Origin: Candidatus Taylorbacteria bacterium RIFCSPLOWO2_01_FULL_45_34b
Lineage (GTDB): Bacteria > Patescibacteriota > Minisyncoccia > Phycocordibacterales > DSPV01
Direction: 5' to 3'
DNA: 26,569 nucleotides
NCBI GenBank assembly: GCA_001822675.1
Contig: MHRY01000044.1
Coordinates: forward strand, 1-26,569
In this document: in pieces, positions 1-26,569 of the stretch
How positions within the stretch are numbered: the first letter of the stretch is position 1
Layout of the letters: the number at the start of each line of letters is the position of its first letter
Notes under the pieces: model-generated
Databases searched by the model: none
What the model saw: the letters and a program-made list of their open reading frames with translations, nothing else
What the model was told of the DNA's origin: nothing
Translations under genes and position numbers: made by a program

Positions 1-80
1 TCTCGCTTTGTGTTTTACCGAGGCGGAGCCTCGGGGAAGTGTTTTTTGATGAGCAGTCAGTTTTTGGCTCGAAGCCAATT
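1..80 (+). repeat. Copy 1 (5'-truncated by the window edge) of a ~105-bp three-hairpin repeat family, R1
   Basis: ctcgctttgtgtttt + ccgaggcggagcctcgggg hairpin + T-run + gtcagtttttggctcgaagccaatt hairpin. Near-identical to 982-1100 and 2066-2170. Confidence 0.7.
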
Positions 81-303
81 TACAGAGGGTTCTTACTTGT
101 CTTTCTGTGGGTACAACTTGCAGGAAACGACAATCTTTCCTCCCTTGAAAACCCCTCAACCGATGGGTTTTCTCGTCTCGACCGGTTGATGAGCGACGCA
201 TGGCGATTACAACTTTTCTGCGAGTGTCAGGGTTGCGAAATTAAGTCGGAACGGGAGTGCTCTCTGGGGTGCTTTTCATTGGGGAGTATGATACAATCGG
301 GAA

Positions 304-543
304 ATGGAAAGACTTACCATTGAACTCATTCCAGATCTGGAACAGGGCGGCTACACCGCCCGTGTGTCTGACATTCCCGCCTATGGTGAAGGAGCGACAG
401 AAGAAGAGGCGATTGCTGATTTGAGGGAAGCTCTCCGTACGTATATCGAAGCCTTTGGACTGAAGGACGCGCTTGCTCGTGTTAATTCGCCGGCAAAGCT
501 CAAACAGCTTAGTGTCAGTCTCAAAGACTTCTCACTTGCCTAG
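304..543 (+). CDS. hicB: HicB-family antitoxin (UPF0150-like)
   Basis: 79 aa. The GGYTARVSDIPAYGEGATEEEAIADLREALRTYIEA pattern matches the HicB/UPF0150 fold signature. Sits immediately upstream of a HicA-like ORF. Confidence 0.7.
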   Translation: MERLTIELIPDLEQGGYTARVSDIPAYGEGATEEEAIADLREALRTYIEAFGLKDALARVNSPAKLKQLSVSLKDFSLA

Positions 544-568
544 ATTTCCCCGACCGACAGGAAAAGAA

Positions 569-766
569 ATGATCTCATTCCTGACGAAACAGGGCTTTTC
601 AATCGTACGTGTACGTGGCAGTCATCACGCTATGGAGAAAGGTGATCTCCGCACGACGGTACCTCTCCATGGCAATGAGCCCATTAAAATAGGGACGCTT
701 CGTGGTATTCTTAAAGATATCAATCTGGCACCCGATGAATTCGTGGAACTCTGGGAAAAGTTTTGA
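569..766 (+). CDS. hicA: HicA-family mRNA-interferase toxin
   Basis: 66 aa from the internal ATG at 569. FLTKQGFSIVRVRGSHHAM..TVPLHGNEPIKIGTLRGILKDINL is a classic HicA (YcfA) signature. The 5' extension back to 473 overlaps hicB and is unlikely to be real. Confidence 0.78.
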   Translation: MISFLTKQGFSIVRVRGSHHAMEKGDLRTTVPLHGNEPIKIGTLRGILKDINLAPDEFVELWEKF

Positions 767-792
767 AGCTACTGAAAAGGTTATTACAAATT

Positions 793-809
793 CCAAGGTT
801 CAACCTTGG
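793..809. repeat. REP-like palindrome CCAAGGTTCAACCTTGG
   Basis: Perfect 8-bp arms. Belongs to the AGGT-N-ACCT palindrome family also seen flanking the RAYT gene. Confidence 0.7.
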
Positions 810-813
810 AATG

Positions 814-872
814 CAAAAAAAGCGAGGACTCCATAGAGTTCTCGCTTTGTGTTTCCCCGAGGCTTAGCTTTT
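814..872 (+). repeat. Truncated copy R2 of the ~105-bp repeat (hairpin A plus the first half of hairpin B only)
   Basis: aaaaaaagcgaggactccatagagttctcgctttgtgtttccccgaggcttagc. The second arm of hairpin B and all of hairpin C are missing. Confidence 0.6.
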
Positions 873-981
873 CCCAGTAGTTTTTTCCAAACTTTTCCCC
901 TCTAAAAAACCCATTTCCAAGAGGACTAAAAGGTACCTATCTGAAGCGATCGCCCCAGATAGGTTACAAGGTTCTGATAAA

Positions 982-1100
982 GAAAAAGCGAGGGTTCCGA
1001 AGAACTCTCGCTTTGCGTTGTGTCCCCGGAGGCGAAGCCTCGGGGAAGTGTTTTTATTTTAGGAGAGAAGATTGGTCAGTTTTTGGCTCGGAGCCAACTG
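982..1100 (+). repeat. Full copy R3 of the ~105-bp three-hairpin repeat
   Basis: Hairpin A is aaagcgag-ggttccgaagaact-ctcgcttt. Hairpin B is ccccggaggcgaagcctcgggg followed by gtgttttt. Hairpin C is ttggctcggagccaa. Confidence 0.75.
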
Positions 1101-1208
1101 TTAAGCATCTAACCCCCCTGTTCATGCTTATTTTCATGTAGACGATTGCCATTAGCAGCTGGCTCATGGTATTATTTTTACGTGACTGAAGAAGGAAAAC
1201 AGAAAATT

Positions 1209-1601
1209 ATGGCTATTGCTAAAAAATACAACCTTGCCTTGCTGGTGCTTTTCGGCTCGCGAGCAAGGGGCGATGCACTAGAAAAAAGTGATTTTGATGT
1301 TGCTTATTCCTCTATTGCACCCATGGATTTAGTCGAGGAAAGTGAAATGGCTGTAGAACTGCATGAAATTTTCAAGACAATCAATGTAGATATGGTAAAT
1401 CTATCGAACGCCAATCCCTTACTCATGAAAAAAATTGTTGATGAAGGTGTTGTTCTTTATGAGGCTAAGGAATCACTATTCAATAGTTTGTATTTATACG
1501 CGATGAGAATTTACCGCGAGTCAGAGTTTCTAAACAAAGTGCGCCGTGAATATGTACTAAGTAGAATTAATCAGCACAAAAAAGATGCCGCTCGAGCTTG
1601 A
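1209..1601 (+). CDS. mntA: MntA-type minimal nucleotidyltransferase (antitoxin of a HepT/MntA pair)
   Basis: LFGSRARGDALEKSDFDV matches the GSxxRG..DxD nucleotidyltransferase motif. RBS gaaggaaaa lies 13 nt before the ATG at 1209. The ORF could extend back to 1146. Overlaps the downstream HepT ORF by 17 nt. Confidence 0.72.
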   Translation: MAIAKKYNLALLVLFGSRARGDALEKSDFDVAYSSIAPMDLVEESEMAVELHEIFKTINVDMVNLSNANPLLMKKIVDEGVVLYEAKESLFNSLYLYAMRIYRESEFLNKVRREYVLSRINQHKKDAARA

Positions 1602-2019
1602 TAAAAATCTTATCACCAGGAAACTTGCTCTTCTCGATGGTTATATCGCCGAGTTGGAACCGATAGTGTCATTAACCGAGGAAGAAATTCTCAAAGATTC
1701 TCTGAAATTTCACGTGGCGGAAAGAATGTTTCAGCTTATTGTTGATGAAATGATTGATATAAATACCCACTTGATTCGGGTAAAAACATTAACACCGCCA
1801 GATGACATTCAGAGTACATTTACTGTCTTAGCGAAGGCTGGCATTTTACCCGCAGATTTCACCAAAAAAATTTCACCTGTCGTTGGTTTGCGTAACGCGG
1901 TTGTGCATCGCTATGAACATGTTAGTCTGGGGCGTTTTATCCATGAACTTAAACGTAACTTCGGTGATTTCAAAGACTATCTTATTCACATCAATTCTTT
2001 TATCGAAAAGGCTACATAG
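1585..2019 (+). CDS. hepT: HepT-type HEPN toxin (DUF86)
   Basis: 144 aa. C-terminal GLRNAVVHRYEHV is the Rx4HxY HEPN catalytic motif. Translationally coupled to the upstream nucleotidyltransferase. Confidence 0.8.
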   Translation: MPLELDKNLITRKLALLDGYIAELEPIVSLTEEEILKDSLKFHVAERMFQLIVDEMIDINTHLIRVKTLTPPDDIQSTFTVLAKAGILPADFTKKISPVVGLRNAVVHRYEHVSLGRFIHELKRNFGDFKDYLIHINSFIEKAT

Positions 2020-2065
2020 TTTAAGGCTTGGTATTGGATGGGAGATATTTGGGGGGTCTATTAAA

Positions 2066-2170
2066 AGAAAAAAGCGAGGGTTCCGAAGAACTCTCGCTTT
2101 ATGTTTCCCCGAGGCTAAGCCTAGGGAATTTGTTGGGAGAGGCGGTTAGTTTTTGGCTCGAAGCCAATTT
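2066..2170 (+). repeat. Full copy R4 of the ~105-bp three-hairpin repeat (hairpin B degenerate)
   Basis: aaaaaagcgagggttccgaagaactctcgcttt..ccccgaggctaagcctaggg..gttagtttttggctcgaagccaattt. Sits directly 3' of hepT. Confidence 0.75.
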
Positions 2171-2748
2171 ATGTGAGCTTCTCCCCCTTTGTCCGTGCCC
2201 CATCCTTTGAAAATCGTTGGAGATGGGTCTGCTGGATTGTCTGGTTCCAAAAACCATTCCCCGTGGTTTGGCGGAACTGGTTGTTGCCACACGCCGTTTG
2301 TGGCGTGGGCGAATTTGTTCCAAGTGAATTCAGCCCTCGTTCCATTCGGTAGGAATACCACGAAGTCGAACCTGACTTGGTCGTAGTATAGAATTTTCGC
2401 CGGATGGCTTTCTTTCCGAATGGTTGGGTCAAGTCCTCGCACATGTGGCAGCTTGCTCCACCCATACTCCCAATCCCGCATGGTCGGGTTCCTTGCCCGC
2501 ACTACAGTGGCGGCTTTTTGCCGTTCCTTTTCTTCTGCCAGGCTTTTTTCTTTCACTGTTTTCATGTCAGCCCAATCCTTCTTGATGATTGGTCGGGCTG
2601 ATAGCCAGCAGACTATGAATAGACCAAGGAAGATGACCCACTTTGTTTCCGTCTTGGCCTTAATTTTGTTTAGGCCATAACTGGTGAGCCAGAGGGTAAT
2701 AATTACCAATGCCACAACCTTCAGAATGTACAGGGCATCTGTTGTCAT
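2146..2748 (-). CDS. Hypothetical two-TM membrane protein, possible partner of the upstream SPFH protein
   Basis: ATG at 2748 overlaps the SPFH stop as ATGA. Two hydrophobic helices sit at the N-terminus and a soluble C-terminal domain follows. No recognisable motif. The 3' end overlaps repeat R4. Confidence 0.45.
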   Translation of the reverse strand: MTTDALYILKVVALVIITLWLTSYGLNKIKAKTETKWVIFLGLFIVCWLSARPIIKKDWADMKTVKEKSLAEEKERQKAATVVRARNPTMRDWEYGWSKLPHVRGLDPTIRKESHPAKILYYDQVRFDFVVFLPNGTRAEFTWNKFAHATNGVWQQPVPPNHGEWFLEPDNPADPSPTIFKGWGTDKGGEAHINWLRAKN

Positions 2749-3866
2749 GGTGTCCCTCCTCCCCGAGCCATCCATTTCTCGACAGCGTCCTTGAGAATGA
2801 CCGCGACGTTGGTGAGGTCGCCCCTTGTCTCCGTCCTAGTGATCTTGCCGAGTTGAGTTAAGACAATCCGGCTGGCTTCGTCATCGTTCATCTCGGGGAA
2901 CTTTTTCTTCAGTTCGGCAATAGCGTTTTGTATGAGCAAAACCTGCTCGTTGTCGGCCTCCCTTTTTTTCATCGCCCGCGTGACTGACTCGTAAGCTTTC
3001 GATGTGTCAGGGTCGAGATAATCAATCTTTGGAATGACCACGCCAATAATTTTTACACCGAGATGATCAATTGTCCGAACGCGCTCGTTCTCATCCATGT
3101 CGTCCTCGATTGCCTCCTTAACCTTTTTTTCCCAGTCGTCCCGTTTTTCCATAAACTCCAGGTCGCTGACCTCGGCGCCGCATTGGCGGAGGCTTTTGAT
3201 AGCTAGATCTCCAACTGTCCTTTCTACCGATTGCCCTTGCTTTTGCAACTCATCTTCGACGTTGAGGAAGTACCAAGGGTTGGTCACTTGCCAGCGGACA
3301 ACGATTCTTGCCTTCATAACCACCAGCCGTTTTTTTGATTTGCCGATGGAGTCAATAGTGTTGACCGTTAAAGGTTCACCATCTTCTTTTGGGATAGTGA
3401 GAACCTGGTGCTTTTGGCTGACGTTCTTTACGGTCATTATGAAGGGGAAGACCCATGTCCAACCCTCTTCAAATGCCTCTCCGGGCTTCCTTTTCTGTAG
3501 GATCCTTGGCACGCCATAGTTTCTTTCTGGTACCAAGTGAAGCCCCTGCTTCATGAGGACAAGGGAGAACAGGACTACAGCGATGCCAATGACCCAATCA
3601 AGACCGTTGCTGAGATACAAGATAATCAGTAGTGCTAAGATCATGGTCACTGTAGCCGCTATGCCATTCATAAGCCACTCCCGACTGTCCCAAACCGCTG
3701 TCTTTTTCAGGCGCTTTGGTTTGCGTTTAGGGGCTGGTGGCGTTCCTCCACCTCCTGCTGGTGCAGGGGCGGGGGGTGTTGGAGGTGTAGGAGTCGGGGG
3801 AGTCGGTGCTCCGGGTCCTGGTACAGGTGTTGGCGGAGTTCCTCCGCCTGGTGTTGGTGTTGCCAT
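2745..3866 (-). CDS. SPFH/band-7 (stomatin/prohibitin-like) membrane protein with a Pro/Thr/Gly-rich N-terminus
   Basis: 373 aa from the internal ATG at 3866. Low-complexity TPPTPTPPTPPAPAP tail, a KRKPKRLKK stretch, a TM segment, then a band-7-like core (FPFIMTVKNVSQKHQVLTIPKED ... VVRWQVTNP) with a C-terminal coiled-coil. The 5' extension to 3992 runs through a REP palindrome. Confidence 0.65.
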   Translation of the reverse strand: MATPTPGGGTPPTPVPGPGAPTPPTPTPPTPPAPAPAGGGGTPPAPKRKPKRLKKTAVWDSREWLMNGIAATVTMILALLIILYLSNGLDWVIGIAVVLFSLVLMKQGLHLVPERNYGVPRILQKRKPGEAFEEGWTWVFPFIMTVKNVSQKHQVLTIPKEDGEPLTVNTIDSIGKSKKRLVVMKARIVVRWQVTNPWYFLNVEDELQKQGQSVERTVGDLAIKSLRQCGAEVSDLEFMEKRDDWEKKVKEAIEDDMDENERVRTIDHLGVKIIGVVIPKIDYLDPDTSKAYESVTRAMKKREADNEQVLLIQNAIAELKKKFPEMNDDEASRIVLTQLGKITRTETRGDLTNVAVILKDAVEKWMARGGGTP

Positions 3867-3897
3867 ACTTTTTTCCTTTCTGGTATTTCTGAATTGG

Positions 3898-3912
3898 CTA
3901 GGTTGAACCTCG
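3898..3912. repeat. REP-like palindrome (aggttgaacct core)
   Basis: ctaGGTTGAACCtcg. The same core occurs at 4405-4417 with shared flank ccatcttt. Confidence 0.55.
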
Positions 3913-3988
3913 CCATCTTTTCTTTTTGCTGACTGACTTTCTCCAAAACAAATTGTCAAAGTTCCAACTCTGACAGAACAAAGCCCAT

Positions 3989-4005
3989 ACAAGGTTCGAC
4001 CTTGT
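3989..4005. repeat. REP-like palindrome ACAAGGTTCGACCTTGT
   Basis: 7-bp stem with a TCG loop. Same family as the hairpins flanking the RAYT gene. Confidence 0.7.
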
Positions 4006-4209
4006 AGTAAGACTAACTGAATCTACGAAAAGGTTAGCACGGTTTTATATAAAAGTCAATGGATTGGTTTATACCAAAAAACGCTTCTGTAGAGCCACTT
4101 TTATCCAGCCTAGTTTTTTGGTGATTCTGTTCATAACCCGCGTATTTCTCGCCGCACCATATGGCCCAATTTAACAAACCAATATAAAAAGTTTATCGAG
4201 GACTTATTT

Positions 4210-4226
4210 CCAAGGACTAACCTTGG
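4210..4226. repeat. REP-like palindrome CCAAGGACTAACCTTGG
   Basis: 6-bp arms with a 5-nt loop. A second copy lies at 4373-4388. Confidence 0.6.
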
Positions 4227-4250
4227 GTTTTACTTTGAAAGTGTTAGGTT

Positions 4251-4273
4251 ATGTCAAGGTTTAACCTTGACAT
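4251..4273. repeat. REP-like 23-bp palindrome ATGTCAAGGTTTAACCTTGACAT
   Basis: 11-bp perfect arms. Exact reverse-complement copy at 15474-15496. Confidence 0.75.
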
Positions 4274-4312
4274 ACTTTGTCATTTCCAGACACTTAATTT
4301 AGAGTTGTATTT

Positions 4313-4339
4313 CACCTTGGAGGTAAAACTTCCAAGGTG
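4313..4339. repeat. REP-like hairpin CACCTTGGA-N9-TCCAAGGTG
   Basis: 9-bp perfect arms with a 9-nt loop. Confidence 0.55.
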
Positions 4340-4372
4340 GGGGAATGGGATTTTTTTACAAGGACTTTTTTA

Positions 4373-4388
4373 CAAGGACTAACCTTGG
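4373..4388. repeat. REP-like palindrome CAAGGACTAACCTTGG
   Basis: Copy of the 4210 element. Preceded by the direct repeat acaaggact(t6)acaaggact. Confidence 0.55.
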
Positions 4389-4404
4389 ATTTTTGTAAAA
4401 TGGC

Positions 4405-4417
4405 GAGGTTGAACCTC
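4405..4417. repeat. REP-like palindrome GAGGTTGAACCTC
   Basis: 6-bp arms. The right flank catcatctttcc matches the flank of the 3898 copy. Confidence 0.55.
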
Positions 4418-4492
4418 ATCATCTTTCCGTGTTGTTTTATGTTTAAAAAGAAAGCCAACCGGATGGGTTGGCTTTCGGGCGAAGGGAAGAAC

Positions 4493-4861
4493 TTAGACAG
4501 CGATTTCCGCTCGGCGTGGCTTTTTGGCCACTTTTTCGAGCAGAGTCCTCACCTCTTGGAAGGTGAAGGGTTTGAGGAGGGGAATTGCTCCCACGGATGC
4601 GGCTTTTGCCGCCAAGTTCTCTGTTCTTCCGGACATGAGCACTTTGGGGATTTTCGGCCCCACTACTTTGAGAACGGTGAGCCCTTCATCAAGGCTTGGA
4701 ATATCGCAGTCGGAGATGACTAAATCCAGTCCTCCTTCCGCGATTTTTTCTTGTCCTTCCATGCCGTCTGCGGCCAGAATTGTCTCGTGCCCGAGCATTT
4801 GCAGGAAGTCTCCGAGAAGTTCCCGGATGTCGCCTTCGTCTTCAATTAATAGCACTTTCAT
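4493..4861 (-). CDS. Single-domain (CheY-like) response regulator receiver protein
   Basis: 122 aa. KVLLIEDE acidic pocket, DLVISDCDIP phospho-acceptor Asp, KVLMSG and LLKPF conserved Thr/Lys positions. No output domain and no adjacent kinase. Confidence 0.85.
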   Translation of the reverse strand: MKVLLIEDEGDIRELLGDFLQMLGHETILAADGMEGQEKIAEGGLDLVISDCDIPSLDEGLTVLKVVGPKIPKVLMSGRTENLAAKAASVGAIPLLKPFTFQEVRTLLEKVAKKPRRAEIAV

Positions 4862-4924
4862 TACTGTTTAGTCTCACTTTCCGCCGATCTAAAAATAGAC
4901 TAATATACTCGACACCATCTGTCA

Positions 4925-4962
4925 ATACATCTAATTTACGCGGTCGCGTAAATTAGATGTAT
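4925..4962. promoter_or_regulatory. Perfect 18+18 bp inverted repeat (2-bp spacer), candidate operator or hairpin upstream of the response-regulator gene
   Basis: atacatctaatttacgcg-gt-cgcgtaaattagatgtat. Lies 64-101 bp upstream of the RR start and abuts a TTGACA-like hexamer on the minus strand. Confidence 0.5.
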
Positions 4963-5154
4963 GTAAGAAAAAGGCTCCAATTTGTTTGTGGGCGGGAGAG
5001 GAGTTTTGATTCTTACAGAATCTGTACAGTTTTCATATTTTCTCACGAAAATAACCGCTCGAAAATATGTTCAAACTTTTCAAGTCTTCTCACATAAGCC
5101 AAGCAGTTGGCGTGCTCCTGCCCACAAAATATATTCGCGAGGCTCATTATTTTG

Positions 5155-5236
5155 TGGGCAGGGGGAGACTCGAACTCCCATGGATTACTCCACTAGTTCC
5201 TAAGACTAGCGCGGCTACCAGTTACGCCACCTGCCC
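5155..5236 (-). tRNA. tRNA-Leu (anticodon TAG), type II with a long variable arm
   Basis: Minus-strand read GGGCAGG..CTAGT-CTTAGGA-ACTAG..TGGAGTAATCCAT..GGGAG-TTCGAGT-CTCCC-CCTGCCC-A. 7-bp acceptor and T-loop are intact. CCA is not encoded. Confidence 0.85.
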
Positions 5237-5305
5237 ATATCAAACCATATCAAAAAATCCATCATACCATTGATTCTAAAAATAGGAAGATTAGGGAGGA
5301 GGGTA

Positions 5306-6832
5306 CTAAAGCATCAGTTTTGCCGTGTATTTTTCTACTGGCGCGAAGTCGTCGCGAAGTATTGGCATGTCTTCGGCAATCGGTTTTTGGTAGAGATTCT
5401 TGAGGAGTGCCTGTATATTTTTGTCACGACTTGTAAGTTCGGGATCGCCTTTTTTAAAGGCTACAAGAATTAAATTTTGAATTAAGGAGTCGCTTTTTTC
5501 GCCGTGTACCTTAAAAAGGAGTACTGTTGGAAAAACAGATTTGTAGGTGGCGTATTCGGCTCGGAGAAATTCTCCGCGGTATCCTTCTATACCAGAAATG
5601 ATATTGACGATGACAACGCCGTCATCTTCGAGCTTATTATAGACGGTCTCGACGGCTTCTTTTGTTGTTAGTTGATACGGAATAGAAAGGAGAGACGTAA
5701 ATGCGTCTATGAAAATACTATCGTAGGTTTTTTCGGTGTCGTTGAGAAAAATTCGTCCGTCTTCATCAATGGTAGAGAGGTGAGAATTTTCGGAAAAAGA
5801 GAAATATTTTTTGGCAATTTCTTTTAATGTGGGGTCTATTTCAACAACGTCCATGGTATTTTCTGGTTTTTCTTTGAGGTAGTGCGGGGGATAGGTGAAA
5901 GCGCCGGCACCAATCATAAGGGCGTGTTTTGCCTCTGGTTTGAAATGAAAGCCAAGATCGAAGTATTTTTGGTACCCGAAAAGAAGCTCTGAAGGATCGT
6001 CAAGAAAAATACCTGATTGAATACCAAAGACCGTGTCGGTAAGAATGCGGGTGGACCTTCCTGTCTTTGCGTCCTTCCCATCATATACCCAAACTCTTTT
6101 GTACTTTGTGTCTAGATCCGCTATGAGATTGCCAGAGACGGGCAGAGCTCGTGGAATCTGAAAAGCCATAAGTGACAAAAAAATACCGAGAATGGTGACA
6201 CTCGGAAAAACCGAACTTCTTTTTTGAAGTAGCCACACAAGTAAGGAGAGGATAATCGTGGCTATTCCGAGGAAAAGCAGGATGTTGGTATTGCCAAAAT
6301 ATGAAATGAGAAAAAATCCTCCCAAAAATGTGCCGACGATACTTCCGATTGTCGAGAGCGCGTAGAGTCCGCCAACGGCGCTGCCGCTCGTTTCAAGGTT
6401 TTCAAGCCGAAGTCGAGTCACATACGGAGTAATCATACCGAAGAAAAATGTTGCTGGCACGAAAAGGAGTGGGGCAAAGAGGATTGATGCGATGCTTAAT
6501 TCTGAACCAAGAATTCCCGTAGTATAAGCAGCATAGCGGAAATACACAATTCCTGTCGTCGAAATTCCGGAGAGAAAAAGAATTCCGGCTAGACCTTTTA
6601 CACTTGCGTTTATGTCAGCGATTCGTCCGCCCCAAAAGTAACCAAGACTCAAACTGCCCAAAATAATGCCGATGAGACTTGTCCAGACATAGACCGAAGT
6701 GCCGACGTAGGGGGCGATGACACGCGAACCGACGAGTTCGATGATCATAACCGCCGCGCCGCAGAAAAAGACGATAGCAAAAAGAAGAGGATGATTAATT
6801 TTTTTGAAGACGGTAGTTTTTTGTGAAGGCAT
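5306..6832 (-). CDS. Fused membrane-domain / spermidine-synthase-like aminopropyltransferase family protein
   Basis: 508 aa. About 7 N-terminal TM helices, then a Rossmann-like region LMIGAGAFTYP ... DVVEIDPTL ... IFIDAF typical of the spermidine/spermine synthase fold. Confidence 0.65.
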   Translation of the reverse strand: MPSQKTTVFKKINHPLLFAIVFFCGAAVMIIELVGSRVIAPYVGTSVYVWTSLIGIILGSLSLGYFWGGRIADINASVKGLAGILFLSGISTTGIVYFRYAAYTTGILGSELSIASILFAPLLFVPATFFFGMITPYVTRLRLENLETSGSAVGGLYALSTIGSIVGTFLGGFFLISYFGNTNILLFLGIATIILSLLVWLLQKRSSVFPSVTILGIFLSLMAFQIPRALPVSGNLIADLDTKYKRVWVYDGKDAKTGRSTRILTDTVFGIQSGIFLDDPSELLFGYQKYFDLGFHFKPEAKHALMIGAGAFTYPPHYLKEKPENTMDVVEIDPTLKEIAKKYFSFSENSHLSTIDEDGRIFLNDTEKTYDSIFIDAFTSLLSIPYQLTTKEAVETVYNKLEDDGVVIVNIISGIEGYRGEFLRAEYATYKSVFPTVLLFKVHGEKSDSLIQNLILVAFKKGDPELTSRDKNIQALLKNLYQKPIAEDMPILRDDFAPVEKYTAKLML

Positions 6833-7270
6833 GCGGAGAATATGATAGCATGTTTTCTTGTCATGCCAGCTACAACTTTTTCGATTTGAAAAGTCGCAGC
6901 CCCCGCCTCCTTACGCTTCGCTCCAGTCCGGCTCGGACATTGTGAAAAAGTATTGTCGTCACGAGTTACTAAGTATTTTGCTTCGACAACTCGCAAAATA
7001 CTAAGTGCTCGCGACCCCGCCTTGCCCGTTTTTGTTGGTACAAAAACATGGCTGCGGCTCGGACAAGATAGAAAAGTCTCAAGCAGTTGAGATTTTTCTA
7101 TCTTGTCCGCCCACCTGGATTCGGCCGCGACTCAAACCTCGCCGCCGCTCGGTTTGGTCTGGCCACCGCCTCGCGATTTTTGCTACTGCAAAAATATCGC
7201 TCCGGCGTTCGAATCCAGACACCCCGCAAGCAGTTGCGGGGTTGTGGGCGGCCAATATTCAGAAATATTG

Positions 7271-7342
7271 TCCGCCCACCTGGATTCGAACCAGGGACCT
7301 TACGCTTAAGAGGCGTTTGCTCTACCAACTGAGCTATGGGCG
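7271..7342 (-). tRNA. tRNA-Lys (anticodon CTT)
   Basis: Minus-strand read CCGCCCA-TA-GCTC-AGTTGGTA-GAGC-A-AACGC-CTCTTAA-GCGTA-AGGTC-CCTGG-TTCGAAT-CCAGG-TGGGCGG-A. Canonical cloverleaf. CCA is not encoded. Confidence 0.85.
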
Positions 7343-7451
7343 GAATTCTTATGTAGCCCATAGAGAAGTCCTAACTGCTTGCCCCGTAGTGAGCTTGCTC
7401 TACTACTGGGGAGCTATGGGCGGATTTGGAAAGTGTAAGATGAAAAATACA

Positions 7452-7604
7452 AAGTGTAAAGGTTTGGCCAAGCTCTCAAATGTTGTGCTGACGCCTCATA
7501 TTGCTTCCGGAACAATCGTCGCGAGGGAAGAAATGGCTCACATGGCGGCGGAGAACCTCATCGTCTTTTTTGAGGGTAAGGTGCCGCCAAATATAGTAAA
7601 GTAG
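7452..7604 (+). pseudogene. C-terminal remnant (~50 aa) of a D-isomer-specific 2-hydroxyacid dehydrogenase
   Basis: LAKLSNVVLTPHIASGTIVAREEMAHMAAENLIVFFEGKVPPNIV matches the conserved C-terminus of the D-2-hydroxyacid dehydrogenase family. No catalytic or NAD-binding domain lies upstream; the upstream DNA is tRNA-derived debris. Confidence 0.5.
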
Positions 7605-7646
7605 AGGAGGTATCCTAAAAATTATTTGTAGTGTATAATTAAAAAC

Positions 7647-7901
7647 ATGGTTCAAGTTCAATTTGATGAAGGTCCGCAAATGATGTCGAGTCGCGGGGCT
7701 TTCAATAAGAAGTCTTCGGGTATTACAGTGTGGCTTATCCGGAAGCAAATAATAAAAAGTGAGCGGCAGGCGCAGATGCTTCTCATTGGAATTTTTATTA
7801 TCTGTGCGGGGCTTTCCGTTTATTTTTTCGCCAAGGCATTTAGTTCCCCGAAGATTTCGAGTGTTAATCCTCCCGGCGCGCCTCTCCATACGAGCCTTTA
7901 A
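7647..7901 (+). CDS. Hypothetical small membrane protein
   Basis: 84 aa with one predicted TM (LLIGIFIICAGLSVYFFA). No clear RBS. Weak call. Confidence 0.25.
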   Translation: MVQVQFDEGPQMMSSRGAFNKKSSGITVWLIRKQIIKSERQAQMLLIGIFIICAGLSVYFFAKAFSSPKISSVNPPGAPLHTSL

Positions 7902-8034
7902 TTTTTTGGTTGATTTCCATCATGTTTTCATATAAAAAAAACTTCAGAAAAAAAGGTTTTACCCGAACGAATTTCTTGGAGAATAATGGTTGCTCAAATG
8001 TATAGGAACGAGTAGCTCGTATTTAAATAAAGTT

Positions 8035-8535
8035 ATGTTACGTTTAAGGAAAAATTCGCGCGGGTTTACCCTGATCGAGCTTCTGGTGGTCATTTCAATT
8101 ATTGGCCTGCTTTCTTCGGTGGTGCTTGCAAGTTTGACCAGCGCGCGGGTGAAGGCGAGGGACGCGAAGCGGAAGGCTACTTTACATCAACTTGCAACCG
8201 CGAACGAGCTCTACTTCAATGATGTCGGAAGCTATCCTTGGTTTAATGGTTGGGTTCACAATAGCGCGCCCTCCTTTGGCGGGTTGGTCCCTGCGTATAT
8301 ATCGACTGTACCATACGACCCTCTTTATCCTGGAGATTCGAATTATCAACACTGGAGAAAGGATTATCGGGGGTATACCTGTATGACCCTCAATGACGCA
8401 AGTAGATATGGTTTTTATGCAAAACTAGAGAATCCTTCAACATCTGACCCAAACTATATTTCACCGACTGTCGGGGACTCTTTCGATAGATGTGTGGCTA
8501 CTAACTGGGAAATGAATTACAAAAGGGGAAATTAA
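8035..8535 (+). CDS. Type IV pilin / pseudopilin with a prepilin N-terminal cleavage-methylation domain
   Basis: Start at the internal ATG at 8035 gives MLRLRKNSRG^FTLIELLVVISIIGLLSSVVLA, a class III signal peptide. The ORF as listed extends to 7990. Confidence 0.8.
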   Translation: MLRLRKNSRGFTLIELLVVISIIGLLSSVVLASLTSARVKARDAKRKATLHQLATANELYFNDVGSYPWFNGWVHNSAPSFGGLVPAYISTVPYDPLYPGDSNYQHWRKDYRGYTCMTLNDASRYGFYAKLENPSTSDPNYISPTVGDSFDRCVATNWEMNYKRGN

Positions 8536-8634
8536 ACTCTCGATACTTTTGTTGTGTAAAAGCCCAGAGCCTCGCTTTGCTGGGCCTCGGGCATTCGCAT
8601 TGATTTTTTCCTCATTCCATATATACTACCGAGT

Positions 8635-9342
8635 ATGCTTACGTTAGAGGCAAAGAAACGCGATACGTCAAAAAAACCCGACTCTTTCAGGCGCACGGGT
8701 GTTCTACCGGCTGTTTTTTACGGCCGCAAAGAGAAATCAACACCTATTTCACTTGCGGAAAAAGATTTTCAAAAAATTTGGAAGGAAGCTGGTGAAACCA
8801 GCGTCATTTCGCTTAAAGGCGAGTGGGGAGCTCTTGAAACGCTTATAAACGATGTTGATCTCCATCCTCTAACCGGCACGCCACGCCACGTTGATTTTTA
8901 CGTTATTGAAAAAGGCCAAAAAGTGAAGGTCAAAGTGCCACTTGAATTTACCGGTGTTTCTCCGGCTGTCAAAGAGTTGGGGGCCATTTTAATCAAAGTG
9001 CTCCACCAACTTGAAATTGAGGCTGAACCGAAGAATTTGCCGCGAAGCATTGATGTTGATATTTCAAAACTCGTTGATTTAACCAGTCAAATTTTGGCCA
9101 AAGATATTGTTTTGCCGACGGGTGTTATACTTACGGTAAGTCCGGAGGAGGTTGTTGCGTCAGTTGCAGAAGCGAAAGAGGAAGAAGTGGTTGTCGCTGA
9201 ACCAGTTGACCTCTCCGCTATCGAACTTTCAGAAAAGAAAGGCAAGGAAGAGAAAGAGGGTGAGGAGGGTGTCACGCCAGCCCGGAGTTCCGACGGAGGT
9301 GGGGAAGCCCCTTCGAAACCAAAAGCTCCAGAAAAAAAGTAA
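8635..9342 (+). CDS. rplY: 50S ribosomal protein L25 / general stress protein Ctc form (bL25) with an acidic/Lys-rich C-terminal extension
   Basis: FRRTGVLPAVFYGRK...ISL...GEW..L..D..LHPL......HVDFY matches the bL25 signature. Confidence 0.85.
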   Translation: MLTLEAKKRDTSKKPDSFRRTGVLPAVFYGRKEKSTPISLAEKDFQKIWKEAGETSVISLKGEWGALETLINDVDLHPLTGTPRHVDFYVIEKGQKVKVKVPLEFTGVSPAVKELGAILIKVLHQLEIEAEPKNLPRSIDVDISKLVDLTSQILAKDIVLPTGVILTVSPEEVVASVAEAKEEEVVVAEPVDLSAIELSEKKGKEEKEGEEGVTPARSSDGGGEAPSKPKAPEKK

Positions 9343-9386
9343 GGGTCTATTTGAAACCGAATCGAGGCTCTTACGAGGGTTTCTGT

Positions 9387-10703
9387 ATGTTTTTTACAAT
9401 TCACAAACCAGTTCTTTTTTTTATATACGTGGCACTTTGTTTCGGTGCCATCTTTTCTCCTTGTACATTCGTTTTCGCTCAAAATGGCGATGATGTTTTG
9501 AATCGCCGGGCACAGCTTGAAAAAGACCTCGCGGCGCTCCAGGTTGATATTGATGCCCAGAAAAAAATTTTGGAAGATCGTCAGCGTGAGCGGGTTTCAC
9601 TGGAGCGCGACGTGGCGATTCTCGATGCCAAAATAGAAAAAGCCAGACTATCCATCAAAGCGCGGAATCTCGTCATTCAAAAACTAAAGGGAGAGATTGG
9701 AGGCAAAGAACAGACGATTGGCAAGCTCGAGCAAAAAATCGAACGGGGCAAAGACTCAATGGCTGGACTTATCCGAAAAACAAACGAGCTCGAATCATAT
9801 TCCATAACCGAGCTTTTGCTTGCCAACCGGAATTTGTCTGATTTTTTCGCTGACGTCGATTCGTTTGACTCGATACAGCAGGCGCTCCAAAGTTCCTTCA
9901 GAGAACTTGAGGTTGATAAAATTGAAACACAGGCGCAAAAAGATTCACTTGAGGAAAAAGTTTCGGAAGAAATTGACCTGCGGAAAATTCAGGAACTTGA
10001 AGCCAAACGCATCGGCGAACAGGAAGCTGAAAAGAAAAAGATTCTGACTGTTTCGAAGGGTGTTGAGGCGAACTACCAGAAAATTATCAACGAAAAGGAA
10101 AAAAGCGCTGCTTCGATTCGCGCCGAACTCTTCGCCCTTCGCGGTTCTGCCGCTATTCCGTTTGAAAAGGCACTTATGTATGCGAATGCCGCGACGCAAA
10201 AAACCGGCGTTCGCGCCGCGCTCATTTTGGGCATCATTGCCGAAGAGTCGAATCTTGGAGAAAATGTGGGGACGGGAAGCTGGCGCGTGGACATGAAAGT
10301 GCCGCGCGATACGGTGCCGTTCATCGAGATCACCACGCGCCTCGGGCTTGATCCTGACAAAGTGCCGGTTTCAAAAAAGCCGTGGTATGGCTACGGTGGC
10401 GCCATGGGTCCCGCACAGTTTATTCCGTCCACCTGGGTTCTCTATGAAGACAGAATCACCAAAGTGACGGGACACAATCCACCAAACCCGTGGGATCCGG
10501 AAGACGCCTTCACTGCTTCCGCTCTGCTTCTTATGGACAACGGTGCGGCGAAAGGAACCTATCAAGCTGAACGTCTCGCCGCACTCCGCTATTTAGCAGG
10601 CTGGGCGAATGCCGGAAAAAAAGCCTACGCTTTTTATGGCGATGATGTTATGGAGTTAGCCGAAAACTATCAAAAACAAATCAATATTTTGGCAGGGAAT
10701 TAG
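9387..10703 (+). CDS. Secreted coiled-coil protein with a C-terminal lytic transglycosylase (SLT/MltB-like) domain
   Basis: Signal peptide MFFTIHKPVLFFIYVALCFGAIFSPCTFVFA from the ATG at 9387, which follows a GAGGG RBS. An alternative ATG lies at 9351. About 250 aa of heptad-rich sequence is followed by GYGGAMGPAQFIPSTW, the transglycosylase active-site region. Confidence 0.7.
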   Translation: MFFTIHKPVLFFIYVALCFGAIFSPCTFVFAQNGDDVLNRRAQLEKDLAALQVDIDAQKKILEDRQRERVSLERDVAILDAKIEKARLSIKARNLVIQKLKGEIGGKEQTIGKLEQKIERGKDSMAGLIRKTNELESYSITELLLANRNLSDFFADVDSFDSIQQALQSSFRELEVDKIETQAQKDSLEEKVSEEIDLRKIQELEAKRIGEQEAEKKKILTVSKGVEANYQKIINEKEKSAASIRAELFALRGSAAIPFEKALMYANAATQKTGVRAALILGIIAEESNLGENVGTGSWRVDMKVPRDTVPFIEITTRLGLDPDKVPVSKKPWYGYGGAMGPAQFIPSTWVLYEDRITKVTGHNPPNPWDPEDAFTASALLLMDNGAAKGTYQAERLAALRYLAGWANAGKKAYAFYGDDVMELAENYQKQINILAGN

Positions 10704-10734
10704 AGGATTTTTACTTATGGTTTACAAAGTAACT

Positions 10735-10751
10735 ACGAGGTCGAACCTCGT
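10735..10751. repeat. REP hairpin ACGAGGTCGAACCTCGT (outer, left of the RAYT element)
   Basis: 7-bp stem with a CGA loop. Confidence 0.7.
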
Positions 10752-10772
10752 CACCTATTTTTTGTGTTATAA

Positions 10773-10811
10773 TTATACCATAAAAAATCTCTCTACAAGG
10801 TTCGACCTCGT
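10773..10811 (+). repeat. Left flank module of the RAYT gene: 15-nt direct repeat ATTATACCATAAAAA + 7 nt + REP hairpin ACAAGGTTCGACCTCGT
   Basis: The same module (attataccataaaaa-N7-cgaggtcgaacctcg) recurs at 11478-11515 on the other side of the gene, in the same orientation. Confidence 0.75.
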
Positions 10812-11467
10812 TTTTCGTTGTAATGAAGCCAATCCCGTATTGTTGTCTCAAAATCTGCCACCGTTTCAAAATATCCTGGGAAAGCCTTGCGTTCAAGAAT
10901 AACTTTTTCCGGCCTGTCCACTAAAAGAAAGTCCTGATAACTTGAGTAGGAGTAGTTTTTAAGGAAGGAAAGGGCCTTCTTTTTATTCACGATGCCCGTT
11001 TCTTTCCACGTAGATTCAATCAGTTTGATTGGGTTTAGGTGGATATACGAAAATAAATATTTCATGTATTCGTCATTATCTGCGTATTCAGCTTTAAATT
11101 TTCCTTGGAAAAGTGCTCCCGTGCGTTCCTCTTTTGTATTAAAATACATAGTATAGGCTGTGGAGAGTTTTTGCATAAATTTACTGATTCCGCCTTCCAT
11201 TTTCTCCCGTACAAGAAGGTGGAAATGATTTGGCATACAACAGTATGTTCCTATATCAATAATAGTTTTTTCTCGGTCTTGGCCGAGCATAGAATTGAGT
11301 GACCAATCAGAGTTGGTAATATGAACCGGGTTTGTACTATTGCACATATAAAGAAGTCCGATAAAACGTTTGTAATCACGATCAGCATTAAAAATTTTTC
11401 TTTTGTCCGTGCCTCTGTTATAGACATGGTAGTATCCATCTATAGAGATTTCAATATTTCTGGTCAT
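10793..11467 (-). CDS. REP-associated tyrosine transposase (RAYT; IS200-like Y1 HUH transposase family)
   Basis: 224 aa. YHVYNRG ... CMPNHFHLLV (HuH) ... GALFQGKFKA ... YIHLNPIK ... YSYSSYQDF (catalytic Tyr region). The motif order and spacing match the RAYT/TnpA_REP branch rather than the short IS200 TnpA. Flanked on both sides by REP hairpins. Confidence 0.85.
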   Translation of the reverse strand: MTRNIEISIDGYYHVYNRGTDKRKIFNADRDYKRFIGLLYMCNSTNPVHITNSDWSLNSMLGQDREKTIIDIGTYCCMPNHFHLLVREKMEGGISKFMQKLSTAYTMYFNTKEERTGALFQGKFKAEYADNDEYMKYLFSYIHLNPIKLIESTWKETGIVNKKKALSFLKNYSYSSYQDFLLVDRPEKVILERKAFPGYFETVADFETTIRDWLHYNEKRGRTL

Positions 11468-11477
11468 GTGAGAAAAT

Positions 11478-11515
11478 ATTATACCATAAAAAGTGTGTTT
11501 CGAGGTCGAACCTCG
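11478..11515 (+). repeat. Right flank module of the RAYT gene (direct repeat + REP hairpin CGAGGTCGAACCTCG)
   Basis: attataccataaaaag-tgtgttt-cgaggtcgaacctcg. Read on the minus strand, the direct repeat gives TGGTATAAT, an extended -10, 10 nt upstream of the RAYT ATG. Confidence 0.75.
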
Positions 11516-12007
11516 TAATTGGCGGGTTTATGTTCTGGTGCAAATACAACCTGTACCCTAGACTATGAACGATAGTGTTTCTGCTACTGCCACCTTCACC
11601 AAACAGATAACCTACCACACTCTTACTATCACAAAGACCGCTTACAGTGGCTCAAGGGGCACCATTACCTCGTCACTTTCTAGAATCTCTTGTGGTTCCC
11701 CTTGCTCTGCTTCCTTTGTATCATTGGAGCCTCACAAAAGTACCATTAAGCCTCCTTACCGTAAATTCCACCGTTACCCTTACCGCTACGGCACAGCTGA
11801 TTATGGCAACACCTTCGCAGGTTGGAGCAATGTCCTGACTATGCAGGCAATCAATGTATCGTTACTATGACTGGAGCTAAGTAGTGTGGGGGTGGCGTTT
11901 TTGAGGTAGGGGGAATGTTGTACTTGTCATTATTAATACCCGTAGCTCTGCTACGGGGAATTGACTTGATTGCAATTTTTCGATGTTTTGGTATAGTGGT
12001 TTCCACT

Positions 12008-12304
12008 ATGAAATCCGATATACACCCAAAATACTTTGGAGAAGCAAAAGCTACCTGCGCCTGCGGGGTGGTGTATAGTGTTGGCTCAACAAAAGAAAAG
12101 ATGGAAATTGAAATCTGCCGTTCCTGCCACCCGTTTTACAGCGGCGCCGAAAAAATTATAGATACCGCCGGCCGCGTCGAGAAATTCAAGGCTCGGGCTG
12201 CGAAAAAAGTCGTCACTCCTCCTAAAAAGAAAGAAACCAAAGTTGAAGTTCCTAAAAAAACTCCAAAGAAAGCGGCAGAAAAACCAGCAGAAATCAAAGC
12301 GTAA
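12008..12304 (+). CDS. rpmE: 50S ribosomal protein L31 (zinc-ribbon type) with a Lys/Pro-rich C-terminal tail
   Basis: MKSDIHPKY...CACG...CRSCHPFYSG from the ATG at 12008. The 5' extension to 11915 is non-homologous. Confidence 0.9.
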   Translation: MKSDIHPKYFGEAKATCACGVVYSVGSTKEKMEIEICRSCHPFYSGAEKIIDTAGRVEKFKARAAKKVVTPPKKKETKVEVPKKTPKKAAEKPAEIKA

Positions 12305-12371
12305 CAGTCTGTTCTCTAACCCGGCCAGCCGCAGTCGGGTTTTTGTGCTATGAGACTAAATTTTAACCTCA

Positions 12372-13346
12372 ATGATTGATATTAAAAAATACAAAGAGAA
12401 TCAAAAAACGAACTATCTCGCCGAGACTTTAGAGCGGCTGCTTTTTGACGAGGCTGAAACATTGAAAATGCTTGAGAGTGATCCTAAACTTGTCGATCTG
12501 GCAAAAGGTGAACTTGAGACAATCACGCTTCAAAAAGAGGCGTTAATAAAGCAAATGGACGAAATTCTAGAGGTGGAAAAGAAGGAAGAAGAATTTCCAA
12601 ACGAAGTTATTTTGGAAGTTCGGGCTGGCGCCGGCGGTGAAGAGGCGGCTTTTTTCGCGGAGAAACTGGCTTCGATGTATCAAAAATATGCCGACCGTAA
12701 GGGCTGGTCATTTCTGCCGGTTGACGAGTCGCGAAGTGAGCTTGGGGGTTACAAGGAAGCTTCGTTTGAAATTCGAGGTAAAAATGTCTACAAAGAACTT
12801 CGTTTTGAAACCGGCGTTCACCGCATTCAGCGCGTACCGCCTACGGAAAAATCCGGCCGCGTGCACACTTCAACTGCCTCCATCGCTATCCTACCAATCC
12901 GCTCCAAAGGCGCTATCGAGATAAGCCCAGCTGACATTGATATGGAATTTTCACGCGCCGGTGGCAAGGGCGGGCAGAATGTCAATAAGGTTGAAACGGC
13001 GGTCAGATTGGTGCATAAACCAACTGGCCTTTCGGTACGTTCCACATCCGAGCGAAGTCAGGCACGTAACCGCGAAAAAGCCATGAACATTTTGACGGCC
13101 AAACTCCAACTTTTGAAGGATGAGGAAGATGCCAAGAAATTTTCTTCGGAGAGAAAAGACCAAATTGGCACCGCCGATCGCTCCGAAAAAATCCGCACTT
13201 ACAACGTGCTCCAAGACCGCGTGTCCGATCACCGTATCAAAGAGTCCTGGCATAATATCGCGGGTATTTTTGAGGGCGATATTGCCGGAATCGTTGAGGC
13301 CGTCGGCGAGAAGCCTTTGGGCGCCCCCTCGGAAGACGAGGCTTAA
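12372..13346 (+). CDS. prfA: Peptide chain release factor (class I, RF1-like)
   Basis: GGQ motif ([22 protein letters not shown]) and an RF1-type tripeptide region [14 protein letters not shown] (PxT rather than the SPF of RF2). Confidence 0.78.
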
Positions 13347-13526
13347 AAATCTTGCCTCATAGGCCGTAATCTGCTACACTCCACACGTATGGATCGTATG
13401 GATCCCGTTAGAGACGGTACGAATGTATAGTTTTTTCGAGAGAGCCATAGCATATTTATTAGGAAATAGCTTATATCTTATAACCAGACATCGGAAATGA
13501 GTTTCTCATTTCCTGTCTCTAACGGG

Positions 13527-14258
13527 ATGGAAAAAGACAAAACGCTCCCGAATGACCCTCTTATCGAAGCCCTTTTTAAGGCTGGTGCTCATTTTGGCTA
13601 TTCAAAATCCCGACGCCACCCGACCATTGCCCCCTACATTTTCGGCGTCAAAAACCACGTCGAAATTTTTGATTTGGAAAAAACCAAGACTCTTTTGTCG
13701 AAAGCAAAGGATTTTGTAAAAGGTCTTGGTGCGCAAGGCAAAACCCTCCTTTTTGTTGGTGGCAAAAGCGAAGCCAAAGATGCAGTGCTCAAAGGTGCCA
13801 CAGTCGTTGGTATGCCTTACGTTGCGGGTCGATGGATTGGCGGTAGTTTCACTAATTTTGCCAATATTCGCGGCCGCGTGGATCGCATGGAGACGTTGGT
13901 CAAACAGCGCGAGAAAGGTGAGCTTACCAAATACACTAAAAAAGAGCGGCTTCTTATTGATAAAGAAATTGAAGACTTGAAGCGATTTTTCCTCGGTCTC
14001 GCGCCGATGAAGGAATTGCCGGCGGCTATTTTTGTCATTGATGCCAAGCATGAGCGCATCGCGGTTGCTGAAGCACGGAAGACTGGTATTCCGGTTGTCG
14101 GACTTCTCGGATCAGACTGCAATTTCAAAGATGTTACGTATCCAATTGTCGGTAATGATTCATCGATTGCGAGCATCACATTTTTCGTGGATGAAATTGT
14201 GAAAGCGTACGAGGAAGGAACGAAAGAAAAGAAAACCCAAAACTTAAAGCAGGATTAA
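13527..14258 (+). CDS. rpsB: 30S ribosomal protein S2 (uS2)
   Basis: LIEALFKAGAHFGYSKSRRHPTIAPYIFGVKNHVEIFDLEKT matches the uS2 N-terminus. Probable start is the ATG at 13527 (MEKDK). The ORF as listed opens at 13497. Confidence 0.9.
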   Translation: MEKDKTLPNDPLIEALFKAGAHFGYSKSRRHPTIAPYIFGVKNHVEIFDLEKTKTLLSKAKDFVKGLGAQGKTLLFVGGKSEAKDAVLKGATVVGMPYVAGRWIGGSFTNFANIRGRVDRMETLVKQREKGELTKYTKKERLLIDKEIEDLKRFFLGLAPMKELPAAIFVIDAKHERIAVAEARKTGIPVVGLLGSDCNFKDVTYPIVGNDSSIASITFFVDEIVKAYEEGTKEKKTQNLKQD

Positions 14259-14383
14259 ATTTCCAAGTAGCAATTTTCAATTTTCATTGAATTTTCAATG
14301 TTTTAATTTTTAAAATTGACACATTTCTGGTTTTGATTGAAAATTGTAAATTGAGATTTTTAGATAGTGTAAAATACATACAA

Positions 14384-14977
14384 ATGATCAGAGAGACAAC
14401 AACGGAACAGATAAAAGCCTTGCGTGATTTGACTGGCATTTCCGTTATGCAGTGCAAAAAAGCGCTGGAGGAGGCGAAGGGCGATGTCGAAAAGGCCCTT
14501 ATTATTTTACGCAAGAAAGGCGCAGAGATCGCGGCTAAAAAATCAGATCGAACATTTGGCGCGGGCGCGGTCGCGTCTTACATTCATGGTAATGGCACAA
14601 TCGGGGCGATGGTGGAATTGTCCGCGGAGACCGATTTCGTTTCAGGGAACGAAGCTTTTCGTTCTTTGGCCTATGACATCGCCATGCACGTGGCCGCGTC
14701 TGCGCCTGAATTTTTGAAAAACGAAGACATTACGATGGAAAAGCGCCAAGTCGCACTCCAAGTTTTTGAGAAGGAAGTTTTGGACAAACCGGAGAATCTT
14801 CGCGAGAAAATTCTCGAAGGTAAATTGGCCTCCTATTTCAAAGATAAAATTTTGCTTGAACAGCCATTTATCAAAAATCCGGATTTGACCATCAGGCAGG
14901 TCATTGAATCCGCGATCCAGAAATTCGGCGAGAAAATAGAAGTGGCTCGTTTCGTACGTTTCAAAGTTGGTTCTTAA
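14384..14977 (+). CDS. tsf: Elongation factor Ts (short form)
   Basis: TEQIKALRDLTGISVMQCKKALEEAKGDVEKALIILRKKG UBA-like N-terminus, then the EF-Ts core. Immediately downstream of rpsB, the canonical rpsB-tsf pair. Confidence 0.85.
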   Translation: MIRETTTEQIKALRDLTGISVMQCKKALEEAKGDVEKALIILRKKGAEIAAKKSDRTFGAGAVASYIHGNGTIGAMVELSAETDFVSGNEAFRSLAYDIAMHVAASAPEFLKNEDITMEKRQVALQVFEKEVLDKPENLREKILEGKLASYFKDKILLEQPFIKNPDLTIRQVIESAIQKFGEKIEVARFVRFKVGS

Positions 14978-14989
14978 GCATAATATTCC

Positions 14990-15382
14990 ATGATCATTCC
15001 CACCAGCATTTTTCTTTTTTCTGGCGCAGGTATCGTCACCGTGCTTCTCTTTAAAATTCATGAACTTCGGCTTCAAAAAAAGATTTTGCTCTCGCATTTA
15101 AGTGAAGCGGCGGATCGGAATCTTCTCGAAGGTATTAAACTGTTTTTGAGACACTCTAACCGTGTGTCTTCTAAAATAAATAGAGAGAATGTCAAATATG
15201 TCGCGCAAATCGGAGTCGCTCTTGCTCTTAAAGGTTACGTGCTTTGGAAAAGGGGTTTTGGCAAATATTTCGGAAAGTGGGTAGACGCGGTTCGTGGCAA
15301 GAAGTTTTTAAAAAAAGGAGGTTCCGCGTCTTTTTTCCTTAAAGATATCTTGGAATACAAAAACAACTTGCCGAAGCAGTAA
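14990..15382 (+). CDS. Hypothetical protein with an N-terminal TM helix
   Basis: 130 aa, starting 13 nt after tsf. No recognisable motif. Confidence 0.35.
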   Translation: MIIPTSIFLFSGAGIVTVLLFKIHELRLQKKILLSHLSEAADRNLLEGIKLFLRHSNRVSSKINRENVKYVAQIGVALALKGYVLWKRGFGKYFGKWVDAVRGKKFLKKGGSASFFLKDILEYKNNLPKQ

Positions 15383-15473
15383 TTTTGACTCTTTGCTTGC
15401 CAATTTCGACTCTACCTCGCCAAACGCGAGTTTTTTTGTTTTAATATAACTTCCCGTCGTGACCGAGAGCCCA

Positions 15474-15496
15474 ATGTCAAGGTTAAACCTTGACAT
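15474..15496. repeat. REP-like 23-bp palindrome ATGTCAAGGTTAAACCTTGACAT
   Basis: Exact reverse complement of the copy at 4251-4273. Confidence 0.75.
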
Positions 15497-15625
15497 AAGA
15501 CATAATGTTGATGTTTTTGGGATTTTAATGTCGCCTTAGCTCAGCCCCGACGCTTACGGCAAGTGGGGAGCCGACCAAGGCGTCGGCTTTGGTACCCGCC
15601 CGAACGACTGGACAAAATTAATATC

Positions 15626-15701
15626 GCCGGTGTAGCTCAGTTGGTAGAGCAACGGTTTTGTAAACCGTAGGCCGTCAGTTCAAGCCTGACCACCGGCTCC
15701 A
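15626..15701 (+). tRNA. tRNA-Thr (anticodon TGT), CCA encoded
   Basis: GCCGGTG-TA-GCTC-AGTTGGTA-GAGC-A-ACGGT-TTTGTAA-ACCGT-AGGCC-GTCAG-TTCAAGC-CTGAC-CACCGGC-T-CCA. Confidence 0.9.
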
Positions 15702-15740
15702 AATTGGAAAAACTGCCTTATTTTCTATATACTATTCTTC

Positions 15741-16571
15741 ATGCTAAGCGAAGAAACGAAAGGCCTAAAACTTGAGGACAAGTTCGGCCGACCGGATCAA
15801 AAATTCGGTTTAGGCCACCTTCACCCTATCTCGCAAGCCATTTTGGAAATCCAAGAGATTTTTGCGGGGATGGGTTTTCATGTTGCCGAAGGGCCGGAGC
15901 TTGAAACAGAATTCTATAATTTTGATGTTCTTAATATGCCAGATGATCATCCGGCGCGCGACATGCAAGACACGTTCTGGATTAAGAATCCAGAAAATTT
16001 CCAATTTCCAATTTCCAATTTCCAAACAAATTCCAAATCACAAATTCCAAATTCTAAAAAAGAGGCAAAGAGTGAGAGGCCGGTGCTCCGTACGCATACG
16101 TCAGGGGTACAGGTTCGGGAATTAGAAAAGGGGGAATTGCCACTCCGTATCATTGTTCCCGGGAAAGTTTTTAGAAATGAAGCGACCGACGCCACGCACG
16201 AAGTGCAGTTCTATCAGCTTGAAGGTTTGATGGTTGATAAAGAGGTTTCTCTTGCGCACCTTAAAGGTGTGCTCACTCATTTTTTCGAAAAATTTCTCGG
16301 CAAAGACACAGGGATTCGTTTCCGACCAAGCTTTTTTCCTTTCACCGAGCCGTCTGTCGAAGTGGATGTGCGGTTTAGAGGTAAGTGGCTTGAAATGATG
16401 GGCGCTGGCCTTGTTCACCCGAATGTCTTAACTGCCGCTGGCATTGACGCCAAAAAGTGGCAAGGGTTTGCTTTCGGTGGCGGTTTAGACAGGCTTGTAA
16501 TGGTTAAATACGGAATCGAGGATGTCCGCCTGCTTTATTCCGGAGATTTACGCTTGGTGAATCAGTTTTAA
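15741..16571 (+). CDS. pheS: Phenylalanine--tRNA ligase alpha subunit, N-terminally short form
   Basis: HPARDMQDTFWI ... VLRTHTSGVQVR ... FRNEATDATHEVQFYQLEGL ... FFPFTEPSVEVD ... GAGLVHPNVL ... FGGGLDRL class II motifs. Only 40 nt separate it from the tRNA-Thr 3' end, so no room for the usual N-terminal coiled coil. Confidence 0.9.
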   Translation: MLSEETKGLKLEDKFGRPDQKFGLGHLHPISQAILEIQEIFAGMGFHVAEGPELETEFYNFDVLNMPDDHPARDMQDTFWIKNPENFQFPISNFQTNSKSQIPNSKKEAKSERPVLRTHTSGVQVRELEKGELPLRIIVPGKVFRNEATDATHEVQFYQLEGLMVDKEVSLAHLKGVLTHFFEKFLGKDTGIRFRPSFFPFTEPSVEVDVRFRGKWLEMMGAGLVHPNVLTAAGIDAKKWQGFAFGGGLDRLVMVKYGIEDVRLLYSGDLRLVNQF

Positions 16572-16572
16572 T

Positions 16573-18531
16573 ATGAAAATTTCTCACAACTGGCTGCAAG
16601 ATTATTTTGATAAGGAATTACCCTCACCGGAAAAATTGGCAGAGCTTTTGAACGCGCACGTTTTTGAAGTTGAGGGCTTGGATAAAGTACACGAAGACAC
16701 AATTCTCGATGTAAAAGTGCTTCCAGACAGAGCTCATTACGCCCTGTCTCATTTTGGTATCGCCTATGAAGTTTCCGCTATCACTGGAATTCCGTTAAAA
16801 AAGGAAAGAGATTTAACTGTTACATTAGGGAAGCAGACTGCGCCGAAAGTCACAGTTGAGGACGAAAAAGTATGCCGCCGATACATGGCGCGGGTTGTCG
16901 AAGGAATCGGTAAAGCCGAAACACCGAAAATTATAAAGGAAAGACTTGCCGCTATCGGCCAACGTTCGATCAATCCAATTGTTGATCTTGCAAACTACAC
17001 GATGTTTGATGTCGGCCAGCCGCTTCACGCCTTTGATGCGGATAAAGTAAAAGGAGGAATCACAGTACGAAAAGCGAAAGCGGGTGAGAAAATTACCACG
17101 CTTGATAATAAGGACGTTGCTCTTTCCGCGGACATTTTGGTTATCGCGGATGATGTGGGCCCGCTTGCCATCGCGGGCATCAAGGGCGGCAAGCGGGCCG
17201 AAGTGGATTCAAACACAAAACGAATTATTTTAGAATCTGCCACGTTTGATCCAGTTTTGATTAGGAAAACGGCGACTGCTTTAAACATCAAAACCGATGC
17301 TTCAAAGCGGTTTGAAAATAACATGCCGCCAGCCGGCGCGTTTCTTGGCATACTGCATTTTTCAAAGCGACTGGAAGATATTTTTGGCGACTCGATTTCT
17401 TTTAGCCCCTTCACTGATATATATCCTGTTCACACGGAAGATAGAACCATAGAGATAGATCTTGATTTTATTCACGCCAAACTCGGGGCAAAAGTGTCGG
17501 AAAAAGAAGTGATTGAAATTCTTGGGCGACTTTATCTTAAAGCAGAAAATAAGAAGGGTAGGTTAGTTGTTACTGTTCCAGCATGGCGTCAGGATGTTGT
17601 CATTCCTGAGGATGCTGTCGAAGAAGTTGGACGGCTGTACGGCTATGAAAAAATAAAGCCAATCGTGCCGCCGAAAGTAAAAGGGGATTTGCCTCTTAAC
17701 AAAAATTTCTACTACGCGAACAAAATCAAACTCATTTTGGCAAACCACGGCTTTTCAGAAATTTACACTTCAACCTTTGATAAAGTGGGTGAGCGGGAAG
17801 TACTCTATCCTGTGGCGTCAGATAAAAATTTTTTGCGGACGGAATTGACAAAGTCAATGGCGAAGGCACTCGAGTTCAATCTTCGAAATACCGACCTCCT
17901 TAATCTCAATCAAATCAAGCTTTTTGAAATTGGTAAAATTTTCAAAGATGGGAAGGAGATTAATTCTTTAGTTGTTGGTATTACAAACACCAAAAGTATT
18001 AAAACTAAAGTAAATGATTTAATTCGAGATGCGCGTGAAATGCTCATAAAAGAGTTAGGAGCCGATGTTCAAACGGTTTGCACTATTGATGACAGTGGGG
18101 GACTGCTTCTTCTTGGAGGCCAGCAAATTGGTACCATAAATGCCATCGATGGGGTTATGGAAGTGAATCTTGACCTGTTTATTGCTTCTCTGCCCGATCC
18201 GAAAGGCTCAACCTTACAGACTGTAAGGTTGAGCCTTTCGAGTCTTGTTTACAGACCGTTTTCAAAGTACCCATTTATCGTTCGAGATGTTGCTATCTTT
18301 GTGCCGGAAAGTACAAAAGTGGTTGAAGTTCTTGCGGTAATCAAAAAAGAAACCAGTACGTTACTTGTAAATGATTATCTGTTCGACGAATTCAAAAAAG
18401 GTGACAAAATTTCTTACGCCTTCCGCCTCGTCTTTCAATCTTTCGAAAAAACACTGACCGATGATGAGGTGAATAGGATTATGAAAAAAGTAGCCGCGGC
18501 AGTCACAGCAATGGGATGGCAGGTGAGATAA
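16573..18531 (+). CDS. pheT: Phenylalanine--tRNA ligase beta subunit (short, ~650 aa)
   Basis: MKISHNWLQDYF start. B3/B4 and B5 domain-like regions and a C-terminal anticodon-binding-like FDEFKKGDKISYAFRLVFQ. Start lies 2 nt after the pheS stop. Confidence 0.88.
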   Translation: MKISHNWLQDYFDKELPSPEKLAELLNAHVFEVEGLDKVHEDTILDVKVLPDRAHYALSHFGIAYEVSAITGIPLKKERDLTVTLGKQTAPKVTVEDEKVCRRYMARVVEGIGKAETPKIIKERLAAIGQRSINPIVDLANYTMFDVGQPLHAFDADKVKGGITVRKAKAGEKITTLDNKDVALSADILVIADDVGPLAIAGIKGGKRAEVDSNTKRIILESATFDPVLIRKTATALNIKTDASKRFENNMPPAGAFLGILHFSKRLEDIFGDSISFSPFTDIYPVHTEDRTIEIDLDFIHAKLGAKVSEKEVIEILGRLYLKAENKKGRLVVTVPAWRQDVVIPEDAVEEVGRLYGYEKIKPIVPPKVKGDLPLNKNFYYANKIKLILANHGFSEIYTSTFDKVGEREVLYPVASDKNFLRTELTKSMAKALEFNLRNTDLLNLNQIKLFEIGKIFKDGKEINSLVVGITNTKSIKTKVNDLIRDAREMLIKELGADVQTVCTIDDSGGLLLLGGQQIGTINAIDGVMEVNLDLFIASLPDPKGSTLQTVRLSLSSLVYRPFSKYPFIVRDVAIFVPESTKVVEVLAVIKKETSTLLVNDYLFDEFKKGDKISYAFRLVFQSFEKTLTDDEVNRIMKKVAAAVTAMGWQVR

Positions 18532-18533
18532 AC

Positions 18534-18558
18534 AGAGCCGACTCTAGGAGTCGGCTCT
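18534..18558 (+). terminator. Strong hairpin after pheT (agagccgactc-tag-gagtcggctct)
   Basis: 11-bp perfect stem. No clean U-tract follows. Confidence 0.45.
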
Positions 18559-18984
18559 CGAATTCGCTACTGGTTTGGTTAGCGGACTGGGACTTGCGGG
18601 ATTAAATACCGAATGAGACTCGGCGTTGCCGAGTAACTTTCCGCACTTCGTTTCGCGAGCCACTTCCACGGCTCGTTTGGTAGCGGGTCGGGTGCCCGTT
18701 TCAGTTTTGGCAGATGTTCAGTCTTTTCATAATCCGAGTAAATCATATAACATCCTACAAAAAAAGCAAATTTTTTAGTGACAGTACGCACTTTTTTAGC
18801 TATTTTTTTATACCCAAAAACTGCTTCCAATTCCGCATGGTTCTGATATGATAAGAGGCAAGAAATACCCTTGTATTTCCTTTCTTTTTTCTAAATTACG
18901 TGGTTTACCCCAACAAATTTTTTCCACAGGCAGAGAGGGTAAAAACAGCATATTTTAAGCATTAATTTCGATTCATCAGGTTTT

Positions 18985-21105
18985 ATGGCTAAAACAAAAA
19001 ATTTGAAGGGGCAGGAGGAAGCGACAAAAAAACAAAACGGTTCGGGGCCTGCCCGTACCGAAACGGTACGTTCGGGCGGGCATCATTATGACGCTTCAGC
19101 TATTACCGTTCTTGAAGGTTTGGAGCCGGTACGCAAGCGCCCGGGCATGTATATCGGTACCACGGGGCCGGACGGTTTACACCACCTCATTACCGAAATT
19201 TTCGACAACTCGCGCGACGAAGCGATGGGTGGTTTTTGCAATGATATTGAAATCGTACTTTTGCCGGGTAACCGAGTGCGGGTTACGGACAACGGCCGTG
19301 GTGTTCCGGTTGATATTCACAAGCAGACCAAAGTTTCGGCGCTTGAAACCATTATGACCACGCTTCACGCTGGCGGCAAGTTCGGCGGCGAAGGCTACAA
19401 AGTCTCCGGCGGTCTTCACGGGGTCGGCGCTTCGGTTGTAAACGCCCTTTCCATCTTCTGCGAAGTGGTGGTGCATCGCGATGGTGGCGTCTACTATCAG
19501 GAATACAAACAAGGCAAAGCCAAAGCCCGCGTCAAAAAAATTGGCACTTCGAAATCTCACGGGACTATTGTGACATTCGAGGCTGATCCGGAAATTTTTC
19601 CAATCATTGAGTATGATTTCAGCCGTGTTGTAAGTCACATGCGCCAACAGGCGTACCTCGTCAAGGGTCTCCGGATTTCGGTCATTGACGCGCGGTCTTT
19701 CAAAGAGAACATTGACCTTGCAGATGTCTTTTATTTCCGCGAGCTCGCGTTTGAAGTTCCTTCTCAAACTTTTTATTTCGAAGGAGGTCTGCTTTCTTTC
19801 ATCGCTTTTTATAACAAACTCCAAAAACCGCTCCACAAAAATATTTTTTACATTGAAAAGAAAGTGGAGGGAGTTGAATCCGTAGAGATTGCGCTTCAAT
19901 ATGTCGATGACATTTCCGCCCGTATTTTGCCTTTCGCCAACAATATCTACACCGCCGAGGGAGGGACGCATTTAACCGGTTTTAAGACTGCGCTCACTCG
20001 AACGCTCAATACGTACGCCAAGCAAAATGGATTGGTCAAAGACGGTGAAGATAGTTTTACCGGAGACGACGTGCTCGAGGGTATCACCGCGGTTATTTCG
20101 GTCAAGATTCGGGAAATTCAATTTGAAGGTCAGACAAAGGCGAAACTCGGTAGCGTCGAAGCCCAGAGTGCAGTGACAACTGTTTTTGGCGAGTCCTTCG
20201 CGGCGTTTTTGGAAGAGAAGCCAGATGACGCACGGGCTATCATTGGTAAAGTCGTTTTGGCCATGAAGGCCAGAAAGGCGGCCAAAGCGGCCAAAGACAG
20301 CGTGCTTCGAAAAGGCGCGCTCGAGGGCATGACGCTCCCCGGAAAATTGGCGGACTGCCAATCCAAAGATCCCGCTGAATCCGAGCTGTTTATTGTGGAA
20401 GGCGATAGTGCCGGAGGTTCATCAAAAATGGGCAGAGATCGCCGTATTCAAGCCATTCTACCGCTTCGCGGCAAAATTTTAAACATCGAACGAGCTCGAC
20501 TTGATCGGATGCTTTCGTCGGAGCAGATTAAAAATTTGGTCATAGCGCTTGGCACGGCCATTGGGGATACGTTTGAAATTGGCAAACTGCGTTATCATAA
20601 AATTATTATTGCCACTGATGCCGACGTTGACGGCGCTCATATTCGCACGCTCATTTTGACGCTTCTTTACCGCTACTTCAAACCGCTTATTGAAGGTGGT
20701 TTTATCTACATTGCCCAGTCTCCGCTCTACAAAATCAAGAAAGGCCAAGAGTTTTTGTATTTTTATAGCGATGATGAGAAAAACAAGTTTTTGAAAAAAG
20801 AAGGAGTGGCCGCGGCGGATTTGGAAGAAAACGAGGAAGAAAAAACAGCCCCCGATTCTTCCGAAGCTCCTGAAGCTAAGAAGCTTCCTAAGCTTTCCAT
20901 TCAGCGTTACAAAGGTTTGGGTGAAATGAATCCGGACGAGTTGTGGGAGACAACCATGGATCCGGCGCGCAGAATTTTAAAACAAGTGCACATAGAAGAT
21001 ATGCAGGAAGCAGACAAGATTTTTGACATGCTCATGGGCACCGATGTGCCGGCTCGCAAATCGTTCATCCAGTCGAATGCAAAATTGGCGAATCTAGATA
21101 TTTAA
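18985..21105 (+). CDS. gyrB: DNA gyrase subunit B
   Basis: GLHHLITEIFDNSRDEAMGG (GHKL ATPase N-box), the Toprim region EGDSAGGS and the C-terminal QRYKGLGEMNPDELWETTMDP. The alternative, topoisomerase IV ParE, is not excluded. Confidence 0.88.
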   Translation: MAKTKNLKGQEEATKKQNGSGPARTETVRSGGHHYDASAITVLEGLEPVRKRPGMYIGTTGPDGLHHLITEIFDNSRDEAMGGFCNDIEIVLLPGNRVRVTDNGRGVPVDIHKQTKVSALETIMTTLHAGGKFGGEGYKVSGGLHGVGASVVNALSIFCEVVVHRDGGVYYQEYKQGKAKARVKKIGTSKSHGTIVTFEADPEIFPIIEYDFSRVVSHMRQQAYLVKGLRISVIDARSFKENIDLADVFYFRELAFEVPSQTFYFEGGLLSFIAFYNKLQKPLHKNIFYIEKKVEGVESVEIALQYVDDISARILPFANNIYTAEGGTHLTGFKTALTRTLNTYAKQNGLVKDGEDSFTGDDVLEGITAVISVKIREIQFEGQTKAKLGSVEAQSAVTTVFGESFAAFLEEKPDDARAIIGKVVLAMKARKAAKAAKDSVLRKGALEGMTLPGKLADCQSKDPAESELFIVEGDSAGGSSKMGRDRRIQAILPLRGKILNIERARLDRMLSSEQIKNLVIALGTAIGDTFEIGKLRYHKIIIATDADVDGAHIRTLILTLLYRYFKPLIEGGFIYIAQSPLYKIKKGQEFLYFYSDDEKNKFLKKEGVAAADLEENEEEKTAPDSSEAPEAKKLPKLSIQRYKGLGEMNPDELWETTMDPARRILKQVHIEDMQEADKIFDMLMGTDVPARKSFIQSNAKLANLDI

Positions 21106-21208
21106 CATGACACCAATATATCCCGATTTCATTTACGAAATCGAGGATCCTCGGTTCGATAAATCGAATCGGGACGAATGAGTGCGAATAAGCACTAATG
21201 ACACGAAT

Positions 21209-21247
21209 AAAAAAGACGGCTCGCCGTGAAAGGGGGAGTCGTCTTTT
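21209..21247 (+). terminator. Bidirectional intrinsic-terminator-like hairpin after gyrB
   Basis: aaaaaagacggctc-gccgtgaaaggg-ggagtcgtctttt. A-run before and T-run after a ~10-bp stem. Confidence 0.55.
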
Positions 21248-21642
21248 GGGTGACCTTTCGAAGTTAGGCAAACTCTGGGATGAAGGGGAGATCTTTGCTG
21301 TCGATTCCCATGACTTGGGAAGCCGTGAAAGCTTGACCTCCCCCAAGCGCTTTGAGAGTTGTTTCTTTCGTGTGGTGTCCCTAGAGGACAAGGTACTCCG
21401 GATGTTTTGGGTGCTGACTTACCTCGGTCATAAGGTTGGTGGCAAACTTTCCCACTTCTGTTTGGTGCCATGTCCGACCTTTTCGGTGGAGAACGGTCAT
21501 TTTCAGTTCGTGGCGGTTCTTTTCGATCTGCATTCGCATCAAGTTCGTGGATTTTTTCTGGGTTTCTTGGTTTTGGTAGCCTCAACAGGCTGTTTCTTCT
21601 GAAGAAAGGCTAACATGAATATAAAGGTATATCAAGTAGAAT

Positions 21643-21676
21643 GAACCCCCGCTTCGCGAACGCGAAGCGGGGGTTC
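21643..21676 (+). terminator. Perfect 16-bp-stem palindromic terminator
   Basis: gaacccccgcttcgcg-aa-cgcgaagcgggggttc followed by atctttctttt. Lies between convergent transcription units. Confidence 0.7.
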
Positions 21677-21728
21677 ATCTTTCTTTTATACTTTATACTA
21701 ATACTTGATACGCTATACGTTCCTTGGT

Positions 21729-22826
21729 TTAGAAAATGACGCCGTTTATGGTGTATTTTACGATGTTGTTGTCGCGGGTTACGTCAGGAAGATATCCCGT
21801 TGGATCAATGTTTATAGTAAATATGTTGCCATTTTTGTTTTCGATTTTGTCGAAGCCAAGCGTGAATTCGATCCGGTCATTTGGCGCAAGTGCGCCTTGC
21901 GAATCGGACGTGAAAATATGATTAGGGAAGGTTGGGAGCACCGCATTGAAATACCAGTCCGAAGACGTTTTGTTTCCGAGGTTTATGACTTCAAAACGAA
22001 CCGCGATTCGATCGGTTGAATGAAGTGTCGTGGTCGACATAAATTCATTGGTAATTTTATCGATAACACCGACTTCAATAATCTTCGCGGCCAAATCCGG
22101 TTTGCCGGTTTCCGACGCTCCGGCAGTCGTTCCTGAAATCAAATACGTGTTTTCCGTTTTTGTTCCGGCTTTCGGATCAACCGGCGCGGGTTTGACTGCC
22201 ACAGCCCCTGTTTTTTTAGGGGGAGTGGTTGGTGTTGCTGATTTGGTTGCAGTCCCCGATGCTTTGGTTGTGCCCAAAATACCGTCGCGGCTGTTTGAAA
22301 GCGATTCATTGGCGACCATGATCATGGCAGAAGCAGAGAGTGGATTTTCCTCGGAGCCATTTTTTATAAAAGTAAGCGTAACCGGAATGCTTCCGTAGCG
22401 GTTTTTCTTTGAAGTAACGATGAAAGAAGCACTCGTGGCGTCATTTGGTAAAAGCAATTTTTCGTCGCATGCCAAGGTAGCGTTTTTGCCCCCGCTAGTT
22501 TCTTTTAGTTCAAGAACGATGCCGTCTGTGCATCCGTAGGTGAAAACGTATTCGCCCTCACCGCTTTTGTTTTCATGTTTCCATGAAAGAGTAATTGTTT
22601 GACCGGAAGAAACGCTCAAGTTTGGCACTTCAAGTATCAAAGTTTCTGCTCCCTTGAAAGTTTTGGTGAGAGAGATAACGGAAGCATACATATCATTTAG
22701 ATTTTTTGGGATACCCGCAAAATTGGTGCTGCCAATCCAGGCGCCGACACCAAGTATGACAAGGAGGGTGACGGTAACGCCTACCTTTGCAAGAGTGTTT
22801 CTTTTGGTTCCCGATATGTTTTCCAT
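21729..22826 (-). CDS. Hypothetical secreted/anchored surface protein with a Thr/Pro-rich linker and a C-terminal beta-rich (CARDB-like?) domain
   Basis: 365 aa. N-terminal TM/signal (VGVTVTLLVILGVGAWIG), a TATKSATPTTPPKKTGAVAVKPAPVDPK linker, and a C-terminal RFEVINLGNKTSSDWYFNAVL segment. Confidence 0.55.
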   Translation of the reverse strand: MENISGTKRNTLAKVGVTVTLLVILGVGAWIGSTNFAGIPKNLNDMYASVISLTKTFKGAETLILEVPNLSVSSGQTITLSWKHENKSGEGEYVFTYGCTDGIVLELKETSGGKNATLACDEKLLLPNDATSASFIVTSKKNRYGSIPVTLTFIKNGSEENPLSASAMIMVANESLSNSRDGILGTTKASGTATKSATPTTPPKKTGAVAVKPAPVDPKAGTKTENTYLISGTTAGASETGKPDLAAKIIEVGVIDKITNEFMSTTTLHSTDRIAVRFEVINLGNKTSSDWYFNAVLPTFPNHIFTSDSQGALAPNDRIEFTLGFDKIENKNGNIFTINIDPTGYLPDVTRDNNIVKYTINGVIF

Positions 22827-23011
22827 GATTTTTATCTGATTTGTTAAGTGTAGATTTTTTAGTAATACTCCAATTGACGCTTCAATACTATTGACATACT
22901 TAAATTTGTAGTGTATATTGAAACCGTGGATTTATTTTGATGTAAAACATCCTATCATACTTTTAATTATTGTCAATAGTTTTACGTCCCCATATTTCCG
23001 TTCTCATTTTT

Positions 23012-23686
23012 ATGAATACCTTTTTGTCGACAATTAAATGGGTAATTGTTGTATTTATGGCTTCTTTAGGGCTTCTTTTTGCCATGGGTTTTGTGCCGGT
23101 TGAAATTAAAGATGCTGCCCAAAGTTTCGTTTCTTTCGGTCAAAGTATCTACCAGCCGGATGTTTCAGCCGAAAGTAATGGAATTGTCCCTGTTCCTGAC
23201 ACGGATGGTTTTATCACGCCGACCGCCCTTTCCATTCAGCCAAAAATGATTAGTATTGAAAAAATTGGGGTTTTGACTAGTATTGAAAATCCAGACAGTC
23301 GGGATATCAGCGTTCTCGACCAAGCACTTCAAAAAGGCGTTGTCCACTACCCGGGCTCCGGTTCCCTCGAGGACGACAGCAACATGTTTCTCTTTGGTCA
23401 CAGCACGACTATAAAGACGGTTAGGAATCAGGCATACAAGGCGCTGAATCGCCTTGGCGAACTTGCGCTTGGAGATGAAATCAAGGTTCGTTCAGATGAT
23501 CGCGAATACGTCTACACCGTTTTCTCGGTTTCCTTGGTAGATCAGAATGAAGCTTTGGTTGAATTTTCGAAGGGCAAGCGTATGCTGACCCTTTCAACCT
23601 GCAACACCTTCGGCGCGAGAGAAGAGCGATTCGTCGTAGAAGCCAAGTACGCGCGAGACTACGAAATTTCCAACATGTTAAATTAA
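23012..23686 (+). CDS. Sortase-family transpeptidase
   Basis: N-terminal TM, then HYPGSGSLEDDSNMFLFGHS (catalytic His), LTLSTCNTFG (TLxTC catalytic Cys) and a downstream Arg (RFVVEAKYAR). Start could be 22970 or 23012. Confidence 0.8.
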   Translation: MNTFLSTIKWVIVVFMASLGLLFAMGFVPVEIKDAAQSFVSFGQSIYQPDVSAESNGIVPVPDTDGFITPTALSIQPKMISIEKIGVLTSIENPDSRDISVLDQALQKGVVHYPGSGSLEDDSNMFLFGHSTTIKTVRNQAYKALNRLGELALGDEIKVRSDDREYVYTVFSVSLVDQNEALVEFSKGKRMLTLSTCNTFGAREERFVVEAKYARDYEISNMLN

Positions 23687-23718
23687 AAAAACAAGAATCG
23701 CTTATTTTAGAAAAGAGT

Positions 23719-26358
23719 ATGATGCAGAATAATAACAAAAACATGAAAAAGATGACGTCCAGACTTTTTGGTTTTCGTTTTCCGATACTCGGACTTGTTC
23801 TGACTGCCGCCTTCTTTGGTTTCTCGAACAATGTTGCTTTGGCATGGAATCTTCAAGGATCTTGTTCTGTGGCGCCTGCTTCACCGAATATTGGCGAGAC
23901 TGTAACGTGGACGGCTACGCAGACATCTACCATGACGCCAAGCCAAGGTCATTATGAATATTCATGGAGCGGCACTGACGGACTAGCTGGCATCTCGAAC
24001 CCTGTTTCAAAAAGTTACGCGACTACTGGCACCAAAAATGCCACGGTGGTTATTATGCTTGTTTTAAATGCCGGTGGTCGTGAGAAGATTACCCGAAATT
24101 GTTTCACTGTTGTGAAAACTTCTCCACCACTGCCTGGTCAATGCAAACTTGAAATGACTAAGGAGGTTGATAAAGCAACTGCAACAGTTGGCGATGTGCT
24201 TACCTATACGCTTACTTTTAAAAATAGCGGAGACGCCGACTGCACTGGCGGCGGCGTGCGAATTCAGGATGTTGTAGATTCAGCGCTCACGTATCAAAGT
24301 GAAACTCGTAGCGGCAACGTTGATGTGGGATACAACAGCATTCCGCTTTACAGCGCCTCGACTCGGACGTTGAATTGGAATGGCAATGTGTTGACGCCGG
24401 GTGAGAGCGGTTCAATTTCTTGGAAGGGAAAGGTCAACGAACCTGCGGCTTGCGGGGTGTTCGATATTCCTAATAAAGCCCGAATCACCTCGGCAGAGTA
24501 TTCGCCAGCCGATCTCATGACGACCCCGAGCGTTTGGGTCGAGAGCAATACTGTTAAAACGACAATCACTAAGGATTGCCCGCTGCCACTAGAGCTTTCT
24601 GTCACATGCACTGCCAATCCTTCGGCTGTCCAGACTGGCGATGCTGTTACATGGAGTTCCACCGCTTCCGGCGGGGTTGGTTCGTATACATATAGTTGGA
24701 CAGGAGATGACGGTTTTTCTAGTACCGACCAAACTGATTCAAAATCGTACACGTCATCGGGTACTAAAAATGCCACAGTAACGGTTACCTCCAGTTCTGA
24801 AACTATTTCAAAAACCTGCACCACTTCCGTGGCGTCGCCCACGTCTTCACCCTCTCCGCTTTCGGGAAGTTGTGCTGTCAGCCCGACAGCTGTAGAAATC
24901 GGTCAGGAAGTTACCTGGAGCGCTAGCGCAACTGGCGGCACAGGTTCTTATACCTATTCATGGTCTGGTACTGATGGTTTGACTGGTTCGGACGCTTCCG
25001 TCAGCCGCTCCTATGCTTCATCAGGAACCAAGATGGGCAATGTCACTATTACTTCCGGATCGGAGTCAATAACTTCAAATGCTTGTTCTGTTGATATTAA
25101 ACCGTCTTCGACTTGCACGAGTAATTGCGGCGGAGGTGGAGGTGTGGGTGGCGGGGGTGGTTACAATCCGCCAACGGTGGTGCTTCTTAAAAAGGCCGAG
25201 AAACTGCCACTCGCATTCGTGTACTTAAGCCAAATTCCATACACTGGTTTTGGCGACAGTTTTAAAGTTATTGCTTTTATTCTCGGACTAATTATCTGGA
25301 GTATTTTAGTTGTATATCTTTTTAAGTCTGGTATCATTCTTCGGGTTATTGAGAGAATTCAAAAACGTTTAAAACGAGAGGAACCTAATCTCGTCAAAGA
25401 AGAAACACAAGTTCCGATTGATGAAAATAGTCTTATTACCGAGAGCCCAGATTATCAAAAATATATGGAAGAAGATTCCACAACCACATATAAGCATAGC
25501 AACCAATCGTACGCATATGCCGGTATTTCGGCAAACCCCTCTTTTATTCCGGACAATCTGCCCGGGGAAGACATTTCGCTTGAACCGACTGTGGTGGATG
25601 AGCGAAATATTCGCGAAGCGCTTTTGGCAAAAGCCCGCGAGCGAAAAACTCTTATCTCTGAAGACGCAGTCAAACTTCTGCTCCAATCTTTGTCGGGTAA
25701 TTACGCCAAGGCCGAAACGGCACTTACAAAAGTGATTGACGATGCCGAGACCAAGTATGTCAAAGAGGACGGTTGGATTTTACTCAATCGTGAAAAGATG
25801 GCGCTTCTTTTACCAACTCCTCATTTTTCTGTGAATTCTTCAAAAACAACGCCTCCAGCGCCAAATGGCATGTTTGTTCCGACCGCGCTTGAGCGAGAGA
25901 GTTATGCTTTGCCTCGTTTTTCGGATAAAGCTCCGGTTGCGAAGGTTGAAAATACTACAGCTCCGGTCCCTGCGCCTGTTTCCTACGCGCAGACTTCGAA
26001 TCATTCAAATAGCGCTCCTGTCTTTCTTTCAACATTGTCATTTATTCGGGCAATTGTTGCAAAGGATAGCCAGAAAGTATTTGCAGTACTCCGCACGCTT
26101 CGACAAGAAGGTAAAAATGTCGAAGACTTTATCAAATCCGTTATCTACGAACTTGATGAGGCGTATCGCGGACGCTTGGAAGAGGGAATCCGTGGTGGTA
26201 ATGTTGAACTTAAAACTGTTGTGTCAGCTTGGACGAACGATGATTTGGAAGAAGTAATTACGATTTTTCTTACCATCATTGATCAAAGTTACAAGAATTC
26301 TTTGACCGGCCTTAAGCTTGCGATCATGAGAATTTTGGATTTGAAGAAGCGAGGGTAA
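23719..26358 (+). CDS. Large cell-surface protein: signal peptide, three PKD-like ~75-aa repeats and a DUF11-like domain, Gly-run, IPYTG + TM segment, then a ~340-aa cytoplasmic tail
   Basis: Signal MKKMTSRLFGFRFPILGLVLTAAFFGFSNNVALA. Repeats are bounded by Cys with (T/V)TW ... YSWSG(T/D)DG ... SKSY ... GTKNATV. VGDVLTYTLTFKNSGDADCTG matches the DUF11-type fold. The membrane region is KLPLAFVYLSQIPYTGFGDSFKVIAFILGLIIWSILVVYLFKSG. Confidence 0.7.
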   Translation: MMQNNNKNMKKMTSRLFGFRFPILGLVLTAAFFGFSNNVALAWNLQGSCSVAPASPNIGETVTWTATQTSTMTPSQGHYEYSWSGTDGLAGISNPVSKSYATTGTKNATVVIMLVLNAGGREKITRNCFTVVKTSPPLPGQCKLEMTKEVDKATATVGDVLTYTLTFKNSGDADCTGGGVRIQDVVDSALTYQSETRSGNVDVGYNSIPLYSASTRTLNWNGNVLTPGESGSISWKGKVNEPAACGVFDIPNKARITSAEYSPADLMTTPSVWVESNTVKTTITKDCPLPLELSVTCTANPSAVQTGDAVTWSSTASGGVGSYTYSWTGDDGFSSTDQTDSKSYTSSGTKNATVTVTSSSETISKTCTTSVASPTSSPSPLSGSCAVSPTAVEIGQEVTWSASATGGTGSYTYSWSGTDGLTGSDASVSRSYASSGTKMGNVTITSGSESITSNACSVDIKPSSTCTSNCGGGGGVGGGGGYNPPTVVLLKKAEKLPLAFVYLSQIPYTGFGDSFKVIAFILGLIIWSILVVYLFKSGIILRVIERIQKRLKREEPNLVKEETQVPIDENSLITESPDYQKYMEEDSTTTYKHSNQSYAYAGISANPSFIPDNLPGEDISLEPTVVDERNIREALLAKARERKTLISEDAVKLLLQSLSGNYAKAETALTKVIDDAETKYVKEDGWILLNREKMALLLPTPHFSVNSSKTTPPAPNGMFVPTALERESYALPRFSDKAPVAKVENTTAPVPAPVSYAQTSNHSNSAPVFLSTLSFIRAIVAKDSQKVFAVLRTLRQEGKNVEDFIKSVIYELDEAYRGRLEEGIRGGNVELKTVVSAWTNDDLEEVITIFLTIIDQSYKNSLTGLKLAIMRILDLKKRG

Positions 26359-26412
26359 GGTGGATTCTGGATTCAAGGTTCTAAATTCAGGAATGAGAGA
26401 ATAAAAAATAAG

Positions 26413-26448
26413 AAAATCCCCGCCGTCCTTTCGGACGGCGGGGATTTG
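26413..26448 (+). terminator. Intrinsic-terminator-like hairpin after the surface-protein gene
   Basis: aaaatccccgccgtcc-tttc-ggacggcggggatttg, a 13-bp GC-rich stem. Confidence 0.6.
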
Positions 26449-26569
26449 ACATGTGATGAGATTCTTGGTAATTTACTCTTGGAACACAACACCTCTCCTC
26501 ACCCCTCAATACGAACTTCTGGAAAGTTAATTGCTAATGATTCAACCAGTGTACCATGTTCGTATTCCA

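Follow-up and report, generated by a model that had tools for sequence, protein, structure and literature searches.

A three-hairpin repeat unit around two toxin-antitoxin operons of Candidatus Taylorbacteria looks like a locally duplicated terminator block

The locus and its genes

The host is Candidatus Taylorbacteria, an uncultivated bacterium from groundwater of the Rifle aquifer. The window analysed here is a stretch of 26,569 nucleotides. Its first 2.2 kb carry four copies of a repeat unit of 105-127 nt, all on the + strand. Two toxin-antitoxin (TA) operons, hicB-hicA and mntA-hepT, are both bracketed by the unit in the order repeat-TA-repeat-repeat-TA-repeat and in a single orientation, which confirms the interleaved arrangement described in the initial annotation. 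The same layout is seen again in at least 20 independent assemblies and is therefore no assembly artefact. On the 3' side of the window every assembly breaks off at one common place.

Both TA modules are adjacent two-gene operons, HicBA of type II and MntA-HepT of type VII. The hicB antitoxin gene (304..543, + strand, 79 aa) has many homologues named HicB family antitoxin and a weak Pfam PHD_like match. The hicA toxin gene (569..766, + strand, 65 aa) is recognised by Pfam HicA_toxin with 57 bits (E 1.7e-15). The nucleotidyltransferase antitoxin gene mntA (1209..1601, + strand) scores 79.8 bits against NCBIfam MntA_antitoxin and matches Pfam Polbeta; the RNase toxin gene hepT (1585..2019, + strand) reaches 90.1 bits against NCBIfam HepT_toxin and matches Pfam HepT-like, the NCBIfam cutoff being 60 in both cases. 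The original naming of the two pairs thus stands, by HMM scores above cutoff and, for HicB, by named homologues. A promoter-like site for mntA-hepT (TTGCCA-18-TATTAT with TG; 1146..1175, + strand) lies outside the repeat, and so does a promoter-like site of hicB that was read from the sequence. The GC content of the TA operons is 0.47-0.51 against 0.39; these values fall within the spread of host genes and are therefore not decisive for a foreign origin.

Upstream of copy 1 there are five tandem T4SS_pilin genes. Downstream, the 3' end of a convergent membrane-protein gene (2146..2748, minus strand, 200 aa) overlaps copy 4, and the third hairpin of this copy encodes its last 8 codons and the stop (INWLRAKN*). 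In a relative of this protein with 72% identity the stop is likewise located inside the unit. On the minus strand of copies 1 and 3 the reading NWLRAKN* is still legible. A large segmental duplication that included gene sequence is not supported: past the last 8 codons no significant DNA or protein homology was detected.

Anatomy of the repeat unit

The unit extends from an A-tract ahead of hairpin A, through hairpins B and C, to about 4 nt beyond hairpin C; outside either end there is no significant homology. A pattern for the A-B junction has exactly four sites (1, 840, 1006 and 2092) against 0 expected from 100 shuffles. With a covariance model trained on the copies, their own scores are 74-137 bits (E 1e-15 to 1e-30); the window and the 10 kb upstream give no further + strand match. 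The proposed four same-orientation copies are borne out by both searches.

Copy 1 (1..82, + strand; 93 bits, marked as 5'-cut) has lost the 5' arm of hairpin A at the window edge; its hairpin B (18-34) and hairpin C (64-78) are complete. The edge is the sole cause of the truncation originally reported, as other assemblies contain the full copy, e.g., L001 at 9670-9782 with 137.5 bits, positioned 31 nt past the pilin stop. Copy 2 had also been called truncated, at 814-872. It is actually of full length (812..920, + strand; 74.5 bits), with an intact hairpin A that carries a compensatory stem variant, and with hairpins B and C which by alignment and folding are decayed (folding energies -2.6 and 0). 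Copy 3 (978..1104, + strand; 106 bits) has three hairpins and the longest linker between B and C; copy 4 (2064..2174, + strand; 117.8 bits) has one mismatch in hairpin B. Directly 5' of copy 2 a perfect REP-like palindrome is located, ATTCCAAGGTT-c-AACCTTGGAAT (790..812). Between copies 2 and 3 an unrelated 13-bp palindrome (935..964) was flagged as a minus-strand terminator-like site.

Folding agrees with the three-hairpin anatomy as first drawn. Copy 3 folds with -46.8 kcal/mol (z -3.3 versus shuffles) and copy 4 with -41.1 kcal/mol (z -3.55); the three hairpins each fold separately, and z is about -3.3 to -3.6 against shuffles. Most of the non-Watson-Crick pairs in intact copies are G.U on the + strand. 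The linkers between the hairpins are unconserved and vary in length.

Hairpin A constitutes the 5' end of the unit and is placed as a terminator of the gene upstream. The co-oriented copies start 31 nt past the stop codon of the pilin gene, 46 nt past that of hicA and 45 nt past that of hepT. The GC-rich stem of hairpin A, 13 bp long (-19 to -20 kcal/mol), has an A-tract on its 5' side and a U-rich tract on its 3' side, and in energy it equals the canonical terminator at 4450-4476 of the window (-19.5). The + strand continues 3' of the stem with TTTGTGTTTT, the tail on the minus strand is TTTTTCTTT, and on that strand the hairpin is weaker by about 3.5 kcal/mol. Across 8 variants hairpin A is paired in 100% of cells, and two pairs show compensatory double changes. 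Judged by its sequence, hairpin A is built like a bidirectional intrinsic terminator; the stem and the post-stop position agree with the repeat having been called terminator-like. A consensus terminator scanner left hairpin A unflagged. Part of the U-run pairs with the A-tract, so that the 8 nt after the hairpin retain only 4-5 T. In a permissive Rfam scan the only sub-threshold matches came from hairpin A and were to the terminator stem that closes an sRNA model.

Hairpin B is CCGAGGC-gga-GCCTCGG and in intact copies has -12 to -17 kcal/mol. Its U-run begins 5 nt from the stem, and for this reason hairpin B is not a canonical terminator. It is similar, though not identical, to a REP-like palindrome family of the window, CGAGGT-cga-ACCTCG, to which the palindrome at 790..812 belongs and of which other members lie at 3988, 4210, 4250, 4405, 10735, 11501 and 15474. 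No conserved GTAG or CGTC tag was found at hairpin B. The REP hairpins had originally been linked to hairpin C, a connection which is weak; it is hairpin B that resembles the family. Hairpin C itself is weak and, in copy 4, is coding.

The surroundings of the unit include a Y1 (HUH) transposase-like gene (10793..11467, minus strand) which scores 39.9 bits against Pfam Y1_Tnp (cutoff 23) and 39 bits against NCBIfam REP_Tyr_transpos, here under the cutoff of 80. REP-like CGAGGTcgaACCTCG hairpins flank the gene. An HUH gene nearby had been anticipated outside the window; it is present, yet inside. It is mentioned as a feature of the surroundings and has no demonstrated connection to the unit.

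Distribution and strain variation

The covariance model was applied to about 36 kb (-10 kb to +26 kb) of a genome of roughly 1 Mb, i.e., to about 4%, and in this range the unit is seen at this locus only. A metagenome scan with the A-B junction pattern, which matches all four copies, returned two contigs, both of this locus; the scan took in Rifle samples that must contain the remaining genome. It missed at least two unit-bearing JGI contigs (L009 and L017), and the collection is therefore not exhaustive. With this and the 36 kb examined, absence elsewhere is not proven. Confinement to the locus had been named beforehand as the outcome that speaks against the repeat family as annotated, and within these incomplete collections it is essentially what was found. 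Viral contigs scanned with exact motifs of the unit gave no match, nor did plasmids and phages in a blastn search with one whole copy; the species genomes, scanned by motif only, likewise showed the unit nowhere else. In an Rfam scan of the window only three tRNAs pass the gathering threshold and the unit matches no family; with attC and dif features lacking as well, the initial judgement that this is not an obvious described element holds. A search of the literature on CPR integrons and on links between REP/RAYT and TA systems produced nothing specific.

Relatives of the TA modules live without the unit. It is absent from nine other contexts of both modules (69-89% identical), among them four genomic contexts of hepT relatives (69-79% identity) and four of hicB relatives (78-89% identity). 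One related genome has a REP-like terminator hairpin on either side of hicBA. The notion that each TA module travels with a repeat is not upheld by these relatives. Moreover, one copy follows a pilin gene and another overlaps the convergent gene at its end; the repeat is therefore not TA-specific.

A pattern for hairpin A alone matches 77 contigs among the species genomes, with one site each and almost all in unrelated taxa. Since this pattern is palindromic it mainly picks up generic terminators; the species representatives, moreover, do not include the source genome of the window. Two of the matches are from CPR bacteria, and in both a lone hairpin A is situated directly 3' of a T4SS_pilin-like gene and opposite a convergent gene.

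The copies are mosaics of each other. In hairpin A copy 1 matches copy 2 and copy 3 matches copy 4; in hairpin B copy 1 is close to copy 3 and copy 2 to copy 4. In one related strain copy 4 has a hairpin B of the copy-3 type. As far as sequence comparison can tell, this pattern fits gene conversion. Two strain variants, L010 in hairpin B and L116 in hairpin C, keep the pairing by means of different sequences.

When strains are aligned with each other, the change from diverged to identical sequence falls precisely on hairpin A, in copy 1 and again in copy 4. The strain-identical TA island reaches from the apex of hairpin A in copy 1 to just past hairpin A in copy 4, and its flanks are 40-50% diverged. 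Further mosaic junctions lie near tRNA-Lys, at about 7.1-7.3 kb. Because junctions occur at other conserved spots too, crossovers in short conserved sequences are evidently general in this population.

Interpretation of the unit

We lean, with slightly better than an even chance, towards the view that the unit is a composite, terminator-led hairpin block that was duplicated locally and serves insulation. It looks like a terminator block confined to its locus; neither a cassette system nor a novel mobile element is the impression it gives. The copies, their folding, their spacing from the stop codons, their restriction to the locus in the sequences searched and their lack at TA relatives are observed; that the unit terminates transcription, and how its copies were duplicated, is what we infer. 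Hairpin A would be a strong bidirectional Rho-independent terminator at the head of a cluster of + strand hairpins, followed by hairpin B as a REP-like stem-loop and hairpin C as a small, weak one. The unit would mark the 3' ends of three + strand transcription units, i.e., the pilin cluster, hicBA and mntA-hepT, and through hairpin A would serve the convergent 200-aa gene at its end as well. The copies would have arisen locally, probably by duplication of an ancestral pilin terminator region, and later may have been homogenised by gene conversion; horizontally acquired TA operons would have settled in this strain-variable intergenic hotspot. The function would then be to stop transcription and to insulate small operons from each other, probably together with protection of 3' ends. 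A side effect could be that hairpin A, which is conserved, offers strains a short homology for the exchange of neighbouring variable genes.

Bidirectional intrinsic terminators between convergent genes share with hairpin A the stem, the A-tract on the 5' side, the U-rich 3' side and the location 31-46 nt past the stops, and a lone hairpin A occupies the same post-pilin position in related CPR genomes. They differ in that hairpin A is joined here to two conserved hairpins in a unit of about 110 nt, present four times in 2.2 kb, and that its U-tract is interrupted (TTTGTGTTTT). Several observations go against the terminator-block reading, among them the failure of the consensus scanner to flag hairpin A, the gap between stem and U-run in hairpin B and the weakness of hairpin C. 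One terminator would be enough, and three conserved hairpins with sharp shared boundaries are not explained by termination alone. Four copies are present where three would suffice. From plain duplication, furthermore, one would not expect the strain-invariant TA island to have both of its junctions at hairpin A.

The sharp unit ends and the junctions of the TA island at hairpin A, together with the single orientation of the repeat-TA-repeat-repeat-TA-repeat order, would suit a recombination site. On this account, which we consider unlikely, the unit or hairpin A would bound exchangeable TA cassettes as an analogue of attC or dif, or would be a target of a Y1 HUH enzyme as in IS200/IS605. Hairpin A can indeed be read as inverted arms of 11-13 bp around a centre of 4-6 bp in which symmetric arm changes are kept, and the hicBA of the related genome sits between two REP-like terminator hairpins. 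Integron cassette arrays resemble the locus in same-orientation repeats of about 60-140 nt that alternate with small genes, TA pairs included, and chromosomal integrons often carry TA cassettes at attC sites. In contrast, the present unit has three separate hairpins instead of a single long imperfect one and no R''/R' cores, each cassette has its own promoter, and the repeat was not found beside other cassettes. The genes called from -10 kb to +26 kb include no tyrosine recombinase (intI) and, except for the Y1 gene, no integrase or recombinase. The unit was rejected as an attC site on account of its three hairpins and of its ends, AAAAGAAAAAGCGAG and GCCAATTTA, which are without conserved cores (RYYYAAC ... 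GTTRRRY in attC sites). In Acinetobacter plasmids, Xer sites flank TA and other modules, the dif modules (PMC6449649). Small modules, frequently TA, between short sites are common to both systems, and at our locus the boundaries of strain exchange fall at the repeat; the unit, however, has no 11-6-11 XerC/XerD-like site, and the repeats are direct, not alternating, and chromosomal in a CPR bacterium. A search for dif/Xer sites, which used the E. coli-type consensus only, gave core matches at chance level and none in the unit. With IS200/IS605 elements and PATEs the locus has in common similar subterminal hairpins in direct orientation at both cargo ends, the lack of target duplications and a Y1 gene, 8.6 kb off, whose adjoining REP-like hairpins are like hairpin B. 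It differs from them in that no conserved cleavage tetranucleotide was identified, that extra copies or empty sites were not found and that the hairpins flanking the Y1 gene are unlike hairpins A and C. Further points against a recombination site are the TA relatives without the unit, the fact that no second locus with it turned up in the collections searched, and the strain junctions at other conserved spots such as tRNA-Lys.

A slightly smaller likelihood is assigned to a dispersed non-autonomous mobile repeat (BIME, REPIN or MITE-like) which inserts at gene ends and of which the four copies would be a local cluster. REP/BIME clusters of enterobacteria and pseudomonads, with their RAYT Y1 enzymes, likewise combine short palindromic hairpins, joined by variable linkers, into mosaics that sit at 3' gene ends, and REPs have been linked to termination and to protection of mRNA 3' ends (e.g., PMC3733652, PMC3479197). 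Hairpin B is like the REP-like family, which is dispersed in the same window and flanks the Y1 gene, and the search covered only about 4% of the genome. Nevertheless, the unit is not dispersed, hairpins A and C are outside that family, 34 kb of flanking genome are without further copies, and the metagenome scan, Rifle samples included, gave this locus only; the hairpin-A pattern, too, is at a single site on every matching species-representative contig. The identity as a REP, BIME or REPIN, which requires many dispersed copies, was rejected for a unit at one locus only (36 kb and metagenome scan), and that as a MITE because the unit ends are not mutual inverted repeats and the flanks share no duplicated bases. 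It is improbable, in our estimate, that segmental duplications accompanying TA insertion left the copies behind as neutral relics, in which neither hairpin B nor hairpin C nor the additional copies have a function. The loss of B and C in copy 2 would be in line with this, as would the coding hairpin C of copy 4 and the reading NWLRAKN* in copies 1 and 3, as if a gene end had been copied along; yet L010 and L116 preserve pairing in just these hairpins, and all intact copies share their boundaries, outside of which no decayed homology is seen. That each unit is a multi-copy small RNA, e.g., one that modulates the neighbouring toxins, had been offered initially and is very improbable. The stable + strand structure (z about -3.4), the bias of G.U pairs to the + strand and some covariation are compatible with an RNA; however, neither the unit nor the sequence just ahead of it contains a promoter-like site, the terminator is at its start and not at its end, the linkers are unconserved, and neither an Rfam match nor copies at TA relatives exist.

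There is a small chance that site-specific recombination or an HUH nuclease targets hairpin A or the unit as a whole, and that the block between the outer copies is a defence/TA cassette array which Taylorbacteria strains exchange without an adjacent integrase, a counterpart in CPR bacteria to integron cassettes or dif modules. If so, Patescibacteria, a group in which little is known of mobile elements, would have an undescribed form of cassette shuffling. If, on the other hand, the unit is the locally duplicated terminator block that we favour, the case is an ordinary one: a streamlined CPR genome would insulate new TA operons by re-use of a terminator, and short conserved terminators would serve as crossover points between strains.

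Structure of the unit and its locus

The window derives from the chromosome of an uncultivated bacterium of the Patescibacteriota (CPR) and carries pheT, gyrB, rpsB, tsf, a release factor and three tRNAs. More than 20 independent Rifle aquifer metagenome assemblies contain the locus under study, e.g., GCA_001820985.1 (Candidatus Taylorbacteria bacterium RIFCSPHIGHO2_02_FULL). Repeat search and alignment confirm the initial annotation of a four-copy, three-hairpin repeat: all copies are on the plus strand, at 1-82 (cut by the window edge), 812-920, 978-1104 and 2064-2174. A pattern across the A-B junction has four matches and no more, where zero would be expected. With a covariance model the copies score 74-137 bits; no further plus-strand match appears in the window or the 10 kb upstream, and the model's minus-strand matches are palindromic hairpin A only. 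Copy 1 is complete in other assemblies. In L001, a contig with the same locus that reaches upstream of the window, it occupies 9670-9782 and begins 31 nt past the stop codon of the fifth and last in a tandem row of small T4SS_pilin-family paralogues (7651-9639).

The unit spans from an A-tract (AAAAGAAAAA) to about 4 nt beyond hairpin C; comparison of the flanks detected no significant similarity past either end. Hairpin A has a 13-bp stem of -19 to -20 kcal/mol, equal in stability to a canonical terminator elsewhere in the window, with an A-tract 5' and TTTGTGTTTT 3' (minus-strand tail TTTTTCTTT); it is paired in every variant, with compensatory double changes at two pairs (GGAC/GTTC vs GGGT/ACTC). 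Hairpin B, CCGAGGC-gga-GCCTCGG, reaches -12 to -17 kcal/mol and has a U-run 5 nt 3' of the stem; hairpin C, TTGGCT-cga-AGCCAA, forms a weak stem of -6 to -9 kcal/mol. The linkers are variable, both in length and in sequence. In the intact copies non-canonical pairs are mostly G.U on the plus strand, and hairpin A is less stable when folded as the minus strand; both mildly favour folding on the plus strand, i.e., that of the pilin and toxin-antitoxin (TA) genes.

The gene pairs flanked by the copies are hicB-hicA (304-543, 569-766) and mntA-hepT (1209-1601, 1585-2019), each having a promoter-like site that lies beyond the unit; in the case of hicB an extended -10, TGATACAAT, is legible. A convergent minus-strand gene for a 200-aa membrane protein (2146-2748) has its 3' end inside copy 4, where hairpin C codes for the last residues, INWLRAKN*. 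Copies 1 and 3 keep the same minus-strand reading. The Band_7/SPFH gene (2745-3992, minus strand) has a low-complexity, Pro/Thr/Gly-rich N-terminal region, and its called length is 308 or 373 aa depending on the assembly.

REP-like palindromes and a Y1 transposase

A separate REP-like family, (C/G)AAGGTYnRACCTTG or CGAGGTcgaACCTCG, occupies about ten dispersed sites. One, at 790-812, is immediately 5' of copy 2; six copies are grouped in the intergenic region at about 3.9-4.4 kb (sites at 3988-4006, 4210-4226, 4250-4274, 4373-4387 and 4405-4417), and the remainder are at 10735-10751, 10797-10813, 11501-11515 and 15474-15496. Some copies carry a GTAG end. A Y1 (IS200-like, HUH) transposase gene of 224 aa (10793-11467, minus strand) has a REP-like hairpin on either side and is also flanked by the direct repeat ATTATACCATAAAAA (10772-10786, 11478-11492), which on the minus strand is an extended -10 box (TGGTATAAT). 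Family and gene constitute a candidate REP/RAYT system in a CPR genome. Hairpin B resembles this family, and in copy 4 of one strain variant it reads CCCCGAGGCTAAACCTTGGGG. The unit had initially been tied to REP hairpins through hairpin C, a weaker likeness. Two REP-like terminator hairpins of this kind enclose hicBA in another genome.

Elsewhere, an inverted repeat of 20+20 nt, perfect and REP-like in its core, lies within the pheT coding region (18200-18240; AAGGCTCAACCTT / AAGGTTGAGCCTT). Short ATTTCCA-type tandem repeats are at 14257-14298 and 15995-16062, the latter within the called pheS ORF.

Strain variation around the copies

On the pilin side strain variants are 40-50% diverged, then identical from the hairpin A apex of copy 1 onward; the five pilin paralogues diverge strongly among strains (contigs L009, L097, L005) and the divergence stops at this hairpin. 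This branching of strains also accounts for the start of the window, and of several contigs, within hairpin A. On the other side, a variant is identical through the end of hairpin A of copy 4, strongly diverged at 2100-2561 and identical thereafter. Over this stretch the 200-aa membrane protein is hypervariable between strains in its C-terminal two-thirds (72% aa identity overall); the N-terminal part is identical, as is the adjacent DNA. Copy 4 of this variant has a copy-3-type hairpin B. All four copies are mosaics drawn from one another, a pattern indicative of gene conversion.

Similar mosaic junctions occur elsewhere, e.g., around tRNA-Lys, where strain contigs differ exactly at the repeat region (7060-7290). 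A 24-nt direct repeat (7100-7123, 7265-7288) overlaps the tRNA 3' end, adjoined by a 23-bp palindrome (7060-7109); the region has the look of an att-type remnant left by an integrated element. At the 3' end of the window (about 26358-26569), every assembly carrying the last gene ends some 230 nt past it; thus the window stops at another break common to all these assemblies, due to a repeat or to a point where strains branch.

Searches beyond the locus and possible functions

Metagenome, species-genome, viral, plasmid and phage searches gave no evidence for dispersal of the repeat beyond the locus. A metagenome pattern fitting all four copies matched this locus only; the scan missed two contigs known to bear the unit and is therefore incomplete. 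Viral contigs gave no match to two exact unit motifs, nor did plasmids and phages to copy 3 by blastn. In species genomes the hairpin A pattern yielded single sites only, on 77 contigs of nearly all unrelated taxa, as befits a generic terminator shape. In two CPR matches (Yonathbacteria L092 and L093) a lone hairpin A directly follows a pilin-like gene and faces a convergent gene, which suggests that hairpin A is the ancestral pilin terminator.

Evidence is likewise absent for TA modules travelling with the repeat. Relatives of hepT (69-79% identical) and of hicB (78-89%), each in four other contexts, lack the unit; behind the hepT relatives the next gene follows after 5-48 nt, or a neighbouring gene overlaps hepT. 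Thus, the modules move between genomes without the unit, which is a property of the host locus. Among hicB relatives outside the locus, the closest (89% identical; contig L118, 1-400) lies immediately behind a tRNA 3' end, and of its hicA partner a decayed fragment is left.

The most economical reading, which we consider probable though with considerable reserve, is that of a composite block made of a terminator and REP-like hairpins. It would have been copied locally, in a hotspot of strain variation at which TA operons arrived, would end and insulate small transcription units, and its conserved hairpin A would be an incidental crossover point between strains. A dispersed mobile repeat, neutral duplication relics and a multi-copy sRNA are ranked less likely. 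The first, given the lack of further copies in the collections searched and the absence of MITE ends, is quite improbable. Relics would fit copy 2, which is full length with hairpins B and C decayed; we give this possibility still less credence. An sRNA appears very improbable: the unit reaches no Rfam family threshold. A permissive scan yields one kind of match, between hairpin A and the terminator stem in an sRNA model.

Finally, the unit may be, in a broad sense, a recombination site bounding exchangeable cassettes. Strain identity does begin or end at hairpin A of copies 1 and 4; the unit has no dif-like core, no integrase is nearby, and attC features are absent, which, like the Rfam result, agrees with the initial view of the unit as no obviously known element. 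We regard such a site as unlikely, albeit the least so among the alternatives. If true, it would be the sole reading that makes the finding notable.

Follow-up and report, generated by a model that had tools for sequence, protein, structure and literature searches.

A cluster of REP-like palindromes beside an SPFH gene of Candidatus Taylorbacteria and its probable RAYT-like transposase partner

In this population of Candidatus Taylorbacteria, which stems from groundwater of the Rifle aquifer, a gap of ~550 bp separates an SPFH/Band_7 gene (2745-3866, minus strand) from a CheY-like receiver gene (4493-4861, minus strand). We analyzed this gap within a window of 26,569 nt, by which we mean the whole stretch of DNA under study. 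The initial annotation had seen no credible ORF between the two genes, and this was borne out by our searches. ORFs within the gap are at most 48 aa long and have no match in Pfam, and gene callers placed no gene there on 13 independent contigs. An extra call on contig L009, a 69-aa ORF corresponding to window positions 3707-3916, lies mostly over the N-terminus of the SPFH gene, leaving the gap itself unoccupied by any protein-coding gene. An Rfam search of the gap gave no match (best E=0.98). The response-regulator gene encodes a receiver domain and nothing more, and it is followed by an intrinsic terminator of its own at the near end of the gap (Table 1); hence the cluster proper is confined to ~3896-4417, and the promoter and 5′ leader of the SPFH gene must lie inside it. 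A scan for a minus-strand promoter of the SPFH gene gave no convincing candidate. HepT/MNT and HicA toxin-antitoxin genes are found beside the cluster.

All eight hairpin palindromes that had been claimed between the two genes could be located within 3896-4417 (Table 1). The units are 13-27 nt long; their stems measure 5-12 bp and their loops 1-5 nt, apart from the atypical unit 6 (4313-4339) with its 10-nt loop. Six units, at 3898, 3990, 4211, 4255, 4373, and 4404, have the common core C[A/G]AGG-N5-CCT[T/C]G. At least four loop subfamilies are mixed in the cluster (TTGAA, TTCGA, ACTAA, and TTTAA), only one of which closely matches the flanks of the RAYT-like gene described below. Centre-to-centre spacings of ~60, 33, 221, 44, 64, 54, and 31 bp show that the units are irregularly placed. 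A GT[AG]G head 5′ of the palindrome is absent in all units; instead, GTAG stands directly 3′ of the palindrome in three units and GTAA in one, as part of an extended TAC...GTA stem. Since the cores are near-perfect palindromes, the orientation of the units cannot be reliably assigned. In unit 6, the REP half-sites are permuted, with the right half preceding a spacer and the left half, so that this unit may be the remnant of a junction between the members of a REP doublet.

Table 1. Palindromic units, transposase gene, and associated features in the window, with matched flank palindromes from four RAYT-homologue loci
Feature	Position or locus	Strand	Sequence and remarks
REP unit 1 (subfamily A)	3896-3914		GGCT-AGGTTGAACCT-CGCC; 34-44 nt upstream of SPFH start codon
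REP unit 2	3954-3975		TGTCAAAGTT-CC-AACTCTGACA; degenerate D-type copy; likeness to 4252-4272 judged by eye
REP unit 3 (subfamily B)	3988-4006		TACAAGGTTCGACCTTGTA, then G (GTAG tail)
REP unit 4 (subfamily C)	4192-4231, core 4210-4226	+	core CCAAGGACTAACCTTGG; partial left-arm copy AGGACTT before core
REP unit 5 (subfamily D)	4250-4274		TATGTCAAGGTTTAACCTTGACATA; perfect palindrome, 12-bp arms
Unit 6	4313-4339		CACCTTGGAGGTAAAACTTCCAAGGTG; hairpin CACCTTGG-AGGTAAAACT-TCCAAGGTG
REP unit 7 (subfamily C')	4353-4393, core 4373-4387	+	core CAAGGACTAACCTTG; 14-nt tandem duplication, tttttACAAGGACT twice, before core
REP unit 8 (subfamily A')	4397-4426, core 4405-4417		ATGGC-GAGGTTGAACCTC-ATCATCTTT; directly adjoins unit 7
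Intrinsic terminator of response-regulator gene	4450-4476	-	11-bp stem, then T run; not a REP
Dispersed REP	790-812		ATTCCAAGGTTCAACCTTGGAAT; just past a gene end
Second REP downstream of RAYT gene	10735-10751		ACGAGGTCGAACCTCGT; inverted pair with 10794-10810, 44 nt apart
RAYT-like Y1/HUH transposase gene	10793-11467	-	224 aa; 6.3 kb from cluster
REP over RAYT stop codon	10794-10810		minus strand reads CGAGGTCGAACCTTGTAG, encodes ...RGRTL and stop; loop inverted relative to upstream REP
REP upstream of RAYT gene	11501-11515		CGAGGTCGAACCTCG on plus strand; just upstream of TGgTATAAT promoter-like box
Dispersed D-type REP	15474-15498		upstream of tRNA-Thr; exact copy of unit 5
Perfect 41-nt palindrome, two inverted REP-like units	18200-18240		AAGGCTCAACCTT / AAGGTTGAGCCTT; inside pheT reading frame
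Matched flank palindrome	L014		GTCAAGGTTCAACCTTGAC
Matched flank palindrome	L016		AGCAAGGCGTCGCCTTGCT
Matched flank palindrome	L017		GTGTAAGGGGAGCCCTTACAC
Matched flank palindrome	L034		AGAGGCCTGGCCTCT

When we compared the region with shuffled sequence, the palindromes proved to be strongly enriched. Between 3890 and 4420, AGG-N5-CCT occurs 6 times where 0.13 are expected (5000 dinucleotide shuffles, maximum 3), and there are 10 perfect palindromes with a stem of at least 5 compared to 2.1 ± 1.4 in shuffles, a number that 0 of 2000 dinucleotide shuffles reached. Across the whole window, AGGTTNAACCT with at most one mismatch was found 11 times (1.1 expected) and CAAGGN5CCTTG 8 times (1.0 expected). 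Fold prediction, which the initial annotation had proposed as a check, showed the region to be more stable than its shuffles, both as single-stranded DNA of the plus strand (z=-4.5) and as RNA of the minus strand (z=-4.7). In the fold, units 1 and 8 pair over a long distance, which is a trivial consequence of their near-perfect palindromic cores.

Part of the cluster arose by local duplication, as is evident from repeats of 40 and 43 nt and from a 14-nt tandem repeat. The hairpins at 4210 and 4373 had been described as copies of one another, and we found 91% identity over 33 nt between 4199-4231 and 4361-4393. The duplicated segment can be followed over 40 nt with 85% identity, its first copy carrying unit 4 and its second unit 7. 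Likewise, acaaggact is tandemly duplicated at 4358-4366 and 4372-4380, as claimed. Since the 14-nt tandem repeat is common to both 40-nt copies, it must be older than their duplication. The flank said to be shared by the hairpins at 3898 and 4405 was found as 26-nt copies with 88% identity (3895-3920 and 4401-4426), but the string they have in common is CATCTTT and not exactly ccatcttt.

The palindromic repeat of the cluster was found elsewhere in the window too, which holds 16 units in 26.5 kb; none occurs in the 5.5 kb beyond the window start, so that ~32 kb of the genome was covered. Unit 5 (4249-4273) is an exact 25-nt reverse complement of 15474-15498, and unit 3 (3988-4002) is an exact 15-nt copy of the 3′ flank of the RAYT gene (10794-10808). 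Furthermore, 16 of 17 positions are identical between 3992-4008 and 10748-10732. When units are defined loosely as 15-mers, 12 of the 16 fall in the non-coding 19% of the window (binomial P=2e-6), the exceptions to extragenic placement being found over the RAYT stop codon and within pheT.

The gene flanked by these units encodes a protein with the HUH motif MPNHFHLLV and the Tyr motif YIHLNP, of which HFH (residues 81-83) and Y141-IHLNP are invariant across 34 homologues. The protein matched Pfam Y1_Tnp with 39.9 bits (gathering score 23), and its sole match in NCBIfam was NF047646, REP-associated tyrosine transposase, at 39.4 bits, far under the equivalog cut-off of 80. A sequence search against the PDB returned nothing significant and only the fold search was informative. 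For the AlphaFold model (pLDDT 87), the top PDB fold match was 4er8_A, in which the RAYT of E. coli is in complex with a REP hairpin (E=5.6e-5), with the IS608 and ISDra2 TnpA structures ranked behind it. Read on the strand of the gene, the loop is TTCGA in the upstream unit and TCGAA in the first downstream unit, i.e., the two are inverted, and the second downstream unit is direct.

Relatives of the transposase are abundant in Patescibacteria, with more than 7,800 of 8,000 candidates at E<=1e-5. We retrieved homologue loci through the protein alone. A matched, lineage-specific palindrome was present on both flanks at 30 of 53 RAYT-homologue loci, among them nearly all of those with ≥40% identity; four examples are given in Table 1. 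Since many of these flanks have an AGG...CCT stem, the protein and the palindrome travel together. The orientation of the flanking palindromes is mixed across homologues (11 inverted, 16 direct). Two of the loop subfamilies in the cluster flank RAYTs of other genomes: the D-type core (unit 5) flanks a RAYT homologue on L014, and the 19-mer of unit 3 (B type) flanks a 48%-identical RAYT on L080. The C-type core (unit 4) occurs as an inverted doublet on L143. We also scanned metagenomic contigs for two CAAGGN5CCTTG cores 3-33 nt apart. Such doublets were found on at least 120 contigs, mostly inverted and hence REPIN-like, where by rough estimate a few tens would be expected by chance. Among the matches listed, 20 contigs also encode a RAYT homologue.

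Comparison of strains and of orthologous loci places the cluster in a variable part of the genome. All 13 contigs that span the gap come from different samples of the Rifle aquifer, and their sequences there are 100% identical; this gives no sign of ongoing movement and no presence/absence information from the comparison of strains. The initial annotation had suggested comparing orthologous loci, and we found that the junction of the response-regulator and SPFH genes has no orthologue in the nearest genomes. These genomes, reached through a spermidine-synthase-like gene (64-66% identity), are syntenic outside and hold different genes between it and the pilin genes, implying that the cluster sits in a variable island. 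A search with the SPFH protein, probably curtailed by its Pro-rich N-terminus, yielded a single relative, whose gene has a 130-nt upstream region and other neighbours. The REP motif was absent from ~40 kb examined in the nearest other genomes, and it was likewise absent from L057-L059, the closest relatives without a RAYT in view.

The units in the gap are real, strongly enriched, and mostly extragenic, and an intact HUH/Y1 gene has these units on its flanks too. We therefore consider it highly probable that the gap is a REP cluster of a REP/RAYT system and that its units are non-autonomous partners of the RAYT at 10793-11467. It had been proposed that the units are REPs amplified locally by RAYT activity, and the presence of a RAYT gene only 6.3 kb away, flanked by the same palindrome family, supports this. 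Of the two findings that the initial annotation had named as refuting its claim, neither was made: the palindromes are strongly enriched, and the gap is free of protein-coding genes. The accompanying label "BIME-like" is apt insofar as the gap holds a REP cluster. BIMEs consist of REPs that are spaced at regular intervals and alternate in orientation, with conserved linkers (PMC2817692), whereas here the spacing is irregular, no alternation can be defined, no linker is conserved, and several loop subfamilies are mixed, so that the cluster falls outside the strict definition of a BIME.

If it works as E. coli TnpA-REP and IS608 TnpA do, the HUH/Y1 enzyme would recognize the CAAGG...CCTTG hairpin in single-stranded DNA, for example at a replication fork, and would cut and rejoin the strand beside the hairpin at a site and on a strand that we infer from the same enzymes. 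REP units would thereby be copied or moved, preferentially beside existing units, and clusters would build up in tolerant intergenic DNA. The TnpA proteins of IS200/IS605 elements (IS608 and ISDra2) have in common with our protein the Y1/HUH catalytic core, and their recognition of sub-terminal hairpins is the chemistry that we presume here. It is on the strength of these characterized relatives that the transposase is predicted to be active on CAAGG...CCTTG hairpins, and on similar grounds the cluster may affect transcription of the SPFH operon.

The membership of the protein in Pfam Y1_Tnp, together with the IS608 and ISDra2 TnpA structures as next-best structural matches, raises the question of whether the gene is an ordinary insertion sequence of the IS200/IS605 type. 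In that case, the palindromes would represent the hairpins at the ends of this element, and the cluster would be a collection of left-over solo ends or of MITE-like derivatives as opposed to a domesticated REP/RAYT system. In many related genomes, we saw the palindromes on either side of the gene and nowhere else, an arrangement like that of insertion-sequence ends, and their orientation is direct at 16 of the 30 matched loci, like that of IS200/IS605 ends. Several features of the locus argue against such an element. The exact transposase protein was found in one genomic context on 23 of 23 contigs read, with assemblies reading straight through it, and we found no tnpB-like ORF next to the gene. 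The same palindrome is present on both flanks in place of distinct left and right ends, and at least 13 further units without a transposase are scattered over the 26.5 kb. A LepA-MurJ-TPR neighbourhood is common to two homologues, which suggests vertical inheritance, and the best structural and NCBIfam matches are to RAYTs and not to the TnpA of IS200. We thus regard an ordinary IS200/IS605 element as improbable.

Two further explanations regard the palindromes as RNA elements or as operators. If the region gave rise to a structured non-coding RNA, or if the SPFH mRNA had a long and structured 5′ leader, the hairpins would act as RNA elements. This reading would fit the stable minus-strand RNA fold and an SPFH transcript that probably starts inside the cluster, and it would be compatible with a REP origin. 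We nonetheless hold it to be very unlikely, since Rfam offered no match, the palindromes behind this stability fold just as well on either strand, and the nearest relatives have no homologous region. Slightly less credible still is an array of operators for a dimeric transcription factor that regulates the SPFH operon or the response-regulator gene. Palindromes of 15 bp with a centre of 1-5 nt do have typical operator geometry, the units sit where the SPFH promoter must be given the terminator of the response-regulator gene, and further copies occur in promoter-proximal DNA at 11501 and 15474. However, the adjacent response regulator lacks a DNA-binding domain, the same motif lies over the transposase stop codon and inside pheT, and the motif varies from genome to genome along with the Y1 gene that it flanks. 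Moreover, inverted doublets inside essential coding genes of related genomes are not expected of operators. Separately, we rejected a replication origin, parS, or a CRISPR array: the GC skew is monotonic, the spacing is irregular, and no DnaA-box array was seen when reading the sequence by eye.

Read as a REP/RAYT system, the locus most resembles E. coli REP/BIME and its RAYT (TnpA-REP, yafM; 4er8), in that short extragenic palindromes are clustered, these palindromes also border an HUH/Y1 gene, and the E. coli protein is the best fold match. It differs in the absence of a 5′ GTAG head, in a core of 15 nt (CAAGG-N5-CCTTG) as opposed to ~35 nt, and in the protein, which has 224 aa compared to 165 aa, is ~10% identical to 4er8, and scores below the NCBIfam RAYT cut-off. 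The host, a Patescibacteria (CPR) genome, differs as well. REPs usually number more than 100 per genome, and Nunvar et al. described RAYTs flanked by REPs in an inverted layout, with REPs near or immediately after the rayt stop codon (PMC2817692); in our case, one REP overlaps the stop codon. In Pseudomonas fluorescens, with its REPINs, REPs occur singly and as inverted doublets, and they are spread by a RAYT that is present in single copy and vertically inherited (PMC3116915, PMC5581495). Inverted doublets are found here at 18200-18240 and in the RAYT 3′ flank (10735-10810), and they dominate on the at least 120 metagenomic contigs. In contrast to P. fluorescens, the units of the cluster are mostly singlets of several loop subfamilies, and whereas REPINs are described as extragenic, many doublets of the present family lie inside coding genes.

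REP/RAYT systems have been characterized mostly in Proteobacteria. REP, BIME, and RAYT are well known as such, and a full-text literature search uncovered no publication that connects RAYT, REP, or REPIN with the present group of bacteria, in which a REP/RAYT system thus seems to be undescribed. Genomes of this group are ~1 Mb in size with very little spare DNA, and a 550-bp gap filled with selfish palindromes, together with an intact dedicated transposase, would mean that such replicators persist under strong genome reduction. A Y1 gene with matched CAAGG...CCTTG flanks provides a simple marker, which could help annotation, explain assembly breaks, and aid in interpreting odd insertions of 12-16 residues in conserved proteins of these organisms.

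We also put forward, as a tentative proposal that may well prove wrong, that the cluster is one piece of an undescribed, Patescibacteria-wide clade of ~220-aa RAYTs. The REP/REPIN partners of this clade would have AGG/CCT stems (often CAAGG...CCTTG) and lineage-specific loops and, in contrast to classical REPs, would often lie in frame inside essential genes. If this is the case, the four loop subfamilies within the 550-bp gap would mark it as a landing site of several RAYT lineages, present or past. This view of the family as a whole, along with the doublets carried in frame, is what may interest specialists.

With respect to placement in genes, 45 of 129 doublets among the matches listed lie in open frames of at least 200 aa, and 23 of the 129 lie deep in the frame, i.e., at least 60 residues from its start and at least 30 from its end. 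Ten host frames were identified by NCBIfam as full-length ArgRS, PurL, TypA, LepA (2), IF-2 (2), ComEC, UvrA, and PriA, with matches that span both sides of the doublet. On these related metagenomic contigs, in-frame inverted doublets are thus often found inside essential genes (lepA, infB, uvrA, priA, and argS), where they encode the recurring peptides QGxxL and [SPA]RxxL. The closest parallel is provided by the Rickettsia palindromic elements, which are ~150 bp long and lie in frame inside housekeeping genes without a known dedicated transposase (PMC10969869); the doublets here are 35-60 bp long and part of a family associated with RAYTs. In lepA on L072, two REPs form a perfect palindrome of 49 nt, to which an in-frame insertion of 12 residues corresponds when the protein is compared with T. 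thermophilus EF4. Within the window, the palindrome at 18200-18240 falls in the linker of pheT that precedes the FDX-ACB domain. Relatives have a linker of equal length, so that the comparison did not show the palindrome to be an insertion. One relative, P0246, encodes a comparable REP-like peptide in this position of pheT.

When we compared the window with L059, a contig from a relative that is 66% identical, the segment running from the spermidine-synthase-like gene to the T4SS-pilin cluster was found to be wholly different. The window carries a response regulator, an SPFH gene, a 200-aa ORF, HepT/MNT and HicA, while L059 carries four ORFs unrelated to these. Since the contents of the segment differ between the two, the REP cluster is located in a variable island, one that is rich in toxin-antitoxin genes.

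A promoter-like box, ttttatggtataat (TGnTATAAT), precedes the start codon of the RAYT gene, and a second copy lies right behind the stop codon, amid the two downstream REPs. With the box upstream of the start and again after the stop, the RAYT gene is thus bracketed on either side by a 'REP plus box' module. The gene order LepA-MurJ-TPR-RAYT, with a gap of ~700 nt ahead of RAYT, is common to two RAYT homologues, the protein P0128 and that on the metagenomic contig L072 (63% and 56% identity to the window RAYT protein, respectively). This common neighborhood suggests that the chromosomal position of RAYT is conserved in their lineage. The L072 gap has the appearance of a structured RNA gene, not of a REP cluster.

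Coordinates of the features (window positions unless a contig is named)
Feature	Position	Remark
Variable island	1146-4861	L059:4250-9508 in the relative
ttttatggtataat box	11473-11495	RAYT start side
ttttatggtataat box	10768-10790	RAYT stop side
LepA-MurJ-TPR-RAYT	L072:3309-10678	
lepA doublet	L072:4544-4592	in frame
Other contigs with in-frame doublets	L087, L092, L116, L132, L159, L162, L172, L177, L187, L191	
pheT palindrome	18200-18240	41 nt, arms 20 bp
TTGGCTCGAAGCCAA palindromes	64-78, 1083-1097, 2153-2167	
CCGAGGCGGAGCCTCGG-type palindromes	18-34, 1026-1044	related to TTGGCTCGAAGCCAA
Unrelated perfect palindromes	4925-4962, 21641-21678	each 38 nt, arms 18 bp
tRNA-Lys	7270-7343 (-)	
Mechanical 199-aa ORF	7005-7604 (+)	
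Assembly breaks	~1, ~10130, ~14861	several assemblies

On metagenomic contigs, full-length essential genes contain in-frame inverted CAAGG-N5-CCTTG doublets, which resemble Rickettsia palindromic elements. Such doublets occur in lepA on three contigs (at the same site in two), in infB on two, and in argS, purL, typA, comEC, uvrA and priA. Among the matches listed, 23 of 129 doublets lie deep inside open frames of at least 200 aa, and the in-frame doublets yield the recurrent peptide motifs QGxxL and [SPA]RxxL.

The pheT reading frame of the window itself holds a perfect palindrome composed of two inverted REP-like units. It encodes the peptide DPKGSTLQTVRLSLS, placed in the linker ahead of the FDX-ACB domain; at the matching position, one relative (protein P0246) has STRSDLVIQGRTLL. 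Because the linker is of equal length in the window and in relatives, an insertion at this site is not proven.

A second palindrome family comprises three copies of TTGGCTCGAAGCCAA and the related CCGAGGCGGAGCCTCGG type. Most of its members are found where genes end; they could be terminators, or else a further family of REP-like elements. Of the two unrelated perfect palindromes, the first stands between tRNA-Leu and the response regulator, immediately upstream of the latter's start codon.

Lastly, several assemblies break at three window positions, and tRNA-Lys is overlapped on the opposite strand by a mechanical ORF where gene callers are inconsistent across contigs.

What the first reader, a model, noticed from the sequence alone, without database searches (positions are those of the whole stretch)
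4925..4962. Perfect 18+18 bp palindrome upstream of an orphan response regulator
atacatctaatttacgcg-gt-cgcgtaaattagatgtat is perfectly symmetric and far longer than chance. It sits about 65 bp upstream of the receiver-only response regulator and abuts a TTGACA-like element on the coding strand. It is unlike the REP family (no AGGT/ACCT core). It is a candidate operator for a dimeric regulator, or a strong RNA hairpin separating the tRNA-Leu and RR transcripts.
Basis: seen in the sequence. Interest (0 to 1): 0.55.

Follow-up and report, generated by a model that had tools for sequence, protein, structure and literature searches.

The report
Lone perfect palindrome after tRNA-Leu
A real, perfectly symmetric 38-bp inverted repeat in a Candidatus Taylorbacteria (CPR) genome that most likely folds into a hairpin marking the border between the tRNA-Leu transcription unit and a response-regulator gene; it is one of several gene-end palindromes in this genome, not a demonstrated regulator-binding site.

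Summary
Window 4925-4942 and 4945-4962 form a perfect 18+2+18 inverted repeat, far beyond chance and identical in every independent assembly examined. It lies 63 nt upstream of the receiver-only response regulator (RR, 4493..4861, minus strand), 191 nt downstream of tRNA-Leu(tag), and its last base is the first T of a TTGACA hexamer.

No second copy was found in the held sequence or in three public collections that lack this organism. It does not belong to the window's REP-like (AGGTT/AACCT) repeats.

The window holds nine perfect palindromes (arm >=10) against 0.17 expected. Four of them sit at gene ends. One of those, between convergent genes, has the same 18+2+18 geometry and the same CGCG-NN-CGCG centre.

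The closest relative (L012) keeps tRNA-Lys/SpeE-like/tRNA-Leu but has no RR. Two conserved anchors lie 22 nt apart there and about 900 nt apart here. So the palindrome sits at the edge of a lineage-specific segment carrying RR, next to what looks like a decayed copy of the ancestral tRNA-Leu terminator.

Best reading (0.4): a hairpin acting as a transcript boundary or insulator, though it has no U-tract. Rivals are an operator (0.17) and a neutral DNA-level palindrome (0.25). Interest is modest. The tRNA trailers nearby are the stranger feature.

The parts
4925..4962 (.). Perfect 18+2+18 inverted repeat (the finding). On the minus strand it reads AUACAUCUAAUUUACGCG-AC-CGCGUAAAUUAGAUGUAU. The arms are 33% G+C, with a CGCG clamp next to the loop.
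4920..4925 (-). TTGACA, a perfect -35-type hexamer. Its first T is the last base of the palindrome.
   Evidence: read from the sequence. TTGACA-type -35 hexamers are called elsewhere in this genome.
4897..4902 (-). TAGTCT, the only -10 candidate at 17-nt spacing (3 of 6 matches, keeps T1, A2 and T6). This is a weak, putative RR promoter.
   Evidence: sequence. The promoter scan does not call it.
4493..4861 (-). Receiver-only response regulator gene (122 aa).
4450..4476 (-). The RR gene's own canonical intrinsic terminator: an 11-bp perfect stem, a 5-nt loop, then TTTTT.
4963..4983 (-). Linker AACAAATTGGAGCCTTTTTCTTAC between the last tRNA-Leu 3'-end copy and the palindrome. GGAGCC+TTTTTC resembles the right arm and T-run of L012's tRNA-Leu terminator (AGAGGTC+TTTTTTGG), so it is probably a decayed terminator copy (inference).
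4984..5153 (-). Structured tRNA-Leu trailer unit. It contains an inverted copy of the tRNA 3' end (5117-5131), a small hairpin GCCAA-CTGC-TTGGC (5099-5112), conserved module M (5098-4993, about 70% identical to L012 4623-4726), and a direct imperfect copy of the tRNA 3' end (5000-4984).
   Evidence: (I9)
5154..5236 (-). tRNA-Leu(tag) gene.
4034..4094 (-). Stretch homologous to L012's tRNA-Leu terminator T-run plus next-gene promoter (L012 4748-4807). It is the right-hand anchor that bounds the roughly 0.9-kb window-specific segment containing the palindrome and RR.
   Evidence: (local alignment score 30; best of 30 shuffles 19)

Best explanation
The palindrome is a single-copy, structure-type boundary element.

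Position. tRNA-Leu, its roughly 170-nt structured trailer, the RR gene and the genes beyond all lie on the minus strand. The palindrome is the last element of the tRNA-Leu trailer region and the first element of a roughly 0.9-kb segment that the closest relative lacks. That segment holds the palindrome, the RR promoter, gene and terminator, and a REP cluster.

Proposed mechanism. The canonical terminator that ends the tRNA-Leu unit in the relative appears only as degenerate copies here. RNA polymerase coming from the tRNA promoter would therefore run into the palindrome. The transcript would fold into a 17-bp stem with a 4-nt loop, nucleated by the CGCG/CGCG clamp. This hairpin would stop or pause read-through, or give a stable processed end that resists 3'-exonucleases or is cut by RNase III. 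Either way it uncouples the RR gene from the highly expressed tRNA unit. The RR then starts from its own weak promoter, whose -35 begins at the foot of the stem.

Shown: the palindrome exists, is perfect, appears to be single-copy, and is stable. Also shown are its position relative to two conserved anchors and the existence of a class of similar gene-end palindromes in this genome.

Inferred: that it is transcribed, that it terminates or processes RNA, and that the segment was inserted here rather than deleted in the relative.
For: (1) The hairpin is strong on either strand: -23.6 and -25.6 kcal/mol, z = -7.2 and -8.4.

(2) The window has 9 perfect palindromes with arms >=10 and spacer <=6, against 0.17 in shuffles. 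Four are REP-like. Four sit at gene ends:
- the RR terminator at 4450-4476;
- 18534-18558, 3 nt after the pheT stop, with no T-run;
- 21641-21678, between convergent genes (gene calls);
- 26414-26447, after the gene ending at 26358, with no T-run on its strand.
So perfect short-spacer hairpins, with or without a U-tract, are the usual gene-end punctuation here.

(3) 21641-21678 has the same 18+2+18 geometry and the same CGCG-NN-CGCG centre and looks like a terminator.

(4) Position. Module M of the trailer (window 5098-4993) is homologous to L012 4623-4726. In L012 it is followed 21 nt later by a canonical terminator (4747-4760 plus T-run) and then by a TTGACT-17-TAATAT promoter. In the window the palindrome starts 21 nt after the last tRNA 3'-end copy and is followed directly by TTGACA. 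The order hairpin-then-promoter is the same.

(5) The relative has no RR gene, yet it also carries a perfect 18+3+18 palindrome of unrelated sequence in its tRNA-Leu trailer. The long hairpin after tRNA-Lys is kept in both genomes with a different stem sequence. Structure rather than sequence is what recurs in these trailers.

(6) Published survey: perfect inverted repeats in bacteria are positioned relative to transcription start and end sites and are tied to intrinsic termination (PMC13155455).
Against: No U-tract follows the stem on either strand. The minus strand continues UGACAGAUGG and the plus strand GUAAGAAAAA; the T-run lies before the stem on the transcribed strand. The terminator scan does not call it. 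This genome does use canonical G+C-rich, U-tailed terminators, so the element is not a standard intrinsic terminator. The arms are only 33% G+C.

The spacer is 2 nt, so the innermost complementary pair cannot form in RNA. Its complementarity therefore points to a DNA-level origin or to duplex DNA recognition.

L012's own 18-bp palindrome is not at the orthologous position. It aligns with the small GCCAA-CTGC-TTGGC hairpin of the window. No orthologue of this particular palindrome exists, so there is no covariation test. No transcript data are available.
Confidence: 0.4

Rival explanations
1. Operator or activator site. A dimeric, or dimer-of-dimers, DNA-binding protein binds the duplex palindrome, centred about 53 bp upstream of the putative RR start site, and controls the weak RR promoter that abuts it.
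For: The dyad symmetry is perfect and includes the innermost pair, which an RNA hairpin cannot use. The palindrome touches a perfect TTGACA -35 hexamer whose partner -10 is poor (TAGTCT), as in a factor-dependent promoter. It appears to be single-copy, as a dedicated operator would be.
Against: 18-bp perfect half-sites (38 bp in all) are far longer than known dimer operators, and selection for binding does not keep every base symmetric. No gene for a DNA-binding regulator is nearby, and the RR is receiver-only. No second site was found in about 32 kb of this genome. The promoter scan does not call the promoter. A palindrome with the same geometry and centre sits between convergent genes where no promoter is expected. 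Conservation cannot be tested: the RR has almost no detectable relatives and the nearest related locus lacks it.
Confidence: 0.17
2. Neutral or selfish DNA-level palindrome. It would be either a young fold-back or template-switch product made when the RR-bearing segment was inserted next to the tRNA-Leu terminator, or a single-copy palindromic mobile element. In both cases it has no regulatory role.
For: It lies within about 5-10 nt of the inferred left junction of a roughly 0.9-kb segment absent from the relative. The 36 of 36 symmetry and the 2-nt spacer are what a recent DNA-level inverted duplication gives. The genome is full of palindromic repeats, including a 41-bp one inside pheT, and carries a Y1 (IS200/RAYT-like) transposase. 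The neighbouring tRNA-Lys trailer shows a precise 165-bp indel between direct repeats among strains, so this kind of region is structurally plastic.
Against: No other copy or relative of the sequence was found. It is fixed and invariant in all 23 contigs of the species examined. It shares no core with the REP-like families. The direction of the event, insertion here or deletion in L012, is not established. Its position directly in front of a -35 hexamer and at a transcript boundary would be a coincidence.
Confidence: 0.25
3. An ordinary Rho-independent terminator of tRNA-Leu and nothing more.
For: It is a strong stem-loop downstream of a tRNA gene and upstream of the next promoter-like element.
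Against: The defining U-tract is absent on both strands. The stem is A+T-rich and much longer than this genome's canonical terminators. About 170 nt of conserved structured trailer lies between the tRNA and the stem.
Confidence: 0.08

Closest known systems
Rho-independent (intrinsic) terminators, including U-tract-poor 'hairpin-only' gene-end stems
   Same: A stable stem-loop at the end of a transcription unit, directly before the next promoter-like element. It has the same geometry as a terminator-like palindrome between convergent genes in the same window (21641-21678).
   Different: No U-tract on either strand. The arms are 33% G+C, the stem is 17-18 bp and the spacer only 2 nt. The terminator scan does not detect it.
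REP/BIME-type repetitive extragenic palindromes mobilised by RAYT (Y1) transposases
   Same: An intergenic palindrome in a genome that carries a Y1_Tnp gene (10793..11467) and REP-like repeats.
   Different: Single copy in all sequence available. It lacks the AGGTT/AACCT core of the window's REP-like families, and it is perfect rather than imperfect.
Palindromic operators of dimeric transcription factors (LacI-, TetR- or CRP-type sites)
   Same: Dyad symmetry next to a -35 hexamer upstream of a regulatory gene.
   Different: About twice the usual length and perfect over 36 bases. There is no cognate regulator gene, no second site, and no conservation evidence.
RNase III processing stems between co-transcribed RNAs (rRNA/tRNA operon spacers, phage T7 intergenic hairpins)
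   Same: A long perfect duplex between a stable RNA gene and a downstream gene on the same strand.
   Different: The 17-18 bp stem is at the lower limit for RNase III. Neither co-transcription nor cleavage has been shown.
att-site duplications at tRNA 3' ends left by integrative elements (relevant to the surroundings, not to the palindrome itself)
   Same: Direct copies of the tRNA 3' end lie 125-170 nt downstream of tRNA-Lys and tRNA-Leu, and one unit is present or absent among strains.
   Different: The units are only 125-165 nt and have no integrase. They also carry an inverted copy of the same tRNA end, and they share conserved hairpin modules between different tRNAs.

Membership tests
Rho-independent terminator | Stable stem-loop | tested here: met
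   17-bp stem, -23.6 kcal/mol, z = -7.2. However, it is only 33% G+C.
Rho-independent terminator | U-rich tract immediately 3' of the stem on the transcribed strand | tested here: not met
   The minus strand continues UGACAGAUGG and the plus strand GUAAGAAAAA. The terminator scan does not report it.
Rho-independent terminator | Located at the 3' end of a transcription unit | tested here: inconclusive
   It lies after the conserved tRNA-Leu trailer and before a -35-like hexamer. In L012 a canonical terminator sits at a similar offset. No transcript ends are known.
REP/BIME (RAYT-associated) | Many copies per genome sharing a conserved palindromic core | tested here: not met
   There is one copy in the window at up to 3 mismatches and one per contig in 10 contigs. 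No low-stringency match was found elsewhere in the window or in related loci. Only about 32 kb of this genome was available. The public collections scanned do not hold this organism.
REP/BIME (RAYT-associated) | Shares the family core with the REPs flanking the Y1 transposase gene | tested here: not met
   The window's REP-like families have an AGGTT/AACCT core (families D2, D3, D6). The palindrome has none.
Transcription-factor operator | Dyad symmetry overlapping or adjacent to a functional promoter | tested here: inconclusive
   The symmetry is perfect and TTGACA abuts it. The best -10 is TAGTCT (3 of 6) and the scan calls no promoter.
Transcription-factor operator | Conserved sequence at orthologous promoters, or further sites (a regulon) | tested here: inconclusive
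   No further site was found in the held sequence. RR orthologues with genomic context are unavailable, and the nearest relative lacks RR.
Transcription-factor operator | A cognate DNA-binding protein | not testable with these tools
   The RR is receiver-only. No regulator gene is adjacent. Binding needs an experiment.
RNase III processing stem | Roughly 20 bp or more of nearly perfect dsRNA within a precursor transcript | tested here: inconclusive
   The stem is 17-18 bp and perfect. Co-transcription with tRNA-Leu has not been shown.

The most novel reading that the evidence does not exclude
The palindrome is the terminal recognition or recombination structure of a small gene cassette, made up of the RR gene with its own promoter and terminator, that inserted into the tRNA-Leu terminator. 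Nearby are 125-165-nt units that carry both an inverted and a direct copy of the tRNA's last 20 or so nucleotides. These units occur after several different tRNAs in three related genomes, and one is present or absent among strains. Taken together, this would point to an undescribed insertion or duplication mechanism that targets tRNA-gene 3' ends and terminators in Parcubacteria.
Probability: 0.08. Interest if true: 0.7.

Novelty: new member of a known kind. Interest (0 to 1): 0.3.

Why it matters
The palindrome by itself matters little. It is probably one more gene-end or boundary hairpin, although it shows that this Candidatus Taylorbacteria genome punctuates transcription units with unusually long, perfect, short-spacer palindromes that often lack a U-tract. 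That bears on how terminators should be predicted in CPR bacteria, where nothing has been mapped experimentally.

If it were an operator, it would give a handle on the regulation of an orphan receiver protein in an uncultivated lineage.

The context is the more valuable lead. tRNA genes in this clade are followed by structured trailers that are complementary to the tRNA's own 3' end and that end in a copy of that end. I found no Rfam family or paper describing such trailers.

Tried and rejected
- **Genome-wide copy search.** The 18-nt half-site gave no hit in genome contigs or viral contigs. In metagenome contigs it gave one isolated half-site in unrelated DNA, with no palindrome. These collections do not contain this organism: even the known locus was not returned. 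The regulon and repeat-family tests therefore remain open beyond about 32 kb.
- **Orthologous loci.** The SpeE-like protein has no relative in GTDB representatives. RR has essentially no detectable homologues by word-indexed search, and the 94% variant has no contig on record. Relatives of SpeE-like at 64-67% and 49% identity (L015, L016, L017) and of Band_7 at 54% (L038) lack the tRNA-Leu/RR context. Only L012-L014 keep partial synteny.
- **Presence/absence polymorphism of the RR segment.** None was found in the 23 contigs read.
- **Rfam.** Only the tRNAs matched, at the gathering threshold and at E<=10.
- **Phage records.** The trailer has no match.
- **Viral scan with the conserved trailer motif GTACAGANNCTGTAAGNNTC.** It gave three hits. 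All look like chance, and one overlaps the antisense strand of a tRNA-Trp.
- **Homology between the tRNA-Leu and tRNA-Lys trailers of the window.** A global alignment showed none.
- **A further downstream copy of the tRNA-Leu 3' end that would bound a larger island.** None was found.
- **Idea that the 7005..7604 ORF is a dehydrogenase remnant.** It has no Pfam support and was dropped.
- **Extending the genome sample past the window's right end.** All contigs stop about 230 nt beyond it.
- **Literature searches for CPR tRNA trailers or palindromes.** Nothing specific turned up.

Full report
**Observation**

Window 4925-4942 (ATACATCTAATTTACGCG) and 4945-4962 are exact reverse complements separated by GT. 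With up to three mismatches allowed, these two arms are the only matches in the 26.6-kb window. Shuffles expect 0.01, and none of 100 gave two.

The response regulator (RR) is on the minus strand at 4493..4861. It is 122 aa and its only Pfam hit is Response_reg, so it has no output domain. tRNA-Leu(tag) is also on the minus strand, at 5154..5236. On that strand the order is:
- tRNA-Leu;
- 191 nt of intergenic sequence;
- the palindrome;
- 63 nt;
- the RR ATG.

TTGACA occupies 4925..4920 on the minus strand and shares its first T with the palindrome. As RNA the element folds into a 17-bp stem with a 4-nt loop. The energy is -23.6 kcal/mol on the minus strand and -25.6 on the plus strand, with z = -7.2 and -8.4.

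**Source and reality**

The exact RR protein is found on more than 22 contigs from Rifle aquifer metagenomes and on NCBI MAGs named Candidatus Taylorbacteria, which belong to the Parcubacteria/CPR. Ten contigs from different samples and two assemblers are 99.7-100% identical to the window and carry the palindrome unchanged, once each. It is therefore not an assembly artefact. These strains are too similar to say anything about selection.

**Copies elsewhere**

No other copy or degenerate relative exists in the window or in the extra 5.5 kb of this genome that I could reach. The half-site is absent from the GTDB representative genomes and from IMG/VR. In the JGI metagenome collection it occurs once, as an isolated half-site in unrelated DNA. 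Those collections evidently do not contain this organism, because even the known locus was not returned. The genome-wide question is therefore answered for only about 4% of a CPR-sized genome. The palindrome shares nothing with the window's REP-like families, whose core is AGGTT/AACCT, and no Rfam family matches the region.

**The class it belongs to**

The window contains nine perfect palindromes with arms >=10 and spacer <=6. Shuffles give 0.17.
- Four are REP-like, with an AGGTT/AACCT core.
- Four lie at gene ends:
  - 4450-4476 is the RR gene's own canonical terminator (11-bp stem plus TTTTT).
  - 18534-18558 lies 3 nt after the pheT stop and has no T-run.
  - 21641-21678 lies between the convergent genes 21198..21602(+) and 21729..22826(-) (gene calls).
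  - 26414-26447 follows the gene ending at 26358 and has no T-run on that strand.
- The ninth is the finding.

The palindrome at 21641-21678 is a striking twin. It is also perfect 18+2+18, also has a CGCG-NN-CGCG centre, and also begins and ends with AT. It is G+C-rich and followed by a T-run. Long, perfect, short-spacer hairpins are thus the usual punctuation of gene ends in this genome, with or without a U-tract. A recent survey of perfect inverted repeats in 118,019 genomes reports that bacterial repeats are positioned relative to gene starts and ends and links them to intrinsic termination (PMC13155455).

**Comparative evidence**

The RR has almost no detectable relatives. I therefore used the neighbouring 508-aa SpeE-like gene as the anchor. 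Its closest relative (66% identity; L012-L014) keeps the order tRNA-Lys(ctt), SpeE-like, tRNA-Leu(tag) but has no RR gene.

Two stretches are homologous between the genomes:
- **Anchor 1.** A structured trailer module, 'module M', matches between window 5098-4993 and L012 4623-4726. Identity is about 70% over 110 nt, E 8e-10.
- **Anchor 2.** A terminator T-run plus promoter stretch matches between window 4094-4034 and L012 4748-4807. The local alignment score is 30, and the best of 30 shuffles is 19.

In L012 these anchors are 22 nt apart. Module M is followed by a canonical terminator (GCCTCTGTAGAGGT plus CTTTTTTGG) and then a TTGACT-17-TAATAT promoter.

In the window the anchors are about 900 nt apart. 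The intervening segment begins with a short linker (GGAGCCTTTTTCTTAC). Then come the palindrome, the RR promoter region, the RR gene with its terminator, and a cluster of REP-like repeats. The linker resembles the right arm and T-run of the L012 terminator, so it may be a decayed duplicate of it. That is an inference from a short similarity.

The palindrome therefore sits at the edge of a lineage-specific segment that carries RR. Whether this reflects an insertion here or a deletion in L012 is not settled. Its position matches where the relative ends its tRNA-Leu unit: in both genomes a hairpin is followed directly by a -35 hexamer. All 23 contigs of this species that carry the SpeE-like gene also carry RR at the same spacing, so the segment is fixed.

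**What the relative says about sequence versus structure**

L012 also has a perfect 18+3+18 palindrome of unrelated sequence in its tRNA-Leu trailer, at 4599-4637. By alignment it corresponds to the small GCCAA-CTGC-TTGGC hairpin of the window, not to the finding.

The long hairpin after tRNA-Lys is orthologous in the two genomes. Both copies start in the tRNA end CGGACAA, both have a CUGC loop, and both are followed by AG(C/G)CGCAG. Their stem sequences differ. In these trailers structure is conserved while sequence is not. This favours hairpin function in general, but it is not a direct test of this palindrome.

**Mechanism**

The best-supported reading is a boundary hairpin. Polymerase leaving the strongly expressed tRNA-Leu unit meets no intact canonical terminator, because both terminator-like remnants are degenerate and neither is called by the scan. 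The 17-bp hairpin would then pause or terminate transcription, or provide a stable processed end. This would insulate RR, which has its own weak promoter (TTGACA-17-TAGTCT) starting at the foot of the stem.

Evidence against a plain terminator is clear:
- No U-tract follows the stem on either strand.
- The arms are 33% G+C.
- The genome does have canonical terminators.

The 2-nt spacer means the innermost complementary pair cannot form in RNA. The same holds for the twin at 21641 and for the 1-nt-spacer palindrome in pheT. This hints at a DNA-level origin, or at recognition of duplex DNA, for the perfect symmetry.

**Rivals**

- **Operator (0.17).** It would explain the perfect dyad and the contact with the -35 hexamer. 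However, the half-site is far too long, no regulator or second site is seen, the promoter is not called, and the twin lies where no promoter is expected.
- **Neutral DNA-level palindrome (0.25).** This would be a junction fold-back product or a single-copy palindromic element. It fits the location at the edge of the variable segment and the general plasticity of the region, but it makes the placement in front of a -35 hexamer a coincidence.
- **Plain intrinsic terminator (0.08).** It fails on its defining U-tract.

**Verdict**

The element is best filed as a new member of a known kind, a gene-end or boundary palindrome. It works like a terminator or insulator stem without meeting the membership test for an intrinsic terminator. 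Interest is modest (0.3).

The surrounding tRNA trailers are more unusual. Six of ten tRNA genes examined in three related genomes are followed by an inverted copy of their own last 20 or so nucleotides. That copy is split by a hairpin, most often with a CTGC loop. Conserved modules and a direct copy of the tRNA end follow. One such 165-nt unit after tRNA-Lys is precisely absent in one strain contig. I found no Rfam family or paper describing this.

Noticed in passing
window 4984-5153 and 7100-7269 (minus strand); L012 1123-1250, 2210-2460, 4377-4735; L015 8740-8860: Six of ten tRNA genes in three related CPR genomes are followed by a trailer holding an inverted copy of the tRNA's own last 20 or so nt (T-loop/T-stem 3' strand plus acceptor 3' strand). 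That copy is split by a small hairpin, most often with a CTGC loop. Conserved modules follow (AAAAGTTTGA...GAAAACTGTAC; GAnnC-TGTAA-GnnTC with covarying nn; GCGATATTT..GCAGTAGC..AAATCGCGAG), then a direct copy of the tRNA 3' end. Duplex energy of a tRNA end with its own trailer is -22 to -31 kcal/mol, against about -15 with other trailers. There is no Rfam match.
   Followed up: partly
window 7124-7264 compared with L004 7650-7720: The 165-nt unit between the two 24-nt direct copies of the tRNA-Lys 3' end (7265-7288 and 7100-7123) is precisely absent in contig L004. There tRNA-Lys runs straight into the 23-bp palindrome 7060-7109. L001 and L003 have N-gaps at this spot. This is either a real strain polymorphism or an assembly collapse of the repeat.
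   Followed up: partly
window 21641-21678: A perfect 18+2+18 palindrome, ATGAACCCCCGCTTCGCG-aa-CGCGAAGCGGGGGTTCAT, lies between convergent genes. It has the same arm length, spacer length, CGCG-NN-CGCG centre and AT ends as the finding, but it is G+C-rich and followed by a T-run. The shared geometry may be coincidence or may reflect a common way of formation.
   Followed up: partly
window 18200-18240: A perfect 20+1+20 palindrome with the REP-like AGGTT/AACCT core lies in frame inside the pheT (PheRS beta) coding sequence. It encodes ...DPKGSTLQTVRLSLSS... in a linker that has about 8 extra residues relative to Thermus thermophilus PheT. It looks like a palindromic element inserted in an essential gene, as known for Rickettsia palindromic elements.
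   Followed up: partly
window 10793-11467 (minus strand) with 10735-10751 and 10795-10811; also 790-812, 3894-3920, 4250-4274, 4400-4426, 15474-15496: A Y1_Tnp (IS200/RAYT-like) gene is flanked by REP-like hairpins (ACGAGGTCGAACCTCGT). Related AGGTT/AACCT-core palindromes are scattered through intergenic regions, including a cluster between RR and the Band_7 gene.
   Followed up: no
window 1-84, 816-1103, 2063-2173: A three-hairpin cassette (AAAGCGAGG..CTCGCTTT; CCCCGAGGC..GCCTCGGGG; TTGGCTCGAAGCCAA) is repeated in intergenic regions around the HicAB and MNT/HepT toxin-antitoxin genes (families D1, D4, D5, D7).
   Followed up: no
window 5099-5112, 7080-7089, 7227-7236; L012 4400-4423, 2470-2485: Hairpins in the tRNA trailers repeatedly carry the same CTGC tetraloop, often as CAA-CTGC-TTG. 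The finding's palindrome does not have this loop.
   Followed up: no
window right end (about 26570 onward): All contigs that carry the last gene of the window (23719..26358) stop about 230 nt beyond it, in 16 assemblies. This suggests a repeat or a strain-variable region just outside the window.
   Followed up: no

What the first reader, a model, noticed from the sequence alone, without database searches (positions are those of the whole stretch)
7097..7604. tRNA-Lys surrounded by copies of its own ends and a decapitated 2-hydroxyacid dehydrogenase gene
A 20-nt copy of the tRNA-Lys 3' end (tgtccgcccacctggattcg) recurs 170 bp downstream at 7097-7116. A degenerate copy of its 5' half (ttgctctac..gagctatgggcgga) recurs upstream at 7395-7426, along with a tRNA-like 7-bp acceptor pairing (GCCCATA/TATGGGC) around 7357-7426. 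Next to this, only the last ~50 codons of a D-2-hydroxyacid dehydrogenase survive (7452-7604). Duplicated tRNA 3' segments are the classic footprint of site-specific integration and excision at tRNA genes. The gene stump suggests the event, or later decay, destroyed a host gene.
Basis: partly seen in the sequence, partly recalled or inferred. Interest (0 to 1): 0.6.

Follow-up and report, generated by a model that had tools for sequence, protein, structure and literature searches.

The report
tRNA-end-copying mini-units flanking tRNA-Lys
A lysine tRNA gene in an uncultured groundwater bacterium (Parcubacteria) is flanked by small, tightly folding non-coding units that each carry a copy of the tRNA's own end; one unit is cleanly absent in one contig of the same population, and similar units follow other tRNA genes in relatives, which suggests a poorly known kind of tiny insertion that uses tRNA gene ends as its landing site.

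Summary
tRNA-Lys(CTT) lies at 7271-7343 (minus strand). Its last 18 nt plus 6 trailer nt recur as a 23/24 direct repeat at 7100-7123, 165 bp away. Its 5' 14 nt recur at 7411-7424. Only the last 49 codons of a 2-hydroxyacid dehydrogenase remain (7455-7601).

The 141 bp between the 3' repeats also holds inverted copies of the tRNA end and folds into a closed rod (z about -8 to -9). One near-identical contig (3 SNPs in 14.8 kb) lacks exactly this 165-bp unit, while about 20 others carry it. The same layout follows about 10 of 47 tRNA genes (Lys, Leu, Tyr, Trp, Arg) in related Parcubacteria: tRNA, inverted copy, conserved hairpin modules, direct copy of that tRNA's own 3' end.

No integrase or free att-bearing element was found. 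The best reading is a family of miniature, enzyme-less, att-like units that recombine at tRNA gene ends. The main rival is tRNA-mimicking RNA processing signals.

The dehydrogenase stump is a recent pseudogene: 90% identical to an intact Taylorbacteria gene, dN/dS 0.095. Nothing ties it to the same event.

The parts
7271..7343 (-). tRNA-Lys(CTT) gene, intact, CCA not encoded (followed by CAA)
   Evidence: ARAGORN; Rfam RF00005 69.9 bits, full length
7265..7288 (-). Proximal direct repeat X1: T-loop 3' part, T-stem 3' strand, acceptor 3' strand, discriminator and 6 trailer nt (CGAATCCAGGTGGGCGGACAATAT on the minus strand)
   Evidence: the repeat finder D1; exact 18-mer found twice with 0.02 expected
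7124..7264 (-). 141-bp non-coding insert. With one repeat it forms the 165-bp unit, which is present in about 20 contigs and precisely absent in L005.
   Evidence: Alignment of population contigs; blastn; allele census. Folds as a closed rod: RNA -92.3 kcal/mol, z -7.9; ssDNA -56.8 kcal/mol, z -9.1
7244..7259 (-). X'acc: inverted copy of the acceptor 3' strand plus trailer (AATATTGGCCGCCCAC). It pairs with 7264-7279 or with the distal copy.
   Evidence: Inverted repeat I4, 16 nt, 94% complementary; MFE structures
7222..7241 (-). Hairpin CCCCGCAA-CUGC-UUGCGGGG, placed between the two halves of the inverted copy. It carries the CAACTGCTTG motif also seen at 7080-7089 and 5100-5109.
   Evidence: CTGC-loop hairpins lie behind tRNAs in 7 of 11 Parcubacteria cases and 0 of 29 control cases
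7205..7218 (-). X'T: inverted copy of the T-loop and T-stem 3' strand (CTGGATTCGAAC). It pairs with 7115-7128.
   Evidence: Inverted repeats I8 and I9
7117..7212 (-). A-like two-hairpin module inside the insert (..CCGGAGCG[hairpin]CGCGAGGCGG..)
   Evidence: Covariance model R1, 83.8 bits (this sequence was in the training set); alignment and covariation
7100..7123 (-). Distal direct repeat X2, a copy of the tRNA 3' end followed by the original trailer
   Evidence: D1. The empty-site contig L005 has this version (..GGACAAGAT) directly on the tRNA
7060..7109 (-). 23-bp trailer hairpin with a CUGC loop that includes the last nucleotides of the tRNA-end copy. This is the ancestral trailer of tRNA-Lys, with equivalents in L007, L135, L143 and L146.
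   Evidence: I1; fold; orthologous trailers
6951..7064 (-). Second A-like module, ending in an acceptor-like stem plus ACAAT
   Evidence: R1 68.7 bits (training sequence); S2 motif with 2 mismatches
6862..6938 (-). Third, weaker A-like module just upstream of the 508-aa gene
   Evidence: R1 24.8 bits, E 0.005, not in the training set; D2 repeat with 126-bp period
7344..7427 (-). Upstream unit: outer copy of tRNA nt 1-13 (7411-7424) plus GTAGAGCAA (7395-7403), an internal hairpin, and an inner inverted copy CTATGGGC (7356-7363). It mirrors the downstream layout and is fixed in all contigs.
   Evidence: (D6)
7455..7604 (+). 3'-terminal 49 codons plus stop of a D-2-hydroxyacid (glyoxylate/glycerate) dehydrogenase. 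This is a pseudogene stump; homology starts at 7458.
   Evidence: PDB phmmer E 2.4e-10; Pfam PF00389 C-terminal end, below cut-off; 90% identity to intact P0122/P0124; 84% nt identity, dN/dS 0.095
7005..7604 (+). Spurious 199-aa open frame, antisense through the tRNA and the unit. Only its last 49 codons are real coding remnant. Gene callers annotate it as 199 aa in the occupied allele and 144 aa in the empty allele.
4985..5153 (-). Second example in the window: a unit behind tRNA-Leu(TAG) (5154-5236). It has an inverted acceptor copy, a GCCAA-CUGC-UUGGC hairpin, an inverted T-arm-like segment, a B module, a GAUUC-UGUAA-GAAUC hairpin and a degenerate direct copy of the tRNA 3' end.

Best explanation
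The copies of the tRNA-Lys ends are the outer edges of small, non-coding, hairpin-closed units that sit directly against the gene. Each unit has the same plan. At the tRNA-proximal edge is an inverted copy of the adjacent tRNA end (X'). In the middle are conserved hairpin modules. At the far edge is a direct copy of that tRNA end (X). X' pairs with X, so the unit is a closed rod and the tRNA gene stays intact.

The downstream 165-bp unit belongs to a family that follows many tRNA genes in Parcubacteria. I infer that it is gained and lost by recombination within the roughly 21-bp identical tRNA 3'-end segment. That segment would work like an att site, and the unit would behave as a miniature, enzyme-less integrative element serviced in trans by an unidentified recombinase. 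The three A-like modules between the tRNA and the next gene would then be successive units, the oldest and most decayed lying furthest from the tRNA.

Shown: the anatomy, the family, its tRNA association, structural covariation and one empty-site allele. Inferred: that units move as DNA, that the crossover lies in the tRNA-end repeat, and that an enzyme acts in trans.

The dehydrogenase stump is a separate, recent truncation whose breakpoint abuts the upstream unit.
For: 1. Empty versus occupied alleles in one population. L005 lacks exactly one repeat plus the 141 bp and differs from the window by 3 SNPs in 14.8 kb. The occupied allele is seen in independent IDBA, MEGAHIT and JGI assemblies.
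2. The 165-nt unit folds end to end. RNA z -7.9; ssDNA z -9.1.
3. The architecture 'inverted copy at +12 to +56, direct copy at +89 to +340' recurs. It is seen at window Lys and Leu-TAG; L007 Lys (two tandem units), Leu-TAA and Leu-TAG; L139 Leu-TAG; L143 Leu-TAA; L010 Tyr; L145 Leu-TAG (two units); L146 Trp; and, more decayed, L144 Arg. Each uses the adjacent tRNA's own sequence. Upstream and control values are 7-10 nt.
4. Occupancy of orthologous tRNAs differs between species. tRNA-Lys has one A-type unit here, a B-type unit plus a unit of a third type in L007, and none in L143, L146 or L131-L140. tRNA-Thr and tRNA-Cys have none. The units are therefore dispensable.
5. Internal modules are shared between units at different tRNAs and in different genomes. 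CM R1 gives 16 hits in 178 kb of Parcubacteria loci, 8 of them outside the training set. All lie downstream of a tRNA on the same strand. In 598 kb of controls there was 1 hit at E 0.65.
6. Stems covary. 10 of 18 pairs show compensatory changes. UGUAA hairpins show six different stems, 8 of 10 behind tRNAs versus 0 of 20 in controls.
7. Mirror-image 5'-end copies occur upstream of tRNAs here and in L146 and L144.
Against: - Only one contig (L005, an IDBA scaffold) shows the empty site. Two other scaffolds have N gaps at this locus. Reads were not available, so an assembly shortcut across the 21-nt repeat cannot be formally excluded.
- No recombinase, transposase or free or circular form of the unit was found.
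- Direct-repeat length varies from 12 to 27 nt. It does not fit a fixed target-site duplication.
- Units at different tRNAs carry different end sequences. A single sequence-specific enzyme does not explain this.
- In L010 the far-end copy has diverged from the tRNA yet still pairs with its inverted partner. A-module ends look like a 7-bp acceptor stem followed by A and CCA or CAA. Both points suggest selection on the folded unit itself, which favours an RNA-level role.
- All comparative sequence is about 180 kb from about 16 loci, not whole genomes.
Confidence: 0.45

Rival explanations
1. The units are functional RNA. They would be tRNA-acceptor/T-arm mimics and conserved hairpins in the tRNA 3' trailer or mRNA leader, serving as processing or termination signals (RNase P, RNase Z or RNase III 'punctuation', like plant mitochondrial t-elements). 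Arrays would grow and shrink by unequal recombination between repeated tRNA-end copies. The polymorphism would then be a by-product rather than mobility.
For: - All units are on the tRNA's strand, in a co-oriented tRNA-gene-tRNA block conserved in relatives.
- Strong predicted folds.
- Compensatory changes in module stems.
- Loop motifs (CUGC, UGUAA) are conserved across species while the stems differ.
- The tRNA-Lys 3' end is enclosed in a long hairpin in every relative examined.
- A-modules end in a 7-bp stem followed by A and CCA or CAA, matching the local tRNA 3' end.
- In L010 pairing is kept although the copy has drifted from the tRNA.
- A 33-nt tRNA-Leu trailer segment is identical in the window and in a distant genome (L145).
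- The t-element precedent is PMC1920247.
Against: - Only about a quarter of the tRNAs carry units, and orthologous tRNAs differ in occupancy and module type. The units cannot be a general maturation requirement.
- One strain appears to lack the unit.
- Rfam's tRNA model does not score the unit even at E<=10.
- No terminator-like T tracts were found.
- No expression data were available.
Confidence: 0.3
2. These are classical footprints. Integrase-encoding prophages or islands integrated into tRNA-Lys and were later almost entirely deleted, leaving attL/attR-like repeats and short arm remnants. The same activity destroyed the dehydrogenase.
For: - The topology is that of att sites: an intact tRNA plus a direct copy of its 3' end distal to an insert.
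- tRNA gene fragments are a known product of element integration (PMC9897764).
- An empty site exists.
- The stump is recent (dN/dS 0.095) and abuts the upstream unit.
Against: - The insert is 141 bp with no ORF.
- No integrase is present anywhere in the 26.5-kb window or the 34-kb contig.
- No phage, plasmid, viral or metagenome sequence carries the core outside tRNA-Lys genes.
- Insert content is a conserved module family shared by units at different tRNAs, each with its own tRNA-specific ends and an inverted copy. Random deletion remnants of unrelated islands would not give this.
- Unit sizes cluster at roughly 100-170 bp.
Confidence: 0.12
3. The repeats arose locally, by replication template-switching or slippage at the hairpin-prone tRNA gene, or the empty allele is an assembly artefact. 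No dedicated element or function is involved.
For: - Inverted plus direct partial duplications are typical products of template switching at quasi-palindromes (my own knowledge).
- Contig breaks and N gaps occur exactly at these hairpins.
- The empty allele is seen in only 1 contig.
Against: - The duplications are far beyond chance.
- The interior of the unit is not a duplicate of flanking sequence. It belongs to a module family found in other genomes.
- The same ordered layout recurs at about 10 tRNAs.
- A 21-24-nt repeat should not collapse at the k-mer sizes used.
Confidence: 0.08

Closest known systems
att sites of integrase-borne prophages or genomic islands in tRNA genes
   Same: The tRNA gene is intact. 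A direct repeat of its 3' end (21-24 nt, from the T-loop to just past the discriminator) bounds an insert on the distal side. An empty site exists in the population.
   Different: The insert is 141 bp and non-coding, with no integrase and no cargo. The unit also carries an inverted copy of the target. Sister units at other tRNAs share the interior but have ends matching their own tRNA.
CIMEs (cis-mobilizable elements: att-flanked, integrase-less derivatives of ICEs or IMEs; tRNA-Lys is a known hotspot in streptococci; review PMC5704250)
   Same: Both are bounded by att-like repeats, lack their own recombinase and can sit in tandem arrays (accretion) at a tRNA gene 3' end.
   Different: CIMEs are kilobase-scale remnants of identifiable ICEs and depend on a resident ICE integrase of matching specificity. 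Here the units are about 100-170 bp, highly structured, have no ICE relic and occur at several different tRNAs.
MITEs and REP/BIME elements
   Same: Both are small, non-coding, hairpin-forming, repeated and modular mosaics in intergenic DNA, polymorphic between strains.
   Different: There is no short fixed target-site duplication. The 'terminal inverted repeats' are copies of the neighbouring tRNA rather than a family-wide sequence. The units are strictly tRNA-adjacent and co-oriented. The window's RAYT-like gene is flanked by a different palindrome (CGAGGTCGAACCTCG) that is absent from the units.
Folded single-strand recombination substrates (integron attC sites; CTX phage attP(+)). From my own knowledge, not tested.
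   Same: An imperfect inverted repeat with a bulged insertion folds so that one strand rebuilds a duplex copy of the chromosomal target. ORF-less, structure-conserved and sequence-variable units can stack in arrays next to a fixed site.
   Different: No IntI, attI or dif-like site is present. The target is a tRNA gene end. Single-stranded intermediates are purely hypothetical here.
Plant mitochondrial t-elements and the tRNA punctuation model (PMC1920247)
   Same: Both are partial tRNA mimics (acceptor/T-arm-like helices) next to genes, on the transcribed strand. They could be cut by RNase P or RNase Z to define RNA ends.
   Different: No transcript data exist here. The units lack a recognisable cloverleaf (no Rfam tRNA signal). 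They are dispensable and variable between close relatives.

Membership tests
Integrase-mediated island or prophage at a tRNA gene | Direct repeats made of the tRNA 3' segment flank the inserted DNA, and the tRNA is reconstituted | tested here: met
   24-nt repeat, 23/24 identical, at 7100-7123 and 7265-7288; tRNA intact
Integrase-mediated island or prophage at a tRNA gene | A tyrosine or serine recombinase gene within or next to the insert | tested here: not met
   The insert is 141 bp with no ORF. No integrase or recombinase Pfam family is found among genes of the window or contig.
Integrase-mediated island or prophage at a tRNA gene | A matching attP on a free phage, plasmid or element | tested here: not met
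   The 21-mer core gave 0 hits in viral contigs. It gave 10 metagenome hits, all inside tRNA-Lys genes. blastn against phages and plasmids found no match. Only exact-match scans were run, so divergent attP sites could be missed.
MITE | Terminal inverted repeats shared by the family, and a short target-site duplication of fixed length | tested here: not met
   The inverted segments copy the adjacent tRNA and differ between units. Direct repeats range from 12 to 27 nt.
MITE | Many dispersed near-identical copies and a cognate transposase | tested here: inconclusive
   Modules recur: 16 CM hits, and L007 B modules at two tRNAs are about 90% alike. No whole genome was available and no cognate transposase was seen.
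REP/BIME with RAYT | Units are built from the palindrome that flanks the RAYT (Y1 transposase) gene | tested here: not met
   The RAYT-like gene 10793-11467 is flanked by CGAGGTCGAACCTCG. About 9 such sites occur in the window, none in 6835-7430.
CIME (att-flanked, integrase-less, trans-mobilised) | att repeats without a recombinase, and tandem accretion at one site | tested here: met
   Window unit; two tandem units with three copies of the tRNA end in L007; two units in L145
CIME (att-flanked, integrase-less, trans-mobilised) | Derivation from, and mobilisation by, a resident ICE or IME with the same att specificity | not testable with these tools
   No complete genome of the organism is available. 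No ICE genes lie adjacent.
tRNA-like processing element (t-element) | Acceptor/T-arm-like helix on the transcribed strand | tested here: inconclusive
   The X'/X helix reproduces the acceptor and T-stem 3' strands. A-module ends are a 7-bp stem followed by A and CCA or CAA. No Rfam tRNA hit at E<=10.
tRNA-like processing element (t-element) | RNase P or RNase Z cleavage that defines transcript ends | not testable with these tools
   Requires RNA end mapping or enzyme assays.
D-isomer-specific 2-hydroxyacid dehydrogenase (the stump) | Full catalytic plus NAD-binding domains (about 320 aa) | tested here: not met
   Only residues equivalent to 275-323 remain. Pfam PF00389 matches profile positions 105-134 only, at 17.7 bits, below the cut-off. 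No other fragment is present in the window or loci.

The most novel reading that the evidence does not exclude
Parcubacteria (CPR) genomes may carry a previously undescribed class of about 100-170-nt elements that mimic tRNA ends and stack behind, and occasionally in front of, tRNA genes. Each unit pairs an inverted and a direct copy of its host tRNA's end around conserved hairpins with CUGC and UGUAA loops. There are two possible modes of action. In the first, the units are mobile DNA that integrates as a folded single strand, whose stem rebuilds the duplex tRNA-gene target (analogous to integron attC or CTX attP). In the second, they are bacterial 't-elements' that recruit tRNA-processing enzymes to punctuate transcripts.
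Probability: 0.3. Interest if true: 0.75.

Novelty: new variant of a known kind. Interest (0 to 1): 0.6.

Why it matters
tRNA genes are the classic landing pads for large mobile elements. Here the same topology appears at a scale of about 150 bp, without an enzyme. The units are shaped to mimic the tRNA end and recur across a lineage of ultra-small, uncultured bacteria whose non-coding DNA is essentially unexplored.

If the units are mobile, they define a new minimal integrative element and point to an unidentified recombination activity at tRNA gene ends. If they act as RNA, they would be a bacterial counterpart of organellar tRNA-like punctuation signals.

There is also a practical consequence. 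Such units create spurious ORF calls: the 199-aa and 144-aa 'proteins' run antisense to the tRNA. They also cause contig breaks and scaffold gaps in CPR metagenome assemblies.

Tried and rejected
- The search for related loci with the neighbouring 508-aa protein in genome contigs found no relative.
- The gapped pattern for the A-module (GATATTT..AAATCRCGAG) was too loose. It returned about 120 unrelated loci, which wasted the last genome scan. I reused these loci only as negative controls.
- The word-index protein search with the 54-aa stump alone found nothing. The 199-aa frame then retrieved the intact homologues.
- BLAST extended the dehydrogenase match back to residue 72 of the 199-aa frame. 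I rejected this as a low-similarity tail, because the 90%-identical hit starts at residue 151 and DNA homology starts at 7458.
- Rfam at gathering and at E<=10 found only the tRNA, with chance microRNA-like hits on the long hairpin.
- The promoter/terminator scan found no intrinsic terminators.
- Primer-binding-site idea (inverted copy complementary to the mature tRNA-CCA end): rejected. The inverted copies match the genomic trailer (CAATATT, CAAAATA), not CCA.
- Tandem duplication of the tRNA or its trailer: rejected. Unit interiors are unrelated to each other and to the flanks, while the end copies are perfect.
- Link to the window's Y1 (IS200-like or RAYT) transposase: rejected, because its flanking palindrome is different.
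- L004 cannot be scored as an empty allele, because an N gap covers the junction.
- Literature searches found no description of such units in CPR or Parcubacteria. The library is incomplete, so this is not proof of novelty.
Full report
**Source and context.** The window is a contig of a Parcubacteria (CPR) population from the Rifle aquifer metagenomes. The neighbouring 508-aa fused MFS/spermidine-synthase-like protein is found, identical, on 22 contigs from ANAN16/SAMN038424xx and related samples. Its homologues, and those of the dehydrogenase stump, are annotated Candidatus Taylorbacteria, Parcubacteria or Patescibacteria. Gene content fits this: type IV pilins, L25, RF-1, S2, EF-Ts, PheST, gyrB and toxin-antitoxin pairs. 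No integrase or recombinase domain is present. The only transposase-like gene is a Y1 (IS200-like) protein at 10793-11467.

- tRNA-Lys(CTT) lies at 7271-7343 on the minus strand.
- Its 3' end plus 6 trailer nucleotides recurs as a 23/24 direct repeat, at 7265-7288 and 7100-7123, 165 bp apart. An exact 18-mer occurs twice, against 0.02 expected.
- The first 14 nt, counting one leader base, recur at 7411-7424, against 0.00 expected. The D-arm 3' part follows at 7395-7403.
- An 8-bp stem (7414-7421 with 7356-7363) closes the fold of that upstream segment.
- The 54-codon ORF 7440-7601 matches the last 45 residues of solved glyoxylate reductases at E 2.4e-10.

The 141 bp between the 3' repeats contains, in tRNA sense:
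- an inverted copy of the acceptor 3' strand plus trailer (7259-7244);
- a CCCCGCAA-CUGC-UUGCGGGG hairpin (7241-7222);
- an inverted copy of the T-loop and T-stem 3' strand (7218-7205);
- a two-hairpin module.

The direct copy follows. The unit therefore folds end to end. As RNA it gives -92.3 kcal/mol, z -7.9. As 165-nt ssDNA it gives -56.8 kcal/mol, z -9.1. The upstream segment 7344-7427 has the mirror-image plan: outer 5'-end copy, hairpin, inner inverted copy.

**Population polymorphism.**
- Aligning the locus from near-identical contigs shows that L005 lacks exactly one repeat plus the 141 bp. Its tRNA runs straight into the distal trailer (GGACAAGATAGAAAAATC...).
- L005 otherwise differs from the window by 3 SNPs in 14.8 kb.
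- The occupied allele is seen in the window/L001, L002, L003, L006 and the JGI contigs L150-L152. It is also seen as the 199-aa spurious ORF on 13 contigs. The empty allele (144-aa ORF, an in-frame loss of 55 codons) is on one contig.
- Scaffold gaps or contig ends fall at this locus in L001, L004, L151 and L152. That fits hairpins and/or mixed alleles.
- I judge the empty allele probably real. A 21-24-nt repeat should not collapse at the k-mer sizes used, and L005 is a slightly distinct strain. It nonetheless rests on one assembly and needs confirmation from reads.

**Not a private accident of this tRNA.**
- In the window, tRNA-Leu(TAG) (5154-5236) is followed by the same ordered layout, ending in a degenerate copy of its own 3' end near 4985-4998.
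- L007 is a relative in which the 508-aa protein is 66% identical and the tRNA-Lys / gene / tRNA-Leu synteny is kept. There tRNA-Lys is followed by two tandem units, giving three copies of GATTCCTGCTGGGCGGACAA. tRNA-Leu(TAA) and tRNA-Leu(TAG) there carry units built on their own T-arm and acceptor sequences.
- Further cases are L139 Leu-TAG, L143 Leu-TAA, L010 Tyr, L145 Leu-TAG (two units), L146 Trp and a decayed one at L144 Arg.
- Across 47 tRNAs in about 170 kb of Parcubacteria loci, about 10 show an inverted match of 11-19 nt at +12 to +56 and a direct match of 12-27 nt at +89 to +340. Upstream regions and 15 control tRNAs give 7-10 nt, apart from neighbouring tRNAs with similar T-arms.
- Copies of the 5' end upstream also occur at L146 tRNA-Cys (22 nt) and L144 tRNA-Arg.

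**Unit interiors are a modular, structurally conserved family.**
- An 'A' module (..CCGGAGCG[hairpin]CGCGAGGCGGGGUCGCG[hairpin]CGUGACC-A-CAA/CCA..) aligns from eight instances. 10 of 18 consensus pairs show compensatory changes.
- A covariance model built from it finds 16 matches in 178 kb of Parcubacteria loci. Eight are outside the training set, including a third module in the window at 6862-6938. All lie downstream of a tRNA (Lys, Leu, Trp, Tyr) on the same strand.
- In 598 kb of unrelated controls the model finds one match, at E 0.65.
- GAnnn-UGUAA-nnnUC hairpins with six different stems lie behind tRNAs in 8 of 10 cases, against 0 of 20 in controls. CUGC-loop hairpins do so in 7 of 11 cases, against 0 of 29.
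- The spacer between tRNA-Lys and the next gene is thus an array of three A-like units. The tRNA-proximal one is polymorphic and still carries a perfect tRNA-end copy.
- Rfam has no family for any of this.

**How it most likely works.** The topology is that of an att site, and there is an apparent empty site. Occupancy of orthologous tRNAs differs between species, and many tRNAs have no unit. Interiors are shared between units at different tRNAs. Together these favour small, dispensable DNA units gained and lost by recombination within the tRNA-end repeat, with any enzyme supplied in trans (confidence about 0.45). The paired inverted and direct copies mean that a single strand of the unit rebuilds a duplex mimic of its target. 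This resembles integron attC and CTX attP substrates. That comparison rests on my own knowledge and was not tested.

The main rival (about 0.3) is that the units are RNA signals. The supporting points:
- strand co-orientation;
- loops conserved across species;
- hairpins that enclose the tRNA 3' end in every relative examined;
- A-module ends that imitate an acceptor stem plus A-CCA or A-CAA;
- pairing kept after the copy has drifted from the tRNA (L010).

All of these point to selection on the fold, as with plant mitochondrial t-elements (PMC1920247). The two readings are not exclusive.

A classical integrase-island remnant (about 0.12) fits the topology and the literature on tRNA gene fragments (PMC9897764). 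It does not fit the size, the lack of any integrase or attP-bearing element, or the tRNA-specific ends around a shared interior.

**The dehydrogenase stump.**
- It is 44/49 identical to residues 275-323 of an intact 323-aa enzyme of Candidatus Taylorbacteria (P0122 and P0124; GCA_001820985.1).
- DNA homology (84%) starts at 7458 and ends at the stop codon. Neither flank is syntenic with the intact locus, which sits after rpiB-rpe-tkt-pfkB-fba.
- dN/dS against the intact gene is 0.095 at dS 0.74, with no frameshift or stop. The truncation is therefore recent relative to the species split. With only 49 codons this estimate is rough.
- The stump is fixed in all contigs and absent from the other relatives.
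- Its breakpoint lies 30 bp from the upstream unit. A rearrangement mediated by such repeated units is plausible but unproven.
- The 199-aa ORF that gene callers report here is spurious upstream of codon 151.

**Verdict.** The interesting content is not the stump or a lost prophage. It is a recurrent, structured, tRNA-end-copying unit family in CPR bacteria, of which the tRNA-Lys insert is an apparently recent and polymorphic member.

Noticed in passing
window 10793-11467 (-), with palindromes at 10736-10750, 10796-10810, 11501-11515; also near 794, 2361, 3898, 3990, 4404: A 224-aa Y1 (IS200-like, PF01797) transposase gene is flanked by CGAGGTCGAACCTCG palindromes. The same palindrome (up to 3 mismatches) occurs at about 9 sites in the window, against 0.5 expected. 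This looks like a RAYT/REP-type system, distinct from the tRNA-flanking units.
   Followed up: partly
window 4985-5153 (-) and L145 11584-11616: The first 33 nt after tRNA-Leu(TAG) (CAAAATAATGAGCCTCGCGAATATATTTTGTG) are identical in the window and in L145. In that genome the 508-aa neighbour is only about 50% identical. This suggests either a strongly constrained trailer hairpin or recent spread.
   Followed up: partly
window 7005-7604 (+); L005 7372-7806: Public gene calls annotate a 199-aa 'protein' (144 aa in the empty allele, 71 aa where tRNAs are masked) that runs antisense through tRNA-Lys and the unit. The 165-bp indel is in frame (55 codons), so both alleles yield ORFs that cluster together in protein databases.
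   Followed up: yes
L001 about 9411-9510; L004 near 6430; starts of L151 and L152: Scaffold N gaps and contig ends fall exactly at the tRNA-Lys repeats and hairpins (window 7085, 7244, 7268-7322) in several independent assemblies. The locus is an assembly breakpoint, possibly because of mixed alleles.
   Followed up: partly
L146 4527-4548 versus 4635-4656; L144 upstream of tRNA-Arg (record strand -, 8699-8771): Partial copies of tRNA 5' portions (22 nt of tRNA-Cys; 14 nt of tRNA-Arg) lie about 60-110 nt upstream of the genes in other Parcubacteria. They mirror the upstream unit of the window's tRNA-Lys.
   Followed up: partly
L147-L149 (intact dehydrogenase locus), 8972 to contig end: Contigs from three different assemblies that carry the intact dehydrogenase all stop 320-410 nt downstream of the gene. 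A perfect 20-bp palindrome lies right after the stop codon. This hints at a repeat or variable region there.
   Followed up: no
L007 184-906; L146 7332-7976: LAGLIDADG-type homing endonuclease-like ORFs sit next to the tRNA clusters in two relatives.
   Followed up: no
window 39-2019: Toxin-antitoxin pairs lie near the start of the window. They comprise a HicA toxin, a RelB/PHD-like antitoxin fragment, and an MNT nucleotidyltransferase (1146-1601) with a HepT partner (1585-2019).
   Followed up: no
window 7433-7459: The short direct repeat AAAGTGTAA occurs twice (about 7433-7441 and 7451-7459), and the second copy straddles the dehydrogenase breakpoint at 7457/7458. It may be microhomology at the rearrangement junction or chance.
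   Followed up: no

Follow-up and report, generated by a model that had tools for sequence, protein, structure and literature searches.

A probable REPtron-like unit in Candidatus Taylorbacteria: a single-locus Y1 HUH gene and its related DNA hairpins

Introduction

Nearly all characterised REP/RAYT systems come from Proteobacteria, and their arrangement is known mainly from E. coli and Pseudomonas. The REPINs of Bertels and Rainey are REP doublets that form hairpins. A related group of enzymes goes by the names TnpA-Y1 subclass 2.1, RAYT Group 1 and 'TIRYT' (Quentin et al., 2018, PMC6006769; Bertels et al., 2017, PMC5581495; Di Nocera et al., 2013, PMC3733652). Subclass 2.1 proteins, of ~238 amino acids, carry the signature NH[YF]H, FQ or W[EQ], Y[IV]HLNP or YIELNP, and an SS tail, and they were reported without REP-like sequences nearby (PMC6006769). 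In the literature that we searched, we found no link between RAYT/REP systems and the CPR/Patescibacteria; one may have been published elsewhere.

Here we analyse a stretch of 26,569 nucleotides (the window) from a Candidatus Taylorbacteria population of the Rifle aquifer. An earlier note, made from the letters of this stretch, had proposed a REP-RAYT system at one of its loci. Our analysis supports this reading in its main lines but not in all of them: the protein is no orthologue of E. coli RayT, the hairpins have no GT[AG]G foot, the mark of canonical REPs, and a 15-mer that had been counted into the repeat modules appears to be a promoter element. We consider it probable that the locus is a REPtron-like unit, composed of a single-copy Y1 HUH enzyme of TnpA-Y1 class 2 and its cognate DNA hairpins. 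The enzyme itself has probably been domesticated.

Results

An intact gene for a class 2 Y1 protein

The gene occupies 10793..11467 on the minus strand and encodes a Y1 HUH tyrosine recombinase/transposase-like protein of 224 amino acids, in which all of the motifs quoted in the earlier note are present. Pfam assigns it to Y1_Tnp (PF01797, 'Transposase IS200 like') at 39.9 bits, against a cut-off of 23; this was the sole Pfam match at E <= 0.1, and no HTH-type C-terminal domain was detected at that threshold. The HUH motif is H81-F-H83, the putative catalytic Tyr141 lies within YIHLNP, and YSSY is found in the tail. H81, H83, Y141, N145 and P146 are invariant across 25 homologues, and the HUH and Y motifs align with those of E. 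coli RayT. The gene is thus intact with conserved catalytic motifs, and catalysis itself is predicted.

In the AlphaFold model (pLDDT 85.6) the C-terminal tail is helical, and the predicted fold resembles that of TnpA-REP: a fold search returned 4er8, TnpA-REP with a REP hairpin, as the best PDB match (E 1.7e-4, TM 0.64) and ranked the IS608 and ISDra2 TnpA structures behind it. Searching the PDB by sequence with the single protein gave no match, and a profile of the Y1 family matched ISDra2 alone, weakly (E 0.07). With NHFH, LFQG, YIHLNP, YSSY and a length of 224 amino acids, the protein fits the signature of subclass 2.1 / RAYT Group 1, and it shares 29-31% full-length identity with proteobacterial 'transposases' (Skermanella, Pseudomonas) that carry HV.QRG, NH[FV]H, Y[IV]E.NP and WSSY. 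Judged by motif signature (Table 1, PMC6006769) and pairwise identity, it would therefore be a subclass 2.1 / RAYT Group 1-like protein. The E. coli RayT equivalog model, NCBIfam NF047646, scores it at 39.4 bits, below the cut-off of 80. That subclass 2.1 was reported without REPs (PMC6006769) counts against a REPtron-like unit.

One locus in one context

The exact protein is encoded on 23 contigs that we examined, from many samples, and throughout these contigs the gene lies in the same L31 / Y1 / SLT context. In a collection of 5.8 billion proteins the runner-up is 63% identical, and on these data the gene is therefore not part of a multicopy insertion sequence, the outcome that the earlier note had named as fatal to its proposal. 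In this population the Y1 gene is found at a single locus in the contigs examined. Our coverage of this genome amounts to ~36 kb, that is the window plus 9.4 kb to its left; the contigs end ~230 nt beyond its right end. Ten gene-bearing contigs match the window at 99.1-100% identity, departing from it solely around tRNA-Lys, which makes a comparison of hairpin presence and absence between strains uninformative. The same aquifer sample contains a 55%-identical Y1 gene with ATGTCAAGGT hairpin flanks (L132).

These data bear directly on one alternative, an ordinary autonomous IS200/IS605-family insertion sequence, in which a tnpA gene is accompanied by subterminal left- and right-end hairpins. 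The Pfam match points in this direction, as do the outer-left and right hairpins described below, whose 16/16 identity in direct orientation recalls IS608 ends on one strand, and the many Y1 homologues found on very short metagenome contigs. Against it stand the confinement to one locus in the contigs examined, with the nearest other protein at 63% identity, and the protein itself: its motif is the class 2 Y---NP rather than Y---Q, it has 224 amino acids with a conserved tail rather than ~150, its best structural match is TnpA-REP, and its neighbours in the window are L31 and SLT-like genes, with no tnpB. Moreover, hairpins without a gene occur in intergenic DNA and in frame in pheT. The claim that the protein is no canonical IS200 TnpA is borne out, and we regard an ordinary insertion sequence as the least probable of the explanations considered here.

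Near-identical hairpins bracket the gene

As the earlier note had seen, the Y1 gene is bracketed by near-identical hairpins, of the form (C/A)GAGGT-N3-ACCTCG. They sit immediately upstream of a near-leaderless promoter and over the stop codon of the gene. The upstream hairpin, CGAGGT-CGA-ACCTCG (11501..11515), lies 33 nt 5' of the ATG, just upstream of an extended -10 promoter element (TTTTTATGGTATAAT, 11478..11492, minus strand) that is preceded by a T-run. This element ends 10 nt before the ATG, so the Y1 mRNA would be near-leaderless. L31 has this promoter layout too (TGGTATAGT, 10 nt from the ATG at 12008), as do homologous loci. The downstream hairpin, ACAAGGT-TCG-ACCTCGT (10795..10811), contains one A.C mismatch and overlaps the final codons of the gene as well as its stop, where it reads ..RGRTL*. 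Further out lies a third hairpin, ACGAGGT-CGA-ACCTCGT (10735..10751), 16/16 identical to the upstream one.

The outer and downstream hairpins, together with back-to-back TGTTATAAT / TGGTATAAT between them, constitute a REPIN-like inverted doublet (10735..10811). Its halves are arranged head-to-head around a palindrome centre at 10772/10773, and all 77 nt fold into one hairpin (-19 and -22.1 kcal/mol; z -6.8 and -7.7). The gene also lies between the arms of a 43-nt inverted repeat (10731-10773 / 11478-11520, 74%). The earlier note had listed neither this repeat nor the left-flank doublet, nor the doublet in pheT described below. It had described two same-orientation modules, each a 15-mer followed by seven nucleotides and a hairpin. 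The repeats are exact, with 15/15 identity between the copies of ATTATACCATAAAAA (10772-10786 and 11478-11492) and 16/16 between those of CGAGGTCGAACCTCGT (10736-10751 and 11501-11516; a related copy, CAAGGTTCGACCTCGT, lies at 10796-10811), but the spacer measures 8 nt, not 7. From its sequence, the 15-mer ATTATACCATAAAAA appears to be the Y1 gene's own extended -10 element (TGGTATAAT, 10 nt before the ATG) on the other strand.

Relatives of the hairpins are scattered through the stretch of genome examined

Upon scanning the window for AGGTNNNACCT (AGGT-N3-ACCT), we found 9 matches where 0.19 are expected (maximum 2 in 100 shuffles), at 796, 3900, 3992, 4257, 4406, 10738, 10798, 11503 and 15480. 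The dispersed palindromes listed in the earlier note all lie in intergenic DNA, as it had claimed; the AGGT-N-ACCT core that it ascribed to them holds in part, in that the sites at 4210, 4373 and 4313 do not contain AGGT-N3-ACCT.

The intergenic set begins with ATTCCAAGGT-TCA-ACCTTGGAAT (790..812), 24 nt past the hicA stop. It continues with the imperfect hairpin GGCTAGGT-TGA-ACCTCGCC (3896..3914), upstream of a Band_7 gene, and with TACAAGGT-TCG-ACCTTGTA (3988..4006), CCAAGG-ACTAA-CCTTGG of the AAGG-N5-CCTT type (4210..4226), TATGTCAAGGT-TTA-ACCTTGACATA (4250..4274), the palindrome CACCTTGGA-N9-TCCAAGGTG (4313), and (A)CAAGG-ACTAA-CCTTG(G) (4373..4389), which again fits AAGG-N5-CCTT. The imperfect hairpin GGCGAGGT-TGA-ACCTCATC (4402..4420) is the dispersed copy nearest to the flank type, and ATGTCAAGGT-TAA-ACCTTGACAT (15474..15496) precedes tRNA-Thr. 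Inside pheT we observed an inverted doublet, AAGGCTCAACCTT..AAGGTTGAGCCTT (18200..18240), with a 19-bp stem; it is in frame and translates as KGSTLQTVRLSLS, in the linker ahead of the FDX-ACB domain. Another hairpin doublet in the same genome lies upstream of gyrA. Relatives are thus single or inverted doublets, mostly intergenic and occasionally in frame inside genes.

The ~36 kb of this genome hold ~10 further family sites, none with the exact flank arms, and no perfect flank-type CGAGGT..ACCTCG copy elsewhere. The flanks are of CGAGGT type and the dispersed copies in the window of CAAGGT type or hybrids, so some of the latter may belong to another Y1 paralogue. Both points count against the pairing of enzyme and dispersed hairpins that we favour. 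Two other origins for the hairpins were considered and rejected. Against a tRNA/Rfam origin, three tRNAs were found in all and none at a hairpin site; as for terminators, a scan for them picked out a single one of the three flank hairpins, and most dispersed copies have no T-run after them.

Flanking and internal hairpins co-vary in homologous loci

The upstream, internal and downstream hairpins of homologous loci co-vary in a genome- and paralog-specific manner. Hairpins stand on both sides of the Y1 gene in 68 of 76 homologous Patescibacteria loci, at a median distance of 27.5 nt from the ATG and 1 nt from the stop, and in 59 of the 76 the two sides have the same arm and loop length. Over 15-40 nt the flanking hairpins are specific to the genome, and around the core AAGG-N5-CCTT their sequence depends on genome and paralogue. 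Where second Y1 paralogues are present (L011, L051 and L067), each has its own hairpin type. The internal hairpin lies in frame at nt 158-179 of the Y1 gene in 46/81 loci and changes in step with the flanks, so that the peptide there (QGSTL, EGRSF, QGLPL, GGEAS and others) is set by the DNA; the window's own Y1 gene has no such copy. The hairpins have a short stem that contains G+C, and at their apex a conserved core, AAGG-N5-CCTT, which here is mostly AGGT-N3-ACCT.

This co-variation, together with the copies inside genes, weighs on the proposal that the hairpins serve these genomes as general elements of regulation or structure (such as terminators, mRNA stabilisers or operators bound by a dimeric DNA-binding protein), so that their place beside Y1 would reflect ordinary gene control with no DNA-processing link. 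In its favour, the hairpins lie between genes and the upstream one abuts a promoter; in most of them the core is an almost perfect double-stranded palindrome around one central base, the loop orientation is free, and one hairpin has the terminator flag mentioned above. The usual lack of a following T-run, the matching hairpins around 59/76 Y1 genes, the co-varying copy inside a coding sequence, the in-frame copies in unrelated genes and the genome-specific stems with compensatory change all argue otherwise, and we hold this proposal to be very unlikely.

Neither foot nor terminal motif is conserved. GT[AG]G was found at the foot of 4/280 hairpin strands, where ~11 are expected by chance, and there is no conserved guide tetranucleotide, which we counted against a REPtron-like unit. 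GGGGWSAS is absent from the window flanks and occurs in 12/81 related loci, at chance level. The loops of the two flanking hairpins are in direct orientation in 28 cases and inverted in 24; this freedom is unpredicted by a strict single-strand recognition model and likewise speaks against our preferred explanation. A link to oriC was considered and rejected: in other lineages the downstream hairpin is often followed by the DnaA-box-like TTATCCACA, which the window lacks, and the Y1 neighbours in L054 are surface proteins, not dnaA.

The palindromes extend beyond the window, a point on which the earlier note had staked its reading: they occur in the adjacent 9.4 kb, in 80 related loci (with 203 AGGT-N3-ACCT sites over 983 kb), and also in metagenomes, in at least 118 stretches, where one exact 20-nt variant appears in at least 114 distinct contexts. 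The metagenome matches were listed without the window's own sites, and the figures are not copy counts for this genome. Inverted doublets are common in the related loci, and in-frame copies occur inside unrelated genes. When far sites were picked by AGG-N5-CCT alone, the next outer position pairs in 61%, versus ~27% in controls, and 52% of far sites fall within the 17% of sequence outside long ORFs. A strict same-arm search found few copies and was complemented by these core-based counts. Hairpins of the cognate type with 7-nt arms reach 0.21 per 10 kb in their own locus versus 0.016 in other loci, a 13-fold difference. Three observations count against a REPtron-like unit here: this density of exact cognate copies, ~0.2 per 10 kb, is modest; many related loci have no dispersed same-arm copy (perfect stem >= 6 bp) within 10-20 kb; and AGGT-type hairpins are similarly dense in genomes where Y1 is flanked by a different type.

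The last of these fits a different explanation, namely that a mobile or once-mobile Y1 cassette targets pre-existing palindromes, or has its ends rebuilt from them, and that the palindromes arise and spread by another route, for example template switching or another enzyme, rather than through this protein. The same palindrome stands on both flanks in either orientation, as if a palindromic target had been split or duplicated. REP-targeting insertion sequences, ISPpu9 among them (PMC8450116), are also known in Proteobacteria, and the genomic context of Y1 differs between lineages: the gene lies between L31 and SLT in the window and L046, between S2 and RF1 in L069, L078 and L085, and elsewhere in most loci, with synteny otherwise variable. 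However, in the contigs examined the gene is single-copy with no close paralogue, and its orthologous position with diverged hairpins in the window and L046 argues for evolution in place. The in-frame third hairpin changes with the flanks, each paralogue has its own type, and cognate hairpins are 13 times denser in the genome to which they belong. We judge a cassette of this sort to be unlikely, and retain a resident enzyme with cognate hairpins as the better account.

Discussion

The REP/RAYT-type arrangement extends, in altered form, to the Candidate Phyla Radiation, and many genera of these ultra-small, streamlined bacteria have conserved a related arrangement. Analogy with E. coli TnpA-REP and IS608 TnpA suggests how such a REPtron-like unit could work. 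The Y1 protein would bind the hairpin in single-stranded DNA, for example on the lagging-strand template, and would cut and rejoin beside it, using Tyr141 and a metal bound by the HFH motif. Repeated cutting and rejoining could spread, replace or homogenise the hairpin copies, and the hairpin beside the -10 element may let the protein control its own expression.

A bolder version of this idea, which we put forward tentatively as a possible though doubtful one, is that the Y1 protein of Paceibacteria is a domesticated enzyme that continually rewrites AAGG-N5-CCTT hairpins, and that the concerted evolution of the copies at the locus is the footprint of strand transfer. The rewritten set may include three copies at the locus: at the promoter, in an in-frame surface loop and at the stop codon. 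If this were true, the large 'orphan' RAYT Group 1 / subclass 2.1 would have its first cognate DNA partner, and a REP-type system kept in ~1 Mb genomes would point to a host-beneficial role rather than selfish spread. Independently of this bolder version, retention in ~1 Mb genomes argues for a function. The short conserved core is a ready substrate for biochemistry, and the co-varying hairpin triplet at each locus provides a natural read-out of enzyme specificity. For annotation, it matters that the hairpins add short in-frame peptides to genes, pheT among them; assemblies, too, may be broken by them.

How, then, does this locus compare with the systems described so far? IS200/IS605 TnpA proteins (TnpA-Y1 subclass 1.1; IS608, ISDra2) share with it the Y1 HUH fold and subterminal hairpins, and similar single-strand DNA chemistry is expected. 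They differ in having Y---Q and a core-only protein of ~150 amino acids, in contrast to Y---NP and 224 amino acids with a conserved tail, and their elements are multicopy, with distinct left and right ends and often tnpB, none of which is seen here. Subclass 2.1 / TIRYT genes were reported to have no REPs nearby, or terminal inverted repeats with GGGGWSAS, whereas here we find short cognate hairpins. A C-terminal HTH (Bac_DnaA_C / HTH_23 / HTH_28-like), a mark of that class, was not detected by Pfam in our protein, which contains a CPR-specific insert of ~22 amino acids between helix A and strand 2. The CPR system pairs a protein class reported without REPs with hairpins that follow another recognition logic, in which the apex is conserved and the GTAG foot is lacking. 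REPtrons of subclass 2.4 (Cyanobacteria, Bacteroidetes) likewise carry REP copies both in frame inside the tnpA-REP gene and flanking it, but they belong to another protein subclass and their REPs have GT[AG]G feet.

In predicted fold, the closest likeness is to the E. coli REPtron (RayT/TnpA-REP, YafM, PDB 4er8; REP/BIME; subclass 2.2, RAYT Group 2). Both have a Y1 HUH gene with Y---NP, apparently single-copy here, and cognate flank hairpins that include an inverted pair; in the ~36 kb covered here, intergenic hairpins of the family also appear at a comparable order of density. The proteins share 18% identity, E. coli RayT having 165 amino acids against 224 here, and the N-terminal YHVYNRG strand and the YSSY tail are features of the CPR protein. 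The E. coli REP has a 5' GTAG foot and a bulge, and the hairpins here have neither. Like REPINs, the left flank and the gyrA-upstream and pheT sites consist of inverted doublets, each folding into a single long hairpin; their units are much shorter (13-23 nt), with spacers of 8-14 nt and apparently fewer copies. Finally, E. coli-type REPs are species-specific, whereas the apical core AAGG-N5-CCTT is conserved across genera.

The Y1 gene lies at one locus in the contigs of its population

The window derives from a population of Candidatus Taylorbacteria (CPR/Patescibacteria) in the Rifle aquifer. Its minus strand carries an ORF of 224 aa at 10793..11467, and the Y1/HUH-type protein that the earlier note had read from the sequence is indeed present, with a Pfam Y1_Tnp match of 39.9 bits (cut-off 23); NCBIfam REP_Tyr_transpos is matched too, at only 39.4 bits where its equivalog cut-off is 80. 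The gene opposes a plus-strand housekeeping run comprising L25 and an SLT-like protein, then L31, RF1, S2, EF-Ts, PheS/T and GyrB. GCA_001820855.1 has the exact protein among its annotations, and contigs of many samples carry it; at all places listed for it, the context is L31 / Y1 / SLT. Within a collection of 5.8 billion proteins, the next-best match is 63% identical. Because the context is shared and the next-best protein so distant, the Y1 gene of this population is not a multicopy insertion sequence; it may have divergent paralogues.

Searches of the PDB by sequence were nearly silent. The AlphaFold model (pLDDT 85.6) matched best to 4er8, E. coli TnpA-REP in complex with a REP hairpin (E 1.7e-4, TM 0.64 on target), followed by the TnpA structures of IS608, ISDra2 and Sulfolobus (TM ~0.5). 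An ordinary IS200/IS605 element is poorly supported given the single context of the gene.

Hairpins bracket the gene and abut its promoter

Two identical copies of a hairpin repeat, CGAGGTCGAACCTCGT, lie at 10736-10751 and 11501-11516, and a hybrid copy, CAAGGTTCGACCTCGT, at 10796-10811 overlaps the last Y1 codons (..RGRTL*). Between them lie two copies of the 15-mer ATTATACCATAAAAA, at 10772-10786 and at 11478-11492. On the gene's strand this 15-mer reads TTTTTATGGTATAAT, a T-run that leads into a perfect extended -10 element (TGnTATAAT), and the ATG of the Y1 gene lies 10 nt past the end of the right-hand copy. At L31 the arrangement recurs, TGGTATAGT standing 10 nt ahead of that gene's ATG, and most homologous Y1 loci carry a TATAAT-like box 5-12 nt before theirs. 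Two same-orientation modules had been proposed here: their 15-mer and hairpin copies are identical, but the position of the -10 element, the L31 layout and the boxes of the homologous loci mark the right-hand one as the gene's own predicted, near-leaderless promoter with a hairpin just upstream. Since the hairpin abuts the -10 element, the sequence suggests that Y1 may regulate itself.

On the left, the flank consists of two head-to-head units (hairpin, T-run, TGTTATAAT; ATTATACCA, A-run, hairpin) whose palindrome centre is at 10772/10773, an arrangement that is REPIN-like. In single-stranded form this doublet makes a single long hairpin (-19 / -22.1 kcal/mol by strand, z -6.8 / -7.7). The gene is further bracketed by an inverted repeat of 43 nt (74%). 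The ~490 nt from the upstream hairpin to the L31 start (11520-12007) hold only a 101-aa ORF (11565-11870), which is called by some gene callers and not by others and has no Pfam match; the 10-mer ACCTCGTCAC is common to this region and the outer hairpin region.

Related loci share the hairpin core

A word-indexed search recovered >7,899 Y1 relatives, forming 1,087 clusters at 50% identity (E <= 1e-30). Invariant over 25 full-length-aligned homologues are Y13, H14, N17, R18, G19, H81, H83, Y141, N145, P146, S175 and S176. Scanning species-representative genomes yielded 591 relatives, and the best 80 loci among them fall without exception into Patescibacteria lineages (Taylor-, Nomura-, Adler-, Kaiser-, Yonath-, Campbell-, Zambryski-, Vogel-, Ryanbacteria and others).

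Where flanking DNA sufficed, 68/76 loci have a G+C-containing hairpin on each side of Y1, and in 59 of the loci the two agree in loop-adjacent 5-nt arm and in loop length. Upstream, the hairpin-to-ATG gap has a median of 27.5 nt; downstream, the hairpin begins a median of 1 nt past the stop, often overlapping the final codons. The core across loci is AAGG-N5-CCTT, most commonly as AAGGT-N3-ACCTT, with AAGGC..GCCTT, AAGGA..TCCTT, AAGGG..CCCTT, ATAGG..CCTAT, AAGAC..GTCTT and GAAGT..ACTTC as other forms. Extended stems reach ~20 bp; they are specific to each genome, with the same sequence on either flank of a gene, and a second, divergent Y1 gene in three loci (L011, L051, L067) has its own hairpin type on both sides. 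Paired flanking hairpins have their loops in direct orientation in 28 loci and inverted in 24. Unrelated regulatory hairpins, a reading that the position beside the promoter might invite, are poorly supported in view of these matching hairpins on either side of the gene.

The position of the Y1 gene varies across the family, and only small groups have it in common; in L069, L078 and L085 it lies between S2 and RF1. One related locus, L046, has the Y1/SLT junction in common with the window, and the hairpins of the two have diverged. This divergence at a shared position suggests that gene and hairpins evolve together in place.

Across the related loci, the DnaA-box consensus TTATCCACA is over-represented, with 64 occurrences in ~1 Mb where 7.7 would be expected (for example L034 10716, L036 10717, L054 10725, L062 10723, L077 10698 and 11703, L064 398/1063/1859). 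A hairpin-(G)AGTTATCCACAG unit often lies directly 3' of the Y1 gene, the consensus is found at dispersed hairpins too, and several loci have a conserved GAGTTATCCACACATATACTTTGCAGG ~4 kb upstream. The L054 neighbours are large surface proteins, not dnaA. Neither TTATCCACA nor GAGTTATCCACACATATACTTTGCAGG occurs in the window.

A third hairpin lies inside many Y1 genes

In 46/81 loci (among L014-L088), a further hairpin occupies nt 158-179 of the coding sequence in constant frame; the window's own Y1 gene is without this copy. Its sequence tracks the flanking type of its genome, and the encoded peptide therefore varies (QGSTL, QGRTL, EGRSF, QGLPL, GGEAS, PIGLPY). In these genes the protein sequence is set by the DNA palindrome, not the reverse. 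The site is a surface loop of the AlphaFold model, within a ~22-aa insert missing from proteobacterial relatives.

Relatives of the hairpins are scattered in intergenic DNA

The earlier note had also listed AGGT-type palindromes dispersed through intergenic DNA, and most of these hold up: the window has 9 occurrences of AGGTNNNACCT (0.19 expected; maximum 2 in 100 shuffles), and all 6 sites away from the Y1 gene are intergenic. CCAAGG-ACTAA-CCTTGG adds two further sites. An inverted doublet of AAGG-N5-CCTT hairpins, AAGGCTCAACCTT..AAGGTTGAGCCTT, forms a perfect palindrome with a 19-bp stem at 18200-18240, inside pheT (16573..18531); it is in frame, translated as KGSTLQTVRLSLS, in the inter-domain linker before the FDX-ACB domain. 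This intragenic member was absent from the earlier list. The palindromes also extend beyond the window, to another inverted doublet just upstream of gyrA in the adjacent 9.4 kb of the same genome, and to related loci and metagenomes.

In 983 kb of related loci, AGGT-N3-ACCT occurs 203 times, ~5.5 per 26.5 kb (mononucleotide shuffle expectation ~0.15 per 10 kb). When AGG-N5-CCT is the only selection, 61% of sites pair at the next position outward and 41-47% at the following five, against 25-30% for control seeds. Of the far sites, 52% lie outside long ORFs, in DNA that makes up 17% of sequence; many sites are inverted doublets with 8-14-nt spacers, and some are in frame in coding sequence. In metagenomes, ATGTCAAGGT-N3-ACCTTGACAT (window 4250, 15474) is found in at least 118 stretches; among the matches listed there are 114 distinct flank contexts, 34/136 sites adjoin a Y1 ORF, and only 29% of sites lie within ORFs, which cover 82% of sequence.

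Away from the gene, the flank-matched type (7-nt arms) has a density of 0.21 per 10 kb within its own locus versus 0.016 in other loci, and only 10/52 loci have such a copy within their own 10-20 kb. The window's dispersed copies are CAAGGT-type or hybrids, whereas the Y1 flanks are CGAGGT-type, and AGGT-type hairpins are similarly dense at loci where a different type flanks Y1. Part of the dispersed set may thus go with a different Y1 paralogue. A Y1 gene 55% identical, flanked by ATGTCAAGGT-N3-ACCTTGACAT hairpins, is present on L132 (C687J35174_10166463) from Rifle sample 3300002502, an aquifer sample in which this organism is also present; either a paralogue from this genome or a gene of another CPR bacterium could account for it. 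Less probably, the Y1 gene is instead a cassette that targets pre-existing palindromes; the flank-independent density would fit this reading, the joint evolution of gene and hairpins in place less so.

Other repeats in the window

A second repeat family (1-100, 1000-1100, 2085-2170) has units of ~75 nt with two hairpins each, CCCCGAGGC-N3-GCCTCGGGG and TTGGCT-CGA-AGCCAA; its three-way alignment has a mean column identity of 75%, and its units adjoin HicA and MNT/HepT toxin-antitoxin genes. The tRNA-Lys (7270-7343) region, 7176-7343, contains several short hairpins (ATTTTTGC-tact-GCAAAAAT, ACCCCGCAA-gcag-TTGCGGGGT) and is the only place where population contigs differ in length from the window; a 199-aa ORF predicted across the tRNA is probably an artefact. 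Long perfect hairpins of unrelated sequence in intergenic DNA at 4925-4962, 18534-18558 and 21641-21678 (stems of 17, 11 and 17 bp) are likely terminators. A 15-bp-stem hairpin (26414-26447) follows the gene for an 879-aa CLIPPER/PKD-like surface protein, and because each assembly read stops ~230 nt past this gene, an assembly-breaking repeat just outside the window's right end is suggested.

Comparison with known systems

TnpA-REP and IS608 TnpA recognise hairpins in single-stranded DNA, and cut and rejoin beside them. By analogy, the Y1 enzyme would recognise its hairpin in single-stranded DNA and would cut and rejoin next to it, an activity that would account for the concerted evolution of upstream, internal and downstream copies and for the doublets. 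The best-supported reading retains the proposed REP/RAYT arrangement as a REPtron-like unit, in which a class-2 Y1 HUH enzyme present in single copy is bordered by cognate hairpins, as in most related loci, with relatives of the hairpins scattered in the genome; TnpA-REP is the best fold match.

The motifs (NHFH, LFQG, YIHLNP, YSSY) and the length of 224 aa fit the subclass 2.1 signature, NH[YF]H / FQ / Y[IV]HLNP / SS tail with a median of 238 aa (Quentin et al., PMC6006769), which corresponds to RAYT Group 1 of Bertels et al. (PMC5581495). Full-length identity is 29-31% with Skermanella and Pseudomonas 'transposases' bearing this signature and 18% with E. coli RayT. Subclass 2.1 was reported without nearby REP-like sequences, or with GGGGWSAS terminal inverted repeats (PMC6006769; PMC3733652); GGGGWSAS is not above chance here (12/81 loci) and is absent from the window's flanks. 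Canonical REPs carry a GT[AG]G foot, which is likewise not above chance here (4/280 hairpin strands, ~11 expected). In-frame REP copies inside tnpA-REP were earlier described as unique to subclass 2.4 (PMC6006769). Our literature search found no publication connecting RAYT/REP with CPR/Patescibacteria. The kind of system is already known; what is new is the protein class, a hairpin without the GTAG foot and with an apex conserved across genera, the three-copy locus layout, and the host lineage.

Follow-up and report, generated by a model that had tools for sequence, protein, structure and literature searches.

An extended sortase-type sorting signal precedes lid-like and collar-like cytoplasmic modules in a surface protein of CPR bacteria

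We report an extended sorting signal, VYLSQ[V/I]PYTG, that is previously undescribed and is missed by present annotation models. It lies inside a surface protein of an ultra-small CPR (Patescibacteria) bacterium, where it is followed by a transmembrane (TM) helix and a large predicted cytoplasmic tail. Sortase substrates normally end shortly past the TM helix; a C-terminal signal is defining for them, and the remnant left in the membrane is regarded as a disposable peptide. The window analysed here, which is the whole 26,569-nt contig MHRY01000044.1 of Candidatus Taylorbacteria bacterium RIFCSPLOWO2_01_FULL_45_34b, encodes a sortase, the 879-aa protein carrying this signal and a further membrane protein (gene X). 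Together these probably form a three-gene unit dedicated to surface display in a CPR (Paceibacteria/Parcubacteria-type) bacterium. The explanation that we favour on balance is that the 879-aa protein is a sortase-cleaved adhesin, and that the membrane stub left behind carries a lid/collar tail that would act as a cytoplasmic sorting hub.

A three-gene unit with a substrate-linked sortase

The unit and its flanking signals are laid out as follows.

21729-22826, minus strand: gene X, a 365-aa membrane protein, divergent from the sortase
22891-22919, plus strand: promoter-like site 5′ of the sortase (TTGACA, 17-nt spacer, TATATT)
22970-23686, plus strand: sortase with an N-terminal TM anchor and a His/Cys/Arg triad (alternative start ATG 23012, 224 aa)
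23719-26358, plus strand: PYTG-signal surface protein (substrate), 879 aa (alternative start ATG 23743, 871 aa)
26414-26447, no strand assigned: GC-rich palindromic, terminator-like hairpin, about 55 nt past the substrate stop codon

Two plus-strand ORFs, one of 238 aa with a TTG start and one of 879 aa, encode the sortase and its putative substrate; the public gene call starts both at the alternative ATG codons given above. The first-pass annotation, made from the sequence, had placed the sortase immediately 5′ of the 879-aa protein on the same strand with a 32-nt gap, and these coordinates, like every other element that it named, were recovered in the sequence. Beyond those two genes, a third one, gene X on the opposite strand, is conserved as part of the unit. 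The order gyrB, X, sortase, substrate is kept in four genomes, with one substrate gene per locus and substrates that are 27–100% identical. The promoter-like site agrees with 11/12 consensus positions, which is a consensus match only, and the T-run of the hairpin lies on the minus strand.

The sortase matched the Pfam Sortase family (PF04203) with an E value of 7e-20 and 71.5 bits (cut-off 26.6). Its catalytic motifs are FGHST (His), TLSTC (Cys) and ERFVV (Arg), and the triad is invariant across four orthologues. None of the NCBIfam sortase class models was approached: the best scores were 51.7 bits for class D (cut-off 165), 38.1 for class E (160) and 30.7 for class C (160), followed by 17 for class F (166) and 13.3 for class B (154). 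The enzyme had been described as housekeeping-type, a label that we withdraw because all class scores fall far under their cut-offs and the gene adjoins its substrate. It is a dedicated, substrate-linked sortase of no established class, and not demonstrably a housekeeping one.

Gene X encodes an N-terminal TM helix, a β-sandwich with two invariant Cys residues, a disordered Thr/Pro linker and a CARDB-like β-sandwich; PF07705 (CARDB) was found in its homologues. The AF2 model of the protein reached a pLDDT of 76, and a fold search with it returned generic Ig-like matches only. The gene occupies the same position in the four syntenic genomes, a homologue adjoins the sortase in 25 of the loci that encode YLSQVPYTG, and in two loci (L031 and L042) the C-terminal domain of X is fused to the sortase.

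Linkage between signal and sortase extends across genomes. Codons for exactly YLSQVPYTG were found at 54 genome loci, essentially all of them in CPR bacteria. Of the 39 loci that could be assessed, 30 had a sortase 5′ on the same strand, 24 of them within 400 nt, and in most loci it was the immediate upstream gene irrespective of the type of tail.

An extended signal in constant register with the membrane helix

The 879-aa protein is divided as follows up to its basic stretch, all on the plus strand.

23719-23844, plus strand: predicted signal peptide, aa 1-42, ending in VALA (hydrophobic window and sequence inspection)
23851-25128, plus strand: ectodomain with 12 Cys, in the order PKD 1, DUF11/CLIPPER, PKD 2, PKD 3
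25129-25161, plus strand: Gly-rich hinge GGGGGVGGGGG, aa 471-481, read from the sequence
25219-25248, plus strand: extended sorting motif V-Y-L-S-Q-I-P-Y-T-G, aa 501-510, defined by conservation in homologues
25261-25377, plus strand: TM helix, aa 515-535 (hydropathy 2.86), with basic stretch KSGIILRVIERIQKRLKR, aa 536-553

Hydropathy and inspection place a basic N-terminus before a hydrophobic window at aa 16-34, with VALA ahead of W43. The three PKD-like repeats (aa 45-135, 289-380 and 381-470) aligned to one another with z-scores of 15–24 against shuffled sequences, and Pfam PKD_4 was matched with an E value of 1.3e-11 and 44.8 bits (cut-off 27). Residues 144-260 matched Pfam DUF11/CLIPPER (E 1.6e-11, 45.0 bits, cut-off 24.6). 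Under the name CLIPPER, DUF11 is described as a CnaA-like isopeptide domain found in fibrillar adhesins (PMC12617251). The signal peptide, three PKD-like repeats, DUF11-like domain and poly-Gly hinge that had been read from the sequence are thus borne out by hydropathy, Pfam matches and repeat scores. So is the topology: past the N-terminal hydrophobic segment there is only one further TM helix, at aa 515-535, basic residues follow (K536, then R542 onward), and 12/12 Cys precede the sorting motif.

Among the ORF-sized frames of the window, [LIV]PxTG or PYTG occurs once, as the IPYTG of this protein, and four residues separate it from the TM helix. The proposal that IPYTG, the TM helix and the basic residues form a sortase sorting signal gained in strength from the homologues: [VI]-Y-L-S-Q-[VI]-P-Y-T-G was present in constant register to the TM helix in 111 of 120, and no part of the family is as conserved as the motif region, where P, T and G are invariant and Y is kept in 101/111. 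Concern that other substrates might use a different motif, or that IPYTG might not be conserved in orthologues, was met by a signal that is both shared and conserved. A further 137 tail-bearing representatives contained xPYTG and a TM helix upstream of the tail module in 110 cases, the remainder being mostly N-truncated fragments. The same signal is used in the same lineages by unrelated passenger regions, which are very diverse, have or lack PKD domains and include low-complexity sequence. Judged from these alignments, conservation of the VYLSQ[V/I]PYTG motif is not chance. Other sortases accept [I/V]PxTG, as in RrgB (IPQTG) and RrgC (VPDTG) (PMC5640630), and the pentapeptide LPYTG occurs in the GBS beta antigen (PMC4457541). 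By analogy with known sortase chemistry, the predicted cut falls between T509 and G510.

Conservation continues into the membrane. W527-S528 sit within the TM helix at a constant +17/+18 offset from the motif Gly, and across 212 sequences the spacing from PYTG to the K/R cluster is constant and gap-free (F10, L14-16, W/A17, S18, Y23-24, R/K28-30). Curated LPXTG-anchor models (NCBIfam and Pfam) gave no match to the signal even at E<=10, the sole exception being a 12-bit LPXTG_double match in one homologue. Conservation of VYLSQ and of residues inside the TM helix is atypical for LPXTG signals and, from the sequences, may have a structural reason unrelated to recognition by sortase.

These features raise the alternative of an uncleaved, permanent type-I membrane adhesin or receptor, in which VYLSQ[VI]PYTG would have a structural role next to the membrane and contact, for example, gene X or the sortase as a scaffold, and the tail would transmit or receive information across the membrane by oligomerising. 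The lack of a curated LPXTG match suits it, as do a VYLSQ flank and a W/S pair in the TM helix that appear too conserved for a mere cleavage site, and the 88 of 111 homologues that have more than 45 residues past the motif, many of them folded there. We nevertheless consider it unlikely. The other 23 of the 111 stop 34–45 residues past the motif Gly, where motif and register are unchanged and form a C-terminal sorting signal of textbook kind; the residues that never vary are P, T and G, precisely those of the sortase pentapeptide; and a catalytically intact sortase lies immediately upstream in most loci, whatever the tail type. In addition, two representative clusters (P0167 and P0193) consist of a TM hairpin with the two tail modules alone and no ectodomain, so the tail can dispense with a covalently attached one.

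The predicted fold of the cytoplasmic tail resembles clamp-loader lid and collar domains

About 325 more residues lie beyond the basic stretch, and 369 past G510, with no Cys among those of the tail, in agreement with the large cytoplasmic domain first proposed from the sequence. The tail of the 879-aa protein, which comprises 340 aa after the TM helix and basic stretch, contains the following elements.

25546-25566, plus strand: short linear motif I-P-D-N-L-P-G in the disordered cytoplasmic linker (family consensus P-x-N-L-P-[TVI])
25600-25809, plus strand: module A, AAA+ lid-like, aa 628-697
26032-26352, plus strand: module B, six-helix, like clamp-loader domain III (collar), aa 772-878

Although this domain had been set down as unannotatable, structure prediction and fold search resolved it into AAA+ lid-like and collar-like modules. 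Both modules were modelled by AF2 with pLDDT >90. In a Foldseek search with the tail (probability 1.0), the best ~39 matches were all bacterial clamp-loader subunits, RFC chains were also among the best 50, and the alignments covered both modules in order. A sequence profile of module A matched RFC lids at an E value of about 1e-3 (RFC5/4 lid, 8e-4), HMMER profiles of module B gave no match against the PDB, and the tail did not reach clamp-loader family thresholds (holA, 18.1 bits against a cut-off of 80). Pfam DNA_pol3_gamma3 and Rep_fac_C matches were sub-threshold, at E values of about 0.01–0.07 in a few members. From the predicted model, the tail consists of two recognisable modules that look like a clamp-loader lid (domain II) and collar (domain III).

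The tail differs in several respects from the clamp-loader subunits themselves (DnaX tau/gamma, HolA delta, HolB delta′, RFC small subunits and T4 gp44). It has neither the AAA+ ATPase domain I nor Walker motifs: the TM helix is joined to module A by a disordered linker of ~75 aa, and no P-loop family was matched. The sensor-2 Arg is not kept (GDMR in RFC, GNYA in the window protein), the position being variable in the family alignment, and module B has no significant sequence similarity to these subunits. Furthermore, the modules are membrane-tethered behind a sorting signal; in many members a disordered linker splits A from B, and A-only and B-only proteins also occur. Isolated AAA+ lid-like interaction modules are found at the N-termini of DNA polymerase epsilon subunit B, the Pol alpha B subunit and archaeal PolD DP1, a context entirely different from the membrane-tethered tail of a bacterial surface protein in which module A is found.

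At 50% identity, 724 clusters matched the tail profile (585 with E<=1e-10), and the tail module was C-terminal in 150/150 among the matches listed. The cytoplasmic stretch past the signal reaches about 600 residues in members of the family. Of 174 TM-to-module linkers, 53 contained the tripeptide NLP, where about 5 would be expected. Four sortases also have PxNLP[TV] at their N-termini, and the six-frame ORFs, 286,000 residues in all, contained no further instance; most sortases, including that of the window, do not carry it.

A tail conserved in so many clusters and held on a long disordered linker would also be expected if the sortase were a site-1 protease, with an intramembrane protease then cutting or extracting the stub to release the lid-collar module as a reporter of the level of adhesin display. 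Such a pathway would resemble the streptococcal C-peptide circuit on a larger scale; precedent comes from Streptococcus gordonii, where the C-peptide left by sortase A cleavage interacts with a histidine kinase (as cited in PMC11502775). In the account cited there, a sortase remnant has a function of its own, as we propose here; that remnant has about 30 residues and acts via its TM segment, whereas the present one would have 370 residues and two folded cytoplasmic domains, and no kinase is linked to the locus. The four syntenic genomes have no locus-linked site-2 protease, regulator or DNA-binding element, and modules A and B contain no recognisable effector or enzymatic motif, the sensor-2 Arg being absent. 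Release of the module is, in our judgement, improbable.

Proposed mechanism and relation to known systems

Under the favoured explanation of a sortase-cleaved adhesin with a retained stub, Sec would export the precursor, whose TM helix and basic stretch would keep it in the membrane. The adjacent sortase would then cut T509/G510 and transfer the ectodomain onto the cell wall or onto some other acceptor in the envelope. What remained in the membrane would be the Gly, the TM helix, the disordered linker with PxNLP, the lid-like module and the collar-like module. More speculatively, the collar-like module may oligomerise precursors or stubs, as clamp-loader collars do, and tails and some sortases may share a cytoplasmic docking site through the PxNLP[TV] peptide, so that the tail would serve as an assembly or organising hub for sorting and not as an enzyme.

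The unit has much in common with known substrates that have an adjacent dedicated sortase, such as pneumococcal pilus islet-1 (RrgB/RrgC with SrtC) and the GBS beta antigen: a signal peptide, an xPxTG motif with a TM helix some 5–10 residues further on and a basic segment behind the helix, as in classical sorting signals, a His-Cys-Arg cysteine transpeptidase encoded beside the substrate and an adhesin- or stalk-type ectodomain (here PKD and CnaA-like CLIPPER). In contrast to classical signals, the motif is extended and nearly invariant, the TM sequence is conserved in constant register, and the signal is internal in most members, being at the extreme C-terminus only in the short homologues described above. 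Unlike in the dedicated-sortase systems, the sortase belongs to no established class and is accompanied by a third membrane protein, X, that is sometimes fused to it. The lineage differs as well, being CPR in place of Firmicutes or Actinobacteria.

The likeness to pilus islets, where a dedicated sortase also stands beside its substrate, suggests pilus-like polymerisation, in which the sortase would join ectodomains head-to-tail in the manner of class C, instead of or before wall anchoring, with collar-like tails clustering the subunits and favouring polymerisation. Pilins typically carry [I/V]PxTG signals (PMC5640630), the CLIPPER/CnaA-like domain scored weakly against an NCBIfam model for an isopeptide-forming fimbrial domain (31.4 bits, cut-off 30; E 2.7e-7), and SpaA_2 is present in homologues of the substrate. 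We regard this reading as very unlikely: neither a pilin motif nor an acceptor Lys was identified, the four syntenic genomes have a single substrate gene per locus, the class C model is far from being matched, and the passenger regions are too diverse in kind, down to low-complexity sequence, to sit easily with it.

If cleavage occurs, a single gene would supply both sides of the membrane, with an adhesin linked to the wall on one and a membrane-tethered cytoplasmic module on the other. The extended signal, dedicated sortase, X and folded cytoplasmic domains are brought together in a large protein family in CPR, which is among the largest and least understood bacterial radiations. The rule [VI][YF]L[SNT]x[VI]PYTG plus a TM helix offers a means of predicting the surface proteome of Paceibacteria-type CPR bacteria, and CPR sortases could be characterised with a candidate peptide substrate taken from the sorting signal (for example, the VYLSQIPYTGFGD peptide). 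Gene X, the tail and its PxNLP motif likewise offer handles on the organisation of the attachment apparatus in episymbiotic cells.

Finally, we give least credence to the idea that the collar of the stub forms a sub-membrane ring, or docks onto or inserts into a real clamp loader, and so couples display of a host-attachment adhesin to the replication machinery, which, if true, would be a modern form of the old idea of an envelope-attached replisome in minimal, host-dependent cells. The conserved adjacency of the unit to gyrB is compatible with such coupling but does not show it.

Anatomy of the locus

Both ORFs of the first-pass annotation were found at its positions, 32 nt apart in the ORF listing of the window, and the anatomy of the locus is demonstrated by the following features:

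21729..22826, minus strand: gene X, encoding a 365-aa membrane protein and transcribed divergently from the sortase
22891-22919: promoter-like site upstream of the sortase, matching the consensus at 11/12 positions
22970..23686, plus strand: sortase, 238 aa from a TTG start
23719..26358, plus strand: substrate, 879 aa
25546-25566, plus strand: PxNLP motif of the substrate (IPDNLPG, aa 610–616)
3′ of the substrate gene stop: GC-rich hairpin

The public gene call for the identical contig uses alternative ATG starts for the sortase (23012, 224 aa) and the substrate (23743, 871 aa). An Rfam search over the window returned three tRNAs only, with no match in or near the locus.

Every element previously noted in the large protein is present. 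A basic and hydrophobic N terminus (aa 16–34), three Cys-bounded PKD repeats that resemble one another (pairwise z-scores of 15–24 against shuffles) and a DUF11 domain (aa 144–260) make up the first part of the protein; these are followed by a Gly run, VYLSQIPYTG (aa 501–510), a transmembrane (TM) helix (aa 515–535), a basic stretch and a further ~325 residues. DUF11, recently renamed CLIPPER, is a CnaA-like isopeptide domain found in fibrillar adhesin stalks (PMC12617251). All 12 Cys residues of the protein precede the motif. An extracellular location of the tail was rejected because it has no Cys and because the topology and the positive-inside rule place it in the cytoplasm. The best homologues are from Candidatus Taylorbacteria, Kaiserbacteria and Paceibacterota (CPR/Patescibacteria).

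The product of the first ORF is a sortase (Pfam PF04203, E = 7e-20) with a hydrophobic N-terminal anchor and the motifs FGHST, TLSTC and ERFVV; its His, Cys and Arg are invariant among orthologues in four syntenic genomes. The description of this enzyme as housekeeping-type is not established, because no NCBIfam class model approached its cut-off (the top model, class D, scored 51.7 bits against 165). A housekeeping enzyme was rejected on these scores together with the adjacency of the substrate gene; the sortase is a dedicated one that fits none of the established classes.

Conservation and spread of the sorting signal

PxTG followed by a hydrophobic helix was found in 111 of the 120 best homologues, with the position-wise consensus V-Y-L-S-Q-[V/I]-P-Y-T-G. 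Within these 111 sequences, P, T and G are invariant, and Y (101/111), L (105/111) and V/I (103/111) are nearly so. Across 212 sequences, the distances separating the motif, the TM helix and the first K/R cluster are constant, without gaps, and several residues inside the helix are conserved too (F+10, L+14 to +16, W/A+17, S+18, Y+23/24 and R/K+28 to +30, counted from the motif Gly). The length of protein beyond the motif Gly varies stepwise, with 34–45 residues in 23 homologues, 46–80 in 16, 81–200 in 42 and >200 in 30; the putative signals of the first of these groups have the exact look of classical C-terminal sorting signals.

A scan for exact YLSQVPYTG codons in 185,579 genomes, each representing a different species, yielded 54 loci, all in Patescibacteria/CPR metagenome-assembled genomes except one on a 2-kb contig binned as Bacteroidia. 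The passenger regions at these loci are diverse: some carry PKD repeats, some another ~90-aa repeat that had no match in Pfam, and others are Gly/Ser/Pro-rich or Asp/Tyr-rich. Such diversity fits a sorting signal and not a domain-specific structural element. Together, the occurrence of the motif in the homologues, its fixed register and its diverse passengers demonstrate conservation of the signal and support the proposal that the IPYTG region is a sorting signal.

Neither Pfam nor NCBIfam recognized the signal, and no description of it or of the architecture was found in the literature on PYTG-type motifs, internal LPXTG, or sortases of Parcubacteria, Patescibacteria and Saccharibacteria. Among the signals of class C sortases, pentapeptides starting with Ile or Val are established (IPQTG and VPDTG; PMC5640630), and the GBS beta antigen has LPYTG as its motif (PMC4457541). 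A recent preprint on a CPR pilus concerns an unrelated chaperone–usher-like system.

Six of the YLSQVPYTG proteins (loci L018, L021, L026, L031, L042 and L047) end 22–31 residues past the motif, in ...VFF[MI][AV]N or ...FIMVN[I], and have no convincing TM helix or basic tail. At L031, L042 and L047 a large sortase ORF with a PENLPT motif lies on the strand opposite to the variant protein. This group may represent a different retention mechanism or genetic context.

Linkage to the sortase and to gene X

Four genomes share the gene order gyrB, X (minus strand), sortase and substrate, even though their large proteins are only 27–55% identical to that of the window. In the window (18985-26358) and at loci L002, L003 and L004, the unit directly follows gyrB, and pheS/pheT lie further upstream; at L004, dnaE is two genes downstream of it. 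Among the 54 motif-defined loci, 39 could be assessed, as the fetched 8 kb reached the N terminus of their substrate ORF. A sortase was encoded upstream on the same strand in 30 of these 39 (within 400 nt in 24) and on the opposite strand in 3, and none was seen within the fetched 8 kb in the remaining 6. The linkage held for every tail type.

Homologues of gene X adjoin the sortase in 25 motif-defined loci as well as in the four syntenic genomes, demonstrating that X, too, is linked to the sortase. In the predicted structure of X, a TM helix is followed by two beta-sandwiches, the first with two invariant Cys and the second CARDB-like, joined by a disordered Thr/Pro-rich linker. A fold search with this model gave generic two-beta-sandwich matches only, with TM-scores of ~0.2 (PAD2 N-terminal domains, alpha-2-macroglobulin, pilus chaperones and RbmA). 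At two loci, L031 and L042, the sortase carries the CARDB-like domain of X as a C-terminal fusion, and this speaks for a joint role of the two proteins. Given both the linkage and the fusion, the functional unit is probably one of three genes (X, sortase and substrate), not two.

A cytoplasmic tail with a predicted clamp-loader-like fold

With the tail alone as query, a word-indexed homology search returned one fragment only; the tail family was recovered from full-length matches by local jackhmmer and an exhaustive profile search. Local iterative searches resolved two independent conserved modules, A (aa ~628–697) and B (aa ~772–878). Of the 120 homologues, 50 have A, 34 have B and 22 have both. 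Some members carry A alone and others B alone, and in some A runs directly into B. The tail had earlier been called unannotatable; it instead consists of two recognizable conserved modules with a predicted lid and collar fold.

AlphaFold2, run on a 20-sequence alignment, modelled both modules with pLDDT >90 and the linker that joins them as disordered, and two fold-comparison methods agreed on the tail. In a Foldseek search of the PDB, the top ~39 matches were bacterial clamp-loader subunits (E. coli gamma/tau and delta; B. subtilis delta), with RFC chains lower in the top 50; the probability was 1.0 and the alignments of ~254 columns covered both modules, lid then collar. Sequence comparison gave weaker similarity. 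The module A profile matched the RFC5 and RFC4 lids (E ~1e-3), with the RFC sensor-2 GDMR aligned to GNYA in the window protein. NCBIfam gave a weak holA match (aa 626–679), and a few members of the family had sub-threshold matches to AAA_assoc_2, RFC lid, Hda lid, DNA_pol3_gamma3 and Rep_fac_C. Module B profiles built from 22 and 44 sequences found only designed helical proteins and noise among PDB sequences, so the collar assignment rests on fold comparison. What is demonstrated for the tail is a predicted fold, and by these models it is clamp-loader-like, with domains II and III. A true clamp-loader subunit was rejected, and the tail does not belong to the clamp-loader families, because the ATPase domain (domain I) and the sensor-2 Arg are absent and scores lie below family thresholds.

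An exhaustive profile search with the tail against 1.84 billion representatives gave 724 clusters at E ≤ 1e-3, 585 of them at E ≤ 1e-10, and the module was C-terminal in all 150 listed clusters. Among these 150, 137 were new, and 110 of the 137 carried xPYTG with an upstream TM helix (V in 86, I in 13, L in 10 and M in 1); the rest were mostly variants (IPITG, IPHTG and VPETG) or fragments missing their N terminus. The lid-plus-collar module is widespread and specific to the PYTG signal. Because hundreds of divergent clusters preserve this architecture, we rejected a fusion, frameshift or assembly artefact as the origin of the long ORF; the locus is neither an artefact nor ordinary.

Two protein clusters, P0167 and P0193, consist of a two-helix membrane hairpin with A and B only, and have neither ectodomain nor PYTG. 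They are close to the remnant expected from sortase cleavage, which suggests that the membrane-tethered tail may have a function of its own. Their hairpins retain the signal remnants 'LFLSQ' and 'LVWS'.

A peptide motif shared by tails and some sortases

NLP, usually as P-x-N-L-P-[TVI], occurs in 53 of the 174 disordered linkers between the TM helix and module A, against ~5 of 174 expected if it were as common there as in the ectodomains of these proteins. By tail type, it was present in 50/135 with A and B, 3/27 with A only and 0/12 with B only. In six-frame ORFs of the 54 loci (286,000 residues), P.NLP[TVIAG] occurred 12 times, 8 of them in substrate tails and 4 in sortase N termini, and nowhere else. 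The sortases concerned have a longer cytoplasmic N-terminal region and carry the motif at the extreme N terminus (M[TP]PENLPT in L031, L042 and L047; PPNLPV in L032); most sortases, including that of the window, do not have it. The sharing of PxNLP between tails and some sortases is robust. As a docking peptide, it may bring both to a common cytoplasmic partner, possibly modules A and B themselves.

Proposed mechanism and alternatives

The main interpretation of the first-pass annotation, in which IPYTG and the TM helix have the architecture of a sorting signal and a large cytoplasmic domain comes after them, is supported, with three changes: a dedicated sortase of no established class, a third gene and a lid-plus-collar tail. 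By analogy with established sortase biology, we suggest that the precursor would be exported by Sec and retained in the membrane by the TM helix and basic residues. The adjacent sortase would then cut between T509 and G510 and the adhesin-like ectodomain would be moved to the wall or another acceptor, leaving a stub of Gly, TM helix, linker, lid and collar. The SLT-type transglycosylase encoded in the window is consistent with the presence of peptidoglycan. More speculatively, the collar-like module could oligomerize and, with the PxNLP peptide, organize substrates and sortases at discrete sites. Compared with known sortase and sorting-signal systems, this locus differs in its new extended motif, the internal position of that motif and the folded domains on the cytoplasmic side. 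The lineage that carries it leads an episymbiotic life, for which surface biology is of central importance.

We consider it unlikely that the substrate acts as a receptor or adhesin that is never cleaved. Cleavage coupled to signalling, with the module released, has a small-scale precedent in the C-peptide circuit of S. gordonii, as cited in PMC11502775, and still seems rather improbable to us. The prospect of a pilus-like polymerization system is slight, and an engagement of the cell's own clamp loader by the collar slighter still.

Other features of the window

The other window genes include the housekeeping genes rpsB, tsf, pheS/T, gyrB, a prfA-like gene and those for L25 and L31. An IS200-like Y1 transposase gene (10793-11467, minus strand; Pfam Y1_Tnp, E = 5e-10) lies amid housekeeping genes. 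Overlapping genes at 1146-2019 (plus strand) encode a Pol-beta-type (MNT-like) nucleotidyltransferase and a HepT-like RNase, a HepT/MNT-type toxin–antitoxin pair. The type IV pilin-like gene of the window (7990-8535, plus strand) carries a prokaryotic N-terminal methylation motif (E = 1.4e-9); its neighbouring ORF (7005-7604), which overlaps a tRNA-Lys (7270-7343, minus strand), is likely to be spurious. The ~620 nt between gyrB and gene X (21105-21729) hold implausible ORFs only, had no match in Pfam or Rfam and include a strong 17-bp GC-rich hairpin terminator (21641-21678); at the syntenic place in L003 there is a type IV pilin-like (N_methyl) gene encoding 136 aa.
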